Source of the DNA: an uncultured Rhodoplanes sp.
Lineage (GTDB): Bacteria; Pseudomonadota; Alphaproteobacteria; Rhizobiales; Xanthobacteraceae
Assembly (NCBI GenBank): GCA_964528635.1
Contig: CAZGSW010000004.1
Span: 5,667 to 37,666 of the forward strand
Reading direction: 5' to 3'
DNA: 32,000 nucleotides
Part shown: positions 1-32,000 of the stretch, piece after piece
Layout of the letters: each line of letters begins with the position of its first letter
How positions within the stretch are numbered: the first letter of the stretch is position 1
Notes under the pieces: generated by a model
What the model was told of the DNA's origin: nothing
Seen by the model: the letters and a program-made list of their open reading frames with translations, nothing else
The model's database searches: none
Program-made: the position numbers and the translations under genes

Positions 1-1
1 G

Positions 2-340
2 ATGGATGCCGGCGCAGACGGTTTCATCAGCAAGGCGGTTTCATCGAGCGAGATCGTGTCGGCGATCACAGCGGCGCTTGCCGGGGATATCGTCGTGCGG
101 ACCGAAAGCACGATTAGCGAGAGCGGTCCGATGCCATCGGACCGGCTGGCACGGCTTTCGTCGCGGCAGCGCGAAGTGCTCCGGTCGATCGCGGCCGGAC
201 GATCGAACAAGGAGATCGCCCGGGAGCTGGGCATCTCGCCGTTCACCGTTCGGATTCACGTCTCAGCAGTGCTGCGAGCGCTTGAAGTTCCGACCCGCGC
301 CGCCGCTGCGGGCATTGCTGCGGAATTGGGCCTGCTCTGA
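2..340 (+). CDS. NarL/FixJ-type (LuxR HTH) response regulator, 3' part only; the gene starts upstream of the window
   Basis: ORF is open to the window edge. End of a receiver domain ([10 protein letters not shown]) is followed by a GerE/LuxR HTH: [43 protein letters not shown]. Stop TGA at 338-340. Confidence 0.85.
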
Positions 341-2184
341 GACTGTCCGGCGACGGCAGCGAGCAGCAGCGAGCGAAGCTGGGCGGGTCTGGCGGGTTTC
401 GAAAGGACCGTGATGCCCCCGGCGGCGGTCTGATCCCGCAGAACGGTGGTGTCGGACCCTGTTGTGATGGCGGCGGGAATCTCCAGCCCGCTCACAGCGC
501 GCAACCCGTGAATGATTTCCAGTCCGTTGCGGTCGAGACCGAGATCCTGGTCGCACAGGATGAAATCGATGTCTCGAACGGACTCGGACTCGATTGCCGG
601 GTTGGCCGTGGCCCGAACCGAACAGCCCCAGCGTGCCAGAATCTTGACCGTGCTTTCCCGGGCACTTTCGTCGTCGTCGATGACCAAAACGCGCAGTCCT
701 TCCAGCTTGCGTTGATGGCTGCGCGCCGCAGGGGTCGCGGAATCGATCCGGGGCGGAACCGCAACGAGACCGTCGATACGAAACTCGCTGCCGCGACCGG
801 GCTGCGACCGCAATACGATCCGGACCGCCATCAATTCGCTCAGACGCTTGACGATCGACAGTCCGAGGCCGATGCCTTCGATGCGCCCGCCACGGTGCTT
901 TTCGAGCCGCACGAACTCGCGGAAAATTCGGTCGCGATCCTGATCCACAATCCCGGGCCCCTGGTCGATCACGGCGACAGAGATGCGGCCTCGGAAGCGG
1001 CGGACCCCGACCAGAACCTTGCCGCCGGGCGCGTATTTGAGGGCGTTGGAGACCAGGTTCTGCAGCATGACGTGCAGCAGTGCGGGATCGGTTCGTACCC
1101 ACAGGCGGGTCCGCACCGATCGCAAGCGCACCGACTGCAGCCTGGCGGGTTCTTGCGCCTGCCGGATCACGTCGCCGATGACTTCGGCAAGGGGCGTATC
1201 GACCGGGTTCGGCTTGACCTGGCCGACATCGATGGCTGACAGGTCGAGCAGGGAGCGGCACAGGCGCGAGAGCGAATCGATCGAACGGTCGATATTTTGC
1301 AGAATGTCCCGGCCTTCGCGTCCGAGCCGCAGGCTTTTGAGACATTCAATGAACAGGCCGATGGCATGGATCGGTTGCCGCAGGTCGTGGCTCGCCTGAG
1401 CGAGGAAGCGCAGTCTGGCGTCATGTGCCTCCTGCAACTGCCCGGTCGTCACCGAAAGTTGCTGGTTCTTGCGGGCCAGGTCGCGGGACATCGCGACGTT
1501 GTCGGCTAGAAACCGGTTCATCCGCAGCGCCAGGATCGTCAGCGTGAAGCCGAACAGAAGAATCATGGCTGCCATTGCCAGTGATCGCAGGTCGCGTCCG
1601 TAGACCACATAAGCGAGCGCGAGCAGAGGCACAGACGTCCATACCGAGCACATGCAGCTTCGCAAAAGCGCGTGCTGGGAGCTGACGGCGCCAAGCGCGG
1701 TCCCGCCAAGGATCAAGGTATAGAACACGAGTGTCTCGAACCCGGCAGTTGCCGCGCAGGCGACGGCACCGCCGCCCCAGGTCAGCCCGATCAGTGCGGT
1801 GGCGAGCGAATGGCCGACGCCAAACCAGTCTGCCGGCACGTTCGGAAGCCAGTTGCGATGATAGGACAGGCTCAGCGCTGCGAGCGAGAGGGTGAGCACC
1901 AGCATCGCGGCGAACCACAGCCAGGCCCAGTTCTCGACAAGGTTCGCCTCAGGTGCGGCCGGCGCGCTCTGGCTCAGCACCACAAACGTCAGTGTCACCA
2001 CGCCTAGGTGAATGAGCCAGTTCGATGCGCCGATCGAGAACAGATAGTCGAGGCGCCAATCGGCGCCGGACTCGGACCGAATCGTACCGGTGGTCAACGC
2101 CTGGCCCCTCGGCAGCCTGCGATCCGGAGCGAACCAGTCCGCTCGACCTGCGGTCGCAGTTGCGCCGGCAGCGGACTTCGCCAT
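256..2184 (-). CDS. hybrid sensor histidine kinase / response regulator with a multi-pass membrane N-terminus
   Basis: 642-aa ORF with a hydrophobic N-terminal ~230 aa. H-box [18 protein letters not shown]-box [16 protein letters not shown]-boxes DQGPGI and [10 protein letters not shown]-terminal receiver: [12 protein letters not shown] ... ILCDQDLG ... LSKP. Confidence 0.9.
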
Positions 2185-2270
2185 GCAGAATGGGACAAGG
2201 GCGCGAGGTGGGCAACTAGCTCGCCTGACCTAATTGCCGCGCTGCCCAAAGCCGGATATCCGTCCGATGC

Positions 2271-2678
2271 ATGTCTCCCACGATCCAGTACATCCTGATG
2301 CTTTTGCGCGGGGCCGGACACGCGGCTTGCTACGGCGCCGCGGTCTGGCTGGTCGAGATTTCGAAAGGTAATAGCAATTTCGCTCTGGTCGGGGTGCCCG
2401 CCATGGGCGTCGCATTTCTGGTCTGGTTGCTGGTGGTCGGCCGTCGCCGTCCTTCGATCCTGCGGCTTGTAGCGACGGGCTATGCCACGGTGGCACCGGC
2501 TGCGATGCTGGTGCTGCTCGGCCTCGGCGCCAACACCGAACTGACCCTGCGCTTCGGCGTGCTGATCCTACCGCTGGTCGTGATCGTGACCGGTACGATC
2601 GCCGCGACGATCACGGTCGGCTATGGGCTTGGCCTTCGTCTGCTTGAGAGCCCCGTGTCCGTCAGGAATAGCCCGTGA
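2271..2678 (+). CDS. hypothetical small integral membrane protein (about 4 predicted TM segments)
   Basis: 135-aa ORF with ATG at 2271. Strongly hydrophobic stretches (ALVGVPAMGVAFLVWLLVV, VAPAAMLVLLGLG, FGVLILPLVVIVTGTIAATITVGYGLGL). No family recognised. Confidence 0.5.
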   Translation: MSPTIQYILMLLRGAGHAACYGAAVWLVEISKGNSNFALVGVPAMGVAFLVWLLVVGRRRPSILRLVATGYATVAPAAMLVLLGLGANTELTLRFGVLILPLVVIVTGTIAATITVGYGLGLRLLESPVSVRNSP

Positions 2679-2773
2679 ACGGCTCACGCAAGAGAGCGGA
2701 GCTCTGCTCACGAAAAGACAGGCGGACCAATGCGACCTGACGTCGCAAGAACGAGTGTGTCAGCCGCGTTGAA

Positions 2774-3232
2774 ATGCGGTTTGACTCAAGCAAAACTCAC
2801 CTCGACTGTCGAATTCATGTGTTGATGGAAGGAAACGCCAAAATGGGTATTTTTGAAAATCAAGTTGATATTGCTCGGGATAATCGTTCCCCGGGACCAT
2901 GCTTTGGTTCGAACACAGCCTTCGGAGAGGGGCGAGCGATACGATCCCTCCATTGCGTTCTCGCTGCTATTTTTGTGCTGGCGAGTTGGCCGGCCGCTGC
3001 GCAAAACAATTTTCGGATCGTGCGTGAGTTTCACCAACCCGCCGCGCCTAATGTCGAGCGCGCGGACATTACAATTATCAACTGCCAAAGCAGAGAATAC
3101 TACATCTACCGGTATTATCGCTCTCACGGACCAAACTACCGAGCGATCATTCCAGGGCGCTGGGGCAACCCCTTGGGAGGAAGGGACCACCATACGTTTG
3201 ACTCGGCCGTAAAGGCCTCCTGCAATTGGTGA
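2774..3232 (+). CDS. hypothetical small secreted or membrane-anchored protein; start codon uncertain
   Basis: 152-aa ORF in an A/T-richer patch. Internal signal-like segment LHCVLAAIFVLASWPAAAQ followed by a polar Tyr/Arg-rich domain with two Cys. No family recognised. Confidence 0.4.
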   Translation: MRFDSSKTHLDCRIHVLMEGNAKMGIFENQVDIARDNRSPGPCFGSNTAFGEGRAIRSLHCVLAAIFVLASWPAAAQNNFRIVREFHQPAAPNVERADITIINCQSREYYIYRYYRSHGPNYRAIIPGRWGNPLGGRDHHTFDSAVKASCNW

Positions 3233-3397
3233 AGGTTGTCGCATCGAACCGCGTAGCGGCGTTCCGCCTGTTCCCGTCCGGGCCTCCGGGCTTTGGCGGG
3301 AACTGTGAATAGATGCTTCGACGTCGCGGGCCATTGCCCGCCAGCCCGGCCAGAGTTTGTCGATCGGCAATAGACCTTCGGCAATAGAAGGAAAGTC

Positions 3398-3904
3398 ATG
3401 ATGAAACGCTGGTCCTGTTTGGTGTTTCTTGCGGTTGTTATGATGACGGCACCGGTTCAGTCCCAGCCTCAGCGCAACGCGCGTCAAGTCCTGAATCTTT
3501 TTAATGATATCTGTCTTGCCACGATTGGCGACAGTTTTGCTGGCGCCAGCGAGAAAGCCCGCGAACTGGGCTTCCGCACTGAAGCGGCCGCTTCATATAT
3601 CGAACTGAACGCCCCGGGTTTTTCCGGCGGCTGGTCGCGTACAACAACCCCGCGCAACGAGAAGTACTGCGAGATCGGCTCGACGACCGCCAACCGTCTT
3701 GAATTGGCACGTTTGATCGAACAGCGCCTGCGGCAGAACACTGGCCGCGAGCCGAGACGGGTCGTCCACCCCCTCGCCGACGCGGTCGCCTGGTCGATCC
3801 CCTACCAGGGCAAGCGACTCTATTATACTGTCACGGTGGGCTTTAACGATGATCCACGCATTGGTGCAACGGCCCAAATTACGTTTCACCTTAGTCGGCC
3901 ATAG
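3398..3904 (+). CDS. hypothetical secreted protein
   Basis: 168-aa ORF. SD-like GAAGGAAAG lies upstream of ATG 3398. Canonical signal peptide MMKRWSCLVFLAVVMMTAPVQSQ. No family recognised. Confidence 0.6.
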   Translation: MMKRWSCLVFLAVVMMTAPVQSQPQRNARQVLNLFNDICLATIGDSFAGASEKARELGFRTEAAASYIELNAPGFSGGWSRTTTPRNEKYCEIGSTTANRLELARLIEQRLRQNTGREPRRVVHPLADAVAWSIPYQGKRLYYTVTVGFNDDPRIGATAQITFHLSRP

Positions 3905-3949
3905 GTGACCTGAACCGCCCCGGGTTCGTCGGAGGCCATTTGGGTTGAG

Positions 3950-4140
3950 TCACGCCGCCAAGGCTGGTTGTCCCCAGCATGGGGTATAGCGTTCCTCGGC
4001 TTCTGCCAGCGGGATGTTGCCGATTGGCTCAAGCAGCAGCCGGTTGTTGAACTAGTCCACTCATTCCAGCGTTGTGAACTCGACTGCTTCGAACGACCGC
4101 CACGGTTGACATGCTCCCCCAACATGCCCTCGGTCATAAG
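3950..4140 (-). pseudogene. IS3-family transposase (rve integrase) C-terminal remnant with in-frame stops
   Basis: Minus-strand reading gives ...PWRSFEAVEFTTLE*VD*FNNRLLLEPIGNIPLAEAEERYTPCWGQPALAA*. This matches the conserved IS3-family C-terminus (LEWVDWFNNRRLLEPIGNIPPAEAE). Both Trp positions are now stop codons (TGA 4061-4063, TAG 4052-4054). Confidence 0.65.
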
Positions 4141-4575
4141 GAGCATCTGTTCCAACTTTGCTCCTGATCGGGGCGTGCTGCGAACTCATTGGGCGTGAGA
4201 CCGTTCGGGCTCGTGTGCGGTCTGTTGGTGTTGTAGTCGATCCTCCATTCTTCGATGATCCGGCGCGCCTCATTGAGGATGCCGAACAGGTATTCGTTGA
4301 GGCACTCATCGCGCGGGCGCCCGTTGACGCTTTCCACCAACCCATTTCTGCATTGGTTTGCCGGACTCGGCGTAGTGCCATTCGATCGCACGCTCCTGCT
4401 GTCACGGTACACGACGTTGGAGGTGATCTCGCGGGTTCGTCCGAGAACTTCCTTCATCCAGTCGTGAAGCTGAAATGTGTGGACGCCCAAATCCTGCGAC
4501 GCCTGCATATACGACACGGCCAGGTCATTAATTGTCGGAGCCTCCTTGGATGTCGGAGCCTACTTGCCAATCTCA
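4134..4575 (-). pseudogene. internally deleted IS3-family element remnant (OrfA HTH fragment joined to an OrfB C-terminal fragment)
   Basis: 127-aa ORF. N-terminal SYMQASQDLGVHTFQLHDWMKE resembles the IS3 OrfA HTH. The C-terminal part NGLVESVNGRPRDECLNEYLFGILNEARRIIEEWRIDYNTNRPHTSPNGLTPNEFA resembles the IS3 OrfB end. The catalytic core between them is missing. An 18-nt tandem duplication lies at the upstream edge (4533-4561). Confidence 0.75.
4446..4521. repeat. left copy of a direct repeat (IS3 OrfA-derived) shared with 19133-19207
   Basis: Hand alignment with 19133-19207 gives about 80% identity over about 75 nt with one 1-nt indel, same orientation. Confidence 0.7.
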
Positions 4576-5019
4576 ATCCCTGCCTTTGGGCCACGCTACG
4601 CGCATTGCCGCAGCAAGGTCGACCTCGCCTGGTTGCTCACGCGCCTTGTGATATCTCTCTGGCAGATTTCGAAGGTTCGCAAGCCTGAACCTCGCGCAAC
4701 TCGACCGAATGCGGACGCGACCCTTGAGGAGATGAACTCTTGCCTCACGGACGGCTCGCAGGACGTCTCGAACCAACCCGGCCGCAACCTGGTACAAACG
4801 GACTAGTCTGAAGCGTTCAGCTTTTCCGGGGTGCGTGCTTAACTGGCGCGATCAATGCGGGCCGCACCTTTGGGCGCGCATTCAAACTGCCACTTCGGAT
4901 CGAAAGCCGAAGTCCGGCCCCGATGCGTTCTTGGGGACGGCGCGGGGACGAGTGGTTCTACCGACAAGCCGGAAGACTTGAACGACCTGAATTCGCTGGA
5001 AAGAGACGGGAGAGGCCTG

Positions 5020-5241
5020 ATGGGACCGGCATTATTGACGATCCTTTCGGTGACGTTGCGTCGCTGGCGAAAGCAACAGTGGAGCACCCCGGCCACACGT
5101 CACCCACCGCCCCGCCTGCCTCGCATCACACCGCACCAGCCGCCGCGCAAGCCAACGACGGCAACACGCCAACCTCCGCCGCGCTGCATCGATGGCAAAT
5201 GGGTGAACCATACCGATCCCCGCTGCAAGCCGTACTGGTGA
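5020..5241 (+). CDS. possible small Pro/Arg-rich protein immediately upstream of the sterol operon (weak call)
   Basis: ATG 5020 is preceded by GGGAGAGG. The product MGPALLTILSVTL... is followed by a PPPR-rich segment ending CIDGKWVNHTDPRCKPYW. The stop lies 6 nt before the Rieske gene ATG. The third-position G+C I counted by hand is about 70%. Confidence 0.25.
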   Translation: MGPALLTILSVTLRRWRKQQWSTPATRHPPPRLPRITPHQPPRKPTTATRQPPPRCIDGKWVNHTDPRCKPYW

Positions 5242-5247
5242 CGGGTC

Positions 5248-6387
5248 ATGCCAGAACAGTCCGCACATGGAGAACGAAGGGTGCGTCTCGATGAAAGTCC
5301 GACGCCACCGTCTTTTGAACAGGCGAAGACACGGCGTCAGCAGGCACGCGCCGCAGGACTGCACCCCGATCATTGGTATGCCGTCGAGTACGATTCCGCT
5401 CTCAAGGCCGGTTGCGTCATAGAAACCCACTTCTGGGGACGTTCGATCGCTTTGTTCCGGGGCGACGACGAGACCGTTCGGGCGATCGAGAACCGCTGTC
5501 TGCACCGTCAACTGAAGCTATCGCTCGGCGAAGTGAAGGGCTGCAACCTCGTGTGCGCGTATCACGGCTGGACGTACGACGGTTCCGGTAAGCTGGCAGC
5601 GGTTCCGCATGATCTGTTCGGTCACAAACAGCCTGCAGCCGGGCTGAGGTCCTTTCCGGTCAAGGTCCGATATGGACTGATCTGGATATTCCCAGGCGAT
5701 GCGCGGCTTGCCGACGCCACGCCGTTGCCGGATATCCCCGAACTCGAAGGTCCCGATGCCTGGGTCTGCGTGCCGCTCGATTTCACCTGGCAGGCGCACC
5801 ACTCGATGATCATCGAAAACGTCTGCGATTTCACGCACGCGCATCTGCATCGCGACTACCGGCCGATCAACGATGCGACACTGACGCTGCTCGAACCCGG
5901 CGAACGCCGCGTAAAACTCAGTTACGATGTGCTGGTGGGCGACGGCCAATTCTCCAGGCATTTCGTCGACCGCAACAAGGTCAAGGTCGACAAAATGGAA
6001 TTGTGCTTTGAGTACCCATATCAGTGGTCCAACACGGGCGACCGCATCAAGCACTGGTGCTTCTTTCTGCCAATCGACCGCCGGATCACTCGTGTCTTCT
6101 TTCTGTTCTATTTCGACGCGCTGCGAATTCCGGGAACGCATATTCCTATTCCGAAATGGCTGATGAAACCCGTTCTCAAAGCCGCCAACCGGATGATGAT
6201 CCGGCCGATCCTGATGCAGGATGGCGAAATGGTCGAGGCCGAGCAAAGGGCCTATGACTCGAACACGTCCGGTCCTGCAATCGAACTCAATCCCGCAGTT
6301 CTCGAATTCCAGAATCTGACGGTCCGCTCATGGCAACGGCATCTCGACGCCCCACAACTCCAACCGCGTGAGGCTCGTCTTGCGTAG
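5248..6387 (+). CDS. Rieske [2Fe-2S] non-haem-iron oxygenase; candidate sterol C-4 methyl oxidase (SdmA-like) by context
   Basis: 379 aa. Rieske motif CLHR-x16-CAYHGW. Mononuclear-iron region ENVCDFTHAHLH. First gene of a coupled operon with OSC and squalene epoxidase. Confidence 0.8.
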   Translation: MPEQSAHGERRVRLDESPTPPSFEQAKTRRQQARAAGLHPDHWYAVEYDSALKAGCVIETHFWGRSIALFRGDDETVRAIENRCLHRQLKLSLGEVKGCNLVCAYHGWTYDGSGKLAAVPHDLFGHKQPAAGLRSFPVKVRYGLIWIFPGDARLADATPLPDIPELEGPDAWVCVPLDFTWQAHHSMIIENVCDFTHAHLHRDYRPINDATLTLLEPGERRVKLSYDVLVGDGQFSRHFVDRNKVKVDKMELCFEYPYQWSNTGDRIKHWCFFLPIDRRITRVFFLFYFDALRIPGTHIPIPKWLMKPVLKAANRMMIRPILMQDGEMVEAEQRAYDSNTSGPAIELNPAVLEFQNLTVRSWQRHLDAPQLQPREARLA

Positions 6388-8380
6388 CGCCACCGTACCC
6401 AAACCGGTCGATAGCTCCTCGGATCTGGCAGCGGCGGCGCTTACGACACTTCAGAGGCAAGACGGCGGCTGGGAAGGTGAAGTCGTCTGGTGCCCAATCA
6501 TTACAGCCCAGGTTGTGATCTTGCATGTCATCGCAGACAAGCCAATCGCGGAAGAGCGGCGGCGTTTGCTGTTGAGACAGTTCGAGGTGACGCGCCGGCC
6601 TGACGGCGGCTGGGGATTGCATCCGGAATCGCACTCGTACCGATTTGTCACCACGTTGGTCTATGTCGCGGCGAGATTGCTTGGCGAGCCGCCGCACAGC
6701 CCGATGCTGAGCGAAGCGCGCGCATTGCTGGATCGCGAACCCGGCGGGATCTTCGGCCTGCCGCAGTGGGGCAAGGTGTGGCTTTCGTTCATCGGCCTGT
6801 TCGATCCGCGCGGACTGAAGCCGCTCCCGCCCGAGGTGTTCCTCCTTCCGCACTGGGCCCCGATCTCGCCGCAGCGGTATTATTGTCATACCCGCTACAT
6901 TTACCTGGTTATGTCGTACCTGGTTGGCTCGGGATACTCCGCAAACATCGGGCCTATCACCGACGAATTGCGCCGCGAACTCTTCGGTAATGCTCGCCCT
7001 GACGACGCGATCCGCCATCGTCATGATCTTGCATTGAGTGACTCCTACGTGCGTCCGAGCCGCATGCTTGTATCTCTATACGGTGCAATGTCCGCTTTTG
7101 GGAACATTGCAAAGTATCTGCCTGGGGCGGCGGCACTTCGACGCCGCGCGCTCGACACATGCATGAGGCAGATCGTTTTTGAACAGAGAAGCACAAACTA
7201 CCAGGGCATCTCTCCGGTAAGCAGCGTTCTGAACACGCTCGCGTTGCATGCGCAGGATGCGCACAGCGCGGATACCAGACACAGCTTCGACGGCATCGAA
7301 AGCTGGCGCTGGGACGACGAACACAGCGGCTCGCGCTATGCGGGCGCGCGCTCCACCACCTGGGATACCAGCTTTGCAATCCAGGCGCTGCTTGCAAGCG
7401 GGCACAAGACATCACTCAGGCACGCCGCATCATTGCGCCTCGCCTATCGGCGTCTGACCGAAATGCAGATGACGTCAGATCTTGACGGCGGCCGGGAGCA
7501 TGCGCGTGACACGATCCTGGGTGGCTGGTGCGTCAGCGATGGCACTCATCGATGGCCAGTCAGCGATTGCGCCGCCGAAGCGATCATCAGCCTGCTCGAT
7601 TGTCACGACGTGCCCGGATTGATCCCGGAACGCGACCGCTTGCCAGCATCCCGGCTGGATCAGGCTGCAGCCTTTATTCTCAGTCGGCAAAACGACGACG
7701 GCGGATTCGGCAGCTATGAGCGACGCCGCGGCGCCCGCTTCCTGGAACGGCTCAATCCATCGGAAATGTTCGGCCAGTGCATGACCGAACTGTCTTATGT
7801 CGAATGTACCGGCTCGTCGGTGCGCGCGCTCATCCGCCTGAAACGGCATGGTACGAATCTGCCTGCCTCGCAACTGCAGTCCGCCATCGATCGCGGACTA
7901 AGAATCATTTTGGATCGGCAGCGCCCGGATGGAAGTTGGCCGGGCTTTTGGGGCATCAATTTCATTTACGGCGCGCATTTTGCAGCCGCTGCGCTTGGCG
8001 AAGCCGGAGTCCCGCCCAGCCATCCCGCCCTGGCTCGAGCCGCCCGTTGGCTCAAGGGCGTCCAGCACGCGGACGGTGGCTGGGGCGAACACTTCTCCGG
8101 CTGCCTCGACGACACTTTCGTCGACCATCCCAGCAGTCTCATCAGCAGCACCGCATGGGCTTGCCTGACGCTGATGCATGTCGAACCAATTGTTTCGCCG
8201 GAACTGGAGCGAGGCATCGCATATCTGGTCGATCGTCAGCTCGAAGGGGGCGGCTTTCCGCGCGAAGGAGTCAACGGGGTGTTCTTTGGCACCGCCATGC
8301 TCGAGTACGCACTTTACAACAGCTACTTCCCGGCGATGGCGCTGGCGCAATTCGACAGGCTCCGCAATGGCAGACATTGA
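6368..8380 (+). CDS. oxidosqualene cyclase (lanosterol/cycloartenol-synthase type), not a squalene-hopene cyclase
   Basis: 670 aa. Catalytic motif WPVSDCAAEA is of the OSC VSDCTAE type, not the SHC DxDDTA type. OSC-type YYCHTRYIYLVMSYL. Several QW-type repeats (QNDDGGFGSYE, QRPDGSWPGFWG, QHADGGWGE, QLEGGGFPRE). GTG start at 6368 overlaps the upstream gene by 20 nt; the start is uncertain by a few codons. Confidence 0.9.
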   Translation: MRLVLRSATVPKPVDSSSDLAAAALTTLQRQDGGWEGEVVWCPIITAQVVILHVIADKPIAEERRRLLLRQFEVTRRPDGGWGLHPESHSYRFVTTLVYVAARLLGEPPHSPMLSEARALLDREPGGIFGLPQWGKVWLSFIGLFDPRGLKPLPPEVFLLPHWAPISPQRYYCHTRYIYLVMSYLVGSGYSANIGPITDELRRELFGNARPDDAIRHRHDLALSDSYVRPSRMLVSLYGAMSAFGNIAKYLPGAAALRRRALDTCMRQIVFEQRSTNYQGISPVSSVLNTLALHAQDAHSADTRHSFDGIESWRWDDEHSGSRYAGARSTTWDTSFAIQALLASGHKTSLRHAASLRLAYRRLTEMQMTSDLDGGREHARDTILGGWCVSDGTHRWPVSDCAAEAIISLLDCHDVPGLIPERDRLPASRLDQAAAFILSRQNDDGGFGSYERRRGARFLERLNPSEMFGQCMTELSYVECTGSSVRALIRLKRHGTNLPASQLQSAIDRGLRIILDRQRPDGSWPGFWGINFIYGAHFAAAALGEAGVPPSHPALARAARWLKGVQHADGGWGEHFSGCLDDTFVDHPSSLISSTAWACLTLMHVEPIVSPELERGIAYLVDRQLEGGGFPREGVNGVFFGTAMLEYALYNSYFPAMALAQFDRLRNGRH

Positions 8381-9701
8381 ATATGATGTCGTCATTGCCG
8401 GTGGCGGGATTGCCGGAGCGGCGGCCGCCGCCGCGCTTCGAGAATTCAATTTTTCCGTTCTGGTCGTCGAGCCCGGACAACATTCAGAGCGACGGCTTGG
8501 GGGCGAGTTGATTCATCCGGCTGGCGTGTCGGCGCTCAAGGAATTGGGGCTGTTCGACGAACGCGCCTTTGGCCGCGGGGTCTCAATCGCTGGCTTCGTT
8601 GCGCTGCCAGGTCTTCATGACGACTGGTCGGATATCCACCTGCCCTACGCAAGCGACTGGGGCCCTCGAAACGCAATCGCGCTGGACCACGGCACACTTC
8701 GAGCCACACTTTGGTCTGCGATCGAGGCTATGCCACATGTCACCACGATCCACGGCGGACGTGTGGTGGGCGTCGACAATTCGCCAACTTTTGTGCGGGT
8801 TGCGATCCAACAAGGGGCGCGGTCACATACCGTGACCGCACGGCTCCTGATCGCAGCCGACGGCGCATCCAGTGCGGTCCGCTCCCTTGCCGGAATAAAG
8901 CACAAGCGGCGCCCGATCTCCACGATCACAGGCTATCTGATCAGCGACGCCAATCTGCCCCATCCGGGCTTTGGTCACGTTTTCATGGGGGGCGCGGCCC
9001 CGTTGCTCGTCTACGAGATCGGCAACAGTCGCGCGCGAGTGCTGTTCGATCAACCTGTCGGGCAGTCTGCGGTACCTTGCCAGACACATCAGCGCCAGAT
9101 CGTTTCATGCGTGCCCTACCCCAGGCTTCGTGCCGAGATCGAAGCAGCCATGGCCGATCAGCGCGGCTTGCGTTTCGTCAGCGTCAATGTCGTTGTCGCG
9201 CGCTCAGCCCAGCACCGCATGGTGTTGATGGGCGATGCCGGAGGAAGCTGCCATCCGCTGACTGCGACCGGCATGACGGTCGGCATCATCGACGCTCTGC
9301 GGCTGCGCGACACCCTGCGATCCAGAAATCGGGACATTCCGGCTGCAATCGCCCTCTACGGTCGGCTTCGACGCGCACCGCAGCGGACGCGCCATCTGGT
9401 CGCTTCTGCTCTGCACGATGCGTGCAGCTCGACGGGCTCGGAGCAGATGTTGATTCGCGATGGTCTGGTTAACTACTGGCGGCGCAGTCCGCGCGGACGT
9501 CAGGCCAGCATGGCCATTCTGGCCATGAGCGATTACCGGATCGGGTCTGTGTTGCGCGAGATTCTGACGGTGATGAGCCATGGCATCGCGGCGCGATGGA
9601 CAGGCTGGTCGTTTGGCGGCGTCTTGCATGGACTCCGCATGATATCGGGCCTGACGGGAGTTCTGATACGCCAGGTCAGCTTCGCCATACGGGTTCGCTA
9701 G
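8367..9701 (+). CDS. squalene monooxygenase (squalene epoxidase), FAD-dependent
   Basis: ATG 8367 overlaps the OSC stop by 14 nt. FAD fold YDVVIAGGGIAGAAAAAAL. Also GGELIHPAGV, DGASSAVR and MGDAGGSCHPLTATGMTVGIIDA, as in squalene epoxidases. The 63 codons upstream in the ORF track overlap OSC and were not used. Confidence 0.85.
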   Translation: MADIEYDVVIAGGGIAGAAAAAALREFNFSVLVVEPGQHSERRLGGELIHPAGVSALKELGLFDERAFGRGVSIAGFVALPGLHDDWSDIHLPYASDWGPRNAIALDHGTLRATLWSAIEAMPHVTTIHGGRVVGVDNSPTFVRVAIQQGARSHTVTARLLIAADGASSAVRSLAGIKHKRRPISTITGYLISDANLPHPGFGHVFMGGAAPLLVYEIGNSRARVLFDQPVGQSAVPCQTHQRQIVSCVPYPRLRAEIEAAMADQRGLRFVSVNVVVARSAQHRMVLMGDAGGSCHPLTATGMTVGIIDALRLRDTLRSRNRDIPAAIALYGRLRRAPQRTRHLVASALHDACSSTGSEQMLIRDGLVNYWRRSPRGRQASMAILAMSDYRIGSVLREILTVMSHGIAARWTGWSFGGVLHGLRMISGLTGVLIRQVSFAIRVR

Positions 9702-9711
9702 AGGACACAGC

Positions 9712-10752
9712 ATGATTCTTGTAACCGGTGCGGCAGGACATCTCGGCGCAAATCTGCTGCGCCGTCTTCTGGCGGATGGCGAAACGGTTCGCATCATGCT
9801 CCGGACCGATGCTGAGCGCGCGACCGTCAATGGCCTGCCTGCCGGTATCGTCGTCGGCGATTTGCGCGATACGAACTTTGTCGCGGCAAGCACGCAAGGC
9901 TGCCGACAGATATTTCATTGCGCAGCGCGTGTCTCGACAGACCACAGAGGCAACAGCGACATCTTTGACATTAATGTTCTCGGCGCTCGCAACATCTTGA
10001 AGGCGGCACAGGCTGCCAAAATTGAGAAGGTGGTGGTTACGGGGTCCTTCAGTTCGGTCGGCATCCGCACCGATCGCGCCAGCAACGAGGACGATCCGTA
10101 CAATCCGCTGGACCCGCTGCTGCCCCAACAGTTGCCGTATTGGCGCACCAAGGCTGCCGTCGAGCACGAATGCCTCAAGGCTTTCGCCGAGGGTTTACCC
10201 GTGGTTGTCGCGATATCGACCGGCATTCTCGGTCCGAACGATTACAAGCCGTCTCGTATGGGACGGGTGCTGATCCGCTTCGCGCACGGACAGCTGAGGG
10301 CCTATATGCCCGGCGGAGTGCCCTTCGTCGCCGCCGATGATGTCGTTCAGGGCCACCTGCTGGCCATGCAGAAGGGTCGTCCGGGGCAACGCTACATTTT
10401 CTCGACCGCTGACATGACATTCGACGAATTGATGACAATCTATTCACGCGTTACCGGTCGTCGGGGTCCCCTGTTCCGGTTGCCTCCGTCCCTGATGACG
10501 GCGGCGGCGCATGCCGCCAGCGCACTCATGCCGTATGTCAACCCGCACGGCGAACAGCTTCTCACGCCTGCCGCAGTCCGTCTCCTTGCGCTGCATCGGC
10601 GCGCCGACACGTCGAAGGCGCAGCGCGAACTGGGATTTCGGCCGACCTCCATCGAGGTCGCCATAGAGCAGGCCTACAACTGGTTTTTGTCGCATGGAGT
10701 TATCGAGCCTCCGCCCGCGACCGCAAGCCGATCGGTGGAAGCATGGCGTTAG
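9712..10752 (+). CDS. NAD(P)-dependent extended SDR (3-beta-HSD / epimerase family); candidate sterol C-4 decarboxylase/reductase (SdmB-like) by context
   Basis: 346 aa. SD-like GAGGA upstream. Rossmann motif ILVTGAAGHLGANL. Catalytic YWRTK (YxxxK). Sits between squalene epoxidase and the flavoprotein in the coupled operon. Confidence 0.8.
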   Translation: MILVTGAAGHLGANLLRRLLADGETVRIMLRTDAERATVNGLPAGIVVGDLRDTNFVAASTQGCRQIFHCAARVSTDHRGNSDIFDINVLGARNILKAAQAAKIEKVVVTGSFSSVGIRTDRASNEDDPYNPLDPLLPQQLPYWRTKAAVEHECLKAFAEGLPVVVAISTGILGPNDYKPSRMGRVLIRFAHGQLRAYMPGGVPFVAADDVVQGHLLAMQKGRPGQRYIFSTADMTFDELMTIYSRVTGRRGPLFRLPPSLMTAAAHAASALMPYVNPHGEQLLTPAAVRLLALHRRADTSKAQRELGFRPTSIEVAIEQAYNWFLSHGVIEPPPATASRSVEAWR

Positions 10753-12002
10753 GAACGAAAGAGCATATTCACGACGTGTGCGTGGTCGGCGCAGGACCGG
10801 CGGGCGCGACCTGTGCCTATTATCTCGCACTCCATGGACGCGACGTCGTGATGCTGGAGCGCAAGGCGTTTCCCCGCGACAAGATCTGCGGTGACGCCGT
10901 GACCAGCCAGGCGCAAGTCCATCTGAGGCGGATGGGCGTACTGCAGCAGATCATCGACAACGACGAGGGGCACTTCGCTTCTGTCGGCGGCATGGTCAGC
11001 CCGGCTGGCTACAGTTACATCGCAAAATCGATCGATCACCTGGCATCGACCCAGGTTATTGCCATCAAACGCATGTTTCTCGACGTGCGGATTGCGCGGG
11101 CTGCCGAAACGGCAGGCGCATTGTTGGTCGAGGACTTCAACGTTGCTGACGCGGCATTCGATGCCGCATCTGGTGTCTGGACGATTTCGTCCGACGGCGC
11201 CAAGCACGCAATCCGTGCCCGCGCCCTTGTTGCGGCCGATGGAGCCCTGTCTCGCCTTGCACGGCGGCTGGGCTACGTGTCGGCACCGCCCGATGCGGTG
11301 TGCAGCCGGGCCTATGTGCGCGCCCGCACTACGAACTTCGATGCGGACGGCGTCGCCTACTATCCGAAGGATCTGCTACCTGGCTATTGCGCCATCTTTC
11401 GCGAGGCGCGCGATGAGTTGAATTTCTGCACCTACGTTATTCCAGGCGGCAATGCGATGGTCGACGACCTTCGCACAATGCACCACCGGATCTTGCGAGA
11501 CGATCATCATGTCCGCCGGGCGATCGGCCCCAATGCCGAGATTGACCCGATGAAGGGCGCGCCGCTCCGCTGCGGTGGTATCGAACGCAGCTATGGCGAC
11601 CACTTCGTCATCGTGGGAGATGCCGCCGGGCACATCGATCCTTTGACCGGCGAAGGCATCCAGTACGGCATGGACGCCGGCCAGTATGCGGCCGATACGC
11701 TGCACGAGGCTCTCGCAGCGGACGATTTGAGAGCACCGTCGTTGAAGGTCTATCAGGATCGTTGGGTGAAGCAGTTTGGACGCGACTTCGCCTGGTCGGC
11801 GTCCGTCGCCCGCATCTATTTGCGCTTCCCTGCCCTGCTCGATGCCAGTGCTCTGGCACTCCAGCGTCTTGGGCCCCCGTTGCTCGCGCGATGGGGGGAG
11901 ATCATGACAGGAGCGCGGCCAAAGACCGATTTCCTCAAGCCAGGCCTCTGGGCCCCCATCATGCGCGACCTGGTCGCGCTGCAGCTACGGTCTTCCACGT
12001 GA
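10743..12002 (+). CDS. geranylgeranyl-reductase-family FAD-dependent oxidoreductase; substrate unknown
   Basis: 419 aa. DVCVVGAGPAGATCAYYL (FAD), FPRDKICGDAV (GGR-type Cys motif), AADGALSRLAR, VGDAAGHIDPLTGEGIQYGMDAG. Overlaps the upstream gene by 10 nt and the downstream SMT by 4 nt. Confidence 0.8.
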   Translation: MALGTKEHIHDVCVVGAGPAGATCAYYLALHGRDVVMLERKAFPRDKICGDAVTSQAQVHLRRMGVLQQIIDNDEGHFASVGGMVSPAGYSYIAKSIDHLASTQVIAIKRMFLDVRIARAAETAGALLVEDFNVADAAFDAASGVWTISSDGAKHAIRARALVAADGALSRLARRLGYVSAPPDAVCSRAYVRARTTNFDADGVAYYPKDLLPGYCAIFREARDELNFCTYVIPGGNAMVDDLRTMHHRILRDDHHVRRAIGPNAEIDPMKGAPLRCGGIERSYGDHFVIVGDAAGHIDPLTGEGIQYGMDAGQYAADTLHEALAADDLRAPSLKVYQDRWVKQFGRDFAWSASVARIYLRFPALLDASALALQRLGPPLLARWGEIMTGARPKTDFLKPGLWAPIMRDLVALQLRSST

Positions 12003-13027
12003 GCACCCAGGACAAGGCCCCTGGTCTGGTCCAATTGCTGGGCAGGATGTCGCGGCGCGACCGCGTCTACCAGCGGACCGGCGAATATCTTGCCAGCCAT
12101 GGCGTTACGGCCGGCGCCGCCGGACGCGCCTCCCGCTACGCCGACGTAGTGAATGGCTACTTCGACCTCAGCACCGACTTTTACGAATTCGGGTGGGGTC
12201 AATCTTTTCATTTCGCCCAGCAGGCCAAAGGCGAAAATTTCCGGGATGCTATCATTCGTCATGAGCGCCGCCTGGTGGACACCTTGCAGCTTCGTCCCCA
12301 AATGACAGTGCTCGACGTCGGGTGCGGTGTCGGCGGTCCGATGCGCAACATTGCGCGAATGTCGGGCTGCTCGGTCGTTGGGATCAACAACAACACCTAT
12401 CAGGTGACCCGCGCCGGCCTGGCGAATGCTGACGCGGACCTGTCAGGCCGGTGCAGCGTTGTCCCGGGCGATTTCATGGCGATGGCTTTTCCGAACAGTT
12501 CGTTCGACGCAGCCTATGCCATTGAGGCGACCGTCCATGCTCCCGACTGGACAGGAGTCTTTCGCGAGGCCAACCGATGCCTGAAGCCTGGTGGCGGGTT
12601 TGCACTTTACGACTGGTGCATGACGGACCGGTATGACGACGGCAACTCATTTCATCGCGATCTGAAGCAGCGCATTATCGAGGGCAACGGCCTTGTCGAC
12701 ATCGGCACGTCGCAGCAATTGATTGCAGCAGTCCGTGCGGCCGGTTTCGAGATCATCGAACACCGCGATGCGGCAAGCGACGGCGGGGAGCCGTGGTATC
12801 AGCCGCTGGCACAGAGCGGACTATCGCTGTCATCGTTTCGTGCGTCGGTTTTCGGACGCAAATTGACGCGAGCTGCCCTGCAAACGATGGAGCTGCTCCG
12901 GCTTGCACCGGGCGGAGCTGCCGATATGGTGACCTTCCTCGACAAGGCGGCCGTGGCTTTGGTCGATAGCGGCAGAGCCGGTGTCTTTACACCGATGTAC
13001 TTTGTTCACGCTCGAAAGCGCGATTGA
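11999..13027 (+). CDS. sterol C-24 methyltransferase (ERG6/SMT family)
   Basis: SMT signature regions are present: YFDLSTDFYEFGWGQSFHFA, SAM site VLDVGCGVGGPMRNIARMSGCSVVGINNNTYQV, AYAIEATVHAP, LKPGGGFALYDWCMTDRYDDGNSFHRDLKQRIIEGNG. The start is either GTG 11999 (GTGA overlap with the upstream stop) or ATG 12047. Confidence 0.9.
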   Translation: MSTQDKAPGLVQLLGRMSRRDRVYQRTGEYLASHGVTAGAAGRASRYADVVNGYFDLSTDFYEFGWGQSFHFAQQAKGENFRDAIIRHERRLVDTLQLRPQMTVLDVGCGVGGPMRNIARMSGCSVVGINNNTYQVTRAGLANADADLSGRCSVVPGDFMAMAFPNSSFDAAYAIEATVHAPDWTGVFREANRCLKPGGGFALYDWCMTDRYDDGNSFHRDLKQRIIEGNGLVDIGTSQQLIAAVRAAGFEIIEHRDAASDGGEPWYQPLAQSGLSLSSFRASVFGRKLTRAALQTMELLRLAPGGAADMVTFLDKAAVALVDSGRAGVFTPMYFVHARKRD

Positions 13028-13124
13028 CCGAACGCCATAGGCGTGAAAGGCGTTCCCAGGCGCGCCGCGCTACTTAGGCACTGTCGAGCCATCCGCCGGA
13101 CTGTTCGGTGCCGGCAGCCGTCGT

Positions 13125-16100
13125 TCACCGGACCCGTCGACAGTTGCTTCCGGCTACCGGATATGGCGACGGAAACGTCGATGTGCTGGCGACGCCCATA
13201 ATCGAGTAGCTGACAGAGGTGCAGATATATTGGCCCGCGGCAGTCGGCTGACGCTGGCCAGGCGGGCGATGCACTGGAGGTGGACGGCGAACCTCCTGCG
13301 GCGTGGTGCAATTCCACCGGCCATTGCCGGCATAGCTTGTAGCGCGTGAGCGGACATGAACTTGCGTCTGACAGGCCCGATGACCGTCCGCCCAGGTGGG
13401 TGGCCTGCACTTGCGGTCGCGCATGACGTAACCGCCGCTGCATCCGCACTTATAGGTCGAGTTGGGATTGACAGCCATGGCATAGGCCTTGGTCCCGAAT
13501 TCGGTTTGGCATACCGGGTGTCCATCGGCGATCGTCTTTGGCCGCTGAACACAAACGGCAAGAATTTTGTCCAAGACGTAGCCGCTGTTGCATAGGCACA
13601 TCGGAGAAGCCGACATGGCCGTCGCCGGATCGATGTGGGCATTCGTACCGATCTGGAGCTTGCAGCGGTTATCCAAATCCGCGATTTTTTCGTTCTTTTC
13701 ACGATCCCGGCAGGTGCTGAGGGCCTGTATGAGGCGTTGCTTGACGCCACTGGCCGCCGGATTTGAGACTTCTTCCAGCGCCGCCCGCCAGCGCTCGATG
13801 CCCTCGACTTTGCAGGCGGTGACGGCCTGTTCGGCGTTGTTGATAGCGGTGCGAAGCTGGTCGATCCGGCTCAACGCGTTCGTCAGACGCTCGCGCAACT
13901 CGGCGCAGGAGGTGCCGTTCAGGCTTGCAAGCGCGCGCCGCGTCGTACTTTCGGCGGCGCTCAGATCTCCTGCGGCGAAACTTGCCCTGGCTCGCTCAAA
14001 GGCTGCGCTGGCATGGGTAATGGTCTCGCCTTTGGTGAACAGAGAAGTCAGCATCAGATGGGAGATGGATGCGTAACGATCCTTGAGACGGGCCACCTCC
14101 GTTGAGTCGCAGCGACCGATCGCACCGCTCACTTCCGACATGATGCTATCCAGGCGTTCGACCCTGGACATTCCTGTGGCGACCTTTCCAGCAAGTGCGA
14201 TGCAATCGACGCCATTGCCAATCCCGTCCAGCGCGGTTCTCGCGCGTCCTAGATCGGCCCTGGCGTCGTCCATTTTTCCGGCGTTGTAGGCCTGCTGCGC
14301 ATTTGCATAGGCGGCTTGCGCCTGGCTGACCGCTGCGGCGATCGGCTCGAGTCTGGCAATCTGTTCCCTGGCCGCATCGGAGCCATCGTCACGCAGCTTT
14401 GCCAGAATGTCGGCGTTCTGTTGCGGCTGGCAGGTCAGAGCAGCCACGGGCTTTGGTTTCAGCCATGCTTCGTTGAAGGCGACAAGTGCCTCGGCGGCGC
14501 ATCGCTCCATGCGAGCGATGGCTTCGCTCGTCGTCGATCTGATCGCATCGGGATCGAGCGTTGGCGACTGGGCTGCGGTTTCCGGGAGCGCAGGTACCGC
14601 TGCTCCGGCCGGGCATTTCGCGTCGATCCGGGCGATCACGCCACGCAATGCGTCCGGCGGCGGACTGAGGATCATGCTTCTTGACTGCCACGGCGCCATA
14701 TTCCTTGGCGCGCCATCCCCGCGGGGCGGGTCGATATCCTCTTTGGTCCAGCTTTCCTGAATCAGGGCATTGCACCCGATGTTGCTTGAGTTTCTCGTCA
14801 GCAGGCCGGCCAGGATCGTGCGCGGGCGCTCCCCGGCCGGCGACGCGGCAAGAGGCTGGAGGCAGGTCTTGATATCGTCGATGGACACCTTCACCGGCTG
14901 TTGCAGGTCGAAGACGTGCTTTTGCGCATCAGCCATGGCGCTGTGCGCGACCGTAAACCGGCCTCGGGCGCTGCCAAACTCACCGACGATACCATCGAGT
15001 TCACTTCGTATCGCGGCGAGCCGGGATTGCACCTTGGCACGCGCAGCAATCGCTAGCGCCGACGACGGCGGCGGTTGGGCGGCGCTATCGCTCGCCTTGA
15101 GGCCTGCAATTTCGCCGGCACCGGCCGTCAGTTCTCGTGCGACTATCTGCGCTTCGCGGGCGGTGGCAAGCGCGTCGTCCAGGTGAGCGCGCGCTTCCGC
15201 CTTGTTCTTGGCTTTACGGATTTCCTCCGGCGCAGCACAAACGGACTCCACCGCAGCATTCAACGCCGCGCTGTCCCTGGCGACTGACGCAGCGAGCCTC
15301 GCCGATTTCGCCGCATTGTCGCTGGCGGTCGTGTCCGGCGCCGGCAATTCGCACGCCGATGTATCCATTAATTCCAATCGCATGCGCAGATTGCTAGTCC
15401 GCGCCGACAGGTTGCCGCCGACCTCGAGTGCCTGCCGGGCCATAAGCTTGTTCTGCTCGTACCGTGAACAGTAATTGGCAATTCGGTGAGAAAGGCTTGC
15501 AATATGGTTCAGGTCGCCGTCGATCGCGGCCAGCGTTTCATCAAGTTTCTTTTCGAGCTCGAGAAGCTGCGCAGACAGTCCGTCCCATTGCTTGTCATCG
15601 AGCAAAGAGCCCGCAAGTTCATTCAGGCGGGCGTCCGTCAACGCGCCCGCAATTTGAGCCACCTCGGACATTTCCTTGTTCATCTCGGCCAGCTGAGGTT
15701 CAATGGCCTGCCCTATGGTCCTGCGCTGCGCGGCGATTTGGCGTGCCTTGGCGGCAATCCATCCGACCGGTGTCGACGCGTGGGGAAGTCCGCGTCGGTT
15801 GGCTTCAAGGAACTCCTTCAGGGCAAGGCCTTTATCGATGTCCATCTCTTGCGCCTGGTTGCCGAACTCGAACATGGCGGAAAATTTCGCATTCACGATG
15901 CAACCGTCGAAGGCCTCATAGGCGTCCGCGACATTGGTGGTGCGCGCGTATTCTTCCTTGTATTTGTCGATGCAGGGGCCGTCGCCGTGCGTCCAACTCG
16001 TCCGCAGGTAATTGGTGCCCCACTCGATCAGCGCAAATTCGGCATCGACAAGTTTGAGATAGATGTCGCCGGGAGTCAGCGCCGCCATTTTTGATGCAAA

Positions 16101-17129
16101 CAGATCTTGGGCCATTTTGGACGGCAAAAAATCGCCAATAGTGGCGGCACCTTTGCTGAGATCACCGAACCGGCTCGTCTTGCCAGCCTTGTTGACCTTT
16201 CCGGCAAAGCCGCCAATGCCGGCGACGCCGCCGAGATTATTCATAGTTGTCAGGGTGGAATTGAAATCATAGTTGTTGGCACTGAACGCAAAATTGATGG
16301 CGGCTTTCATGAGATCGCGGGTTTGGGCTTTGCCTTCCGCTTTCAATTCTTCGGTTATGATTTTCATGGCGTCGCTGCCGGATCCGCCATTTTTGAGCGC
16401 CAGCAATACGCGCTTGGCGGCGCCGGCATGTTTGACACCCCGGTCCCAGATGACCTTTGCATTGACCATCTTTTTTTCCTTGAGGACATCGCTCACGATG
16501 GTGGCGAAACTCAGCGCGCCCAAGTCGGCGCCGTGATCCACCACGGTGTAGTAGTCGCCAGCCGAAAGCGCGCCGGCAATTTCTCCCATTGCCGACGGGT
16601 TGGCCTTGATTGCGTCGTAAATGGCCCGCGCATACTTCGCTTTATAAGCTTCGATCAGGCTGGGTTTCGTGCGCTTTATCTCTTCGTCGATCAATTGACC
16701 GAGCGGTTTTCCCTTGCCTGACGCAAGCACCGCGCTGCCATCTGCCGCCCTGTCAAAAATGCGACTGGTCACAGAAGCCTTGTCGCGCTCCATTCGGTCT
16801 CTTGTAAAGATCCGCCGCTTCAGGTCTTCGGCCTTTTTCCGGGCTTCCGACTTTTCCAGGGTCTTCACGACGGCGGCATGGGCGGTCGTCAATTCCTGGC
16901 GCATCCACTCCAGCACCTGATCATGCTGGCTGGAATTGAGCATCTTGATCGGGTCACCGGCGTTACGCAGGTTGTCGCCGGGACTGGAGCTCCTGCCCAG
17001 CAAGTTCATCAACGTTTCGGCGAATGTCGCCCGCGGCAGCGCCGGGCAACTATTGGCAGCCTGCGACGAGTTGACGGGCCAACAGACAATTCCGATCGCC
17101 AGTAATGATACCAAACTTTTCAAGCGCAT
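13125..17129 (-). CDS. very large secreted protein: N-terminal unknown domain, long Ala-rich helical repeat region, Cys-rich C-terminal modules
   Basis: 1334-aa uninterrupted ORF. Signal peptide MRLKSLVSLLAIGIVCWPVNSSQA. Internal ~70-aa repeats (AQAAYANAQQAYNAGKMDDARADLGRARTALDG...C versus ASAAFERARASFAAGDLSAAESTTRRALASLNG..C). C-terminal CxC-x2-GYV modules. Starts 13 nt after the upstream gene. Confidence 0.8.
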   Translation of the reverse strand: MRLKSLVSLLAIGIVCWPVNSSQAANSCPALPRATFAETLMNLLGRSSSPGDNLRNAGDPIKMLNSSQHDQVLEWMRQELTTAHAAVVKTLEKSEARKKAEDLKRRIFTRDRMERDKASVTSRIFDRAADGSAVLASGKGKPLGQLIDEEIKRTKPSLIEAYKAKYARAIYDAIKANPSAMGEIAGALSAGDYYTVVDHGADLGALSFATIVSDVLKEKKMVNAKVIWDRGVKHAGAAKRVLLALKNGGSGSDAMKIITEELKAEGKAQTRDLMKAAINFAFSANNYDFNSTLTTMNNLGGVAGIGGFAGKVNKAGKTSRFGDLSKGAATIGDFLPSKMAQDLFASKMAALTPGDIYLKLVDAEFALIEWGTNYLRTSWTHGDGPCIDKYKEEYARTTNVADAYEAFDGCIVNAKFSAMFEFGNQAQEMDIDKGLALKEFLEANRRGLPHASTPVGWIAAKARQIAAQRRTIGQAIEPQLAEMNKEMSEVAQIAGALTDARLNELAGSLLDDKQWDGLSAQLLELEKKLDETLAAIDGDLNHIASLSHRIANYCSRYEQNKLMARQALEVGGNLSARTSNLRMRLELMDTSACELPAPDTTASDNAAKSARLAASVARDSAALNAAVESVCAAPEEIRKAKNKAEARAHLDDALATAREAQIVARELTAGAGEIAGLKASDSAAQPPPSSALAIAARAKVQSRLAAIRSELDGIVGEFGSARGRFTVAHSAMADAQKHVFDLQQPVKVSIDDIKTCLQPLAASPAGERPRTILAGLLTRNSSNIGCNALIQESWTKEDIDPPRGDGAPRNMAPWQSRSMILSPPPDALRGVIARIDAKCPAGAAVPALPETAAQSPTLDPDAIRSTTSEAIARMERCAAEALVAFNEAWLKPKPVAALTCQPQQNADILAKLRDDGSDAAREQIARLEPIAAAVSQAQAAYANAQQAYNAGKMDDARADLGRARTALDGIGNGVDCIALAGKVATGMSRVERLDSIMSEVSGAIGRCDSTEVARLKDRYASISHLMLTSLFTKGETITHASAAFERARASFAAGDLSAAESTTRRALASLNGTSCAELRERLTNALSRIDQLRTAINNAEQAVTACKVEGIERWRAALEEVSNPAASGVKQRLIQALSTCRDREKNEKIADLDNRCKLQIGTNAHIDPATAMSASPMCLCNSGYVLDKILAVCVQRPKTIADGHPVCQTEFGTKAYAMAVNPNSTYKCGCSGGYVMRDRKCRPPTWADGHRACQTQVHVRSRATSYAGNGRWNCTTPQEVRRPPPVHRPPGQRQPTAAGQYICTSVSYSIMGVASTSTFPSPYPVAGSNCRRVR

Positions 17130-17142
17130 TGGTACGAAACCT

Positions 17143-17688
17143 TCAGTCCAAACTATTGAGGTCTTTCAAATTGGCGGGCGGGGGCGCGGGCACCGTAGTG
17201 GCCCGTTGCGCCGGCTGAGGTGAAACTGTTCGCGGCGGGGAGCCCTGAGCGGACTGGCTCATAGCCCGCAGTCCCGTTATCAACTTTTCGCTCATTTCGC
17301 CTCGACGGAACATCCAGTTTTGACAAAAGGATGTGGTCAGGCCCGTCGCATTTGGCGCGCGACGCACCGACAATGTGTAGGTCGCGCCAGGCGTGAATTT
17401 GACGCCGCAAGACGCCGACAAGCCGCTGCGATGGTGCACCGTGACAGTCGCCTTTACCGAAGTGCCTTTGAATGGCTCGACCACTTCGAAGCTTGTAATT
17501 GAACTGCCGCGCTCGGCGGCCACGGTGCTGCGCGCGATGCCGGTAAACACCGCATCGGAGTGCTCGTAAATGCTCTGGGCGGTCGGCTGGCGCGGGCATG
17601 AGCAGGCGGCGGCAAAGTCGAGCGGTAATATTGCGCCGATCGCCGCGGCAACAAAAAAGGCAAAGGTATTGCGTGAAAAACACGGCAT
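17143..17688 (-). CDS. secreted protein with a TIMP/netrin (NTR)-like N-terminus (mature end Cys-x-Cys)
   Basis: Start taken at ATG 17688 (MPCFSRNTFAFFVAAAIGAILPLDFAAA). The predicted mature N-terminus CSCPRQPTAQSIYEHSDAVFTGIA...FEVVEPFKG parallels the TIMP start [25 protein letters not shown]...KG. Pro-rich C-terminal tail. Confidence 0.55.
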   Translation of the reverse strand: MPCFSRNTFAFFVAAAIGAILPLDFAAACSCPRQPTAQSIYEHSDAVFTGIARSTVAAERGSSITSFEVVEPFKGTSVKATVTVHHRSGLSASCGVKFTPGATYTLSVRRAPNATGLTTSFCQNWMFRRGEMSEKLITGLRAMSQSAQGSPPRTVSPQPAQRATTVPAPPPANLKDLNSLD

Positions 17689-17885
17689 GGAGTATGTACC
17701 CTTGCGATTCTTGCTCCGTTCGTCCGGAGCGCTTCGTCCACCTTCCGCACCGTGAACCTGCACGAGGCCGAGCCAAAAAGCAGCGCCCCGCCTTGGTACA
17801 AAGGTACCAGTGTCTCGGCGACTGAACGCCCAATAAACGATTCACACCGCCGCCATTTCGAGGGAGACCGTTGCGGCGCGATTTG

Positions 17886-18974
17886 TCAGCCGGCCGACCC
17901 CGGATTAATCAACCCCAGAACTTGCGCCATCAGCTCGCCGCGATTGCGCACGCCCGTCTTGCGATAGATGTTTTGCAGATGGTTGCGCACGGTGTTGCGC
18001 GTCAACGCCAACTCATTTGCAACGTTCTGGAGATCCAGCCCGCATGAAATCGATGACAGGATACGGGCTTCGGACGGTGTAAGCCCAAACATCGCTGGCG
18101 CCGCGCGTTCGAGGAAACCGGCATATCGGCGCGGATCGCGAATGAATATTTTTGCTTCTCGGCTGCCTGGCATCGGCAGGGTCTGCACAATCAATGTCGC
18201 CTCGGGCTTTGGAAGCGGCAGGCGTAATAGTCCAGACGTGCCCGATGCGGCTTTGGCGAGCAGGCTACGAAGCAAGACATTCAATGAAGGAGTGCCGGTC
18301 AGTAGTTCGCCGTCAACAAGGGACAATCCGCTGCCTTCACTGATCAGATTTTCTGCCGCGCTATTGGCAGTGACGACTGCGCCTTTTGCGTCAAGCGAGA
18401 ACACCGCCCACGGCAAATGCTCGTACAGAGGATCGGCGCGCAATAACTGCCGTTCGCTTGCCTGACGGGACTTGGAAAGCTTCCAGGCTTTGGCAAGATT
18501 TTCTGAGGTCCTGGAAAACGCATTGATTTTATCGCTGTCGGGATGACCTTGCCTGGCTTCAAATTCAATCGAATGAAATACCGAGACATCGCCATCATCG
18601 TAAAGCCGCGTCCCGAGAAAATAGCGAACATTGCTGGCCCGCTGAATGGCCGCGTAAAATTCACTTCGGTCGATCGCGGCCTCGGATATAAACCGGGCTT
18701 CATAAGCGATATGGCCCGGCGCATGGCGCAAGGAATAGCGCATCCGCGGATTAATCGCGTTGAGATGATCGATATATTCCTGAGCGCCGTGCTGAAGTCC
18801 CGGCCCGATCCAGTTGCTGATTTTTCCGGTCTTGCGGTTGAGCTCGAAAATGACGCCCCCACTGCTGTCGTAGTGGTCAAGCAGTTTTCCAAGAACGCGC
18901 TCGAACGGCAGCTCGCCGAGTGCGGCGTCAAACATCAGGCTATCCAGGCGCGAAATGTCGTCGAGCCGTGACAT
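17886..18974 (-). CDS. LuxR-family transcriptional regulator (unknown N-terminal sensor domain plus GerE HTH)
   Basis: 362 aa. C-terminal LTPSEARILSSISCGLDLQNVANELALTRNTVRNHLQNIYRKTGVRNRGELMAQVLGL. Confidence 0.85.
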   Translation of the reverse strand: MSRLDDISRLDSLMFDAALGELPFERVLGKLLDHYDSSGGVIFELNRKTGKISNWIGPGLQHGAQEYIDHLNAINPRMRYSLRHAPGHIAYEARFISEAAIDRSEFYAAIQRASNVRYFLGTRLYDDGDVSVFHSIEFEARQGHPDSDKINAFSRTSENLAKAWKLSKSRQASERQLLRADPLYEHLPWAVFSLDAKGAVVTANSAAENLISEGSGLSLVDGELLTGTPSLNVLLRSLLAKAASGTSGLLRLPLPKPEATLIVQTLPMPGSREAKIFIRDPRRYAGFLERAAPAMFGLTPSEARILSSISCGLDLQNVANELALTRNTVRNHLQNIYRKTGVRNRGELMAQVLGLINPGSAG

Positions 18975-19075
18975 CGGATTGTCACCCTGTGCTGACCCGG
19001 CTCTGACCTGAGCTGCCGGGCCGCAGCAAGCAATAAATGATCAATCCAGATTACGTGCGAACGCGATCAACGAGG

Positions 19076-19297
19076 CTATCCAGCGATTGCGGCAAATTGT
19101 CCGGGACGGTGCCACCAGTACCCCCGGGTTGAGAACTGCTTCACCCAGTCGCGAAGCTGCGATGCGTGGACACTTAGATCCTGCGAAGCCTGCACATACG
19201 AGACGGCCCAATCCTTGATCAGGCGCACCGACTCAAGCTTGAACTCTCGCGTAGACTGCCGCCTCCGCGTGACGCACCTCCAGTCCCATGAAAACAC
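19076..19297 (-). pseudogene. IS3-family OrfA (HTH) remnant, homologous to the one at 4440-4575
   Basis: RRRQSTREFKLESVRLIKDWAVSYVQASQDLSVHASQLRDWVKQF, then loss of similarity. No OrfB follows. Confidence 0.7.
19133..19207. repeat. right copy of the direct repeat shared with 4446-4521
   Basis: See the left copy. Same orientation, about 80% identity by hand alignment. Confidence 0.7.
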
Positions 19298-19948
19298 CTA
19301 ACTCCGTGTCTTCCGACACCCGATGCGGGCCAGGCAGGACTTAGTCAATCCCCCCGGCGAAGCGCGCTGCAGTTCTCGTATACCAAGCTCGGCAAAAGCT
19401 TCCGGATTTGACGGCACGCGTCCAGTCCCGAACGTCGAAATTGCCACTTCGCAAAATATGGTCGGATTAAACGGTATCCGTCCGAGTTTGTCCCATTCAT
19501 CATTGGAAGAGACAACGATGACCAAACTTGACGTTCCATATTCGGGCCTTATGCGCATCCTGTCTGTCGACGGCGACCACTCGTTGCCTTGGCGCCGTCG
19601 ACCCTGCAATGTAGATGGCCGTCTTCAGGTTCGGCCCTGGCCCAACAAGGTCAATAGTCCCAGAACACCGGAACCCAACGAAAGACATCGCCGTCGACCG
19701 CATCGGCAACTCATTGTTCGCCGCAACCCGCCGGCGGCAGCGGGCGTTGCCGCTACAGCGGCCTGTTGCAACGTGAACGCATGATTTTCCCTGGTTAGCC
19801 AAAACCCTCCGGCACTAGGCAGATATTGCGCTAACAATTGAGCACCCTCCGCGCGCGGCGGGGATCGCCGTCGATCCTCCGGACGCACACGAAAATTGTG
19901 CCTAGACGCGAAACCATTCCCGTCTCGACTTCGCGGACGCGGCCGTTA

Positions 19949-20115
19949 CCCGCCGCCGGTCACCAGCGCGCACACCTTATCGCCGAGCTTGAAGCGTCCG
20001 ACGCCCTCTCCCAGCGCCACCACCTCGCCCGCGATCTCGAGCCCCGGAATATCGAACGCGCCCTTCGGCGGCGGATAGGTGCCCTGGCGCTGGCGGACCG
20101 GCGCCGGGAGGGGAC
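19949..20115 (-). pseudogene. fragment of an NADPH:quinone oxidoreductase / zinc-type alcohol dehydrogenase N-terminal (GroES-like) domain
   Basis: My own minus-strand translation (too short for the ORF track) reads RPLPAPVRQRQGTYPPPKGAFDIPGLEIAGEVVALGEGVGRFKLGDKVCALVTGGG*. This matches the Qor/PIG3-type motif NRPDVxQRxGxYPPPxGASxILGLExAGEV...GDxVxAL..GGG. It is truncated on both sides. Confidence 0.5.
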
Positions 20116-20281
20116 GGGATCTACGATGGTGCGCCCCGGTTCAAGAAGAAGAACTCCCAATCCCAGGTCACGATCACCGACACCCGAAGGGCGCCGCACG
20201 ATCGCTCTATATCGGAACGCCGCTCGGACAGCTGACCATGGAGGTCCGCACCCTTTTCGGTATACCCATTTGGAGCTTTTC

Positions 20282-20563
20282 ATGACACCAAAACAATCTC
20301 ATCGACAGACCAAGCAACAGCAGGCGATGCAAAAAGCGCGCGACTTTCTAAGAGAACACAAGGTCAATTTTTGGGAGCCTGATCAATGGACCATCAGGAT
20401 CGACGACGCTTGTTACTGGCCGCATAAACAGCGCCTCTACATCGATAATGAAGAACGCTCCGAACGCAACGTGGACCTTCATACGCTGGCAGACAAACTC
20501 GGCCTTCATTCGACAGAGAGCATCGATATCCGGCCGCCGGCAACTGATGAATGGTACAGGTGA
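20282..20563 (+). CDS. hypothetical small protein (93 aa)
   Basis: ATG 20282 is preceded by TGGAGC. Product is MTPKQSHRQTKQQQAMQKARDFLREHKVNFWEPDQWTIRIDDACYWPHKQRLYIDNE... No family recognised. The ORF-track N-terminal extension (19838-) was not used. Confidence 0.4.
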   Translation: MTPKQSHRQTKQQQAMQKARDFLREHKVNFWEPDQWTIRIDDACYWPHKQRLYIDNEERSERNVDLHTLADKLGLHSTESIDIRPPATDEWYR

Positions 20564-20714
20564 GTCACTATATGCACATGCACATGCACCCTGCCCTGCT
20601 CTGTCTGGCCACGTACTCCGACTATCGGGACTTATCGTTACACACCACGATCAATTCCAGTTACGCACGGCGCTGAGCCCCATGCACTGACTGCGTGCCC
20701 CTTTTGAAATCCAA

Positions 20715-20746
20715 TAGGGCGCGGGTGTACCGCGCCCTATTTTTTT
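20715..20746 (+). terminator. Rho-independent terminator
   Basis: Perfect 10-bp stem TAGGGCGCGG / CCGCGCCCTA (20715-20724 and 20730-20739), 5-nt loop GTGTA, followed by T7 (20740-20746). Confidence 0.65.
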
Positions 20747-20885
20747 GACCGCGCCCGAGGGTTTGTGGACAATTCGTCTTCGATAACCCGCGATTCTGCC
20801 GGCGTTGCGTGTCTCCAATACCTGGGCGAGCCCGCTGCATCAAAGCCGAACACATTGATTCGAAGAGGTGGTGGATTGAGAAGAT

Positions 20886-20945
20886 GATCGCCTCCAGCGA
20901 CACCTTGGCCTTGAACTCAGACGTAAACCGTCTCGGCGTTCGCAT
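20886..20945 (-). pseudogene. IS3-family OrfA N-terminal remnant (about 20 codons)
   Basis: MRTPRRFTSEFKAKVSLEAI matches the conserved IS3-family OrfA start (RRFTxEFKAKVxLEAL). Similarity ends abruptly afterwards. Confidence 0.55.
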
Positions 20946-21068
20946 GGTCGGTCATCCTCGTCGATGAACCTACCTTAGCCGGCTGTCCCAGGAAGTAGGA
21001 CCACCTCACGCCTACCGGACCGAAGGCCCAGATACCCGTCAAGCGGCCATGGGCGCAAGAAATCTGCC

Positions 21069-22166
21069 TTAAGTATTTGATATCGCTAGCCCGCAGGGTA
21101 GCGGTGCAGGACTCGGCTTGTGTCCGTGCAAAAGACGACAAAACTCGGCAAAGATCAGGTTCCAGGATGCCACCCCATGCATCCTGATCCAAAACCGCAG
21201 TACATCCCGAACGCAATCTCTCAACGGTCGGTTTAGCGCCGTCGCCACCTGCTCCCATTCATGCCGGATGCTGAGCCAAGTCTGTTCATCGACATCTTCA
21301 ACAGCAAGGGTGTGGGCTACATCTGGGTGCCGGGCACCGCGTGCATACCGGGAATGAAACGCGCGAACAAAACCCTGCATAGCGTCAGCCCGCTTCACGC
21401 AATCGCCACCAATTTGAAGCGATTGTCGGAGAGCCGTATCCACTTCACCACGCAGCGCGGCTAGCCAGCACTCCGCGATCTGCTTTCCTTTGCCAAACCC
21501 GCATGCAGATAACGCCTCATTCACTCCTATCGCGCCGCCTATGATGCCTACCTGAAGAGACGCTTGCGCACGCCCAACCCACCCGTCGGAACCGCAGGCC
21601 AAGATTTCAAGCGCCCTGTCTTCATAATTCACACGGTGAGCGATGCATCTCGTTCGCAAGTCAGCCACAACTTCCCCGATGGGAGACGGGATCATTTCGT
21701 AAACCTGACATCGAGACTTGATGGCGGCACTCACCTTCATCATATCGGACGATAAAAACACAGCCACATGAAGCTCGATTTTCTCAAGCGGCTTCAGCAG
21801 CCGGTCCGATACTGGTCCCGGCAGGCACTCCGCGTTTCGCACAACCAAAACGAGGGGCTCCATCCCTACCGAACGAAGCTTGGTCAGTTGGTCACGAACG
21901 TGATCGTGTGAATGGTGCACTCGCGCGTCAAGCTCAATGTAACGCAGGGATCCGGCTGCCATAACCCCCTGGCAGTTCGAGCAAACACCGCATGGCTTTG
22001 TGGGCGATTGGCAAAGCACGCTCTTTGCGTAGAGCCTTGCAAGGCTCAATTTACCGGAGCCCTCGGGCCCCCATAGCATGAGGGGCCGATGCTTGCCGGC
22101 CGCGCTGCGCTCAAGCAAGGCCGCTACCACCACTTTCTGTCCGACGACATCGTTGAAATGCTTCAT
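21069..22166 (-). CDS. clamp-loader delta-prime (HolB)-like AAA+ protein with a degenerate ATP site
   Basis: 365 aa. FNDVVGQ, P-loop GPEGSGKL (Thr/Ser replaced by Leu), zinc module CQSPTKPCGVCSNC, Walker-B position LVLVVRNAE (no DE), retained SRC motif (KSRC). ATGA overlap with the upstream gene. Confidence 0.8.
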   Translation of the reverse strand: MKHFNDVVGQKVVVAALLERSAAGKHRPLMLWGPEGSGKLSLARLYAKSVLCQSPTKPCGVCSNCQGVMAAGSLRYIELDARVHHSHDHVRDQLTKLRSVGMEPLVLVVRNAECLPGPVSDRLLKPLEKIELHVAVFLSSDMMKVSAAIKSRCQVYEMIPSPIGEVVADLRTRCIAHRVNYEDRALEILACGSDGWVGRAQASLQVGIIGGAIGVNEALSACGFGKGKQIAECWLAALRGEVDTALRQSLQIGGDCVKRADAMQGFVRAFHSRYARGARHPDVAHTLAVEDVDEQTWLSIRHEWEQVATALNRPLRDCVRDVLRFWIRMHGVASWNLIFAEFCRLLHGHKPSPAPLPCGLAISNT

Positions 22167-23299
22167 TCTGTCGACGCAGCCGACTGAACATCTTGACCCG
22201 ACAGCAAGGCGGCAACATTCGACGAGGAACCAAGCTCGCTGGCGCTCCTAGCGCACGCACCTACAACCGCCTCAAACAACGAACGCCTCCTCTTTCCCAA
22301 GGCCGTTTCGAATTCGCCTCCAAACAAAGCATTCTTGAAACTCGAGGGCTCCCGCAACCATTCTTCGTCGTCGGTGGCCATGTGGTCACGGCACAGTCGC
22401 TCTACCGCAGGAACGAGCGGAGACGTTAAAAGCACACGCTCGCTCAACATCAATCGCAAAGCCCAGGAAATATACCGAGCCGGCGGCCCCAGTTTCTGCT
22501 TGTTGCGCCGATACCGCCTGTCCGTGCCGCAAATGGCCTTTTCGGTCGCGGAGTACAGCTCCGCGAGTATCGCAGAATTTGTCCTTAGTTTTTCCGTCTT
22601 CATGACATCGACCGCCTGCAGCAGCCGCCGAATTTGCAAATGCCCTCGGTCTTCAAGGAAATCCATGACGCATTCGTTGAGAACTTCGCCGCGGAGACTT
22701 CTTCGTTTGTTTGAGAGCTGGCTCGCGAAGGTCGGCGACAGGATTGTCATGTCGACCAGTTTCGCAATCTCCCCCAGCGACCATGACTTGTCCGCCAAGG
22801 TGGAACGAAGGATTCTAAAAGCGACCGCGTGAGCATTTCGGAACTGATCGTAGCCATTCCGCCGAACCAAAAACTCAAAGATTTCTTTCACATTGGATTT
22901 CGATACCCGGGGCTCCTCGATGATGACCGCGTTTGCTGCGGCGCTGGTCCATATTTCCGAAGATGCTTCATCGTCGTGGGCCCGAACAAAAATGCAAAAT
23001 GAACTCAATCGCCCGTTCAGCGCTATCACGTTTAAGGCTTCTACCAAAACTGCGTTTCGGCGCTCCGTTCCGACATCACACATCGCAAGCGTTTCACCGA
23101 AGAGGCCATCAACACTTAGTAGCTTCAGCGACAACTCGCTCGGCACCACAGTCTCCGCCATGACATGGCACGCCTCGGCCTCTTCAAGGATCCGCTCGCG
23201 AACGGGCGCCTTGAGATACCCGCTTCGGTAGCGATAAATGACCCGTATTCCGGGATGTGGGGAGGGATCCGACAGAAATCGAACATCAGACGTATTCAT
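22163..23299 (-). CDS. hypothetical protein; possible clamp-loader delta (HolA)-like subunit
   Basis: 378 aa with no P-loop. Size and position lie between the DnaX-like and delta-prime-like genes. Delta-like landmarks by eye: IRVIYRYRSGYLKAPVRERILEEA, DGLFGETLAMCDV, PRVSKSNVKEIFEFLVRRNG. Overlaps the upstream gene by 14 nt and the downstream gene by 4 nt. Confidence 0.7.
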   Translation of the reverse strand: MNTSDVRFLSDPSPHPGIRVIYRYRSGYLKAPVRERILEEAEACHVMAETVVPSELSLKLLSVDGLFGETLAMCDVGTERRNAVLVEALNVIALNGRLSSFCIFVRAHDDEASSEIWTSAAANAVIIEEPRVSKSNVKEIFEFLVRRNGYDQFRNAHAVAFRILRSTLADKSWSLGEIAKLVDMTILSPTFASQLSNKRRSLRGEVLNECVMDFLEDRGHLQIRRLLQAVDVMKTEKLRTNSAILAELYSATEKAICGTDRRYRRNKQKLGPPARYISWALRLMLSERVLLTSPLVPAVERLCRDHMATDDEEWLREPSSFKNALFGGEFETALGKRRRSLFEAVVGACARSASELGSSSNVAALLSGQDVQSAASTE

Positions 23300-25268
23300 C
23301 TAGTGCACCATCAGCCAAGCCCAGCCGCACCCGCAATTGCGTTAGTTCGGCGGCGGCAAGATCAAATTGCTTGGCTCCCTTTGGCTCCATCGAATTCTCC
23401 AACTTTGATCGGATTTGATGCGCGGTGACCTCCCATCCGGAGTACAGCTCCGGCCAATTTTGGGCGTTAAAAGCCGATAAGAATGGAAGCCCGCCTCGCA
23501 TCGCAATACGGCGAAGGTCTTTGCCGCAGGAATCCGACGAAGCGTAGCGGTTTCCGGCGCCGAGGTTTCCAATAGAGCGGCCGCTGATACCAAGTTCCTT
23601 CGGCGCCTCGTCCAGCTTGAGGCCTCCGCAAAGCCAGCGAATACAGCTCCAGTGTGCCTCCAGTGGATTTGCGTCACGAGCGACCTCGAAGCTGGCAGCA
23701 TCGGCCTTTCGTTCCTCGGCTCGATCGCGCAGCCGCCAATGCCGAAGCCAACGTTGCAAATCAGCGACGGTCTCATCTTGGAGGTCAGGTAGCGAAATGA
23801 TCATCCGGACGCAAAGTCCGAGATTTGGGTCCACCTCTTGCACCAACATGCGATCGTTGTGCCCGAACCACGCTTTCAGCCGCTGGCTGAGGGCGGCCGA
23901 GAACAAGCCGGTATTCTTACCGGCTGCCTTCTGGTCGCGGCAGCCAAACGCATCGTGTCGTACGGTAATTTGAACATTAAATTGCCGCCCGGATTCTTGC
24001 ACAAGAGCCGATGCGAAGTTGTAGATCTTCTGAACCTCAGCGATTGAGAGGTAATTTGGATCTCTCTCGCTTGCCTTGTTTCTAACGGACGGCTTCGCTC
24101 GCTTATCATCGATTGGCCTGCTGGCAACTTCGTCGGCAATCGCAGGCCTCTTGCCGAGATCGCTCTCGCATACGCGCTCCTGGAACAGGATAACCTGCGA
24201 CAGAAGGCCTTCGTCACTAAGCTCTGCCAGATTGATGGGAAGAAGACCCAGCATTTCCTGCCACGCACGCCGCAGGCCGGCTTCGTTCTGAAATCTACGA
24301 CCGAATGCGTCGATGATGGGCTTCTTCTCATCCGCCTTGATAGACCCGATAAGCGGGTCAACTACCATTGGCGAGCCCGTCAGGTCGTTGTAGTAAATCG
24401 AAACCAGCAAGCCCTGTATCATTGAGAGCTTGCGACGTAGAGGAGCGCGCCATTCGAAAAACAGGTTTGATTGGCTATCAAACTTTCCCTCTCCTAAAGC
24501 GACGAAGTATTGCAGCAGCGATTCAGTATCCGCCACGCCAAAGCTGGCCCTTACTCCGGCCCGTGTCACTGAGCCGACGATAAGGACCTGGTCCAATGCT
24601 TGGAGCATGTTGCGGGGCTGCCCTTCGCCCAGCCCCCAAATTAGCGTCAACGCCTCTTCTTCGAAACCAACCTTCCCTTCGTCTCTGAGCACACGGCGCA
24701 GCAGGGCGGTACCTTCTTCAGCCCCCACCGGATGAATCTGAAGCTCCAGCATTCTGGATTTCAATGCACCAGAAATTTTTTCTGGCTGCGTGGTTGCGAA
24801 GATGTAAGTTACCTCCGAAGGGGCTTCTTCGAGCTCCTTCAAAAGAAAGTCTGCAGATTCTTTCCATCGGCTGAGACTGTGCGCTTCATCAATAAATATT
24901 ACCCGCGCATCTTGAGGAGCCGGACGAGGGTGTATGAAAGGTCGCAGCGAATTTTTGAAATCAGTTTCCTTGTCAAAGGAAGGCGCATCAAATTCAATAA
25001 ATTTCGATGTCTCGGTATTAGAAGGCTGGCAGCCTCGGCAGACCAGGCAAGGAGACCCGTCCGCTTCTAAGGAAACACAACATAAGGCCTTTGCATAAAT
25101 GCGTGCGAGCGTAGTCTTGCCCGACCCGATACTTCCATAAAGCAGGATGTGCCTGCGATTTCGCGTGAGGCTTAACGAACGCAGAATTTCCACCGGTATT
25201 GGTTGCCCCACGACCTCTGAGTATCTTTGAGGGCGATATTTCGTTCCAAGAGCACCGTTTTGCGTCAT
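23286..25268 (-). CDS. DnaX (gamma/tau)-like AAA+ ATPase with an unrelated C-terminal ~250-aa domain
   Basis: 660 aa. KYRPQRYSEVVGQ, Walker A GSIGSGKTT, zinc module CCVSLEADGSPCLVCRGC, Walker B VIFIDEAH, LLKELEEAP, sensor-1 IFATT, KSRM at the SRC position, sensor-2 GEGQPRNMLQALDQ. After about aa 370 comes a basic linker (DDKRAKPSVRNKASERD) and an unrecognised domain. Confidence 0.85.
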   Translation of the reverse strand: MTQNGALGTKYRPQRYSEVVGQPIPVEILRSLSLTRNRRHILLYGSIGSGKTTLARIYAKALCCVSLEADGSPCLVCRGCQPSNTETSKFIEFDAPSFDKETDFKNSLRPFIHPRPAPQDARVIFIDEAHSLSRWKESADFLLKELEEAPSEVTYIFATTQPEKISGALKSRMLELQIHPVGAEEGTALLRRVLRDEGKVGFEEEALTLIWGLGEGQPRNMLQALDQVLIVGSVTRAGVRASFGVADTESLLQYFVALGEGKFDSQSNLFFEWRAPLRRKLSMIQGLLVSIYYNDLTGSPMVVDPLIGSIKADEKKPIIDAFGRRFQNEAGLRRAWQEMLGLLPINLAELSDEGLLSQVILFQERVCESDLGKRPAIADEVASRPIDDKRAKPSVRNKASERDPNYLSIAEVQKIYNFASALVQESGRQFNVQITVRHDAFGCRDQKAAGKNTGLFSAALSQRLKAWFGHNDRMLVQEVDPNLGLCVRMIISLPDLQDETVADLQRWLRHWRLRDRAEERKADAASFEVARDANPLEAHWSCIRWLCGGLKLDEAPKELGISGRSIGNLGAGNRYASSDSCGKDLRRIAMRGGLPFLSAFNAQNWPELYSGWEVTAHQIRSKLENSMEPKGAKQFDLAAAELTQLRVRLGLADGALDEYV

Positions 25269-25392
25269 GCAGTTACCATATCGTGCTTAGCATTGTGGCT
25301 GCCAGCGCGGTACTGATCGCACCGGCAAGGAGGCCCGTCGCACGGGCCGACCGTCTCACATACCGAAGCGTCGCGAAATGGTTCATCAGCAG

Positions 25393-25647
25393 CTACCCCC
25401 GCAATGAGGGCACTGCCGAAAAAGTTTCCGCAGGCGCCGGTGGCCCGCCTTCGGGCGGATGCACGCCGACGCATCCGGCCGCAGCAGCGTTAAGGGCGGC
25501 CTGAGGCCCCGCACCGTCGCGGTGCAGGGGGCCAGGCTTGCCCATTTCATCGAGCCCGAGAAGACCGTACTCGCGGCGCAGACGTGCCCGAATCTCGGGA
25601 TCGTCGATCTTGATGAGATCCCGTTGGAGAGCGGCAAAATTATTCAT
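25393..25647 (-). CDS. hypothetical small protein (84 aa), weak call
   Basis: ATG 25647 overlaps the upstream stop by 8 nt. Product is MNNFAALQRDLIKIDDPEIRARLRREYGLLGLDEMGKPGP... Its 3' end overlaps a competing 69-aa ORF (25265-25474). Confidence 0.35.
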   Translation of the reverse strand: MNNFAALQRDLIKIDDPEIRARLRREYGLLGLDEMGKPGPLHRDGAGPQAALNAAAAGCVGVHPPEGGPPAPAETFSAVPSLRG

Positions 25648-26218
25648 CGCCACCCCCTTTGGCGTTGAGCGGGATGCCAAAGGCGGCAAAAAGGTTGCCA
25701 TCATCGGGAGCATCTCGGCGACGGCGAAACCACCCAAACCATCTGTTCGATTTAACAGGTGGCATAGGCGGCTGAAGGCGCGCTTGGACCAAGATGCCGA
25801 GCACGCCAGCCTCTTCGACATCAACGGACAGGATCAGATCGGCCGCTTCCTGATCTTCATGACCAAAGATTTTGTTTTCCATGATAGCGAGGGCCCGGAA
25901 AGATGGGGGCTCGATCGCAGCGATTTCAGCAATGGTTGCTTCCCTCCAAAGTCCCGGCATGCCGCCAGCATCGACGCCGATGACTTTGACGCGAGGATTT
26001 GGCGGGTGAAGAACGCCTTCCTGGCCGGTCTCCCGGAGATGTTGTTTGGTGCACTCCGAAACAAGGCTAGTCCATTTTTCGTCCACCCAAGCACCTGATT
26101 CAGGGCATGGATCAGTTCTGGTGGTTGCCGCCGCAAGCAGGTTTGCGAACGGGGTGCATTCCTCTTCGTTTGCCTCCGGCGGACCTGCTTGGTCCGCCGG
26201 GCTCGGTTTGCCAGTCAT
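25640..26218 (-). CDS. hypothetical protein (192 aa)
   Basis: Start taken at ATG 26218 (MTGKPSPADQ...). The ORF-track extension to 26389 would overlap the upstream gene. No family recognised. Confidence 0.45.
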   Translation of the reverse strand: MTGKPSPADQAGPPEANEEECTPFANLLAAATTRTDPCPESGAWVDEKWTSLVSECTKQHLRETGQEGVLHPPNPRVKVIGVDAGGMPGLWREATIAEIAAIEPPSFRALAIMENKIFGHEDQEAADLILSVDVEEAGVLGILVQARLQPPMPPVKSNRWFGWFRRRRDAPDDGNLFAAFGIPLNAKGGGDE

Positions 26219-26258
26219 GAAATGGTTCTTTCGATTAATGGTTATGGTTCGCTGCTCG

Positions 26259-26537
26259 CTAATCCGCGAACAGGCTCGGCAGCCGGTTGGGTGCGACGTA
26301 CGGCTTTTTGGAAGGTTGACGGCGAACCTTGCGAGGGCGCTCAAGCGTCGCATGACGCTCTCGGGCCAAGGTCTGATAGAAGCCATCACCTTCGCAGCAG
26401 GACGCCAACATCGCGCGCGAACGTGCGTTGTCGCCGATCAGATCGGCTTCACAGCAAGCTCGGGCACGGGTCTCGGGATCGGCATGCCTGCCGATTTCAC
26501 GCAAAATGTCTGTAAGTAATGGTTTGGATTTTGCCAA
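26259..26537 (-). CDS. hypothetical small protein with two CCE(A/G)D motifs
   Basis: GGAGG (26543-26547, minus strand) lies 5 nt upstream of TTG 26537. Product is (M)AKSKPLLTDILREIGRHADPETRARACCEADLIGDNARSRAMLASCCEGDGFYQ... A GTG at 26549 is the alternative start. Confidence 0.4.
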   Translation of the reverse strand: MAKSKPLLTDILREIGRHADPETRARACCEADLIGDNARSRAMLASCCEGDGFYQTLARERHATLERPRKVRRQPSKKPYVAPNRLPSLFAD

Positions 26538-26854
26538 AATGGCCTCCACTGTTATGGAGCGCCACGACCCGCCGGGTCAGTAAAAGCGGCTCCTATACAT
26601 ATAGAGATTTGGAGGCCTACCTTCGCACCTGAATCGAAAATAATTTTTTGGCGTTCAATATTTGGTAGGTGCTCTCCCGTGGAACGCTATTAATTGATGC
26701 CTATTCGGAGCTAGCGGCTGCTTAGTGAGCAGGTCTTGGCACGCTTGGAAAACGCGGTCCTTAGTCGTCAAGGACTGGCGGTCGGACGCTCGGCTGACCA
26801 CGGCCCGTGTCCGAATCCTTGCAGCCCCATCGTAATTTTCGCCGGATGAAGACT

Positions 26855-26881
26855 GAATTCTCCGCCCGGTCAGGAGAATTC
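26855..26881 (+). promoter_or_regulatory. perfect 9-bp inverted repeat covering the SD of the PD-(D/E)XK gene (RNA hairpin or operator)
   Basis: GAATTCTCC (26855-26863), 9-nt spacer, GGAGAATTC (26873-26881). The right arm contains the AGGAGA SD and ends 1 nt before ATG 26883. Confidence 0.35.
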
Positions 26882-26882
26882 G

Positions 26883-27842
26883 ATGCATCGCACTGTCACT
26901 AGTCGAGTGCCCTTTATCGATCCGCTCGTGCTTCGCCGCCACCGCGTGTTTGAGGCAACGGACTCACGATTCCGGGCGGCCGCACGATTTCATCAGGCAC
27001 TGTTCCGCCAGAAACAGGGCTGGCGCCCCGGCCAAATCGAAAGCGGCCAGGGCGCCAAGCGCAGCGTGGGCAGTCTTATCAAACCGTCCGATGCCGCCGC
27101 CGGCGCGAATTTCCTGACAAGGGAGATCGCGGCCCTCGCTAGGCGAGAAATTGCCTACCGAGAAGACATGGCAATGGTCGATCAAGTTCGACTTTGGCAG
27201 AATATGCTGTCGTCTCACCCGCTTGTCTTCAACCTGTTTGGGCCTTTGAAGCTCGACCTCACTCTGGCAACCAAAGTTGCGCAGCGGTTATGGCCTGACA
27301 CCGTCAGCCGCGTTACTGACGTCCTTTTCGAACACTCGCCTTCCCGGCGTGATCCGATTTTTACCGATGATCGCACCGCATTCGATGTCTTGCTGCAGTG
27401 CCAAGATCGCAACGGCAAAAACACGTTCGTCGCCGTCGAAGTAAAGTATTCCGAAACGATGTACGAACCGGCCGCGCGACTGCGTTCCCGGTACGACGAA
27501 CTCTCCAGTACGTCAGGCCTGTACCGGGAACCGGGGAACGCAGCCTTGAGAGCCGTTCCCCTGCAATCGCTCTGGCGAGAACACATGCTCGCTGCGGCGA
27601 TGGTTCAGAATGATCTCTATAAAAGCGGCCGCTTTGTCCTAATCGCACCGGCCGCTAACTCGCCGGTCCAACGGGCAGCAGAGACCTATCGAAAACAGCT
27701 CGCCGACAATCCGCCCATTCCGTTCGAAGCCATAGCTCTCGAAAAGATCATCGCCGTGATCCGATCAGTAGGCGCGAAGAAACTCGCGGATCGTTTATAC
27801 GAACGGTATGTCGACTTCGCTGGGCTCGATCGCTTCATCTGA
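26883..27842 (+). CDS. PD-(D/E)XK-superfamily nuclease-like protein
   Basis: 319 aa with a strong SD (AGGAGA). Motif spacing is typical of PD-(D/E)XK: TAFDVLLQCQDRNGKNTFVAVEVKYSE (D ... E-x-K). Confidence 0.65.
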   Translation: MHRTVTSRVPFIDPLVLRRHRVFEATDSRFRAAARFHQALFRQKQGWRPGQIESGQGAKRSVGSLIKPSDAAAGANFLTREIAALARREIAYREDMAMVDQVRLWQNMLSSHPLVFNLFGPLKLDLTLATKVAQRLWPDTVSRVTDVLFEHSPSRRDPIFTDDRTAFDVLLQCQDRNGKNTFVAVEVKYSETMYEPAARLRSRYDELSSTSGLYREPGNAALRAVPLQSLWREHMLAAAMVQNDLYKSGRFVLIAPAANSPVQRAAETYRKQLADNPPIPFEAIALEKIIAVIRSVGAKKLADRLYERYVDFAGLDRFI

Positions 27843-27899
27843 TCGAAACCGCCCTGTTTCCAGCTTCACCTTCGCCTCTCATCCATACAAAGGAAGACT

Positions 27900-28091
27900 A
27901 TGAGCACCACCAGCAATGAACCGACGTTTCGCGCTTTCACTGTGATCAAACGCGAAGGACAGCAAGATTTTTGGCTCAACATCGGAGCCGCCTTTAGCCA
28001 TCGAGATGGCGGCGGATTTACCCTCGCGCTTCAGGCTTTCCCGCTCGACGGGCGCGTTGTGCTGCGACACCCGAAAGAAACAGAGGCCTAG
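27900..28091 (+). CDS. hypothetical small protein (63 aa)
   Basis: SD AAGGAAG lies before ATG 27900. Product is MSTTSNEPTFRAFTVIKREGQQDFWLNIGAAFSHRDGGGFTLALQAFPLDGRVVLRHPKETEA. It resembles small proteins common on alphaproteobacterial mobile elements, from memory only. Confidence 0.5.
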   Translation: MSTTSNEPTFRAFTVIKREGQQDFWLNIGAAFSHRDGGGFTLALQAFPLDGRVVLRHPKETEA

Positions 28092-28163
28092 CCGCAAGCT
28101 AAGCGCCCAGAAAACACCGCGGCGCGACCGCTTTCGAATTCCGAAAATCGAATAAGGCTAGCC

Positions 28164-28613
28164 ATGACACTCCTTCGGGCTTCGGCGACGGCGTTGCCCC
28201 TCATCATCTTGACCGCCTGCGGCAACCAGCCAGCCTGCACGGAATCCGCCGTCGTACATACAGTCAGAAACCTCGCCGCCGGATTCATTGTCTCAATCTC
28301 AATTCCGCAAAAGCTTCCGGAGACGATCGATCTAGGCAATGCCATCCCCCTGGACGCAATTGTCGTTGAACAGTGGGACCCCACACTGAAATCGGCCGTC
28401 TGCAGCGCCCGTTATAGGCTCGACCACTCTGTGCTATGGCGGGAAGCCAAAGCCGCTTCATCGCGGGTCAGTGATCCCGCACTCAAAAAGTCACTGGAAG
28501 AACTGAACGCCAACGTAAGCGGCGTGATCGTCGGTCGCCTCGTGTATTCGGTAAAGCCAACCGGAAATAAGGACTGGTGGATCACGCTGAACGATATGAA
28601 TCCTGATAGATAA
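28164..28613 (+). CDS. hypothetical lipoprotein
   Basis: 149 aa. Signal peptide with lipobox MTLLRASATALPLIILTAC. Confidence 0.6.
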   Translation: MTLLRASATALPLIILTACGNQPACTESAVVHTVRNLAAGFIVSISIPQKLPETIDLGNAIPLDAIVVEQWDPTLKSAVCSARYRLDHSVLWREAKAASSRVSDPALKKSLEELNANVSGVIVGRLVYSVKPTGNKDWWITLNDMNPDR

Positions 28614-28739
28614 CAGAGCGAGGTTATCGCGTTGAGCGATTCACGCCGAATGGCACCGACAGCTCGGCCATGGTGATCGATTGTAGCGAAGCGTGGGCGC
28701 CGCCCTATCCGCGTCTTTAGTGTGCCGCAAGAAGCTGAG

Positions 28740-30659
28740 CTAGGGCTGCGGTAAGCCGACCACGATTTCTTCAGGATCAAACCACCCTTCAGCAATGGCG
28801 TAGTCGCGGACACTTTGTGGCTCAGGAGTGTAGTGCACGATTGCAAGGCTGCGTTCCGCGCGGCTGCAGGTCACGTAGAACAAGCGCCGGGTGCGGTCGA
28901 TGGTGGTTTCTTTGCCTTCATTTTCGTTTTTCAGGTCGGTTTCGCTCTTGGCCTTGGCGCCGAGGAGCTTGTCGTAGTTGAAAAGAAAGCCTCGCGATTC
29001 TTCGTCGTCGATGATCACCATGACGCGTGGAAATTCGAGGCCTTTGACGCCCTGATGCGTGTCGAACGGGGCCTTTCCAGAAATGTAAAGGGCATAGGCC
29101 TCAATCTGCGAAAACGGGACAGCGAGCGCTTGGTCCCATGCCGCGATGAGCTCGTCTGCACTGTCCTCGCCGACGCCTCCTGATTGGGCTGGCGCGGCTG
29201 TCGATACAGGATCGGCCGCTACCCTCGCCGCGATCGGCAGGAGGACGTCCGGAACTCTAAACAAGCCGGATGCATGGACCTGCCGAAGCACATCAATGAT
29301 CGCTGGATCGGCGCCGCCATCCCATAGGGCGAGGAGACGCGCCGTTGCCTCGTTGGCCTTGCGCACAATTTCGAGCTGGCCTGCTCCCGCCTTTTTGAGA
29401 TGGTCCTTGGCGAGCAGTGGCGAACTTTTCCGCGCGATCGCGGCGACCGCGTAGGCGTCGCCTTTCAGCTTGGCTTGCACGAGAGGCAAGACTTCATTGA
29501 CGAAGAGCGGGATTCCTGAGAGCGATCCGTCGAGCAACCCGGTGCGCACGCGCTCGACCCGATAGAGCGGCATGAAGAACTCCAGGAAGCCCATGCGCCG
29601 GGCCGCCATGTGGTGTTCGAGCGTGAGCGTCTTGAAAGCGCCTGTATCGGGGTGCCAGTCCGCGTCGCTCGCAATCCCGGCCATGCGTTCGGCGACGGCA
29701 GCCTCGGCTTTGAACTTTTCTGGCGTCGTAGCGGGAAGAACAAAGAGCCGGACGGTGCCGCCTTGCTTGTCGGTGCGGGGGCGTTGCTGCTGATCGTCAA
29801 CGGCTGATCGGATTTTATTGATAAGGCGAACGATACGGCTTGGGCATCGGTGGTTCATGATTTTTGCGGGACGGCGCCAACCGTCGGGCAAGCCAGACGG
29901 CAAGTCCACTTTTCCATCCGCATAAATTCGCTGCATAGTGTCGCCAAACAGGCCGAGGCCGAACCGCGCCGCATGGACGCGCTGCACCGTCAGGAAGGCT
30001 TCCATCAGGTGCCGATTGGTGTCCTGGCTCTCGTCGATTAGCAGGAACGGATACTTGTTGACGAAGATCCGCTGCAGGGCTGGTTTTTCTGACAGAAACG
30101 CAGCCGTGATCGCAATTACCTCACTATGGTTGAGAGAGTCGCGGCCACGATTGTCACCCGTCGGGCTATAGGTAAAACGTTTGACGGTAGCCAGCGCTGA
30201 TAACCGCGCACGTTTGCTCTCGATACTCTTGGCGCGGTCGAGCGAAGCCTTTGAAGCGCGGCCTTTCTGCTGCGCTTCTTCGAGTTCGGCGATTTCACGC
30301 GTCAGATTCTTTCGAATCCATTCACGGATGTCATTGTGATAACCGCTGATAAGCTGCCATGAGAAGCTATGGATAGTCGCGACATCAACAAGCGGATCGA
30401 ACTTGAGCCGCTGCCTGATTTCATCGCATGCCGCGTTGGTATAGGTGATGACGCCGAACCGCTGTCCCTTGAGCACGAGGCGCCGTCCATAGGTTTCGCG
30501 CAGCCTGTCCACAGCATTGACAAGCGACCGGGTCTTGCCCGAGCCCGCGCCGGCGAACAGGAAAAAGCTGACGGGCGTCACTAGGTTCAGACAGGCACGG
30601 ATTTCTTCATCCACGCCATCATCCAGGTGATCGTCGTCTATCACGTCCGCCGTGCTCAT
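28740..30659 (-). CDS. UvrD/PcrA/Rep-like SF1 helicase, GajB-like partner of an OLD-family nuclease
   Basis: 639 aa. Walker A FAGAGSGKTRS, motif Ia ITYTNAACDEI, TIHSF, motif II LLIDESQDTN, VKGLEFPRVMVI, YVTCSRAERSL. ATGA-type 4-nt overlap with the upstream OLD-family gene. Confidence 0.85.
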   Translation of the reverse strand: MSTADVIDDDHLDDGVDEEIRACLNLVTPVSFFLFAGAGSGKTRSLVNAVDRLRETYGRRLVLKGQRFGVITYTNAACDEIRQRLKFDPLVDVATIHSFSWQLISGYHNDIREWIRKNLTREIAELEEAQQKGRASKASLDRAKSIESKRARLSALATVKRFTYSPTGDNRGRDSLNHSEVIAITAAFLSEKPALQRIFVNKYPFLLIDESQDTNRHLMEAFLTVQRVHAARFGLGLFGDTMQRIYADGKVDLPSGLPDGWRRPAKIMNHRCPSRIVRLINKIRSAVDDQQQRPRTDKQGGTVRLFVLPATTPEKFKAEAAVAERMAGIASDADWHPDTGAFKTLTLEHHMAARRMGFLEFFMPLYRVERVRTGLLDGSLSGIPLFVNEVLPLVQAKLKGDAYAVAAIARKSSPLLAKDHLKKAGAGQLEIVRKANEATARLLALWDGGADPAIIDVLRQVHASGLFRVPDVLLPIAARVAADPVSTAAPAQSGGVGEDSADELIAAWDQALAVPFSQIEAYALYISGKAPFDTHQGVKGLEFPRVMVIIDDEESRGFLFNYDKLLGAKAKSETDLKNENEGKETTIDRTRRLFYVTCSRAERSLAIVHYTPEPQSVRDYAIAEGWFDPEEIVVGLPQP

Positions 30660-32000
30660 GCGGCCTTCTCTGCGGCTGGGTCCCCCGGGGGAGGAGCGCT
30701 GACGATGACGACGTCCTGTTTTTTCTTGAGTTGATCCTCAAGCCAGGACAGACCGCGATTGATGTAGGTCGGGACGCGCAGCGTGTCCGTTTCGTTTAGT
30801 GCGAGCATATCGAGCGCAAATTCCGCCTTTTTGCCGTCCCGTAGTGCTTTGAACACCTCTCGGCTCAATGTGGGCCCATCGGCATGAGCCGCAATACCCT
30901 CCCTGAATTTTGCGATCAACCCAGTGCCTGCAAGCGCGGCGAAGAGCGGAAGATTCTCGAATACGAGCGCATCTTCGAAGGTGCTTCCGGTCACTTCGAC
31001 GTCGGCCGCCGCTCCAATCGTTACCTTGATCGGACACTGATAGGCCACGCGGATGCATGACAACGCATTATAGACAAGCACTTTGTCGGATTCCGCCAGG
31101 TCCAAAAGCTTATCAACCTCGCGAAGCTTGGGCGCCCAGTCGCGCAGCGTCGCATTGGCGGAGACTTGATTTTTTCCGCGCGTGGGAGGTTCCGCCTTCT
31201 TGGTTCCGACGTCGGTCGCATCGAGATCGGTGATGACAAGCGTGAGGAGACCAAGATGCCGAATCAGCGGCTCAAGGCGGTGGGCATGGCTCCCACCGAT
31301 TTCGAGTAGCGTGATGTAGCATTGATGGAGCGCAGGAAAGTGCTTGAGGATGAATTGCGGTACGAGGATGCGCTCGGCTGGCCCTTCGACGAGAATGGCG
31401 GCATCCGCGAAGAACAGGTCGCAATGTGTCGTGCGCAGGTAGCGCGTCACAAACTGCCGCGTCTCGTCCAGCGCGCCAAAAACCTCCGAAAGGTTGACCA
31501 CGGTCGAAACAGGAACGTCGCCAGCGGCGCTCGCCGGGAGCCGACGAAAATAGCGAAGGCTTTCGAACGGCGTCTCATGCGCCACATGGCTTGAGTGCGT
31601 GCTGACGACGAGCTGGGTAACCAGTTCCTTGTTGTCGCGAAGGTCGGCATGTTCTCGTAGGATCGCGTAGGCCTTGCGGATAAAGACCTGCTGCACCTGG
31701 GCGTGAAGATGCGCCTCCGGCTCTTCGACAAGAACGAGATGCAGCGGCGGGAGCGGCTTTTCGGGTTCGGTACTGTCCGGCTTGGGCTTTCCGGCTTTTC
31801 CGACCCGCATCCATGCGTCGCGGAAGCCCATCAGTCTGAAGATGATGGAAATGAGATTCTGATAGCCAAGTCCGTTGTAATCCTCAGGCAACAGAAGCGA
31901 CTGTACCGGCGCCGCTCCAGGTACGCCATCAATCAGATACTGAACGGCCGCGTCATGATCGAGACCGTCGGCGGGACGGATGCGCGTCGATATTTTCAGG
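30656..32000 (-). CDS. OLD-family ATP-dependent endonuclease (ABC-type ATPase plus TOPRIM), GajA-like; 5' end lies beyond the window
   Basis: The frame stays open from 31891 to the window edge (I translated 31892-32000 and found no stops). ABC signature/Walker B region GLGYQNLISI ... LVLVEEPEAHLH, H-loop VVSTHSSHV. TOPRIM: ADAAILVEGPAERILVP and VITDLDA. Confidence 0.85.
   Translation of the reverse strand, partial: LKISTRIRPADGLDHDAAVQYLIDGVPGAAPVQSLLLPEDYNGLGYQNLISIIFRLMGFRDAWMRVGKAGKPKPDSTEPEKPLPPLHLVLVEEPEAHLHAQVQQVFIRKAYAILREHADLRDNKELVTQLVVSTHSSHVAHETPFESLRYFRRLPASAAGDVPVSTVVNLSEVFGALDETRQFVTRYLRTTHCDLFFADAAILVEGPAERILVPQFILKHFPALHQCYITLLEIGGSHAHRLEPLIRHLGLLTLVITDLDATDVGTKKAEPPTRGKNQVSANATLRDWAPKLREVDKLLDLAESDKVLVYNALSCIRVAYQCPIKVTIGAAADVEVTGSTFEDALVFENLPLFAALAGTGLIAKFREGIAAHADGPTLSREVFKALRDGKKAEFALDMLALNETDTLRVPTYINRGLSWLEDQLKKKQDVVIVSAPPPGDPAAEKAA

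Follow-up and report, generated by a model that had tools for sequence, protein, structure and literature searches.

Genes of the operon

Six co-directional, overlapping ORFs on the plus strand, all full length, were found at positions 5248-13027 of the window (the whole 32-kb stretch of DNA that was analysed). The initial annotation had described a six-gene sterol operon with genes for a Rieske oxygenase, an oxidosqualene cyclase (OSC), a squalene epoxidase (SQE), an SDR, a GGR-family flavoprotein and a sterol methyltransferase (SMT); this order and the gene coordinates were borne out by the ORFs and by family matches (Table 1). The junctions, too, are as described there (overlaps of 20, 14, 10 and 4 nt and one 10-nt gap), given the inferred starts GTG 6368, ATG 8367, ATG 9712, ATG 10743 and GTG 11999. 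An alternative OSC start, TTG 6380 with GAGG upstream, would yield a 666-aa OSC, as in the gene called in locus L079, and would shorten the first overlap to 8 nt. A Shine-Dalgarno-like sequence, AGAGGA, is situated upstream of the SdmB-like gene. All six proteins have intact cofactor motifs, and each catalytic motif that was checked is intact too.

Table 1. Predicted genes of the sterol operon and the junction discussed in the text
Feature	Position	Strand	Basis or remark
SdmA-like Rieske non-haem-iron oxygenase (predicted sterol C-4 methyl oxidase, bacterial type)	5248..6387	+	379 aa; 368 aa if the start is GTG 5281
Oxidosqualene cyclase (OSC), predicted lanosterol synthase type	6368..8380	+	osq_cycl match, VSDCAAEA motif
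Squalene monooxygenase (epoxidase; SQE), FAD-dependent	8367..9701	+	Pfam SE domain
SdmB-like extended SDR (predicted C-4 decarboxylase/3-ketoreductase partner of SdmA)	9712..10752	+	NCBIfam, Pfam
GGR-superfamily FAD flavoprotein of a distinct clade ('clade W'), putative sterol side-chain C=C reductase	10743..12002	+	TIGR02032
Sterol C-24 methyltransferase (SMT)	11999..13027	+	Pfam Sterol_MT_C; 342 aa from GTG 11999
SdmB/GGR junction, site of a ~4.5 kb block in all close relatives	10743..10752	+	blastn colinearity

The cyclase carries both the N and C SQHop_cyclase domains of Pfam. Its assignment as an OSC rather than a hopene cyclase held: the catalytic motif VSDCAAEA and YYCHTRYIYLVMSYL are present, and the TIGR03463 (osq_cycl) score of 772 bits, although under the NCBIfam curated cut-off, compares with 204 bits for hopene cyclase. 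Likewise, the protein matched human OSC (1W6K) with 363 bits vs 126 bits for SHC. His232 and Val453 (human numbering) are conserved, and the residues at human positions 381/449/453 are A/H/V, as in the Calothrix OSC, which was shown experimentally to make lanosterol (PMC10202945). Given this match, and since V453 fits the published rule that this residue goes with lanosterol production in bacteria (PMC4919349), lanosterol is the predicted product. The epoxidase has the Pfam SE domain (78 bits, cut-off 20.1), FAD_binding_3 and the dinucleotide-binding motif GGGIAG at residue 12, and its gene is colinear with SQE genes of the relatives (61-68% identity).

The SdmA-like protein contains Pfam Rieske (69 bits) and VanA_C (42 bits) domains, with CxH...CxxH at residue 84 and DxxHxxxH at residue 194; the SdmB-like SDR contains Epimerase and 3Beta_HSD domains, with GAAGHLG at residue 6 and YWRTK at residue 143. 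The best NCBIfam matches were NF052579 (4beta-methylsterol monooxygenase SdmA, 358.8 bits) and NF052578 (SdmB, 264.5 bits, with HpnA nearly equal at 248 bits), both scores being well under the Methylococcales-based equivalog cut-offs of 600. Still, the proposal that the two genes form an SdmA/SdmB-type C-4 demethylation pair agrees with identities of 59% and 52%, respectively, to the experimentally proven pair of Calothrix sp. NIES-4105 (locus L012).

The SMT has a Sterol_MT_C domain (68.7 bits, cut-off 21.7) as well as class I methyltransferase domains; region I reads YEFGWGQSFHF and the SAM motif VLDVGCGVG. Orthologs from two related loci are of the same or nearly the same length (342 aa in L001 and 341 aa in L079).

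Predicted products and known sterol clusters

In the pathway that these genes suggest, squalene epoxidase would convert squalene to 2,3-oxidosqualene and the cyclase would convert the latter to lanosterol. SdmA would oxidise a C-4 methyl of the sterol, upon which SdmB would remove the oxidised group by decarboxylation and re-reduce C-3, with one or both C-4 methyls removed. The SMT would methylate C-24 of the Delta24 side chain and, after it, the GGR-family flavoprotein may reduce a side-chain double bond. Step order, counts of methyls removed and added, substrate of the GGR and end product are inferred here. The Calothrix SdmA and SdmB take both C-4 methyls directly off lanosterol in E. coli (PMC10202945), thus C-14 demethylation is no prerequisite for this step.

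The initial annotation noted that the window has no CYP51-type C-14 demethylase, C-14 reductase or C-8 isomerase. This was upheld by tblastn: searches with proteins of the relatives detected no CYP51, ERG24 or EBP homologs anywhere in the 32-kb window. The closest relatives of the operon come from uncultured Alphaproteobacteria, and in all close relatives precisely the interval from SdmB to GGR is taken up by genes for CYP51, an EBP::Rieske fusion, EBP and ERG4/24; the P450 of this block is a genuine CYP51 (355 bits to 6MCW). By blastn, the operon is colinear with L001 and L003 at 67-71% nucleotide identity on both sides of the missing 4.5 kb. The junction itself is clean, with the SD-like sequence GGTGGA and the overlapping start kept and no block remnant. 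Loss of the four-gene block at this junction best accounts for the missing CYP51, ERG24 and EBP; a MAG assembly error there could be another cause.

With the block lost, the operon alone predicts 14-alpha-methyl, Delta8, C-4-demethylated, 24-alkyl lanosterol-derived sterols, provided that the rest of the genome does not supply the missing genes. Judging from the sequence, we consider it probable that the locus is a functional sterol operon of an uncultured bacterium (itself probably an alphaproteobacterium), reduced from a longer form, whose products would be 14-methyl C-4-demethylated 24-alkyl sterols. A less likely but still credible reading is that the operon encodes just a part of the pathway, with CYP51, C-14 reductase and C-8 isomerase encoded elsewhere and a fully nucleus-processed 24-alkyl sterol as the product. 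The contig is about 45 kb long, of which the window covers 32 kb, so cyp51, erg24 and EBP genes could be located outside it; sterol genes are dispersed in several sterol-producing bacteria, such as Enhygromyxa salina, and Acetobacteraceae-type clusters have a different, non-CYP51 P450 at another cluster position. However, each close relative keeps these genes in the operon, exactly at the junction that is empty in the window, relocation would need a deletion plus a separate retained copy, and the window contains no fragment of the CYP51, ERG24 or EBP genes.

SMT-containing sterol clusters are known from uncultured bacteria, and many of their SMTs methylate desmosterol in vitro (Brown, Olagunju, Giner & Welander 2023, Nat Commun, PMC10070321). 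These clusters, from metagenomic contigs and MAGs, share with the window the core of erg1 (SQE), erg7 (OSC), sdmA, sdmB and erg6 (SMT). Sterol clusters of this kind being already published, the composition is not unusual and the novelty implied by the initial annotation was overstated. Two of the clusters listed in the accessible part of Supplementary Data 1 of that work also have homologs of erg11 (CYP51) and erg24, both lacking in the window, whereas the GGR-family gene present in the window is not mentioned in the paper or its supplements (PMC10070321). What is new here is the clean absence of the four-gene block in comparison with the closest relatives and the placement of the operon's GGR-family protein in clade W, apart from the tested Bsr.

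In the 21-kb cluster of Calothrix sp. NIES-4105 (Lee et al. 2023, Nat Commun, PMC10202945) each of the six genes has a homolog, though in a different order; beyond the SdmA and SdmB identities given above, OSC is 42% and the clade-W GGR 53% identical. The Calothrix methyltransferase gene adjoins the clade-W GGR gene but, unlike the SMT of the window, its product has no Sterol_MT_C domain. The Calothrix cluster additionally has genes for CYP51, a C-8 isomerase, a C-14 reductase-like protein and a KshA-like Rieske protein. Methylococcus capsulatus has in common with the window a Rieske oxygenase and an SDR as the C-4 demethylation pair and lanosterol (predicted in the window) as the cyclisation product; in contrast to the window, its pathway includes CYP51 and an NTF2-type 8,14-reductase (8,14-Bsr), just one C-4 methyl is removed and an SMT is lacking (PMC13277303, PMC10202945).

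The GGR-family flavoprotein

The initial annotation gave the GGR gene no role in the pathway. The encoded protein scored 170 bits against TIGR02032 (GG-red-SF, cut-off 158.8), the second-best NCBIfam match being MenJ, an isoprenoid reductase (122.7 bits). In an AF2 model (pLDDT 88.6) the top PDB match was the Thermoplasma GGR 3OZ2 (TM 0.71-0.75), and the redox cysteine (Cys49) is conserved. Bsr, a GGR-type FAD protein from a sterol cluster, reduces Delta24 of zymosterol and desmosterol (Lee & Welander 2025, PMC12004948); it shares with the protein studied here the superfamily, the redox cysteine and the sterol-cluster context. Bsr homologs are reported to keep the substrate motif YxWxFP (PMC12004948), whereas this motif reads YCAIFR in the operon's protein and has the consensus Y-x-[AS]-x-F-[RK] in clade W, the substrate-clamping Trp and Pro being replaced in all 65 clade members examined. 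Clade-W proteins are also longer (404-458 aa vs about 365-387 aa for the Bsr homologs of Table S2 with coordinates). The operon's protein and the tested Bsr are not orthologs; the former is part of a separate, longer clade with an altered substrate motif.

The GGR gene adjoins the SMT gene in the operon and in at least 15 related loci, and some 25 loci, spread over at least six phyla, have a clade-W gene beside SMT, ERG4/24 or another sterol gene. Because the clade usually adjoins SMT, we infer that clade-W proteins may act as sterol side-chain reductases. It is unlikely, though worth weighing, that the protein is instead a flavin monooxygenase, a halogenase-like or desaturase-type enzyme with the sterol as its substrate, or a reductase of other isoprenoids merely travelling with the cluster. 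In sequence and fold it is about equally near to flavin-dependent halogenases, FixC and archaeal GGR; besides the replaced Trp and Pro, clade members from Asgard archaea and Spirochaetota lack neighbouring sterol genes, and the Calothrix member is just 24% identical to the tested Bsr (E = 9e-17). Yet that same member was given as a bsr homolog by Lee & Welander (PMC12004948), and the curated superfamily threshold, the MenJ match, the redox cysteine, the top fold match and the placement in sterol clusters of several phyla argue for a side-chain reductase.

Origin of the six-gene form and its flanks

The adjacencies SdmB-CYP51 and ERG4/24-GGR recur in Alphaproteobacteria (including L002 and L004), Rokubacteria (L016, L017, L020 and L029) and Gemmataceae (L011 and L013); the former was also found in Calothrix (L012). 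In a neighbor-joining tree of GGR proteins the window branches outside the long-form loci L001 and L003, the more distant L002 and L004 carry the block, and no other short form falls in the clade of the window. For all but one of the six proteins, L001, L003 and L079, which are all long-form, resemble each other more than they resemble the window. Since distant lineages share the adjacencies, a single loss is, together with the tree position and the protein identities, more parsimonious than several gains. Most likely, then, the six-gene operon is a reduced derivative of a longer one, in which CYP51, C-14 reductase and C-8 isomerase-type genes would have stood between sdmB and the GGR gene before being lost as one unit. 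The clean junction and the horizontal movement of sterol genes among bacteria (PMC12004948) would also fit an ancestral six-gene form with the block inserted later in the relatives; this is improbable, as the adjacencies are common to distant lineages and a sole short form within its clade would call for repeated identical insertions.

The OSC, SdmA, SdmB and SMT of the window are 2-5 identity points farther from outgroups than the versions of the long-form relatives, which could indicate relaxed selection; the GGR and SQE show no rate acceleration. It is quite doubtful that the operon is a decaying, non-functional remnant left after loss of the ring-processing block: the faster divergence of four proteins, the nature of the flanking DNA (an IS3 remnant upstream, a defence-island-like region downstream) and a search that found no recognisable sigma-70 promoter would agree with decay, but none of the six ORFs is truncated, their junctions overlap or are coupled, the motifs examined are intact and two proteins are not accelerated.

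The initial annotation placed the operon on a bacterial chromosome; this is presumptive, an identical protein being recorded from a 45-kb contig only. The operon had also been described as bracketed by IS scars, and this, with its compact composition, had been taken to suggest horizontal acquisition. The upstream scar stands, the IS3 remnant being 0.7 kb away, while the downstream candidate is 7.6 kb from the operon and without a family match; sequence composition shows no sign of recent transfer. The region downstream of the operon resembles a defence island.

Layout and enzymes of the sterol operon

Beyond what the initial annotation described, the operon is most likely a naturally reduced one without a ring-processing module, and its GGR gene is in a clade (named clade W here) distinct from the characterised Bsr, a GGR-type sterol C-24 reductase. 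The core interpretation of that annotation, a sterol biosynthesis operon, is right; profile matches and intact motifs support it. Its six ORFs were confirmed as co-directional on the + strand (5248-13027). The junctions it gave (overlaps of 20, 14, 10 and 4 nt and one 10-nt gap) are exact, assuming the inferred starts ATG 5248, GTG 6368, ATG 8367, ATG 9712, ATG 10743 and GTG 11999. An alternative start of the cyclase gene (OSC), TTG 6380 with GAGG upstream, gives a 666-aa cyclase, as called in the related metagenomic contig L079; the first overlap is then 8 nt. Good Shine-Dalgarno-like sequences precede the SdmB and GGR starts, and the methyltransferase (SMT) read from GTG 11999 has the length of its orthologs. 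All motifs checked were intact: the Rieske and iron motifs, VSDCAAEA, GxGxxG in both flavoproteins, GxxGxxG and YxxxK of the SDR, and the SAM motif and Region I of SMT. No promoter-like site was found, and terminator-like sites were fewer than expected by chance.

Features of the operon and its surroundings in the window
Feature	Position	Strand	Remarks
Hybrid histidine kinase / response regulator	256-2184	-	
IS3-family transposase remnant	4134-4517	-	rve_3, E = 2.4e-19; 0.7 kb upstream of operon
SdmA-like	gene 1	+	Rieske and VanA_C; NF052579, 358.8 bits, E = 2.6e-107
OSC	gene 2	+	
SQE	gene 3	+	PF08491 (SE) 78.1 bits vs cut-off 20.1; FAD_binding_3 61.5 bits; GGGIAG motif
SdmB-like	gene 4	+	extended SDR; GAAGHLG and YWRTK present; same operon as SdmA
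GGR-family flavoprotein (clade W)	gene 5, 10743-12002	+	
SMT	gene 6	+	class I SAM methyltransferase domain and Sterol_MT_C; PF08498 68.7 bits vs cut-off 21.7
1334-aa ORF	13125-17129	-	converges on operon 3' end; replaces amine-oxidase-like gene of relatives L001, L079 and L080
94-aa ORF	20661-20945	-	starts MRTPRRFTSEFKAKV; by eye like IS3 OrfA N-terminus; 7.6 kb from operon
Two clamp-loader-like AAA+ genes	21069-22166, 23286-25268		DNA_pol3_delta2 domain; unknown 378-aa gene between
PD-(D/E)XK_13 nuclease	26883-27842		
Gabija anti-phage system	28740-32000	-	GajB and GajA
GajB UvrD-like helicase	28740-30659	-	832 bits
GajA OLD/TOPRIM ATPase	30656-31891	-	547 bits; only C-terminal half of GajA profiles matched

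The cyclase had been read as an OSC rather than a hopene cyclase, and the profile scores (osq_cycl 772 bits vs hopene_cyclase 204) together with VSDCAAEA bear this out. The osq_cycl score does not reach the trusted cut-off of TIGR03463 (851 bits). It also matched TIGR01787 (443 bits, cut-off 322.7), SQHop_cyclase_N (158 bits) and SQHop_cyclase_C (175 bits), and scored 363 bits against human lanosterol synthase 1W6K vs 126 bits against squalene-hopene cyclase. VSDCAAEA (residue 398) aligned with human VSDCTAEA and retains the catalytic Asp (human D455) in a motif of the VxDCxxE type, not the DxDD of SHC; YYCHTRY aligned with human LWCHCRQ and retains His232 (human numbering). A hopanoid cluster (SHC with HpnA) is ruled out, as the cyclase is clearly of the OSC type. 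Human positions 381, 449 and 453 correspond to Ala, His and Val in the window OSC, and the OSC of Calothrix sp. NIES-4105 is identical at these positions. In bacteria Val453 is fully correlated with lanosterol and Ile453 with cycloartenol (PMC4919349), and the Calothrix cyclase makes lanosterol in E. coli (PMC10202945); from these residues, lanosterol is the predicted product of the window OSC.

The C-4 demethylation pair of SdmA/SdmB type, also recognized at the outset, is upheld by best profile matches, motifs and identity to the tested Calothrix enzymes (59% for SdmA, 52% for SdmB). Among NCBIfam profiles the SdmA model, named for the Methylococcales enzyme, was the best match to gene 1 by a wide margin, with a score below the equivalog cut-off of 600; the Rieske motif CLH...CAYH is at residue 84 and the mononuclear iron motif DFTHAHLH at residue 194. 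SdmB scored 264.5 bits (equivalog cut-off 600) vs 248.1 for HpnA, both below cut-off and with no clear separation; its assignment follows from operon context and from similarity to the Calothrix enzyme. Calothrix SdmAB strips both C-4 methyls directly from lanosterol, with no prior C-14 demethylation (Lee et al. 2023, PMC10202945).

Region I of SMT reads YEFGWGQSFHF (family motif YE[YF]GWG) and the SAM motif VLDVGCGVG; position 81 is Tyr and position 83 is Phe. How many successive methylations SMT performs has been tied to residue 249 and to the Phe of Region I (preprint, Brown & Welander 2025). Desmosterol methylation has been demonstrated for many bacterial SMTs (Brown et al. 2023, PMC10070321). 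No genuine SMT structure was among the matches of a PDB search with the window protein. In Calothrix NIES-4105 (locus L012), a class I methyltransferase without Sterol_MT_C is located between clade W GGR and SdmB (L012:11302-12180); it resembles the SMT catalytic domain, with 45% identity over part of its length.

Published metagenomic clusters join erg1, erg7, sdmA, sdmB and SMT (Brown et al. 2023, PMC10070321). The composition of the window operon is thus not unprecedented and belongs to a published kind of cluster (PMC10070321, PMC10202945, PMC12004948).

The ring-processing block and the origin of the operon

A scan for relatives, in which each species was represented by one genome, gave 78 loci. 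Closest among them were those of two MAGs of uncultured Alphaproteobacteria, L001 and L003, with GGR proteins 75-76% identical to that of the window. Similarly close were three contigs from metagenomes: L079 and L080 (both with protein P0007) and the contig of protein P0002. A 45-kb contig in NCBI and Logan records encodes a protein identical to the window GGR. Colinearity of the window with L001 and L003 (67-71% nucleotide identity) covers SdmA-OSC-SQE-SdmB and resumes at GGR-SMT. At the SdmB-GGR junction both relatives have a stretch of about 4.5 kb that is absent from the window. This block encodes four proteins: CYP51, an EXPERA/EBP::Rieske fusion, an EBP-type protein and an ERG4/ERG24 reductase. 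The CYP51 is genuine: it scored 355 bits against 6MCW, the CYP51 of M. capsulatus, and shares 54% identity with the C-14 demethylase of Calothrix. A tblastn search found no trace of the block genes in the window; the initial annotation was correct that a C-14 demethylase, a C-14 reductase and a C-8 isomerase are absent from it. Together the block genes make up one coherent module, which serves C-14 demethylation, Delta14 reduction and Delta8 isomerisation; its loss explains the missing functions. The junction is clean, with the SdmB C-terminus VEAWR* conserved, the GGR start overlapping it by 10 nt and no remnant of the block.

The adjacencies SdmB-CYP51 and ERG4/24-GGR recur in the more distant loci L002 and L004, in Rokubacteria and in Gemmataceae (in Calothrix SdmB-CYP51 only). 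In the GGR tree the window is placed just outside L001 and L003, and L002 and L004, further away, also have the block. For five of the six proteins, L001, L003 and L079 resemble one another more than they resemble the window; for SQE the comparison is equivocal, and a complete SdmA is missing from L079. By parsimony, a single loss in the window lineage is therefore preferred over repeated insertions.

Decay of the operon is unlikely, since the intact ORFs and motifs argue against it. Compared with the long-form relatives, the window has OSC, SdmA, SdmB and SMT proteins that lie 2-5 identity points further from outgroups; its GGR is no further away, and for SQE the difference is 4 points at most. 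Mild relaxation or adaptation once the block was lost would fit this added distance.

The operon had also been described as bracketed by IS scars, which was taken to suggest horizontal acquisition. The upstream IS3 remnant is real, with only the last ~53 integrase-core residues left, fused to a short HTH-like N-terminus; the sole downstream candidate is 7.6 kb away and without a family match. The latter, the 94-aa ORF, may be the second scar that was meant; it had no Pfam match at E <= 1. Recent horizontal acquisition is unsupported: the window has no tRNA genes, repeats flanking the operon are at chance level, and GC, GC3 and tetranucleotide content do not set the operon apart from its flanks, so that neither composition nor structure points to a recently acquired island. 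Vertical descent plus a deletion would account equally well for the colinearity with alphaproteobacterial relatives. Among the window genes compared, the hybrid histidine kinase / response regulator gene has the highest GC3 (0.77; about 0.69 in the operon).

The neighbourhood looks variable, given Gabija and other defence-like genes downstream of the operon. The stretch from the first clamp-loader-like gene to the nuclease looks like a defence island, with only weak PADLOC matches. GajA is N-terminally incomplete, judging from the half of its profiles that matched, and probably continues past the window end.

The GGR-family flavoprotein

The window GGR matched TIGR02032 (GG-red-SF) with 170 bits, above the cut-off of 158.8; MenJ was next with 122.7. 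In Foldseek its AlphaFold model (pLDDT 88.6) had Thermoplasma GGR 3OZ2 as top match (TM 0.71-0.75), with flavin halogenases and FixC nearly as close in fold. The redox Cys (KICGDAV) is conserved across clade W, and the substrate-positioning YxWxFP is absent: YCAIFR of the window protein aligned with GYIWVFP of 3OZ2. Y-x-[AS]-x-F-[RK] or close variants were present in all 65 clade W members examined. Members are 404-458 aa long, with pairwise identity of at least 45%.

Clade W genes are found in sterol clusters of Alphaproteobacteria, Acidobacteriota, Rokubacteria, Planctomycetota, Myxococcota and Calothrix. Co-localization with sterol genes was observed in the window operon and about 25 related loci; the clade W gene adjoins SMT in at least 15 loci and ERG4/24 in others. 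Homologs with 46-51% identity and the same altered motif occur in Asgard/Bathyarchaeia (L018-L044, L070) and in Spirochaetota (L034, L058, L068, L075). No sterol genes were found within 10 kb of these archaeal and spirochaete homologs, and the neighbours were unrelated in the two loci checked.

By analogy, the obvious published parallel to the fifth gene is Bsr. The enzyme of Sandaracinus amylolyticus, a member of the GGR family, reduces Delta24 of zymosterol and desmosterol (Lee & Welander 2025, PMC12004948), and Bsr homologs keep the GGR YxWxFP motif (PMC12004948). One clade W gene appears in the published list: in the L012 gene order SdmA is Ga0263810_115380, CYP51 115381, SdmB 115382 and the methyltransferase 115383, hence the clade W gene is 115384, listed as a ‘bsr homolog’ with 24% identity and E = 9e-17 (Lee & Welander 2025 Table S2, PMC12004948). 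Where Table S2 provides coordinates, homolog length is about 365-387 aa (PMC12004948). Clade W thus differs from Bsr in its greater length, in its altered motif and, for the Calothrix member, in low identity. The myxobacterial, Lichenifustis and Nonomuraea isolates that Table S2 names were absent from the best 120 matches of both clade W protein searches; the second, with a Polyangiales clade W member as query, had only metagenomic clade W proteins among its listed matches. A regex search of all retrieved loci for a GGR with canonical YxWxFP returned only an archaeal one, in locus L077. Compared by way of the Calothrix member, lengths and motif, clade W is not orthologous to the tested Bsr (AKF09143). 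An NTF2-type 8,14-Bsr is ruled out for the window GGR, as that enzyme is of an unrelated family.

From superfamily chemistry and synteny we infer, with good motivation, that clade W is a sterol side-chain reductase; its candidate substrate bonds are Delta24(25), Delta24(28) and Delta25(27). This role does not follow from orthology, given the distinction from Bsr, the altered motif, the proximity of halogenase and FixC folds and the homologs located away from sterol genes.

Proposed pathway and related sterol clusters

In the proposed pathway SQE would turn squalene into oxidosqualene, which OSC would cyclise to lanosterol; SdmA/SdmB would then oxidatively remove one or both C-4 methyls, SMT would methylate C-24 and the clade W flavoprotein would reduce the side chain. 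The sequence of steps, how many methyls are taken off or added, and the end product are putative. Missing CYP51 would not block the pathway, because Calothrix SdmAB accepts lanosterol itself. The operon alone is predicted to yield 14-alpha-methyl, Delta8, 24-alkyl sterols.

Taken jointly, the data allow a tentative reading, to which we give rather less than even weight: clade W would be a second lineage of sterol side-chain reductases, independent of Bsr and paired with SMT, in which the change Trp -> Ala/Ser may make room in the active site for a side chain alkylated at C-24, and the operon would be a self-sufficient route to 14-alpha-methyl, 24-alkyl, saturated-side-chain sterols in an uncultured soil alphaproteobacterium. 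If true, bacteria would supply, in such sterols, precursors of side-chain-alkylated steranes. Side-chain-alkylated steranes serve as fossil markers for eukaryotes, and each bacterial lineage with de novo 24-alkyl sterols weakens that inference (PMC10070321). In the window and its relatives, soil Alphaproteobacteria have compact operons combining a cyclase, a C-4 demethylase pair, an SMT and a candidate reductase. This extends a known theme and does not overturn current understanding. The window operon is a natural ‘deletion mutant’ without C-14 demethylation, Delta14 reduction and C-8 isomerisation, and would hence be a convenient minimal construct for asking whether SdmAB and SMT act on 14-methyl substrates and what clade W GGR does.

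Related clusters carry further genes. The EXPERA/EBP::Rieske fusion (L001:6814-8427; also in L003, L079 and L002) has a Rieske part paralogous to SdmA (~50% identity); the fusion is conserved among long-form operons, where it adjoins the stand-alone EBP gene, and in Rokubacteria two tandem SdmA paralogs take its place. We know of no described function for this fusion.

A gene follows SMT in L001, L079, L080 and the P0002 contig (not detected in L003); it encodes an amine-oxidase-like flavoprotein where Pfam data exist, and on the P0002 contig the gene is unannotated. The 1334-aa ORF found there in the window had no significant Pfam or PADLOC family. The amine-oxidase-like flavoprotein (PF01593) after GGR/SMT (L001:12277-13524, L079:11333-12604, L080) is present in the L002 and L081 clusters as well (L081:4543-7220), and contigs of the P0010 type add FAD_binding_4 (DHCR24-like) and FA_hydroxylase genes. 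All three are candidates for extra sterol-modifying steps.

Acetobacteraceae-type clusters (L008, L006, L010, L014, L038, L064) have the order SdmA-SdmB-SMT-OSC-x-SQE-GGR followed by a conserved P450. Because these clusters also contain this non-CYP51 P450, an identical ‘six-gene minimal module’ in Acetobacteraceae is ruled out. With only 26% identity to Calothrix CYP51 (L008:11252-12730), the P450 is a 14-demethylase that has diverged or else another kind of sterol P450.

Follow-up and report, generated by a model that had tools for sequence, protein, structure and literature searches.

A geranylgeranyl reductase-type flavoprotein encoded in a bacterial sterol operon: a candidate sterol side-chain reductase distinct from Bsr

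In eukaryotes, reduction of the delta-24(25) and delta-24(28) bonds of sterols is canonically carried out by DHCR24/DWF1 (FAD_binding_4) and ERG4 (ERG4/ERG24 membrane family). Bacteria produce a sterol C-24 reductase of another kind, Bsr (AKF09143, Sandaracinus amylolyticus), a homologue of geranylgeranyl reductases (GGRs) that saturates zymosterol and desmosterol at delta-24 (Lee and Welander, J Bacteriol 2025, PMC12004948). In that study, Bsr was reported from bacteria only, the Bsr clade was placed beside MenJ with members listed at 32 to 62% identity to Bsr, and the Bsr homologues were found to retain both the YxWxFP motif and the active-site Cys of the GGRs (PMC12004948). Apart from the Bsr paper, the literature searched contained nothing linking a GGR to a sterol C-24 methyltransferase (SMT).

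The window considered here (the whole stretch of DNA analyzed, 32,000 nucleotides) contains a six-gene operon in which a GGR-type gene precedes the gene for an SMT:

5248..6387, + strand: SdmA-like Rieske oxygenase (sterol C-4 demethylation), operon gene 1; PF00355 Rieske and PF19112 VanA_C
6368..8380, + strand: oxidosqualene cyclase (OSC); TIGR03463, 772 bits; SQHop_cyclase N and C domains
8370..9701, + strand: squalene monooxygenase (SQMO); PF08491 SE, 78.6 bits; PF01494, 62 bits
9712..10752, + strand: SdmB-like NAD(P)-dependent SDR / 3-beta-HSD; NF052578, 264.5 bits (equivalog cut-off 600); PF01370, PF01073
10743..12002, + strand: GGR-superfamily flavoprotein, 419 aa, ATG start; TIGR02032; ~420-aa subfamily (window type); candidate sterol side-chain reductase
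11999..13027, + strand: SMT, final operon gene; PF08498 Sterol_MT_C, 69.2 bits; methyltransferase domains

The SdmA-like protein scored 358.8 bits against NF052579 (4beta-methylsterol monooxygenase SdmA), below the equivalog cut-off of 600. The SdmA-like and OSC genes share 20 nt, and the ATG of the SQMO gene at 8370 creates an 11-nt overlap with the OSC gene. The sequence-only reading placed the GGR gene between an SdmB-like gene and an SMT gene and proposed that it overlaps both; the identities of the two neighbors and the two overlaps were confirmed. The ATG of the GGR gene at 10743 lies 5' of the TAG of the SdmB-like gene (10750-10752), which gives an overlap of 10 nt, and GGTGGAAG is found immediately 5' of this ATG. 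At the other end, the TGA of the GGR gene (12000-12002) and a GTG at 11999 form a GTGA overlap. This GTG was assigned as the SMT start because the alignment with the homologue from locus L014 begins at SMT residue 1; the two SMTs are 67% identical over residues 1-340, and L014 displays the identical overlap. Scans of the operon returned 0 promoter-like sites versus 2.6 expected and 5 terminator-like sites versus 6.8 expected, both at or below chance. The GGR gene is probably translationally coupled inside the sterol operon.

The search retrieved 3744 homologues of the window protein from the database, indicating that the GGR gene is real and conserved. Profile analysis assigned the protein to TIGR02032 (NCBIfam, 'geranylgeranyl reductase family') with 170.0 bits, above the cut-off of 158.8 (E 9.4e-50; residues 11-319 aligned to positions 2-296 of the 297-position profile), and its translation includes the three stretches that had been singled out as GGR hallmarks, namely, VVGAGPAGATCA, RDKICGDAV, and VGDAAGHIDPLTGEGIQYG. 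The following features were located in the gene:

10788..10805, + strand: FAD-binding GxGxxG motif, G16-A-G-P-A-G21; G16, G18, P19, and G21 invariant in alignment A1
10887..10889, + strand: Cys49, counterpart of the GGR active-site Cys (Cys47 of the Thermoplasma and Sulfolobus GGRs); aligned with the Cys of 3OZ2
11385..11402, + strand: Y215-C-A217-I-F219-R220, altered form of the substrate-positioning motif YxWxFP, with Ala for Trp and Arg for Pro; opposite GYIWVFP of 3OZ2 in the alignment
11616..11657, + strand: second FAD-binding (GD) motif, GDAAGHIDPLTGEG; G292-A295 and I298-G305 invariant in A1, G296 nearly so, H297 variable
11790..11999, + strand: family-specific C-terminal helical extension, residues ~350-419; W384, M388-T-G390, P393-K394, F397, and P400 invariant or nearly so in A1

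Cys49 is invariant in alignment A1 and kept in 235 of 242 proteins of the window type, a family of ~420 aa in which YxAxF[R/K] replaces YxWxFP and the C-terminal helical extension is conserved. YxWxFP itself is present in 94/94 proteins of a 364-aa Bsr-homologue type versus 0/242 window-type members, 174 of which have YxAxFR. The C-terminal extension, which neither the 364-aa type nor most generic GGRs possess, is predicted to be helical with pLDDT values >90 save for the last residues in an AF2 model of the protein (pLDDT of 92.8). Comparison of this model with solved structures by Foldseek gave the top TM-scores and the lowest rmsd for the GGR of Sulfolobus (4opg/4opl; TMq 0.76-0.77, rmsd ~4.0 Å), and the Thermoplasma enzyme (3oz2) was close (TMq 0.72, rmsd 4.0 Å). 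Judged from its sequence and predicted structure, the window protein is a soluble FAD enzyme of the GGR superfamily with a PHBH-like fold near those of solved GGRs, TMq being 0.72-0.77 and rmsd ~4 Å across 3OZ2, 3ATQ, and 4OPx. It shares the FAD motifs and a Cys at the flavin with the archaeal GGRs (Sulfolobus acidocaldarius, 3ATQ/4OPx; Thermoplasma acidophilum Ta0516, 3OZ2) but is only 15-20% identical to them, lacks the Trp and the Pro of their YxWxFP motif, and is encoded among genes for the synthesis of sterols rather than archaeol. Its fold is unrelated to those of DHCR24/DWF1 and ERG4, although the job proposed for it, saturation of the side chain, is the same.

The window protein was related to Bsr indirectly, by means of Table S2 of PMC12004948 and accession matches. 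On that basis, the window type and the 364-aa type differ in their distance from Bsr. A Calothrix protein given as the 'bsr homolog' of its genome (BAZ57897; 24% identity to Bsr, E 9e-17; PMC12004948) shares 54% identity with the window protein and corresponds to P0184 in our set. The 364-aa cyanobacterial proteins WP_198123910 and BAZ50103 are each 34% identical to Bsr (PMC12004948); a 364-aa paralogue from Nostoc (NOS364) is 81% identical to WP_198123910, whose cluster includes BAZ50103, and the window protein shares ~21% identity with NOS364 and the 364-aa type. Bsr and the window protein are both soluble FAD proteins of the GGR superfamily encoded in sterol clusters, both keep the active-site Cys, and both probably act on an olefin in the side chain of a sterol. 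They differ in size (~365-385 aa for Bsr versus ~420 aa for the window type, which has the additional C-terminal extension), in the catalytic motif (YxWxFP versus YxAxFR), in biosynthetic setting (characterized Bsr hosts produce cholesterol, whereas the window type is tied to SMT), and in distribution (bacteria only, as reported for Bsr, versus homologues in eukaryotes and Asgard archaea). Sequence comparison thus places the window protein outside the orthologues of Bsr, in a separate GGR subfamily whose catalytic motif is altered. The sequence-only reading had considered the known sterol reductases unlike GGRs and had argued that side-chain reduction by such a protein would be new enzymology; with the publication of Bsr in 2025 (PMC12004948), both the statement and the claim to novelty are out of date, whereas the reductase function remains the best-supported assignment.

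Proteins of ~400 aa from Archangium/Myxococcaceae (L029, L037, and L045; 31-33% identity) were considered as Bsr orthologues and rejected. They have no sterol neighbors and are nearer to the window type, since their similarity to Polyangiales members (36%, E ~1e-52) far exceeds that reported between Bsr and the window-type protein of Calothrix. Searching with the termini of Bsr deduced from published primers (MAEKIDAN... and ...RLMAQM) gave no match among the 482 retrieved proteins. The '8,14-Bsr' described in 2026 is an NTF2-family protein unrelated to the window GGR.

Co-occurrence of homologues with SMT and other sterol genes, which the sequence-only reading had put forward as a check, was found in many unrelated genomes. 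Sterol genes are present at 29 of the 39 distinct loci that carry a window-type gene, and of the 16 loci flanked by 3 kb or more on each side, 11 are sterol clusters. An SMT or SMT-like methyltransferase is encoded in 10 of these 11 clusters, next to the GGR gene in 9 of them. All members with at least 51% identity to the window protein and adequate flanking sequence sit amid sterol genes, and these represent Alphaproteobacteria, Rokubacteria, Planctomycetes, Myxococcota, and Cyanobacteria. A Myxococcales metagenome-assembled genome contains a lone divergent SMT-GGR pair with no further sterol gene nearby. In addition, a scan of genome contigs with generic GGR patterns returned 7 window-type loci among the 80 matches listed, and a metagenome scan with alignment A3 returned 23 loci, mostly short.

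Together, we consider it somewhat better than an even prospect that the product of the GGR gene reduces a carbon-carbon double bond in the side chain of a sterol, which could be delta-24(25) or, where SMT has acted, the resulting delta-24(28) or delta-25(27). The enzyme probably acts on SMT substrates or products, and reduction of delta-24(28) is plausible from the linkage to the SMT gene. The Bsr precedent (PMC12004948), the GGR fold, and the conserved Cys support a reductase. Genes for CYP51, ERG4/24, ERG2, and EBP were searched for in the window and none was detected, which implies a pathway devoid of delta-14, delta-7, and delta-5 bonds and leaves the side-chain olefin as the sole ordinary substrate for a reductase. 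A role of the GGR in reduction of the delta-14 bond was rejected. Both CYP51 and ERG4/24 are missing from the window, and two relatives possess a separate ERG4/24 gene, indicating that the GGR is probably not responsible for the delta-14 step: L014, the closest relative (76% identity), also has CYP51, and at L085, which is more distant (58% identity), the ERG4/24 gene adjoining the GGR gene is delta-14-reductase-like (4QUV, E 4e-61).

Our inferences on the substrate, target bond, and source of electrons are as follows. By analogy with archaeal GGRs and Bsr, an external donor would reduce the bound FAD, a hydride would pass from the flavin to one olefinic carbon, and the region of the conserved Cys49 would supply the proton. 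In bacteria, ferredoxin, flavodoxin, or NAD(P)H would serve as the donor. In several eukaryotic homologues, including P0213 and, from Mucochytrium, P0353, the GGR domain is fused to Flavodoxin_1, FAD_binding_1, and NAD_binding_1 domains, an arrangement that resembles P450 reductase (CPR) and indicates that the GGR domain requires electron input; this flavodoxin/FNR module would deliver electrons from NADPH. Replacement of Trp by Ala and of Pro by Arg in YxWxFP, together with the extra C-terminal helices, may reshape the pocket to accept a sterol whose side chain is branched.

Several observations do not fit readily with side-chain reduction by the window protein. The YxWxFP motif, considered important for catalysis by GGRs and Bsr, is not conserved, and halogenases and class A monooxygenases are about equally close in sequence and in Foldseek E-value. 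These features would suit an oxygenase (a flavin monooxygenase, epoxidase, or halogenase-like enzyme) acting on the sterol side chain or on squalene, for example by 24,25-epoxidation or 25-hydroxylation. The nearest solved structures by sequence E-value are the flavin-dependent halogenases PltA, Mpy16, Bmp2, and ChlB4, with PltA (E 8.5e-16) ahead of the Thermoplasma GGR (E 1.4e-12); by Foldseek E-value, halogenases and GGRs are equal, and 25-hydroxycholesterol has been reported from Calothrix extracts (PMC10202945). The fusions fail to discriminate between a reductase and an oxygenase. This is because CPR also supplies eukaryotic squalene epoxidase with electrons. Other data favor the GGRs: rmsd values are higher for the halogenases (5.3-6.8 Å) and the TM-scores lower, the GGR-type Cys is occupied by Val in PltA, and the scores against all hydroxylase and halogenase NCBIfam models are far below their own cut-offs, whereas that for TIGR02032 is above its trusted cut-off. 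The halogenase profile PF04820 matches residues 258-346 only, in the shared GD region, and no stretch is significant alone. The sequence at the altered motif is YCAIFR rather than the WxWxIP of halogenases, the halogenases belong to pyrrole or polyketide synthesis rather than sterol synthesis, and the operon already has a dedicated SQMO. An oxygenase, in line with the epoxidase/hydroxylase that the sequence-only reading gave as an alternative, is improbable. Still less likely, to the point of being hardly credible, is a non-sterol isoprenoid substrate, such as the menaquinone side chain reduced by MenJ or a polyprenyl or geranylgeranyl lipid, in which case the place of the gene in the operon would be incidental or serve precursor supply. 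Several homologues are named 'menaquinone-9 beta-reductase' by JGI, MenJ (NF045655) belongs to the same superfamily and is the second-best NCBIfam model, and no sterol gene lies within 10 kb of the members with 45-49% identity, which come from Asgard archaea, Polyangiales, and Leptospirales, an observation that also counts against a sterol reductase. However, the MenJ score is 122.7 bits for a cut-off of 700, the BchP/ChlP models are also far from their cut-offs (TIGR02023, 98.3 versus 343.3; TIGR02028, 53.7 versus 505.3), and the quinone or chlorophyll gene context of these enzymes is absent from the window. The start and stop codons of the gene overlap sterol genes on both sides, and the closer relatives with adequate flanking sequence, from five bacterial groups, are all surrounded by sterol genes.

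The window type may also be a functional equivalent of Bsr, i.e., a plain delta-24(25) sterol reductase drawn from another GGR branch with no special link to methylation, which we regard as rather unlikely although deserving serious attention. The full-flank sterol cluster L003 carries a window-type gene without an SMT gene, which argues against strict dependence on methylation. In Calothrix NIES-4105, the window type is the sole intact GGR-type gene of the cluster, the 364-aa type being represented by fragments only, and it is this window-type protein that Lee and Welander listed as the bsr homolog. Cholesterol and C-24-saturated intermediates were once seen in this host, a result deemed inconclusive by the authors (PMC10202945). 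The once-seen C-24-saturated sterols, in a strain with an intact window type, were counted in favor of a reductase. Against a plain delta-24(25) reductase, genes for SMT or an SMT-like methyltransferase are present in all but one of the full-flank sterol clusters and mostly adjacent, and Nostoc keeps the 364-aa and window types side by side, which argues for differing jobs. Moreover, rapid reduction of delta-24(25) by an enzyme translated together with SMT would put the two in competition for the SMT substrate, a difficulty that also faces side-chain reduction by the window protein if delta-24(25) is the bond that it quickly reduces.

Side-chain reduction by the window protein could take a more specific form, which we advance tentatively and hold to be doubtful: the ~420-aa GGR subfamily, defined by YxAxF[R/K] and the C-terminal extension, would be a third class of sterol side-chain reductase acting on the SMT-alkylated side chain at delta-24(28)/delta-25(27). 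It would be common to diverse bacteria and to protists (Amoebozoa, Heterolobosea, green algae, diatoms, labyrinthulids, and a gregarine), whose proteins carry either a membrane anchor at the N terminus or a fused module of the P450-reductase type, with close homologues in Asgard archaea. If so, GGR-type sterol reductases would not be confined to bacteria, with consequences for the assembly of the sterol pathway around eukaryogenesis. At least two distant GGR branches have been recruited into sterol clusters, sometimes side by side, and the occurrence of eukaryotic and Asgard relatives in one of them qualifies the published view of a bacteria-only distribution.

Bacteria that carry SMT can make 24-alkyl sterols, which complicates the use of side-chain-alkylated steranes as biomarkers of eukaryotes or sponges (PMC10070321). 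Preserved steranes come from sterols, and their side-chain chemistry depends on the reductases present. To our knowledge, no enzyme has been assigned to the saturation of alkylated side chains in bacteria. The window-type family is an obvious candidate for this reaction, since its members are small, soluble, and recurrently encoded next to SMT.

In the literature searched, no connection was found between sterols and CMFR1 of Dictyostelium, the name of which is carried, as annotation only, by a window-type homologue of the diatom Seminavis robusta (P0225, 'Conditioned medium factor receptor 1') that is 39.5% identical to the window protein.

The open reading frame (ORF) at 10743-12002 (+ strand) is real and encodes 419 residues from an ATG start codon, immediately preceded by the purine-rich GGTGGAAG. 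This ATG is located 10 nt ahead of the TAG that ends the preceding SdmB-like gene. The TGA stop codon lies within a GTGA, and the GTG at position 11999 is the start codon of the sterol C-24 methyltransferase (SMT) gene: at the closest related locus, the 4-nt overlap is the same and the SMT alignment begins at residue 1. The geranylgeranyl reductase (GGR)-family gene is the fifth of six closely packed genes:

5248-6387, + strand, SdmA-like Rieske oxygenase
6368-8380, + strand, oxidosqualene cyclase (OSC)
8370-9701, + strand, squalene monooxygenase (SQMO)
9712-10752, + strand, SdmB-like SDR
10743-12002, + strand, GGR-family gene
11999-13027, + strand, SMT

The GGR gene is thus tightly coupled to sterol enzymes in an operon, and the coupling is probably translational. 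No CYP51, ERG4/24, ERG2 or EBP gene was found in this operon. The order at locus L014, which encodes a 76% identical relative, is SdmA-OSC-SQMO-SdmB-CYP51-SdmA2-ERG4/24-GGR-SMT, indicating that CYP51 and the delta-14-reductase-like gene are missing together from the window and that the GGR-SMT pair is retained.

The window protein scored above the curated cutoff of the NCBIfam model TIGR02032, "geranylgeranyl reductase family" (170.0 versus 158.8 bits). Together with the two overlaps, this confirms the GGR-family ORF described in the sequence-only reading, whose three quoted motif strings were all present in the translation. Other NCBIfam identities were rejected because scores fell below cutoff for MenJ (122.7 bits for a cutoff of 700), BchP/ChlP (98 bits for a cutoff of 343), and all models of hydroxylases or halogenases. 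Alignment to the Thermoplasma GGR (3OZ2) matched Cys49 to the GGR cysteine and Y215-C-A-I-F-R220 to the YxWxFP motif. Members of the window-type subfamily comprise ~412 to 445 residues, with 64% mean column identity across a 28-sequence alignment. The motifs were counted in all full-length sequences collected, in three groups.

Motif census (YxWxFP motif; Cys at position 49, window protein numbering)
Window-type, n=242: YxWxFP in 0 (YxAxFR in 174, YxAxFK in 23, YxSxFR in 11); Cys in 235
364-aa Bsr-homologue type, n=94: YxWxFP in 94; Cys in 93
Generic GGR/MenJ-like, n=67: YxWxFP in 46; Cys in 57

A family-specific C-terminal extension of ~70 residues, predicted to be helical, contains invariant W384, M388, G390, P393, K394, F397, and P400 and a near-invariant T389. 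The AF2 model of the window protein was confident (pLDDT 92.8), and the GGRs of Sulfolobus and Thermoplasma gave the best TM-scores and the lowest rmsd (TMq 0.72-0.77; rmsd ~4 A). For flavin-dependent halogenases, Foldseek E-values were equal but the rmsd was 5.3-6.8 A, and sequence-based ranking of PDB entries placed these enzymes slightly above GGR. The window protein is a GGR-fold FAD protein carrying the GGR cysteine.

A GGR-family gene in the sterol cluster of Sandaracinus amylolyticus was found and named Bsr, a bacterial sterol C-24 reductase (Lee & Welander, J Bacteriol 2025, PMC12004948). The assertion that known sterol reductases do not resemble GGRs was thus outdated; the interpretation as a side-chain reductase is partly supported, and this kind of enzyme has been known since 2025. 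Bsr homologues are reported to retain the GGR cysteine and the YxWxFP motif, to form a clade adjacent to MenJ, and to be confined to sterol-producing bacteria (PMC12004948). Bsr and the window protein were compared indirectly, by accession matches to Table S2 of that study. P0184 (BAZ11752/BAZ57897 from Calothrix NIES-4071/4105) shares 54% identity with the window protein, and BAZ57897 is listed with 24% identity to Bsr (E 9e-17), versus 34% for the other cyanobacterial homologues and 32-62% for the myxobacterial, actinobacterial, and alphaproteobacterial homologues (Table S2, PMC12004948). The 34% cyanobacterial homologues are of a different protein type, exemplified by P0364 (WP_198123910, Amazonocrinis) and its cluster-mate BAZ50103 (Nostoc NIES-4103), both of 364 aa, and identity between this type and the window protein is only ~21% (tblastn E 1.7e-6; 46 bits). 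Nostoc sp. DSM 114161 carries both types within a large sterol cluster (L081), in which an intact 364-aa gene (8803-9897; 81% product identity to P0364) immediately precedes a 423-aa gene whose product is 53% identical to the window protein. In Calothrix NIES-4105 (L113, AP018290.1, 9458-9991), only fragments of 53 and 84 aa remain of the 364-aa gene, immediately ahead of an intact window-type gene, accounting for the weak Calothrix match in Table S2 (PMC12004948). Judged from these identities, the window protein is not closely related to Bsr.

The genomic context was scored by tblastn with a sterol-protein panel for 39 distinct loci carrying a window-type gene, including the window. At least one sterol gene was found in 29 loci. 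The remaining 10 comprised 5 short contigs and 5 loci with full 10-kb flanks; the latter, from two Asgard MAGs, two Polyangiales, and one Leptospirales, encode the most divergent members (45-49% identity). Flanks of 3 kb or more on each side were available for 16 loci. Of these, 11 were sterol clusters, and 10 of the 11 contained an SMT or SMT-like methyltransferase, directly adjoining the window-type gene in 9. Linkage to SMT is therefore recurrent, and the co-occurrence of homologues with SMTs raised in the sequence-only reading was observed. The lineages include Alphaproteobacteria (the window, L014, L001, L110), Cyanobacteria (L081, L113), Planctomycetes (L099), and Myxococcales (L083, in which SMT and GGR are divergently oriented and stand alone as a pair, without further sterol genes nearby); L111, a 5.95-Mb genome, is listed beside the cyanobacterial loci without lineage assignment. 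The other common neighbor, adjoining in 9 loci, is an ERG4/ERG24-family gene matching the solved delta-14-sterol reductase 4QUV (E 4e-61); in L113, it is present only as a 171-aa fragment. The adjoining methyltransferases of Cyanobacteria and Planctomycetes are SMT-like proteins of ~292-298 aa that lack the Sterol_MT_C domain and share 44% identity with the window SMT across 164 residues:

L081, 11328-12224
L113, 11326-12204
L099, 10486-11367
L100, 1000-1872

An exhaustive search of representatives retrieved 218 clusters at E <1e-30. Many representatives carry a hydrophobic extension at the N terminus and span 470-547 aa; others reach 1044-1076 aa. Eukaryotic members were found in Amoebozoa (Clastostelium, Cavostelium), Heterolobosea (Willaertia magna, NCBI genome), green algae (Tetraselmis, Chloroparvula), a diatom (Seminavis robusta, annotated "Conditioned medium factor receptor 1"), Mucochytrium quahogii (labyrinthulid), Digyalum (gregarine), and Apiculatamorpha. 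Proteins from Asgard and Heimdall MAGs share 49-50% identity with the window protein and occur in housekeeping contexts. The long forms combine the window-type domain with Flavodoxin_1, FAD_binding_1, and NAD_binding_1 (Pfam), a P450-reductase (CPR)-like module, and these fusions indicate that the window-type enzyme needs electron input.

We consider it very likely that the window protein acts in the sterol pathway. An oxygenase appears improbable. The halogenase- and monooxygenase-like sequence, the loss of the GGR Trp/Pro motif, and the fact that CPR also supplies squalene epoxidase would fit an oxygenase, but the conserved cysteine, the TIGR02032 score, the structural ranking of GGRs as best matches, and the dedicated SQMO of the operon argue against it. 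Reduction of a non-sterol isoprenoid is unlikely for the window protein in view of its sterol synteny, although members with 45-49% identity may have such a role. Side-chain reduction is the reading that we favor, with some reserve. Since the operon encodes neither CYP51 nor desaturases, its sterols should carry only a nuclear tetrasubstituted delta-8 (or 9(11)) double bond and a side-chain olefin; by elimination, the enzyme would saturate the latter.

The side-chain delta-24(25) bond represents a terminal prenyl unit, the type of substrate used by GGRs and Bsr. That the enzyme is simply a Bsr-equivalent delta-24(25) reductase is rather doubtful: L003, a full-flank sterol cluster devoid of SMT, and the Calothrix case are in its favor, but Nostoc has both types in tandem and such an enzyme would compete with SMT for substrate. 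SMT uses up delta-24(25), leaving delta-24(28) or delta-25(27), and bacterial SMT products of both kinds are known (PMC10070321). The conserved SMT-GGR pairing and this consumption of delta-24(25) therefore favor side-chain reduction after methylation, and the SMT product may be the natural substrate. The Trp-to-Ala replacement in the substrate-positioning motif would provide room for a branched C-24. The window protein is thus a candidate distinct variant of the GGR-type sterol reductases, set apart from Bsr by its active-site signature, by SMT as its genomic partner, and by a taxonomic range that is much wider. The result offers a lead open to testing and falls short of a categorical novelty.

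Several clusters contain additional genes. The cyanobacterial clusters encode a 485- to 488-aa oxidoreductase with FAD_binding_4 and ALO domains (L081, 15912-17369; L113, 16398-17864), which could be DHCR24-like or another sterol oxidoreductase and would bring the candidate side-chain enzymes of those clusters to three. Locus L110 (Acetobacteraceae MAG JAXMCD010000003.1; 7246-8711 and 11311-14053) has an AMP-binding enzyme at the start of the sterol operon, two Coq4-family genes between OSC and SQMO, and, 3' of the GGR gene, a P450, a 344-aa protein without annotation, and an acyl-carrier-like PP-binding protein, a content that hints at sterol acylation or conjugation. In L075 (9818-12493; MAG CAZXXC010000080.1 of the Methylococcaceae, a family of sterol-producing methanotrophs), an 891-aa ORF, judged from its translation, appears to be a fusion in which a GGR-like flavoprotein with a YGWIFP motif (~30% identical to the window protein) is followed by an NAD-dependent epimerase/SDR-like domain at the C terminus, a frameshift or assembly artifact being possible.

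Outside the operon, a 1334-aa ORF (13125-17129, - strand) directly downstream of SMT and convergent with the operon had no credible match in Pfam or PADLOC. Three consecutive genes with an adjoining PD-(D/E)XK nuclease (PF20796, 342 bits) occupy 21069-25268 (- strand) and 26883-27842 (+ strand) and encode a 660-aa AAA+/DNA_pol3_delta2-like protein, a 378-aa protein without match, and a 365-aa DNA_pol3_delta2-like protein. These genes (21069-27842) had no real PADLOC match and could form another defense or mobile-element module. A Gabija anti-phage system lies at 28740-32000 (- strand):

28740-30659, - strand, GajB UvrD-like helicase (832 bits to PDLC00111)
30656 to past the window end, - strand, GajA (547 bits, profile positions 342-729 only)

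The limited profile match indicates that the GajA gene runs off the window and that its listed TTG start is not real. About 700 nt ahead of the sterol operon, a 127-aa ORF (4134-4517, - strand; sequence …NTNRPHTSPNGLTPNEFA) resembles the C-terminal portion of an IS3-type transposase/integrase core. This transposase-like ORF and the downstream defense genes suggest that the operon is located in a variable or mobile region.

Follow-up and report, generated by a model that had tools for sequence, protein, structure and literature searches.

A predicted sterol C-24 methyltransferase closes a six-gene bacterial sterol operon and is paired with a Bsr-like reductase gene

The reading frame at 11999..13027 of the window (the whole stretch of 32,000 nucleotides that was analysed) is very likely the gene for a functional, SAM-dependent sterol C-24 methyltransferase (SMT) of the ERG6/SMT1 family, and it closes a six-gene bacterial operon for de novo sterol synthesis. 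The original prediction of an ERG6-type enzyme at these positions is confirmed by the domains found and by the ~50% identity to plant SMT1, and its coordinates are right. The gene directly upstream encodes a geranylgeranyl-reductase (GGR)-family flavoprotein resembling the sterol reductase Bsr; to judge from their 4-nt overlap, the two genes are translationally coupled, and the pairing recurs across several lineages and gene arrangements. The features, all on the forward strand, are as follows.

5248..6387, + strand: SdmA-like Rieske oxygenase, operon gene 1 (Pfam Rieske and VanA_C)
6368..8380, + strand: oxidosqualene cyclase (OSC), overlapping the SdmA gene by 20 nt
8367..9701, + strand: squalene epoxidase, 444 aa, ATG start (Pfam SE PF08491, 78 bits)
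9712..10752, + strand: SdmB-like NAD(P)-dependent dehydrogenase/decarboxylase (C-4 demethylation; Pfam Epimerase, 3Beta_HSD)
10743..12002, + strand: GGR-family flavoprotein, Bsr-like, candidate sterol side-chain reductase (TIGR02032)
11999..13027, + strand: SMT, intact ORF of 342 aa, GTG start
12173..12214, + strand: SMT Region I (sterol-binding), TDFYEFGWGQSFHF, residues 59-72 = ERG6 78-91
12314..12340, + strand: SMT Region II, SAM-binding motif DVGCGVGGP, residues 106-114 = ERG6 125-133
12686..12688, + strand: codon for Asn230 = ERG6 position 249, which is Gly in all propylating SMTs
12830..13018, + strand: Sterol_MT_C domain, residues 278-340 (PF08498, 69.2 bits, cut-off 21.7, E = 3e-19)

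The 342-aa product is identical to the protein on record P0001; its homologues from the protein search have 340-342 aa, and their alignments cover 99% of it. Its class-I SAM methyltransferase domain (Pfam Methyltransf_11 on residues 105-202, 66.9 bits, E = 2.5e-18) is followed by Sterol_MT_C (PF08498). The best named matches were all cycloartenol C-24 methyltransferases at ~50% identity, the plant enzymes being aligned over the full length (E ~1e-99), and hundreds of bacterial homologues carry the JGI label sterol 24-C-methyltransferase; at the sequence level, the resemblance to sterol methyltransferases is far above chance. Yeast ERG6 was aligned over 340 positions with 41% identity and without a large internal indel, in line with the closeness to ERG6 that had been claimed, the N-terminus of the SMT being ~19 residues shorter. 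In the ERG6 reference used for this alignment, 25 of 25 residues numbered in a preprint fell on the expected letters. The AlphaFold model shows a class-I methyltransferase fold and is confident (pLDDT 87.6, pTM 0.88).

All four motif strings that had been quoted for the enzyme (VNGYFDLSTDFYEFGWGQSFHFA, VLDVGCGVGGPMRNIARMSGCSVVGINNNTYQV, YAIEATVHAP and KPGGGFALYDWCMTDRYDDGNSFHRDLKQRIIEGNG) were found in the + frame ending at 13027, and the Region I-IV motifs of yeast ERG6 and plant SMT1 (EC 2.1.1.41) are kept together with Sterol_MT_C. Region I fits the pattern Y81-E-[YF]-G-W-G-x-x-F-H-F, with Tyr at 81 and Phe at 83 (ERG6 numbering, here and below), and contains YEFGWG as in plant SMT1; Region II matches the SAM-binding pattern D125-x-G-x-G-x-x-G-P133. 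A set of 25 residues is conserved in every functional SMT tested, and changes at these positions are frequent among inactive SMTs (bioRxiv 10.64898/2025.12.19.695621). In the ERG6 alignment, 24 of the 25 are retained, the exception being Y74F (SMT F55). In contrast to ERG6 and plant SMT1, the protein has Phe 74, Pro 175 and Asn 249 and is encoded in a bacterial operon.

With the propylating SMTs from a Chlamydiae MAG and an Aplysina aerophoba symbiont, the protein shares Phe 83, which lifts the C30 yield in the Chlamydiae SMT; Phe at 81 and/or 83 of Region I is also present in many non-propylating SMTs (bioRxiv 10.64898/2025.12.19.695621). It differs from the propylating enzymes in having Asn rather than Gly at 249 and Gln rather than Glu at 243. 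Gly249 was described as necessary, though not sufficient, for 24-isopropyl (C30) products, and every tested substitution, G249N included, abolished these products in the Chlamydiae SMT (bioRxiv 10.64898/2025.12.19.695621). With Asn at this position, a 24-isopropyl product is therefore not expected, and assignment as a 24-isopropyl-forming enzyme was rejected. The enzyme is likely to perform one methylation, at most two. The earlier statement that the number of methylations cannot be read from the sequence thus stands for one versus two, but not for 24-isopropyl.

The closest relatives of the SMT were all encoded on MAGs or metagenome contigs, and the top match in GTDB representative genomes was 61% identical, the 80 loci kept not including the window's own species. 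Together with P0002-P0013 the SMT forms a clade, the members of which are 60-69% identical to one another and carry F74 and P175 as signature residues; the identity of the SMT is 61-67% within this clade and ~47-54% to bacterial SMTs outside it. In a neighbor-joining (NJ) tree the SMT was placed in this metagenomic clade, separate from the plant sequences. A check of relatives, as had been proposed, returned sterol methyltransferases and not cyclopropane-fatty-acid or tocopherol methyltransferases, every non-sterol NCBIfam model scoring far under its cut-off. At most of the 80 bacterial loci, the SMT gene lies within 10 kb of SdmA, OSC, SQMO or SdmB homologues. At L001 and L081-L085, where SMT identity falls to as little as 53%, the GGR-SMT pair retains its 4-nt overlap; in Myxococcota (L018/L086) the two genes are linked but divergent, and linkage was also observed at L089, L092, L098 and L087. 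Near distant GGR homologues (25-34% identity), sterol genes were found at 0 of 70 loci.

The operon runs in the order SdmA-like, OSC, squalene epoxidase, SdmB-like, GGR/Bsr-like reductase and SMT, with the genes joined by 4-20 nt overlaps or a 10-nt gap and a uniform GC content of ~61-62%. The claimed linkage of the SMT to a cyclase operon was confirmed, the OSC gene (6368..8380) being part of the same overlapped unit. SdmA performs the oxygenase step of bacterial sterol C-4 demethylation. The SdmA-like protein is 65% identical to its homologue at locus L084 and scored 359 bits with NF052579 (4beta-methylsterol monooxygenase; NCBIfam), under the equivalog cut-off of 600; the SdmB-like protein scored 264 bits with NF052578 (SdmB), likewise under its cut-off of 600. 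The OSC reached 772 bits with TIGR03463 (2,3-oxidosqualene cyclase; cut-off 851) and, above cut-off, 443 bits with TIGR01787. An attempt to assign its product to lanosterol or cycloartenol by way of the motif THRWPVSDCAAE was dropped as ambiguous, the motif having a His at the CAS-type position and a Val at the lanosterol-type position. For the squalene epoxidase, the start at 8178 in the ORF table was rejected, since the L084 tblastn alignment opens at 8367 with residue 1; its relatives have 442-445 aa and the same 14-nt overlap with the OSC gene.

CYP51, C-14 reductase (ERG24) and EBP isomerase genes were absent from the operon cluster, though clusters of relatives have them, and an IS3 transposase fragment lies shortly upstream at 4134-4517; partial pathway decay at the locus is conceivable. 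Searches for promoters and terminators gave nothing over shuffled expectation, tRNA and Rfam scans gave no matches, and no match to the SMT was found among PLSDB plasmids by tblastn. A flanking kinase is 74% identical to a Pseudolabrys MAG protein, which suggests a Hyphomicrobiales alphaproteobacterium as host. Of the "cultivable-looking proteobacterial context" described earlier, the proteobacterial part is upheld by this Hyphomicrobiales-like flank, while the cultivable-looking part is not, the exact proteins occurring on a single 45-kb contig and the nearest genomes all being MAGs.

The reductase encoded upstream of the SMT scored 170 bits with TIGR02032, over the cut-off of 158.8. Its homologues with 55-77% identity are located in sterol clusters and beside SMT genes, and co-localisation with sterol genes was seen in the window operon and at L001, L081-L087, L089, L091 and L092. 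Among 7 homologues, the Cys of the motif FPRDKxCGDA and the motif PGYCA[IL]FRE are invariant; a PDB sequence search returned halogenases and one archaeal GGR. A GGR homologue is known to reduce the sterol C-24 double bond, namely Bsr, the C-24 sterol reductase of Sandaracinus amylolyticus (AKF09143; Lee & Welander 2025, J Bacteriol, PMC12004948), with which the present protein has in common the GGR-family flavoprotein type and the location in a sterol cluster. The conserved Cys in FPRDKxCGDA is the putative counterpart of the catalytic Cys47 of Bsr, and MenJ was the nearest NCBIfam relative beyond the general family model (123 bits, far under the cut-off of 700), in agreement with the published tree (PMC12004948). 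Unlike bsr, the present gene is joined to an SMT gene by the 4-nt overlap, and its product may act on the methylated side chain and not on desmosterol or zymosterol. The words "methyltransferase" and "SMT" occur nowhere in the text of PMC12004948, and no published description of a pairing of a GGR/Bsr-like reductase with an SMT was found.

A different regiochemistry or substrate, for example methylation at C-4 (like the STRM enzymes of nematodes, dinoflagellates and haptophytes), at C-26/C-28 or of a non-steroidal triterpenoid, would fit two observations: enzymes of the SMT family that act at C-4 are known (PMC9136925), and the clade is marked by residues of its own (F74, P175). This is nevertheless very unlikely, as the C-24 SMT type is seen in Region I, in the SAM motif and in the C-terminal domain, the top named matches at ~50% are cycloartenol C-24 methyltransferases, STRM-type enzymes were reported from alveolates, haptophytes and nematodes (PMC9136925), and C-24 methylation was obtained with 20 of the 24 diverse bacterial enzymes assayed (PMC10070321). 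That the SMT looks intact but is inactive or decaying, in a sterol cluster under dismantling, is very unlikely as well. For it speak Y74F at a site constant in tested functional SMTs, the lack of the CYP51, ERG24 and EBP genes of relatives, the transposase fragment at 4134-4517 and the precedent of 11 SMT homologues that were inactive in vitro when tested by the Welander lab (bioRxiv 10.64898/2025.12.19.695621). However, Phe at position 74 is found in 12 of the 13 clade members, which points to a conserved clade feature rather than a lesion, the other 24 functional-SMT positions are kept, and the SMT frame and the five genes upstream are all intact with their overlaps preserved.

The chance that a non-sterol methyltransferase (of cyclopropane fatty acid synthase, tocopherol/ubiquinone or sarcosine/dimethylglycine type) merely resembles SMTs is negligible; this reading is effectively refuted by the Sterol_MT_C domain and the 50% identity to plant SMT1. 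The weak Pfam CMAS and Ubie matches that would favour it are set against NCBIfam scores of 40.7 bits for CFA synthase (cut-off 400), 65 for sarcosine/dimethylglycine methyltransferase (cut-off 550) and 30 for UbiE/MenG (cut-off 158). The nearest solved structures were RebM, MitM, TleD and a GPP C-methyltransferase, but the RebM/MitM/TleD-type matches, at 16-26% identity, reflect generic fold similarity. To our knowledge there is no solved SMT structure, which would account for the generic class-I methyltransferases in the PDB fold search; PDB chain 6f5z, named "24-sterol C-methyltransferase", is a weak match (E = 7e-6). As neither PDB search gave a close chain, the PDB cannot discriminate between sterol and non-sterol enzymes. 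SMTs are classically eukaryotic and the top named matches include plant sequences, as a contaminating or mis-binned eukaryotic gene would have it. Yet the gene is intron-free, its GTG start at 11999 overlaps the stop of the upstream gene (GTGA), the overlapped operon has bacterial-type SdmA/SdmB and one GC level, and the NJ tree keeps the SMT apart from plant sequences; contamination is refuted by this gene organisation and hardly worth considering.

The identity of the genes, their motifs, the layout of the operon and the conservation of the linkage are shown. For a C-24 SMT acting within this operon, we infer a pathway from gene content, comprising the SMT activity and its regiochemistry, the order of the steps and the substrate of the reductase. 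Squalene epoxidase and OSC would yield a tetracyclic protosterol whose side chain carries the delta-24(25) bond, and from this protosterol the SdmA/SdmB pair would take off the C-4 methyl group(s). With SAM as methyl donor, the SMT would methylate the delta-24(25) bond at C-24, which would lead to 24-methylene or 24-methyl-delta-24/25 products, and the Bsr-like reductase would most likely saturate the leftover side-chain double bond, so that the 24-methyl side chain ends up saturated. A delta-24(25) reductase would compete with the SMT for substrate unless its specificity differs from that of characterised Bsr. We tentatively propose, as a possibility of somewhat less than even standing, that the Bsr-like GGR and the SMT form a conserved two-gene module for the side chain in which the reductase works on the SMT product, so that saturated 24-methyl side chains result. 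If so, the single SdmA/SdmB pair and the lack of a C-14 demethylase/reductase would imply a nucleus-methylated (4- and/or 14-methyl) 24-methyl sterol as end product.

Ergostane, stigmastane and 24-isopropylcholestane are read as eukaryote biomarkers, specifically of algae or sponges, and 4-methyl-24-alkyl steranes are usually taken as algal. We know of no proof so far that a living bacterium makes side-chain alkylated sterols. The relevance of bacterial SMTs to this interpretation was correctly recognised in the original prediction, but it is not new. Bacterial SMTs in sterol clusters have been known since 2023, when 24 metagenomic enzymes, many from sdmAB/OSC clusters, were tested in vitro and methylation of desmosterol was demonstrated (Brown, Olagunju, Giner & Welander 2023, Nat Commun, PMC10070321), and the present SMT adds no new principle. 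It shares with those enzymes the family, the domain pair, the relevance to geobiology and the setting in clusters with sdmA, sdmB, OSC and squalene epoxidase, whereas it belongs to a separate clade with a likely Hyphomicrobiales alphaproteobacterial host. In the portion of Supplementary Data 1 of PMC10070321 consulted, side-chain reductase partners are DHCR24/ERG4 homologues, in contrast to the GGR/Bsr-type flavoprotein here.

What the locus adds is an SMT that is intact and sits in the compact operon of an apparently free-living Hyphomicrobiales alphaproteobacterium; should this organism or one of its relatives prove growable, it would be a candidate for in vivo proof of bacterial 24-alkyl sterols. 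The less ordinary feature is the coupling in translation of the SMT to a bacterial-type side-chain reductase gene, and the recurrence of this pairing offers a testable hypothesis for the bacterial completion of the 24-methyl side chain. If it is true, bacterial ergostane/campestane-type side chains would come from a reductase unrelated to ERG4 or DHCR24/DWF1, and 4-methyl-24-alkyl sterane precursors would have a free-living soil alphaproteobacterial source.

The sterol genes of the window were assigned to a six-gene operon, in which SdmA and SdmB denote the bacterial sterol C-4 demethylation pair and SMT the sterol C-24 methyltransferase:

5248-6387, + strand, SdmA-like Rieske oxygenase, operon gene 1
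6368-8380, + strand, oxidosqualene cyclase (OSC), operon gene 2
8367-9701, + strand, squalene epoxidase, operon gene 3 (start by tblastn/homologue alignment)
9712-10752, + strand, SdmB-like dehydrogenase, operon gene 4
10743-12002, + strand, geranylgeranyl-reductase (GGR)-family flavoprotein, operon gene 5
11999-13027, + strand, SMT, last of the six operon genes (GTG start, 342 aa)

The true squalene epoxidase start was placed at ATG 8367 using tblastn with a homologue, not at the mechanical ORF start 8178, which falls 200 nt within the cyclase gene (overlap 8178-8380). The junctions comprise overlaps of 20, 14, 10 and 4 nt and one 10-nt gap, and operon GC is uniform at about 61-62%. Linkage of the SMT to a cyclase operon, as originally predicted, was thus confirmed by six tightly packed + strand genes including the OSC. 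Eukaryotic contamination was considered and rejected, since the overlapping six-gene layout and uniform GC are those of a bacterial operon. About 700 bp upstream, within a lower-GC stretch (58%), lies the C-terminal fragment of an IS3-type transposase (4134-4517, - strand; rve_3, 2.4e-19), which suggests that the operon is situated in a rearranged or mobile region.

The GTG start of the SMT at 11999 shares GTGA with the TGA stop of the upstream gene, and the + frame ending at 13027 holds every motif quoted in the original prediction, whose coordinates were right. The 342-aa product matches a database protein (P0001) exactly, and its alignment with homologues of 340-342 aa covers 99% of it. Pfam places a class-I methyltransferase domain (Methyltransf_11, 2.5e-18) ahead of Sterol_MT_C (PF08498, 3.2e-19), which occupies residues 278-340. 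Its Region I is TDFYEFGWGQSFHF, and its SAM motif is DVGCGVGGP. The SMT protein was aligned with 119 homologues and yeast ERG6; the ERG6 sequence was validated by the 25 numbered residues of Brown & Welander, each of which coincides with the expected amino acid. Identity was 41% to ERG6 in this alignment and about 50% to plant cycloartenol C-24 methyltransferases. Brown & Welander list 25 residues as "conserved among all functional SMTs" (bioRxiv 10.64898/2025.12.19.695621), and 24 of them are kept. The exception is Tyr74, which is replaced by Phe; within the clade to which the window SMT belongs, 12 of 13 proteins have this Phe, and Pro at ERG6 position 175 is a further feature of the clade. 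Cyclopropane-fatty-acid or tocopherol methyltransferases as closest relatives, the alternative named at the outset, were not supported, because all non-sterol methyltransferase models scored far below their curated cut-offs. The AlphaFold model was confident (pLDDT 87.6, pTM 0.88; 41 sequences), and its closest solved structures were generic small-molecule/terpenoid C/N/O-methyltransferases at 16-26% identity, in keeping with the 2025 preprint, according to which SMTs lack a solved structure (bioRxiv 10.64898/2025.12.19.695621). Judged by sequence, this is a bona fide member of the SMT family, encoded in a bacterial operon for de novo sterol synthesis, and its predicted C-24 activity is very probable.

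In the same preprint from the Welander lab, Gly at position 249 is common to all propylating SMTs, G249A, G249S, G249N and G249T mutants kept C29 and lost C30 products, and Phe at 81 or 83 raised C30 yield only in the Gly249 background (bioRxiv 10.64898/2025.12.19.695621). With Tyr81, Phe83 and Asn249, the window SMT would not be expected to propylate. The original view that the methylation number is unreadable from sequence hence holds for one versus two methylations but not for propylation.

For comparison, the neighbourhood of the SMT gene was examined at 80 loci of GTDB species representatives, all but one of them MAGs; SdmA, OSC, epoxidase and SdmB homologues occurred within 10 kb in most. 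The clusters of the closest relatives (loci L001, L081, L082/83 and L084/85; SMTs 53-67% identical) are longer, with an added P450 (CYP51 position), one or two EBP-domain genes and an ERG4/ERG24-family reductase, no homologue of which was found anywhere in the 32-kb window. As the gene order equals that of L084 without the P450 and ERG24-like gene, the cluster is, by gene content within the window, a reduced version of its relatives. L081 (5558-7195) and L082 (5542-7182) encode a longer SdmA-type Rieske oxygenase of about 545 aa; in L081 its N-terminal part matches the EBP (sterol C-8 isomerase) domain, and a separate 165-aa EBP gene comes next. The 379-aa window SdmA has no such N-terminal extension. 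The sterol cluster of an Acetobacteraceae MAG (L087) carries two tandem Coq4-family genes (5246-6711) between cyclase and squalene epoxidase. An isolate assembly in RefSeq that bears the label Pseudomonas fluorescens ISL-62 (L066, NZ_JAGGOG010000028.1) contains a lower-GC island (about 3000-14200; 52-57% vs 61-63%) with TraU, a NUDIX gene, an OSC (51% identical to that of the window), an SMT (47%; Sterol_MT_C 2.8e-18) and a P450; if not contamination, this would be OSC and SMT on a conjugative element in a cultured bacterium.

The GGR-family gene scored above the TIGR02032 family cut-off, and proteins in sterol clusters were 55-77% identical to it. Bsr, a GGR homologue from Sandaracinus amylolyticus, acted in lysates as a reductase on desmosterol, giving cholesterol, and on zymosterol, giving zymostenol (Lee & Welander 2025, PMC12004948). 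The 4-nt overlap of reductase stop and SMT start is the same in all closest relatives; in a Myxococcota/Myxococcales MAG (L018 = L086) the two genes are divergently paired and are the only sterol genes in the vicinity. They are both present and non-adjacent in L087, and are also paired on metagenome contigs L089, L092 and L098. Distant GGRs (25-34% identity) served as a control; at their 70 loci neither an SMT nor any further sterol gene was found. Since Bsr removes the delta-24(25) bond on which an SMT depends, the repeated coupling suggests that this reductase subfamily works downstream of the SMT; it would act on 24-methylene, 24-methyl-delta-24(25) or delta-25(27) products, as a bacterial counterpart of ERG4 or DWF1. 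The words "methyltransferase" and "SMT" are absent from the Bsr paper (PMC12004948), as are "reductase" and "Bsr" from the SMT preprint (bioRxiv 10.64898/2025.12.19.695621), and a literature search joining Bsr-type reductase and SMT returned nothing beyond these two. Side-chain reductase homologues in the accessible portion of Supplementary Data 1 of Brown et al. are DHCR24 or ERG4 homologues (PMC10070321).

The following genes flank the sterol region:

256-2184, - strand, NahK/ErcS-like hybrid histidine kinase
13125-17129, - strand, 1334-aa protein, convergent with the SMT gene
17886-18974, - strand, LuxR/GerE-type regulator
21069-22166, - strand, DNA_pol3_delta2/AAA-type ATPase, first of two
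23286-25268, - strand, DNA_pol3_delta2/AAA-type ATPase, second of two
26883-27842, PDDEXK_13 nuclease (342 bits)
28740-30659, - strand, GajB (PADLOC, 832 bits)
30656 to past the window end, - strand, GajA (frame open to base 32000; profile match from position 342)

The kinase is 74% identical to that of a Pseudolabrys sp. MAG and about 52% identical to Nitratireductor, Methyloceanibacter, Devosia and Bosea kinases, which points to a Hyphomicrobiales alphaproteobacterium as host and upholds the proteobacterial context proposed earlier; the host is apparently free-living, and no positive evidence was found for the "cultivable-looking" part of that proposal. In NCBI and Logan, the exact proteins are confined to a single contig of 45,364 bp. 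The 1334-aa protein, for which no Pfam family was found, begins with a sequence resembling a signal peptide, contains long stretches rich in Ala and helical by eye, and ends in a Cys-rich part in which the motif C-x-C-x-x-G-Y-V recurs. A Gabija anti-phage system occupies 28740-32000 (- strand). The adjoining 21069-27842, a three-gene - strand block in which both ATPase genes flank an unannotated 378-aa ORF, followed by the nuclease, gave weak PADLOC matches only and may be a further defence or mobile module.

Bacterial SMT genes in sterol clusters, active in vitro, were published in 2023 (Brown et al., Nat Commun, PMC10070321), and the window SMT therefore adds to a known kind of gene. The features worth follow-up are the conserved module of Bsr-like reductase and SMT, the reduction of the cluster, without C-14 demethylation genes in the window, the Y74F-bearing clade and the apparently free-living alphaproteobacterial host.

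What the first reader, a model, noticed from the sequence alone, without database searches (positions are those of the whole stretch)
21069..25268. Accessory operon resembling a complete clamp loader (DnaX-like, delta-like, delta-prime-like) in a defence-island setting
Three minus-strand genes are translationally coupled (14-nt overlap at 23286-23299, ATGA overlap at 22163-22166). Gene 1 (660 aa) matches domains I-III of bacterial DnaX motif for motif: KYRPQ..VVGQ, Walker A GSIGSGKTT, 4-Cys zinc module, Walker B VIFIDEAH, LLKELEEAP, sensor-1 IFATT, KSRM at the SRC arginine-finger position, and sensor-2 GQPRNMLQALDQ. Gene 3 (365 aa) keeps the scaffold, the zinc module and a true SRC motif (KSRC). 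Its ATP site is degraded (P-loop GPEGSGKL, Walker-B position VVRNAE). A retained SRC with a dead ATP site is the defining pattern of the delta-prime stator. Gene 2 (378 aa) has no P-loop and has delta-like size and landmarks. Together the three could form a gamma3-delta-delta-prime-type pentamer. The housekeeping gene contexts I know for these subunits are all absent: dnaX-ybaB-recR, tmk-holB and lptE-holA. The DNA is visibly A/T-richer than the left two-thirds of the window. An IS scar abuts the 3' end. A PD-(D/E)XK nuclease and a Gabija-like pair lie within 4 kb. I do not know of a described defence or mobile-element system built on a dedicated clamp-loader paralogue set.
Basis: partly seen in the sequence, partly recalled or inferred. 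Interest (0 to 1): 0.85.

Follow-up and report, generated by a model that had tools for sequence, protein, structure and literature searches.

The report
Mobile clamp-loader-like operon with nuclease
Three translationally coupled genes encode a spare, horizontally mobile version of the machine that loads the sliding clamp of DNA replication. It nearly always travels with a DNA-cutting enzyme inside defence or integrative islands of soil Alphaproteobacteria, which points to an undescribed DNA-sensing conflict system.

Summary
g1 (23286-25268) is a catalytically intact DnaX-type AAA+ protein. It has the full gamma-type fold including the collar, plus an unknown C-terminal domain. g3 (21069-22166) is a DnaX paralogue with a non-canonical P-loop and no Walker-B acids, but it keeps the SRC arginine and the zinc module, so it looks like delta-prime. 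g2 (22163-23299) has no P-loop and evolves fast. A low-confidence model and a borderline profile match place it with clamp-loader subunits such as delta, and its conserved [S/G]LF aligns with delta's clamp-binding SLF.

The triad is rare. I found about 12 of 185,579 species genomes with it, none on plasmids or viral contigs. It scores far below the housekeeping DnaX cut-offs. About 40% of the listed g2 relatives are long enough to be natural g2-g3 fusions.

It accompanies the triad in 16 of 21 loci, in variable positions, and partly co-evolves with g1. Neighbours are known defence systems and P4-type integrases, and sometimes ArdC. No defence library or paper describes it.

My best reading is a mobile clamp-loader-type ATPase complex that directs a nuclease. 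Defence function and clamp use are inferred, not shown.

The parts
23286..25268 (-). g1: the gamma/tau-like motor subunit (660 aa). Residues 1-370 form AAA+ domains I-II, a 4-Cys zinc module and the collar domain III. Residues 376-400 are a disordered linker. Residues 405-650 form a conserved alpha/beta C-terminal domain of unknown fold family, with motifs FN..I.IRH..FGC, VQE, HWxCVRWLCxGL and LSAFD..W..LYxGWEL.
   Evidence: Sequence family matches are. The AF2 model has pLDDT 85. Foldseek finds E. coli gamma chains at E 1e-16, TMt 0.73-0.77, about 373 columns. The C-terminal domain has no PDB sequence hit at E<=0.1 (best E 0.69), and g1 has no Pfam domain beyond residue 196.
22163..23299 (-). 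g2: a P-loop-less, fast-evolving middle subunit (378 aa) and candidate delta-like 'wrench'. Conserved motifs are [IV]YxYR[ST]GxL[RK] at residues 21-30, [S/G]LF at 65-67 and [IV]EEPx[VI][TS] at 127-133 (E129 invariant).
   Evidence: No family hit. The family has 195 representatives. The AF2 model has pLDDT 50, with an alpha/beta domain followed by two helical domains. Foldseek PDB top hits are clamp-loader or ORC AAA+ subunits, including B. subtilis delta 3zh9 at E 4.4e-4. hhalign against HolA gives E 0.033 over 154 columns, above all 40 shuffled nulls.
21069..22166 (-). g3: a delta-prime-like stator (365 aa). It is a DnaX paralogue with P-loop GSGKLS (family GxGK[R/L/H]T). The Walker-B acidic pair and sensor-1 are lost. 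The SRC arginine finger, the 4-Cys zinc module and the collar are kept.
   Evidence: Sequence matches are. The motif table over 51 sequences is. hhalign against g1 gives E 1e-55 over 345 columns.
26883..27842 (+). nuc: a PD-(D/E)XK nuclease (PF20796 PDDEXK_13 / PF22558 REase-ARP; 319 aa), transcribed divergently from g1. The D...E-x-K core (AFD ... VEVKYSE) is invariant. It is the probable effector partner of the triad.
   Evidence: Pfam E 5e-102. A homologue is present in 16 of 21 loci, at variable position and orientation. The g1 and nuc identity matrices correlate with r 0.49, Mantel p about 8e-4. Catalytic residues are conserved in 13 sequences.
27900..28091 (+). A small 63-aa ORF directly downstream of nuc. 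It is conserved (55-63% identity) in the two other closest loci, L002 and L021. It may be an accessory component; its function is unknown.
   Evidence: BLAST. No Pfam family.
25269..26882 (.). The 1.6-kb divergent spacer between nuc and g1. Its ORFs (237 and 84 aa as called elsewhere) are not conserved even in the locus whose g1 is 80% identical. It presumably holds the promoters, and I do not count it as a protein-coding part of the system.
   Evidence: No blastn or tblastx similarity between L001 and L002 outside the triad. No Pfam hits. The promoter scan was uninformative.

Best explanation
The operon encodes a dedicated, horizontally mobile clamp-loader-type AAA+ complex that works with the neighbouring PD-(D/E)XK nuclease as a DNA-directed conflict (most likely anti-phage or anti-plasmid) module.

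By analogy with gamma3-delta-delta-prime, several copies of g1 would form the ATP-driven motor, with intact Walker A and B, sensors and arginine finger. One g3 would be the rigid, ATPase-dead stator that donates its SRC arginine to the adjacent g1. One g2 would be the P-loop-less end subunit. The collar domains would hold the ring together.

The complex would recognise a DNA discontinuity, such as a primer-template or 5' junction of the kind abundant in replicating invader DNA. It would either open and load the host beta clamp through the [S/G]LF element of g2, or act directly through the extra C-terminal domain of g1. Either way it would recruit or license the nuclease.

Shown here: the homology, the motif states, the gene coupling, the g2-g3 fusions, the linkage to the nuclease, and the island and defence context. 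Inferred: pentamer formation, the DNA structure recognised, use of the host clamp, nuclease activation, and the defence phenotype.
For: - **g1 is a competent motor.** It is a gamma-type protein by sequence, by a pLDDT-85 model and by Foldseek (E 1e-16, TMt up to 0.77, collar included). All catalytic motifs are invariant in 29 relatives.
- **g3 is a dead stator.** It shares the whole three-domain body with g1 (hhalign E 1e-55). Across 51 sequences it has lost the Walker-A Thr, the Walker-B acids and sensor-1, while keeping SR[C/S] and the zinc module.
- **g2 looks like a clamp-loader subunit.** It is always encoded between g1 and g3, with overlapping stop and start codons. About 40% of the listed family representatives (about 61 of the 150 listed, by length) look like single g2-g3 polypeptides; all 10 long or intermediate representatives scanned with Pfam carried the C-terminal DnaX-type AAA+ domain, and 41 of the 49 that are at least 680 aa long have a P-loop in their C-terminal half. 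One example is in Methylorubrum extorquens DM4. Its model hits almost only clamp-loader or ORC subunits in the PDB, including delta. Its profile aligns to HolA over 154 columns (E 0.033, above 40 nulls), with [S/G]LF falling on delta's SLF.
- **It is not housekeeping.** Scores are 160 and 102 bits against equivalog cut-offs of 250 to 1260. None of the family members carry the tau domain PF12169 that the housekeeping hits carry. About 12 of 185,579 species genomes have it.
- **The nuclease is linked.** It appears in 16 of 21 loci, upstream divergent, downstream convergent, or several kb away. Its divergence correlates with that of g1 (Mantel p about 8e-4). Its catalytic residues are intact.
- **The context is defence and integration.** Neighbours are Gabija, SIR2-HerA plus an LmuB-like gene, PDC-S21 plus a methyltransferase, a UvrD-nuclease, pPIWI-RE and Bil, and VWA/PP2C/kinase. 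A P4-type integrase lies 1-2 kb downstream of g3 in five loci.
- **No replication partners.** No clamp or polymerase gene appears in any annotated neighbourhood.
Against: - No experiment or phenotype exists, and defence is inferred only from neighbourhood.
- PADLOC has no model for the system.
- The delta-likeness of g2 is weak. The model has pLDDT 50, TM-scores are 0.25-0.33, and hhalign against g1 and g3 is not significant.
- Some loci look like conjugative or integrative element backbones. ArdC lies next to the system in L014 and L022, DUF2958 is co-operonic with nuc, and a DnaJ plus VapE-like P-loop gene sits directly upstream of g1 in the fusion-type loci.
- Three fusion-type Methylobacterium loci show no nuclease within their flanks.
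- The C-terminal domain of g1 has no identified fold.
- I found no clamp-binding motif in the nuclease.
Confidence: 0.45

Rival explanations
1. This is a replication or establishment module of an integrative or conjugative element. The accessory clamp loader would load the host beta clamp onto the element's own DNA, for example on primed single-stranded DNA after transfer or excision. It would do so together with a VapE-like/DnaJ initiator-helicase-type protein, and the nuclease would serve in processing or in anti-host functions.
For: - A DnaJ plus VapE-like/DUF5906 P-loop gene lies directly upstream of g1, in the same direction, in L008, L009, L011-L014 and L025, and divergent from g1 in L026.
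- ArdC lies within 1 kb in L014 and L022.
- DUF2958 is co-operonic with nuc in seven or more loci.
- DUF3768, DUF932 and ATP-dependent ligase fragments occur nearby.
- P4-type integrases are adjacent.
- The delta-like SLF motif in g2 suggests a real clamp interaction.
Against: - No polymerase, primase domain, clamp or recognisable origin is conserved with the triad.
- The VapE-like gene is absent from the window-type loci.
- No member occurs in 72,556 plasmid records or in viral contigs.
- The only constant partner is a nuclease.
- The immediate neighbours are mostly known defence systems.
- g2 evolves unusually fast (61% identity against 80% for g1 between L001 and L002), which is more typical of conflict interfaces.
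Confidence: 0.2
2. This is a nuclease-regulating AAA+ switch that kept the clamp-loader architecture but no longer handles any sliding clamp. The spiral of g1, g2 and g3 would bind DNA or an invader protein and use ATP to gate the PD-(D/E)XK nuclease directly, like other ATPase-nuclease defence pairs.
For: - No clamp gene is linked.
- g1 carries a large family-specific C-terminal domain that could dock the nuclease or a trigger.
- g2 is too diverged for a significant match to any clamp-loader profile.
- ATPase plus nuclease is the commonest logic of defence systems, as in the neighbouring Gabija.
Against: - The full gamma/delta/delta-prime division of labour is preserved, including the collar, the zinc module, the arginine fingers and a dead stator. 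That is hard to explain without the ancestral mechanism.
- g2 keeps an [S/G]LF motif (L in 85 and F in 84 of 111 sequences) that aligns with delta's clamp-binding residues.
Confidence: 0.2
3. This is a horizontally acquired alternative clamp loader for host DNA repair or damage tolerance, a bacterial counterpart of Rad24-RFC, Ctf18-RFC or Elg1-RFC. The nuclease would process the lesion or flap.
For: The architecture parallels the eukaryotic alternative RFC complexes, and Foldseek lists Rad24-RFC subunits among the hits for g1 and g2. A nuclease and ligase fragments lie nearby.
Against: The distribution is extremely patchy and strain-specific. The system sits next to integrases, IS remnants and defence genes. 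One copy has decayed. No alternative clamp such as 9-1-1 is encoded.
Confidence: 0.08
4. These are simply the organism's housekeeping dnaX, holA and holB genes, arranged unusually.
For: g1 and g3 are annotated by some sources as 'DNA polymerase III subunit gamma/tau'.
Against: - Scores are 160.9 and 102.2 bits against the curated TIGR02397 cut-off of 250, and 59 bits against 180.6 for holB.
- Tau domains IV-V are absent, and an unrelated C-terminal domain takes their place.
- The family is present in only about 12 of 185,579 species genomes, and in single strains of Bradyrhizobium and Methylobacterium.
- There is a sharp gap to true DnaX (E 1e-35 to 1e-31, with only 38% coverage).
- Pseudogenised copies exist.
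Confidence: 0.01

Closest known systems
Bacterial replicative clamp loader, the gamma/tau3-delta-delta-prime complex (DnaX, HolA, HolB) of E. coli
   Same: - g1 has the DnaX fold over domains I-III with the zinc module, Walker A and B, sensor-1, SRC-position arginine and sensor-2.
- g3 reproduces the delta-prime logic of a dead ATP site with a retained SRC.
- g2 occupies the delta role: no P-loop, the same size, a three-part layout, and an SLF-type motif aligned to delta's clamp-binding residues.
   Different: - None of the three is an orthologue. All fall below the equivalog cut-offs, and g3 is closer to DnaX than to HolB.
- The genes form one coupled operon, or a g2-g3 fusion, rather than lying in the dispersed dnaX-ybaB-recR, tmk-holB and lptE-holA contexts (one search shows lptE-holA in E. 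coli).
- g1 replaces tau domains IV-V with an unrelated 250-aa domain.
- The set is linked to a PD-(D/E)XK nuclease and is carried on islands.
Eukaryotic alternative RFC-like clamp loaders (Rad24/Rad17-RFC, Ctf18-RFC, Elg1/ATAD5-RFC)
   Same: The concept is the same: a second, specialised clamp-loader complex beside the replicative one. These subunits appear among the Foldseek hits for g1 and g2.
   Different: The eukaryotic complexes share four core subunits with RFC and swap only one. Here all three subunit types are dedicated paralogues. No alternative clamp is encoded, and the similarity is only that of the general clade.
Phage-encoded clamp loaders (T4 gp44/gp62 and DnaX/HolB-like phage proteins)
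   Same: These are mobile-genome-encoded clamp-loader subunits. PHROG clamp-loader families match g1 (E 8e-40) and g3 (E 2.6e-23), and BFVD structures match g1.
   Different: Phage loaders sit in replication modules with a polymerase and a clamp. This family is absent from 2.9 million viral contigs and is linked to a nuclease rather than a replisome.
ATPase-plus-nuclease defence systems (for example Gabija GajA/GajB, which lies next door)
   Same: Both occupy defence islands and pair an NTPase with a DNA nuclease effector.
   Different: The ATPase class is unrelated: a clamp-loader AAA+ hetero-oligomer rather than ABC/OLD or UvrD. No PADLOC model matches beyond the bare P-loop.
Clamp-activated nucleases (MutL endonuclease with beta/PCNA loaded by RFC; NucS/EndoMS, a PD-(D/E)XK enzyme stimulated by the sliding clamp). 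Recalled from the literature, not tested here.
   Same: They offer a precedent for a loaded clamp licensing a latent nuclease at DNA discontinuities, which is the mechanism proposed here.
   Different: I found no sequence relationship and no recognisable clamp-binding motif in the PF20796 nuclease. This is an analogy only.

Membership tests
Clamp-loader clade of AAA+ ATPases (structural and mechanistic class) | AAA+ domains I-II plus a C-terminal helical collar domain III | tested here: met
   The g1 model (pLDDT 85) aligns to E. coli gamma over about 373 columns at TMt 0.73-0.77. g3 aligns to g1 residues 13-371 by hhalign at E 1e-55.
Clamp-loader clade of AAA+ ATPases (structural and mechanistic class) | A motor subunit with Walker A GxxGxGK[ST], Walker B DExx, sensor-1, an SRC-type arginine finger and a sensor-2 arginine | tested here: met
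   g1 has GSGKTT, IDEAH, FATT, SR[M/L/C] (R172 invariant) and GQPRN (R219 invariant) in 29 sequences.
Clamp-loader clade of AAA+ ATPases (structural and mechanistic class) | A delta-prime-type stator: an inactive nucleotide site with a retained SRC arginine | tested here: met
   g3 and 50 relatives have GxGK[R/L/H]T, lack the Walker-B acidic pair and sensor-1, and keep SR[C/S].
Clamp-loader clade of AAA+ ATPases (structural and mechanistic class) | A delta-type wrench: a P-loop-less subunit of the same fold with a hydrophobic clamp-binding plug | tested here: inconclusive
   The g2 model has only pLDDT 50. The Foldseek top 50 is almost all clamp-loader or ORC subunits, including delta, but at E 1e-4 to 1e-3 and TM about 0.3. 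hhalign against HolA gives E 0.033, above 40 nulls, with [S/G]LF on delta's SLF. hhalign against g1 and g3 is not significant.
Clamp-loader clade of AAA+ ATPases (structural and mechanistic class) | Hetero-pentameric assembly and ATP-dependent opening or loading of a sliding clamp on primed DNA | not testable with these tools
   Only indirect support exists: translational coupling and natural g2-g3 fusions. No multimer prediction or biochemistry was available.
Housekeeping DnaX (NCBIfam TIGR02397 and the PRK equivalogs) | A score above the curated equivalog cut-off | tested here: not met
   g1 scores 160.9 bits and g3 102.2 bits against a cut-off of 250. All PRK models are far below their cut-offs.
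Housekeeping DnaX (NCBIfam TIGR02397 and the PRK equivalogs) | The C-terminal gamma/tau domains (PF12169 and, in tau, PF12170) | tested here: not met
   None of P0001-P0035 carries PF12169 or PF12170, whereas most housekeeping hits from P0036 onward do. g1 has no Pfam domain beyond residue 196.
Housekeeping HolB (delta-prime, TIGR00678) and HolA (delta, PF06144) | A sequence match above the family threshold | tested here: not met
   g3 scores 59.1 bits against holB with a cut-off of 180.6, and is closer to DnaX. g2 has no Pfam or NCBIfam hit at E<=1 apart from noise.
Known or candidate anti-phage defence systems (PADLOC-DB v2) | A match of the component proteins to a system model | tested here: not met
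   g1 gives only P-loop-level hits (mad8 5.7e-6 over 28 residues; IetA). g2 and nuc give none. g3 gives E 0.035.
PD-(D/E)XK nuclease family PF20796 (PDDEXK_13 / REase-ARP) | A full-length profile match and an intact D...(D/E)xK catalytic core | tested here: met
   E 5e-102 over profile positions 2-290 of 290. The D of AFD and the E-x-K of VEVKY are invariant in 13 homologues.

The most novel reading that the evidence does not exclude
This would be the first prokaryotic immune system built on its own clamp loader. A dedicated gamma-, delta- and delta-prime-like complex would sense replication-type DNA junctions on invading DNA. It would use the [S/G]LF wrench of g2 to open or load the host beta sliding clamp there, or strip it off. 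That would turn the cell's own processivity factor into the licence for a PD-(D/E)XK nuclease. It would be a bacterial parallel to the alternative RFC complexes and clamp-activated nucleases of eukaryotes.
Probability: 0.25. Interest if true: 0.9.

Novelty: new variant of a known kind. Interest (0 to 1): 0.72.

Why it matters
To my knowledge, bacteria are thought to have a single, essential clamp loader. Specialised alternative loaders are regarded as a eukaryotic feature, with phage replication modules as the only other known case.

This finding is a complete, dedicated paralogue set of motor, dead stator and P-loop-less end subunit. It moves between genomes, is often fused, and is tied to a nuclease in defence islands. 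If confirmed, it would show that the clamp-loader mechanism has been recruited for genome conflict.

That would add a new class of sensor to bacterial immunity, one that recognises DNA junctions or uses the clamp. It would open the question of whether the host beta clamp is exploited as an immune cofactor. It would also give a compact natural system for studying how clamp-loader subunits diverge, including natural delta/delta-prime fusions.

The system occurs in genetically tractable strains such as Methylorubrum extorquens DM4 and several Bradyrhizobium strains, so the idea can be tested directly.

Tried and rejected
- **Word-index homologue searches for g2** found only 3-4 proteins. The full HMMER scan then found 195 representatives.
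- **The g2 structure** could only be predicted from a 5-sequence alignment, because of input restrictions. It came out at pLDDT 50.
- **Profile comparisons for g2.** Against g1 and g3 they were not significant (E 0.1-0.5). Against a single E. coli HolA the result was E 0.35. Against a 6-sequence HolA alignment it was E 0.033. The g2 profile against PDB sequences gave nothing.
- **The g1 C-terminal domain** had only non-significant PDB-sequence hits (best E 0.69, to Cas1), and full-length g1 has no Pfam domain beyond residue 196. Fold searches of the whole model were swamped by the N-terminal clamp-loader hits.
- **The spacer ORFs between nuc and g1** (237 and 84 aa) were rejected as components. 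They are not conserved even in the 80%-identical locus.
- **Plasmid and phage origin** was rejected. No family member occurs in PLSDB or IMG/VR.
- **The housekeeping reading** was rejected.
- **Literature.** Eight full-text searches found no description. The terms covered clamp loader with defence, DnaX-like, the Pfam accessions, REase-ARP and conflict systems. The meaning of 'ARP' in the Pfam name REase-ARP could not be traced.
- **The promoter and terminator scan** was uninformative.

Full report
**1. Observation**

The end of g1 (…GAATACGTCTGA) overlaps the start of g2 (ATGAATACGTCTGAT…) by 14 nt. The stop of g2 and the start of g3 share ATGA. GC content is 0.53-0.57 over 21-25 kb against 0.58-0.65 in the left half. 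IS3-type transposase remnants follow g3. On the other side lie a PF20796 PD-(D/E)XK nuclease at 26883-27842 (E 5e-102) and a complete Gabija pair (GajB E 7e-251, GajA E 2e-164).

**2. What the proteins are**

*g1.* It matches DnaX over its first 265 residues: TIGR02397 E 4.7e-47, and PDB gamma/tau chains E about 1e-30. At 160.9 bits it is far below the curated cut-off of 250.

- A 29-sequence family alignment gave an AlphaFold model with mean pLDDT 85. Residues 1-370 superpose on E. coli gamma chains over about 373 columns, collar domain included (Foldseek E 1e-16, TMt 0.73-0.77).
- Residues 376-400 are disordered.
- Residues 405-650 form a conserved alpha/beta domain with invariant Trp, Arg and Glu positions. 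It has no significant match in PDB sequences (best E 0.69), and g1 has no Pfam domain beyond residue 196.
- Walker A (GSGKTT), four Cys, Walker B (IDEAH), sensor-1 (FATT), the arginine at the SRC position (SRM here, SRL or SRC elsewhere) and sensor-2 (GQPRN) are invariant or nearly so.

*g3.* It is also DnaX-like, and closer to DnaX than to HolB (TIGR02397 E 3.3e-29; holB 4.2e-16). A profile of 50 g3 sequences aligns to the first 371 residues of g1 with hhalign E 1e-55 over 345 columns, so g3 has the same three-domain body. Its nucleotide site is systematically degraded, as the motif table over 7 stand-alone and 44 fused g3 sequences shows:

- The P-loop is GxGK followed by R, L or H instead of T or S.
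- The two Walker-B acids are replaced (VVRNAE, VIHNAD and similar).
- Sensor-1 is lost.
- The SR[C/S] arginine and the zinc module are kept.

This is the delta-prime pattern, reached by a DnaX duplicate.

*g2.* It has no P-loop and no hit in Pfam, NCBIfam, PADLOC, PHROGs or PDB sequences. It evolves fast. Between the window and its closest relative, g1 is 80% identical, g3 68% and g2 61%. Word-index searches found only 3-4 relatives. The exhaustive HMMER scan found 195 representatives at 50% clustering.

- Conserved elements are [IV]YxYR[ST]GxL[RK] near the N-terminus, [S/G]LF at 65-67 (L in 85 and F in 84 of 111 sequences), and [IV]EEPx[VI][TS] with an invariant Glu.
- The only model I could make used a 5-sequence alignment and is poor (pLDDT 50). 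It shows an N-terminal beta-alpha-beta domain followed by two helical regions.
- Even so, its Foldseek hits in the PDB are almost exclusively clamp-loader or ORC/Cdc6 AAA+ subunits. They include B. subtilis delta (3zh9, E 4.4e-4, rank 3) and E. coli delta (ranks 18, 26, 28), though TM-scores are only 0.25-0.33.
- Profile comparison of 111 g2 sequences with a 6-species HolA alignment gives score 22.5 and E 0.033 over 154 columns (g2 26-190 against delta 27-193). That is above all 40 shuffled or reversed controls (maximum 21.1).
- The true homologues g1 and g3 score only E about 1e-3 against the same shallow HolA profile.
- In that alignment the [S/G]LF of g2 falls on delta's S72-L73-F74. From the literature as I recall it, that is the hydrophobic plug delta inserts into the beta clamp. 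All six HolA sequences I fetched have [S/G]LF there.
- Comparisons of g2 with the g1 and g3 profiles are not significant.

I therefore rate 'g2 is a delta-like, P-loop-less clamp-loader subunit' as likely, at roughly 70%, but not established.

**3. The triad is a unit, and g2 and g3 are often one protein**

The order g1-g2-g3 recurs in every locus long enough to show it. These include JGI, ENA and Logan metagenome contigs, Bradyrhizobium japonicum, Bradyrhizobium sp. CB1015, USDA 4461, RP6 and '21', and Alphaproteobacteria MAGs.

In Methylobacterium and Methylorubrum, in B. diversitatis and in several metagenome contigs, g2 and g3 are fused into one protein of 750-830 aa. By length, about 61 of the 150 listed g2-family representatives look like such fusions. 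All 10 long or intermediate representatives I scanned with Pfam carried a C-terminal DNA_pol3_delta2 domain, and 41 of the 49 that are at least 680 aa long have a P-loop in their C-terminal half. One example is the 'protein of unknown function' CAX26988.1 of Methylorubrum extorquens DM4. Fusion of the two non-motor subunits is strong comparative evidence that they act in one complex.

**4. Not housekeeping, and rare**

- The g1 family consists of about 35 clusters. It is followed by a sharp drop to ordinary DnaX (E 1e-31, 38% coverage), and those ordinary proteins carry the tau/gamma domain PF12169 that no family member has.
- A pattern scan of one genome for each of 185,579 species found about 12 loci: three Bradyrhizobium, four Methylobacterium, and Methylobacter, Afipia and Rhizobiales MAGs.
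- PLSDB contains no g2 relative and only housekeeping-type hits for g1.
- IMG/VR contains none.
- The metagenome scan added four loci.
- One copy has all three genes and the nuclease broken.
- I could not inspect a whole genome for the canonical genes.

**5. The nuclease belongs to it**

A homologue of the window's PF20796 nuclease lies near the triad in 16 of 21 loci with usable flanks. Its position varies:

- divergent 0.2-3.4 kb upstream of g1 in the window and in L002, L003, L005-L008, L012, L023, L069 and L071;
- convergent 0.5 kb downstream of g3 in L019;
- about 3 kb downstream of g3 in L068;
- 5.5-7.5 kb from g1 in L021, L022 and L026.

The other neighbours differ completely from locus to locus. 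DNA similarity between the window locus and its closest relative is confined to the triad itself (76% over 4,249 bp). Pairwise identities of g1 and the nuclease correlate across 13 loci (r 0.49, Mantel p about 8e-4), with some clear module swaps. The D…E-x-K core is invariant.

A 63-72 aa ORF directly after the nuclease is conserved in the three closest loci (window 27900-28091). A DUF2958 gene follows the nuclease in the other clade. The five loci without a visible nuclease are either truncated or of the fusion type.

**6. A further, clade-specific partner**

In the fusion-type loci and their relatives, a protein of about 520 aa lies directly upstream of g1 (divergent in one locus). It has an N-terminal J-domain and a VapE-like/DUF5906 P-loop domain. 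It is absent from window-type loci.

**7. Context**

Known defence genes flank the system:

- Gabija in the window;
- SIR2-HerA and an LmuB-like SMC protein in L023, PDC-S21 plus a type II methyltransferase in L003, and a UvrD-nuclease in L019;
- pPIWI-RE and Bil components in L019;
- a VWA/PP2C/kinase trio in L068.

A P4-type tyrosine integrase lies 1-2 kb beyond g3 in five loci.

There are also hallmarks of conjugative or integrative element backbones: ArdC next to the system in L014 and L022, together with DUF2958, DUF3768, DUF932 and ligase fragments. No sliding-clamp or polymerase gene occurs in any annotated neighbourhood.

**8. Mechanism**

The most economical reading is a gamma3-delta-delta-prime-type assembly. 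g1 would be the ATP-driven motor, g3 the rigid dead stator that supplies an arginine finger, and g2 the end subunit, coupled to the nuclease.

What is shown is the homology, the motif states, the operon coupling, the fusions, the nuclease linkage and the island and defence context. The following are inferences:

- the stoichiometry;
- recognition of primer-template or 5' junctions;
- engagement of the host beta clamp through the [S/G]LF of g2;
- activation or recruitment of the nuclease, possibly through the C-terminal domain of g1;
- a defence phenotype.

Clamp-licensed nucleases such as MutL and NucS/EndoMS, which I cite from memory and did not test, provide a mechanistic precedent.

The main rival is that the module serves the replication or establishment of the mobile element that carries it. 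The VapE-like/DnaJ gene and the ArdC/DUF2958 context support that reading. The lack of any polymerase, primase, clamp or origin, the absence from plasmids and phages, and the constant nuclease partner argue against it. A second rival keeps the defence role but drops the clamp.

**9. Comparison and novelty**

The system works like a clamp loader and passes the structural and motif tests of the clade for g1 and g3. It fails every orthology test for DnaX, HolB and HolA, and matches no PADLOC model. Eight literature searches found no description, and sources name the proteins 'hypothetical', 'AAA family ATPase' or, wrongly, 'DNA polymerase III subunit gamma/tau'.

I class it as a new variant of a known kind: an accessory, mobile, nuclease-linked clamp-loader paralogue set. 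There is perhaps a one-in-four chance that it is something categorically new, namely an immune system that uses the host sliding clamp.

**10. Verdict**

- The important addition is that the nuclease, and in one clade a DnaJ/VapE-like protein, are part of the system.
- Interest is 0.72.

Noticed in passing
window 5248-13027 (+): A sterol-type biosynthesis cluster, which is unusual for bacteria. It comprises a Rieske/VanA_C oxygenase, a squalene-hopene/oxidosqualene cyclase, a squalene epoxidase, an NAD epimerase/3-beta-HSD-like dehydrogenase, an FAD monooxygenase, and a methyltransferase with the Sterol_MT_C domain.
   Followed up: no
window 13125-17129 (-), 17153-17845 (-), 17886-18974 (-): A 1334-aa ORF with no significant Pfam domain, followed by a 230-aa ORF with none and a LuxR/GerE-type regulator. 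These lie between the sterol cluster and the IS remnants.
   Followed up: no
window 28740-30659 (-) and 30656 to the window end (-): A complete Gabija system. GajB gives E 7e-251. GajA gives E 2e-164 and runs off the window; it is 769 aa in the longer contig L001. It is a separate, known defence system adjacent to the nuclease.
   Followed up: partly
window 19076-19297 (-) and 20661-20945 (-): Fragments of an IS3-type transposase OrfA (HTH_Tnp_1, E 6e-6; the second fragment begins MRTPRRFTSEFKAKV). They mark the distal edge of the inserted block.
   Followed up: partly
L008 8364-9941; L009 4554-6065; L012 3747-5303; L013 122-1705; L014 8290-9849; L025 1031-2725; L026 8045-9331: A protein of about 520 aa with an N-terminal DnaJ domain and a VapE-like/DUF5906 P-loop domain. 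It lies directly upstream of g1 in the g2-g3-fusion-type loci and is absent from the window type.
   Followed up: partly
L021 1552-9825: One contig carries a second, very divergent g1-like gene (5773-7854, 23% identity; DnaX and HolB-level hits). Two divergent unknown genes (425 and 384 aa) accompany it, and an ATP-dependent DNA ligase lies between it and the canonical triad. It may be a second, more remote version of the system.
   Followed up: partly
L002 6071-6721; L021 706-1005; L023 6616-7275: A calcineurin-like phosphoesterase (Metallophos, 41-57% identical between loci) recurs just beyond the nuclease and small ORF in three loci, but not in the window.
   Followed up: partly
PLSDB records, e.g. 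NZ_MT075580.1, NC_010381.1, NZ_CP146247.1, NZ_CP067349.1, NZ_MG973074.1: Plasmids of Lysinibacillus and Sporosarcina carry a dnaX gene next to a ThiF-family adenylyltransferase, and Clostridioides plasmids carry dnaX. These are other accessory DnaX copies, unrelated to this family.
   Followed up: no
PLSDB records such as CP125156.1, NZ_CP064203.1, NZ_AP026896.1, NZ_CP119142.1: Several multi-megabase 'plasmid' records in PLSDB are evidently chromosomes, since they carry holA-lptE and dnaX. That made them usable as a source of HolA sequences.
   Followed up: no
L071 8193-14337: A copy in which the nuclease, g1 and g3 are each split into two or three ORFs. It is either a decaying locus or frameshift errors in a long-read assembly.
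   Followed up: no
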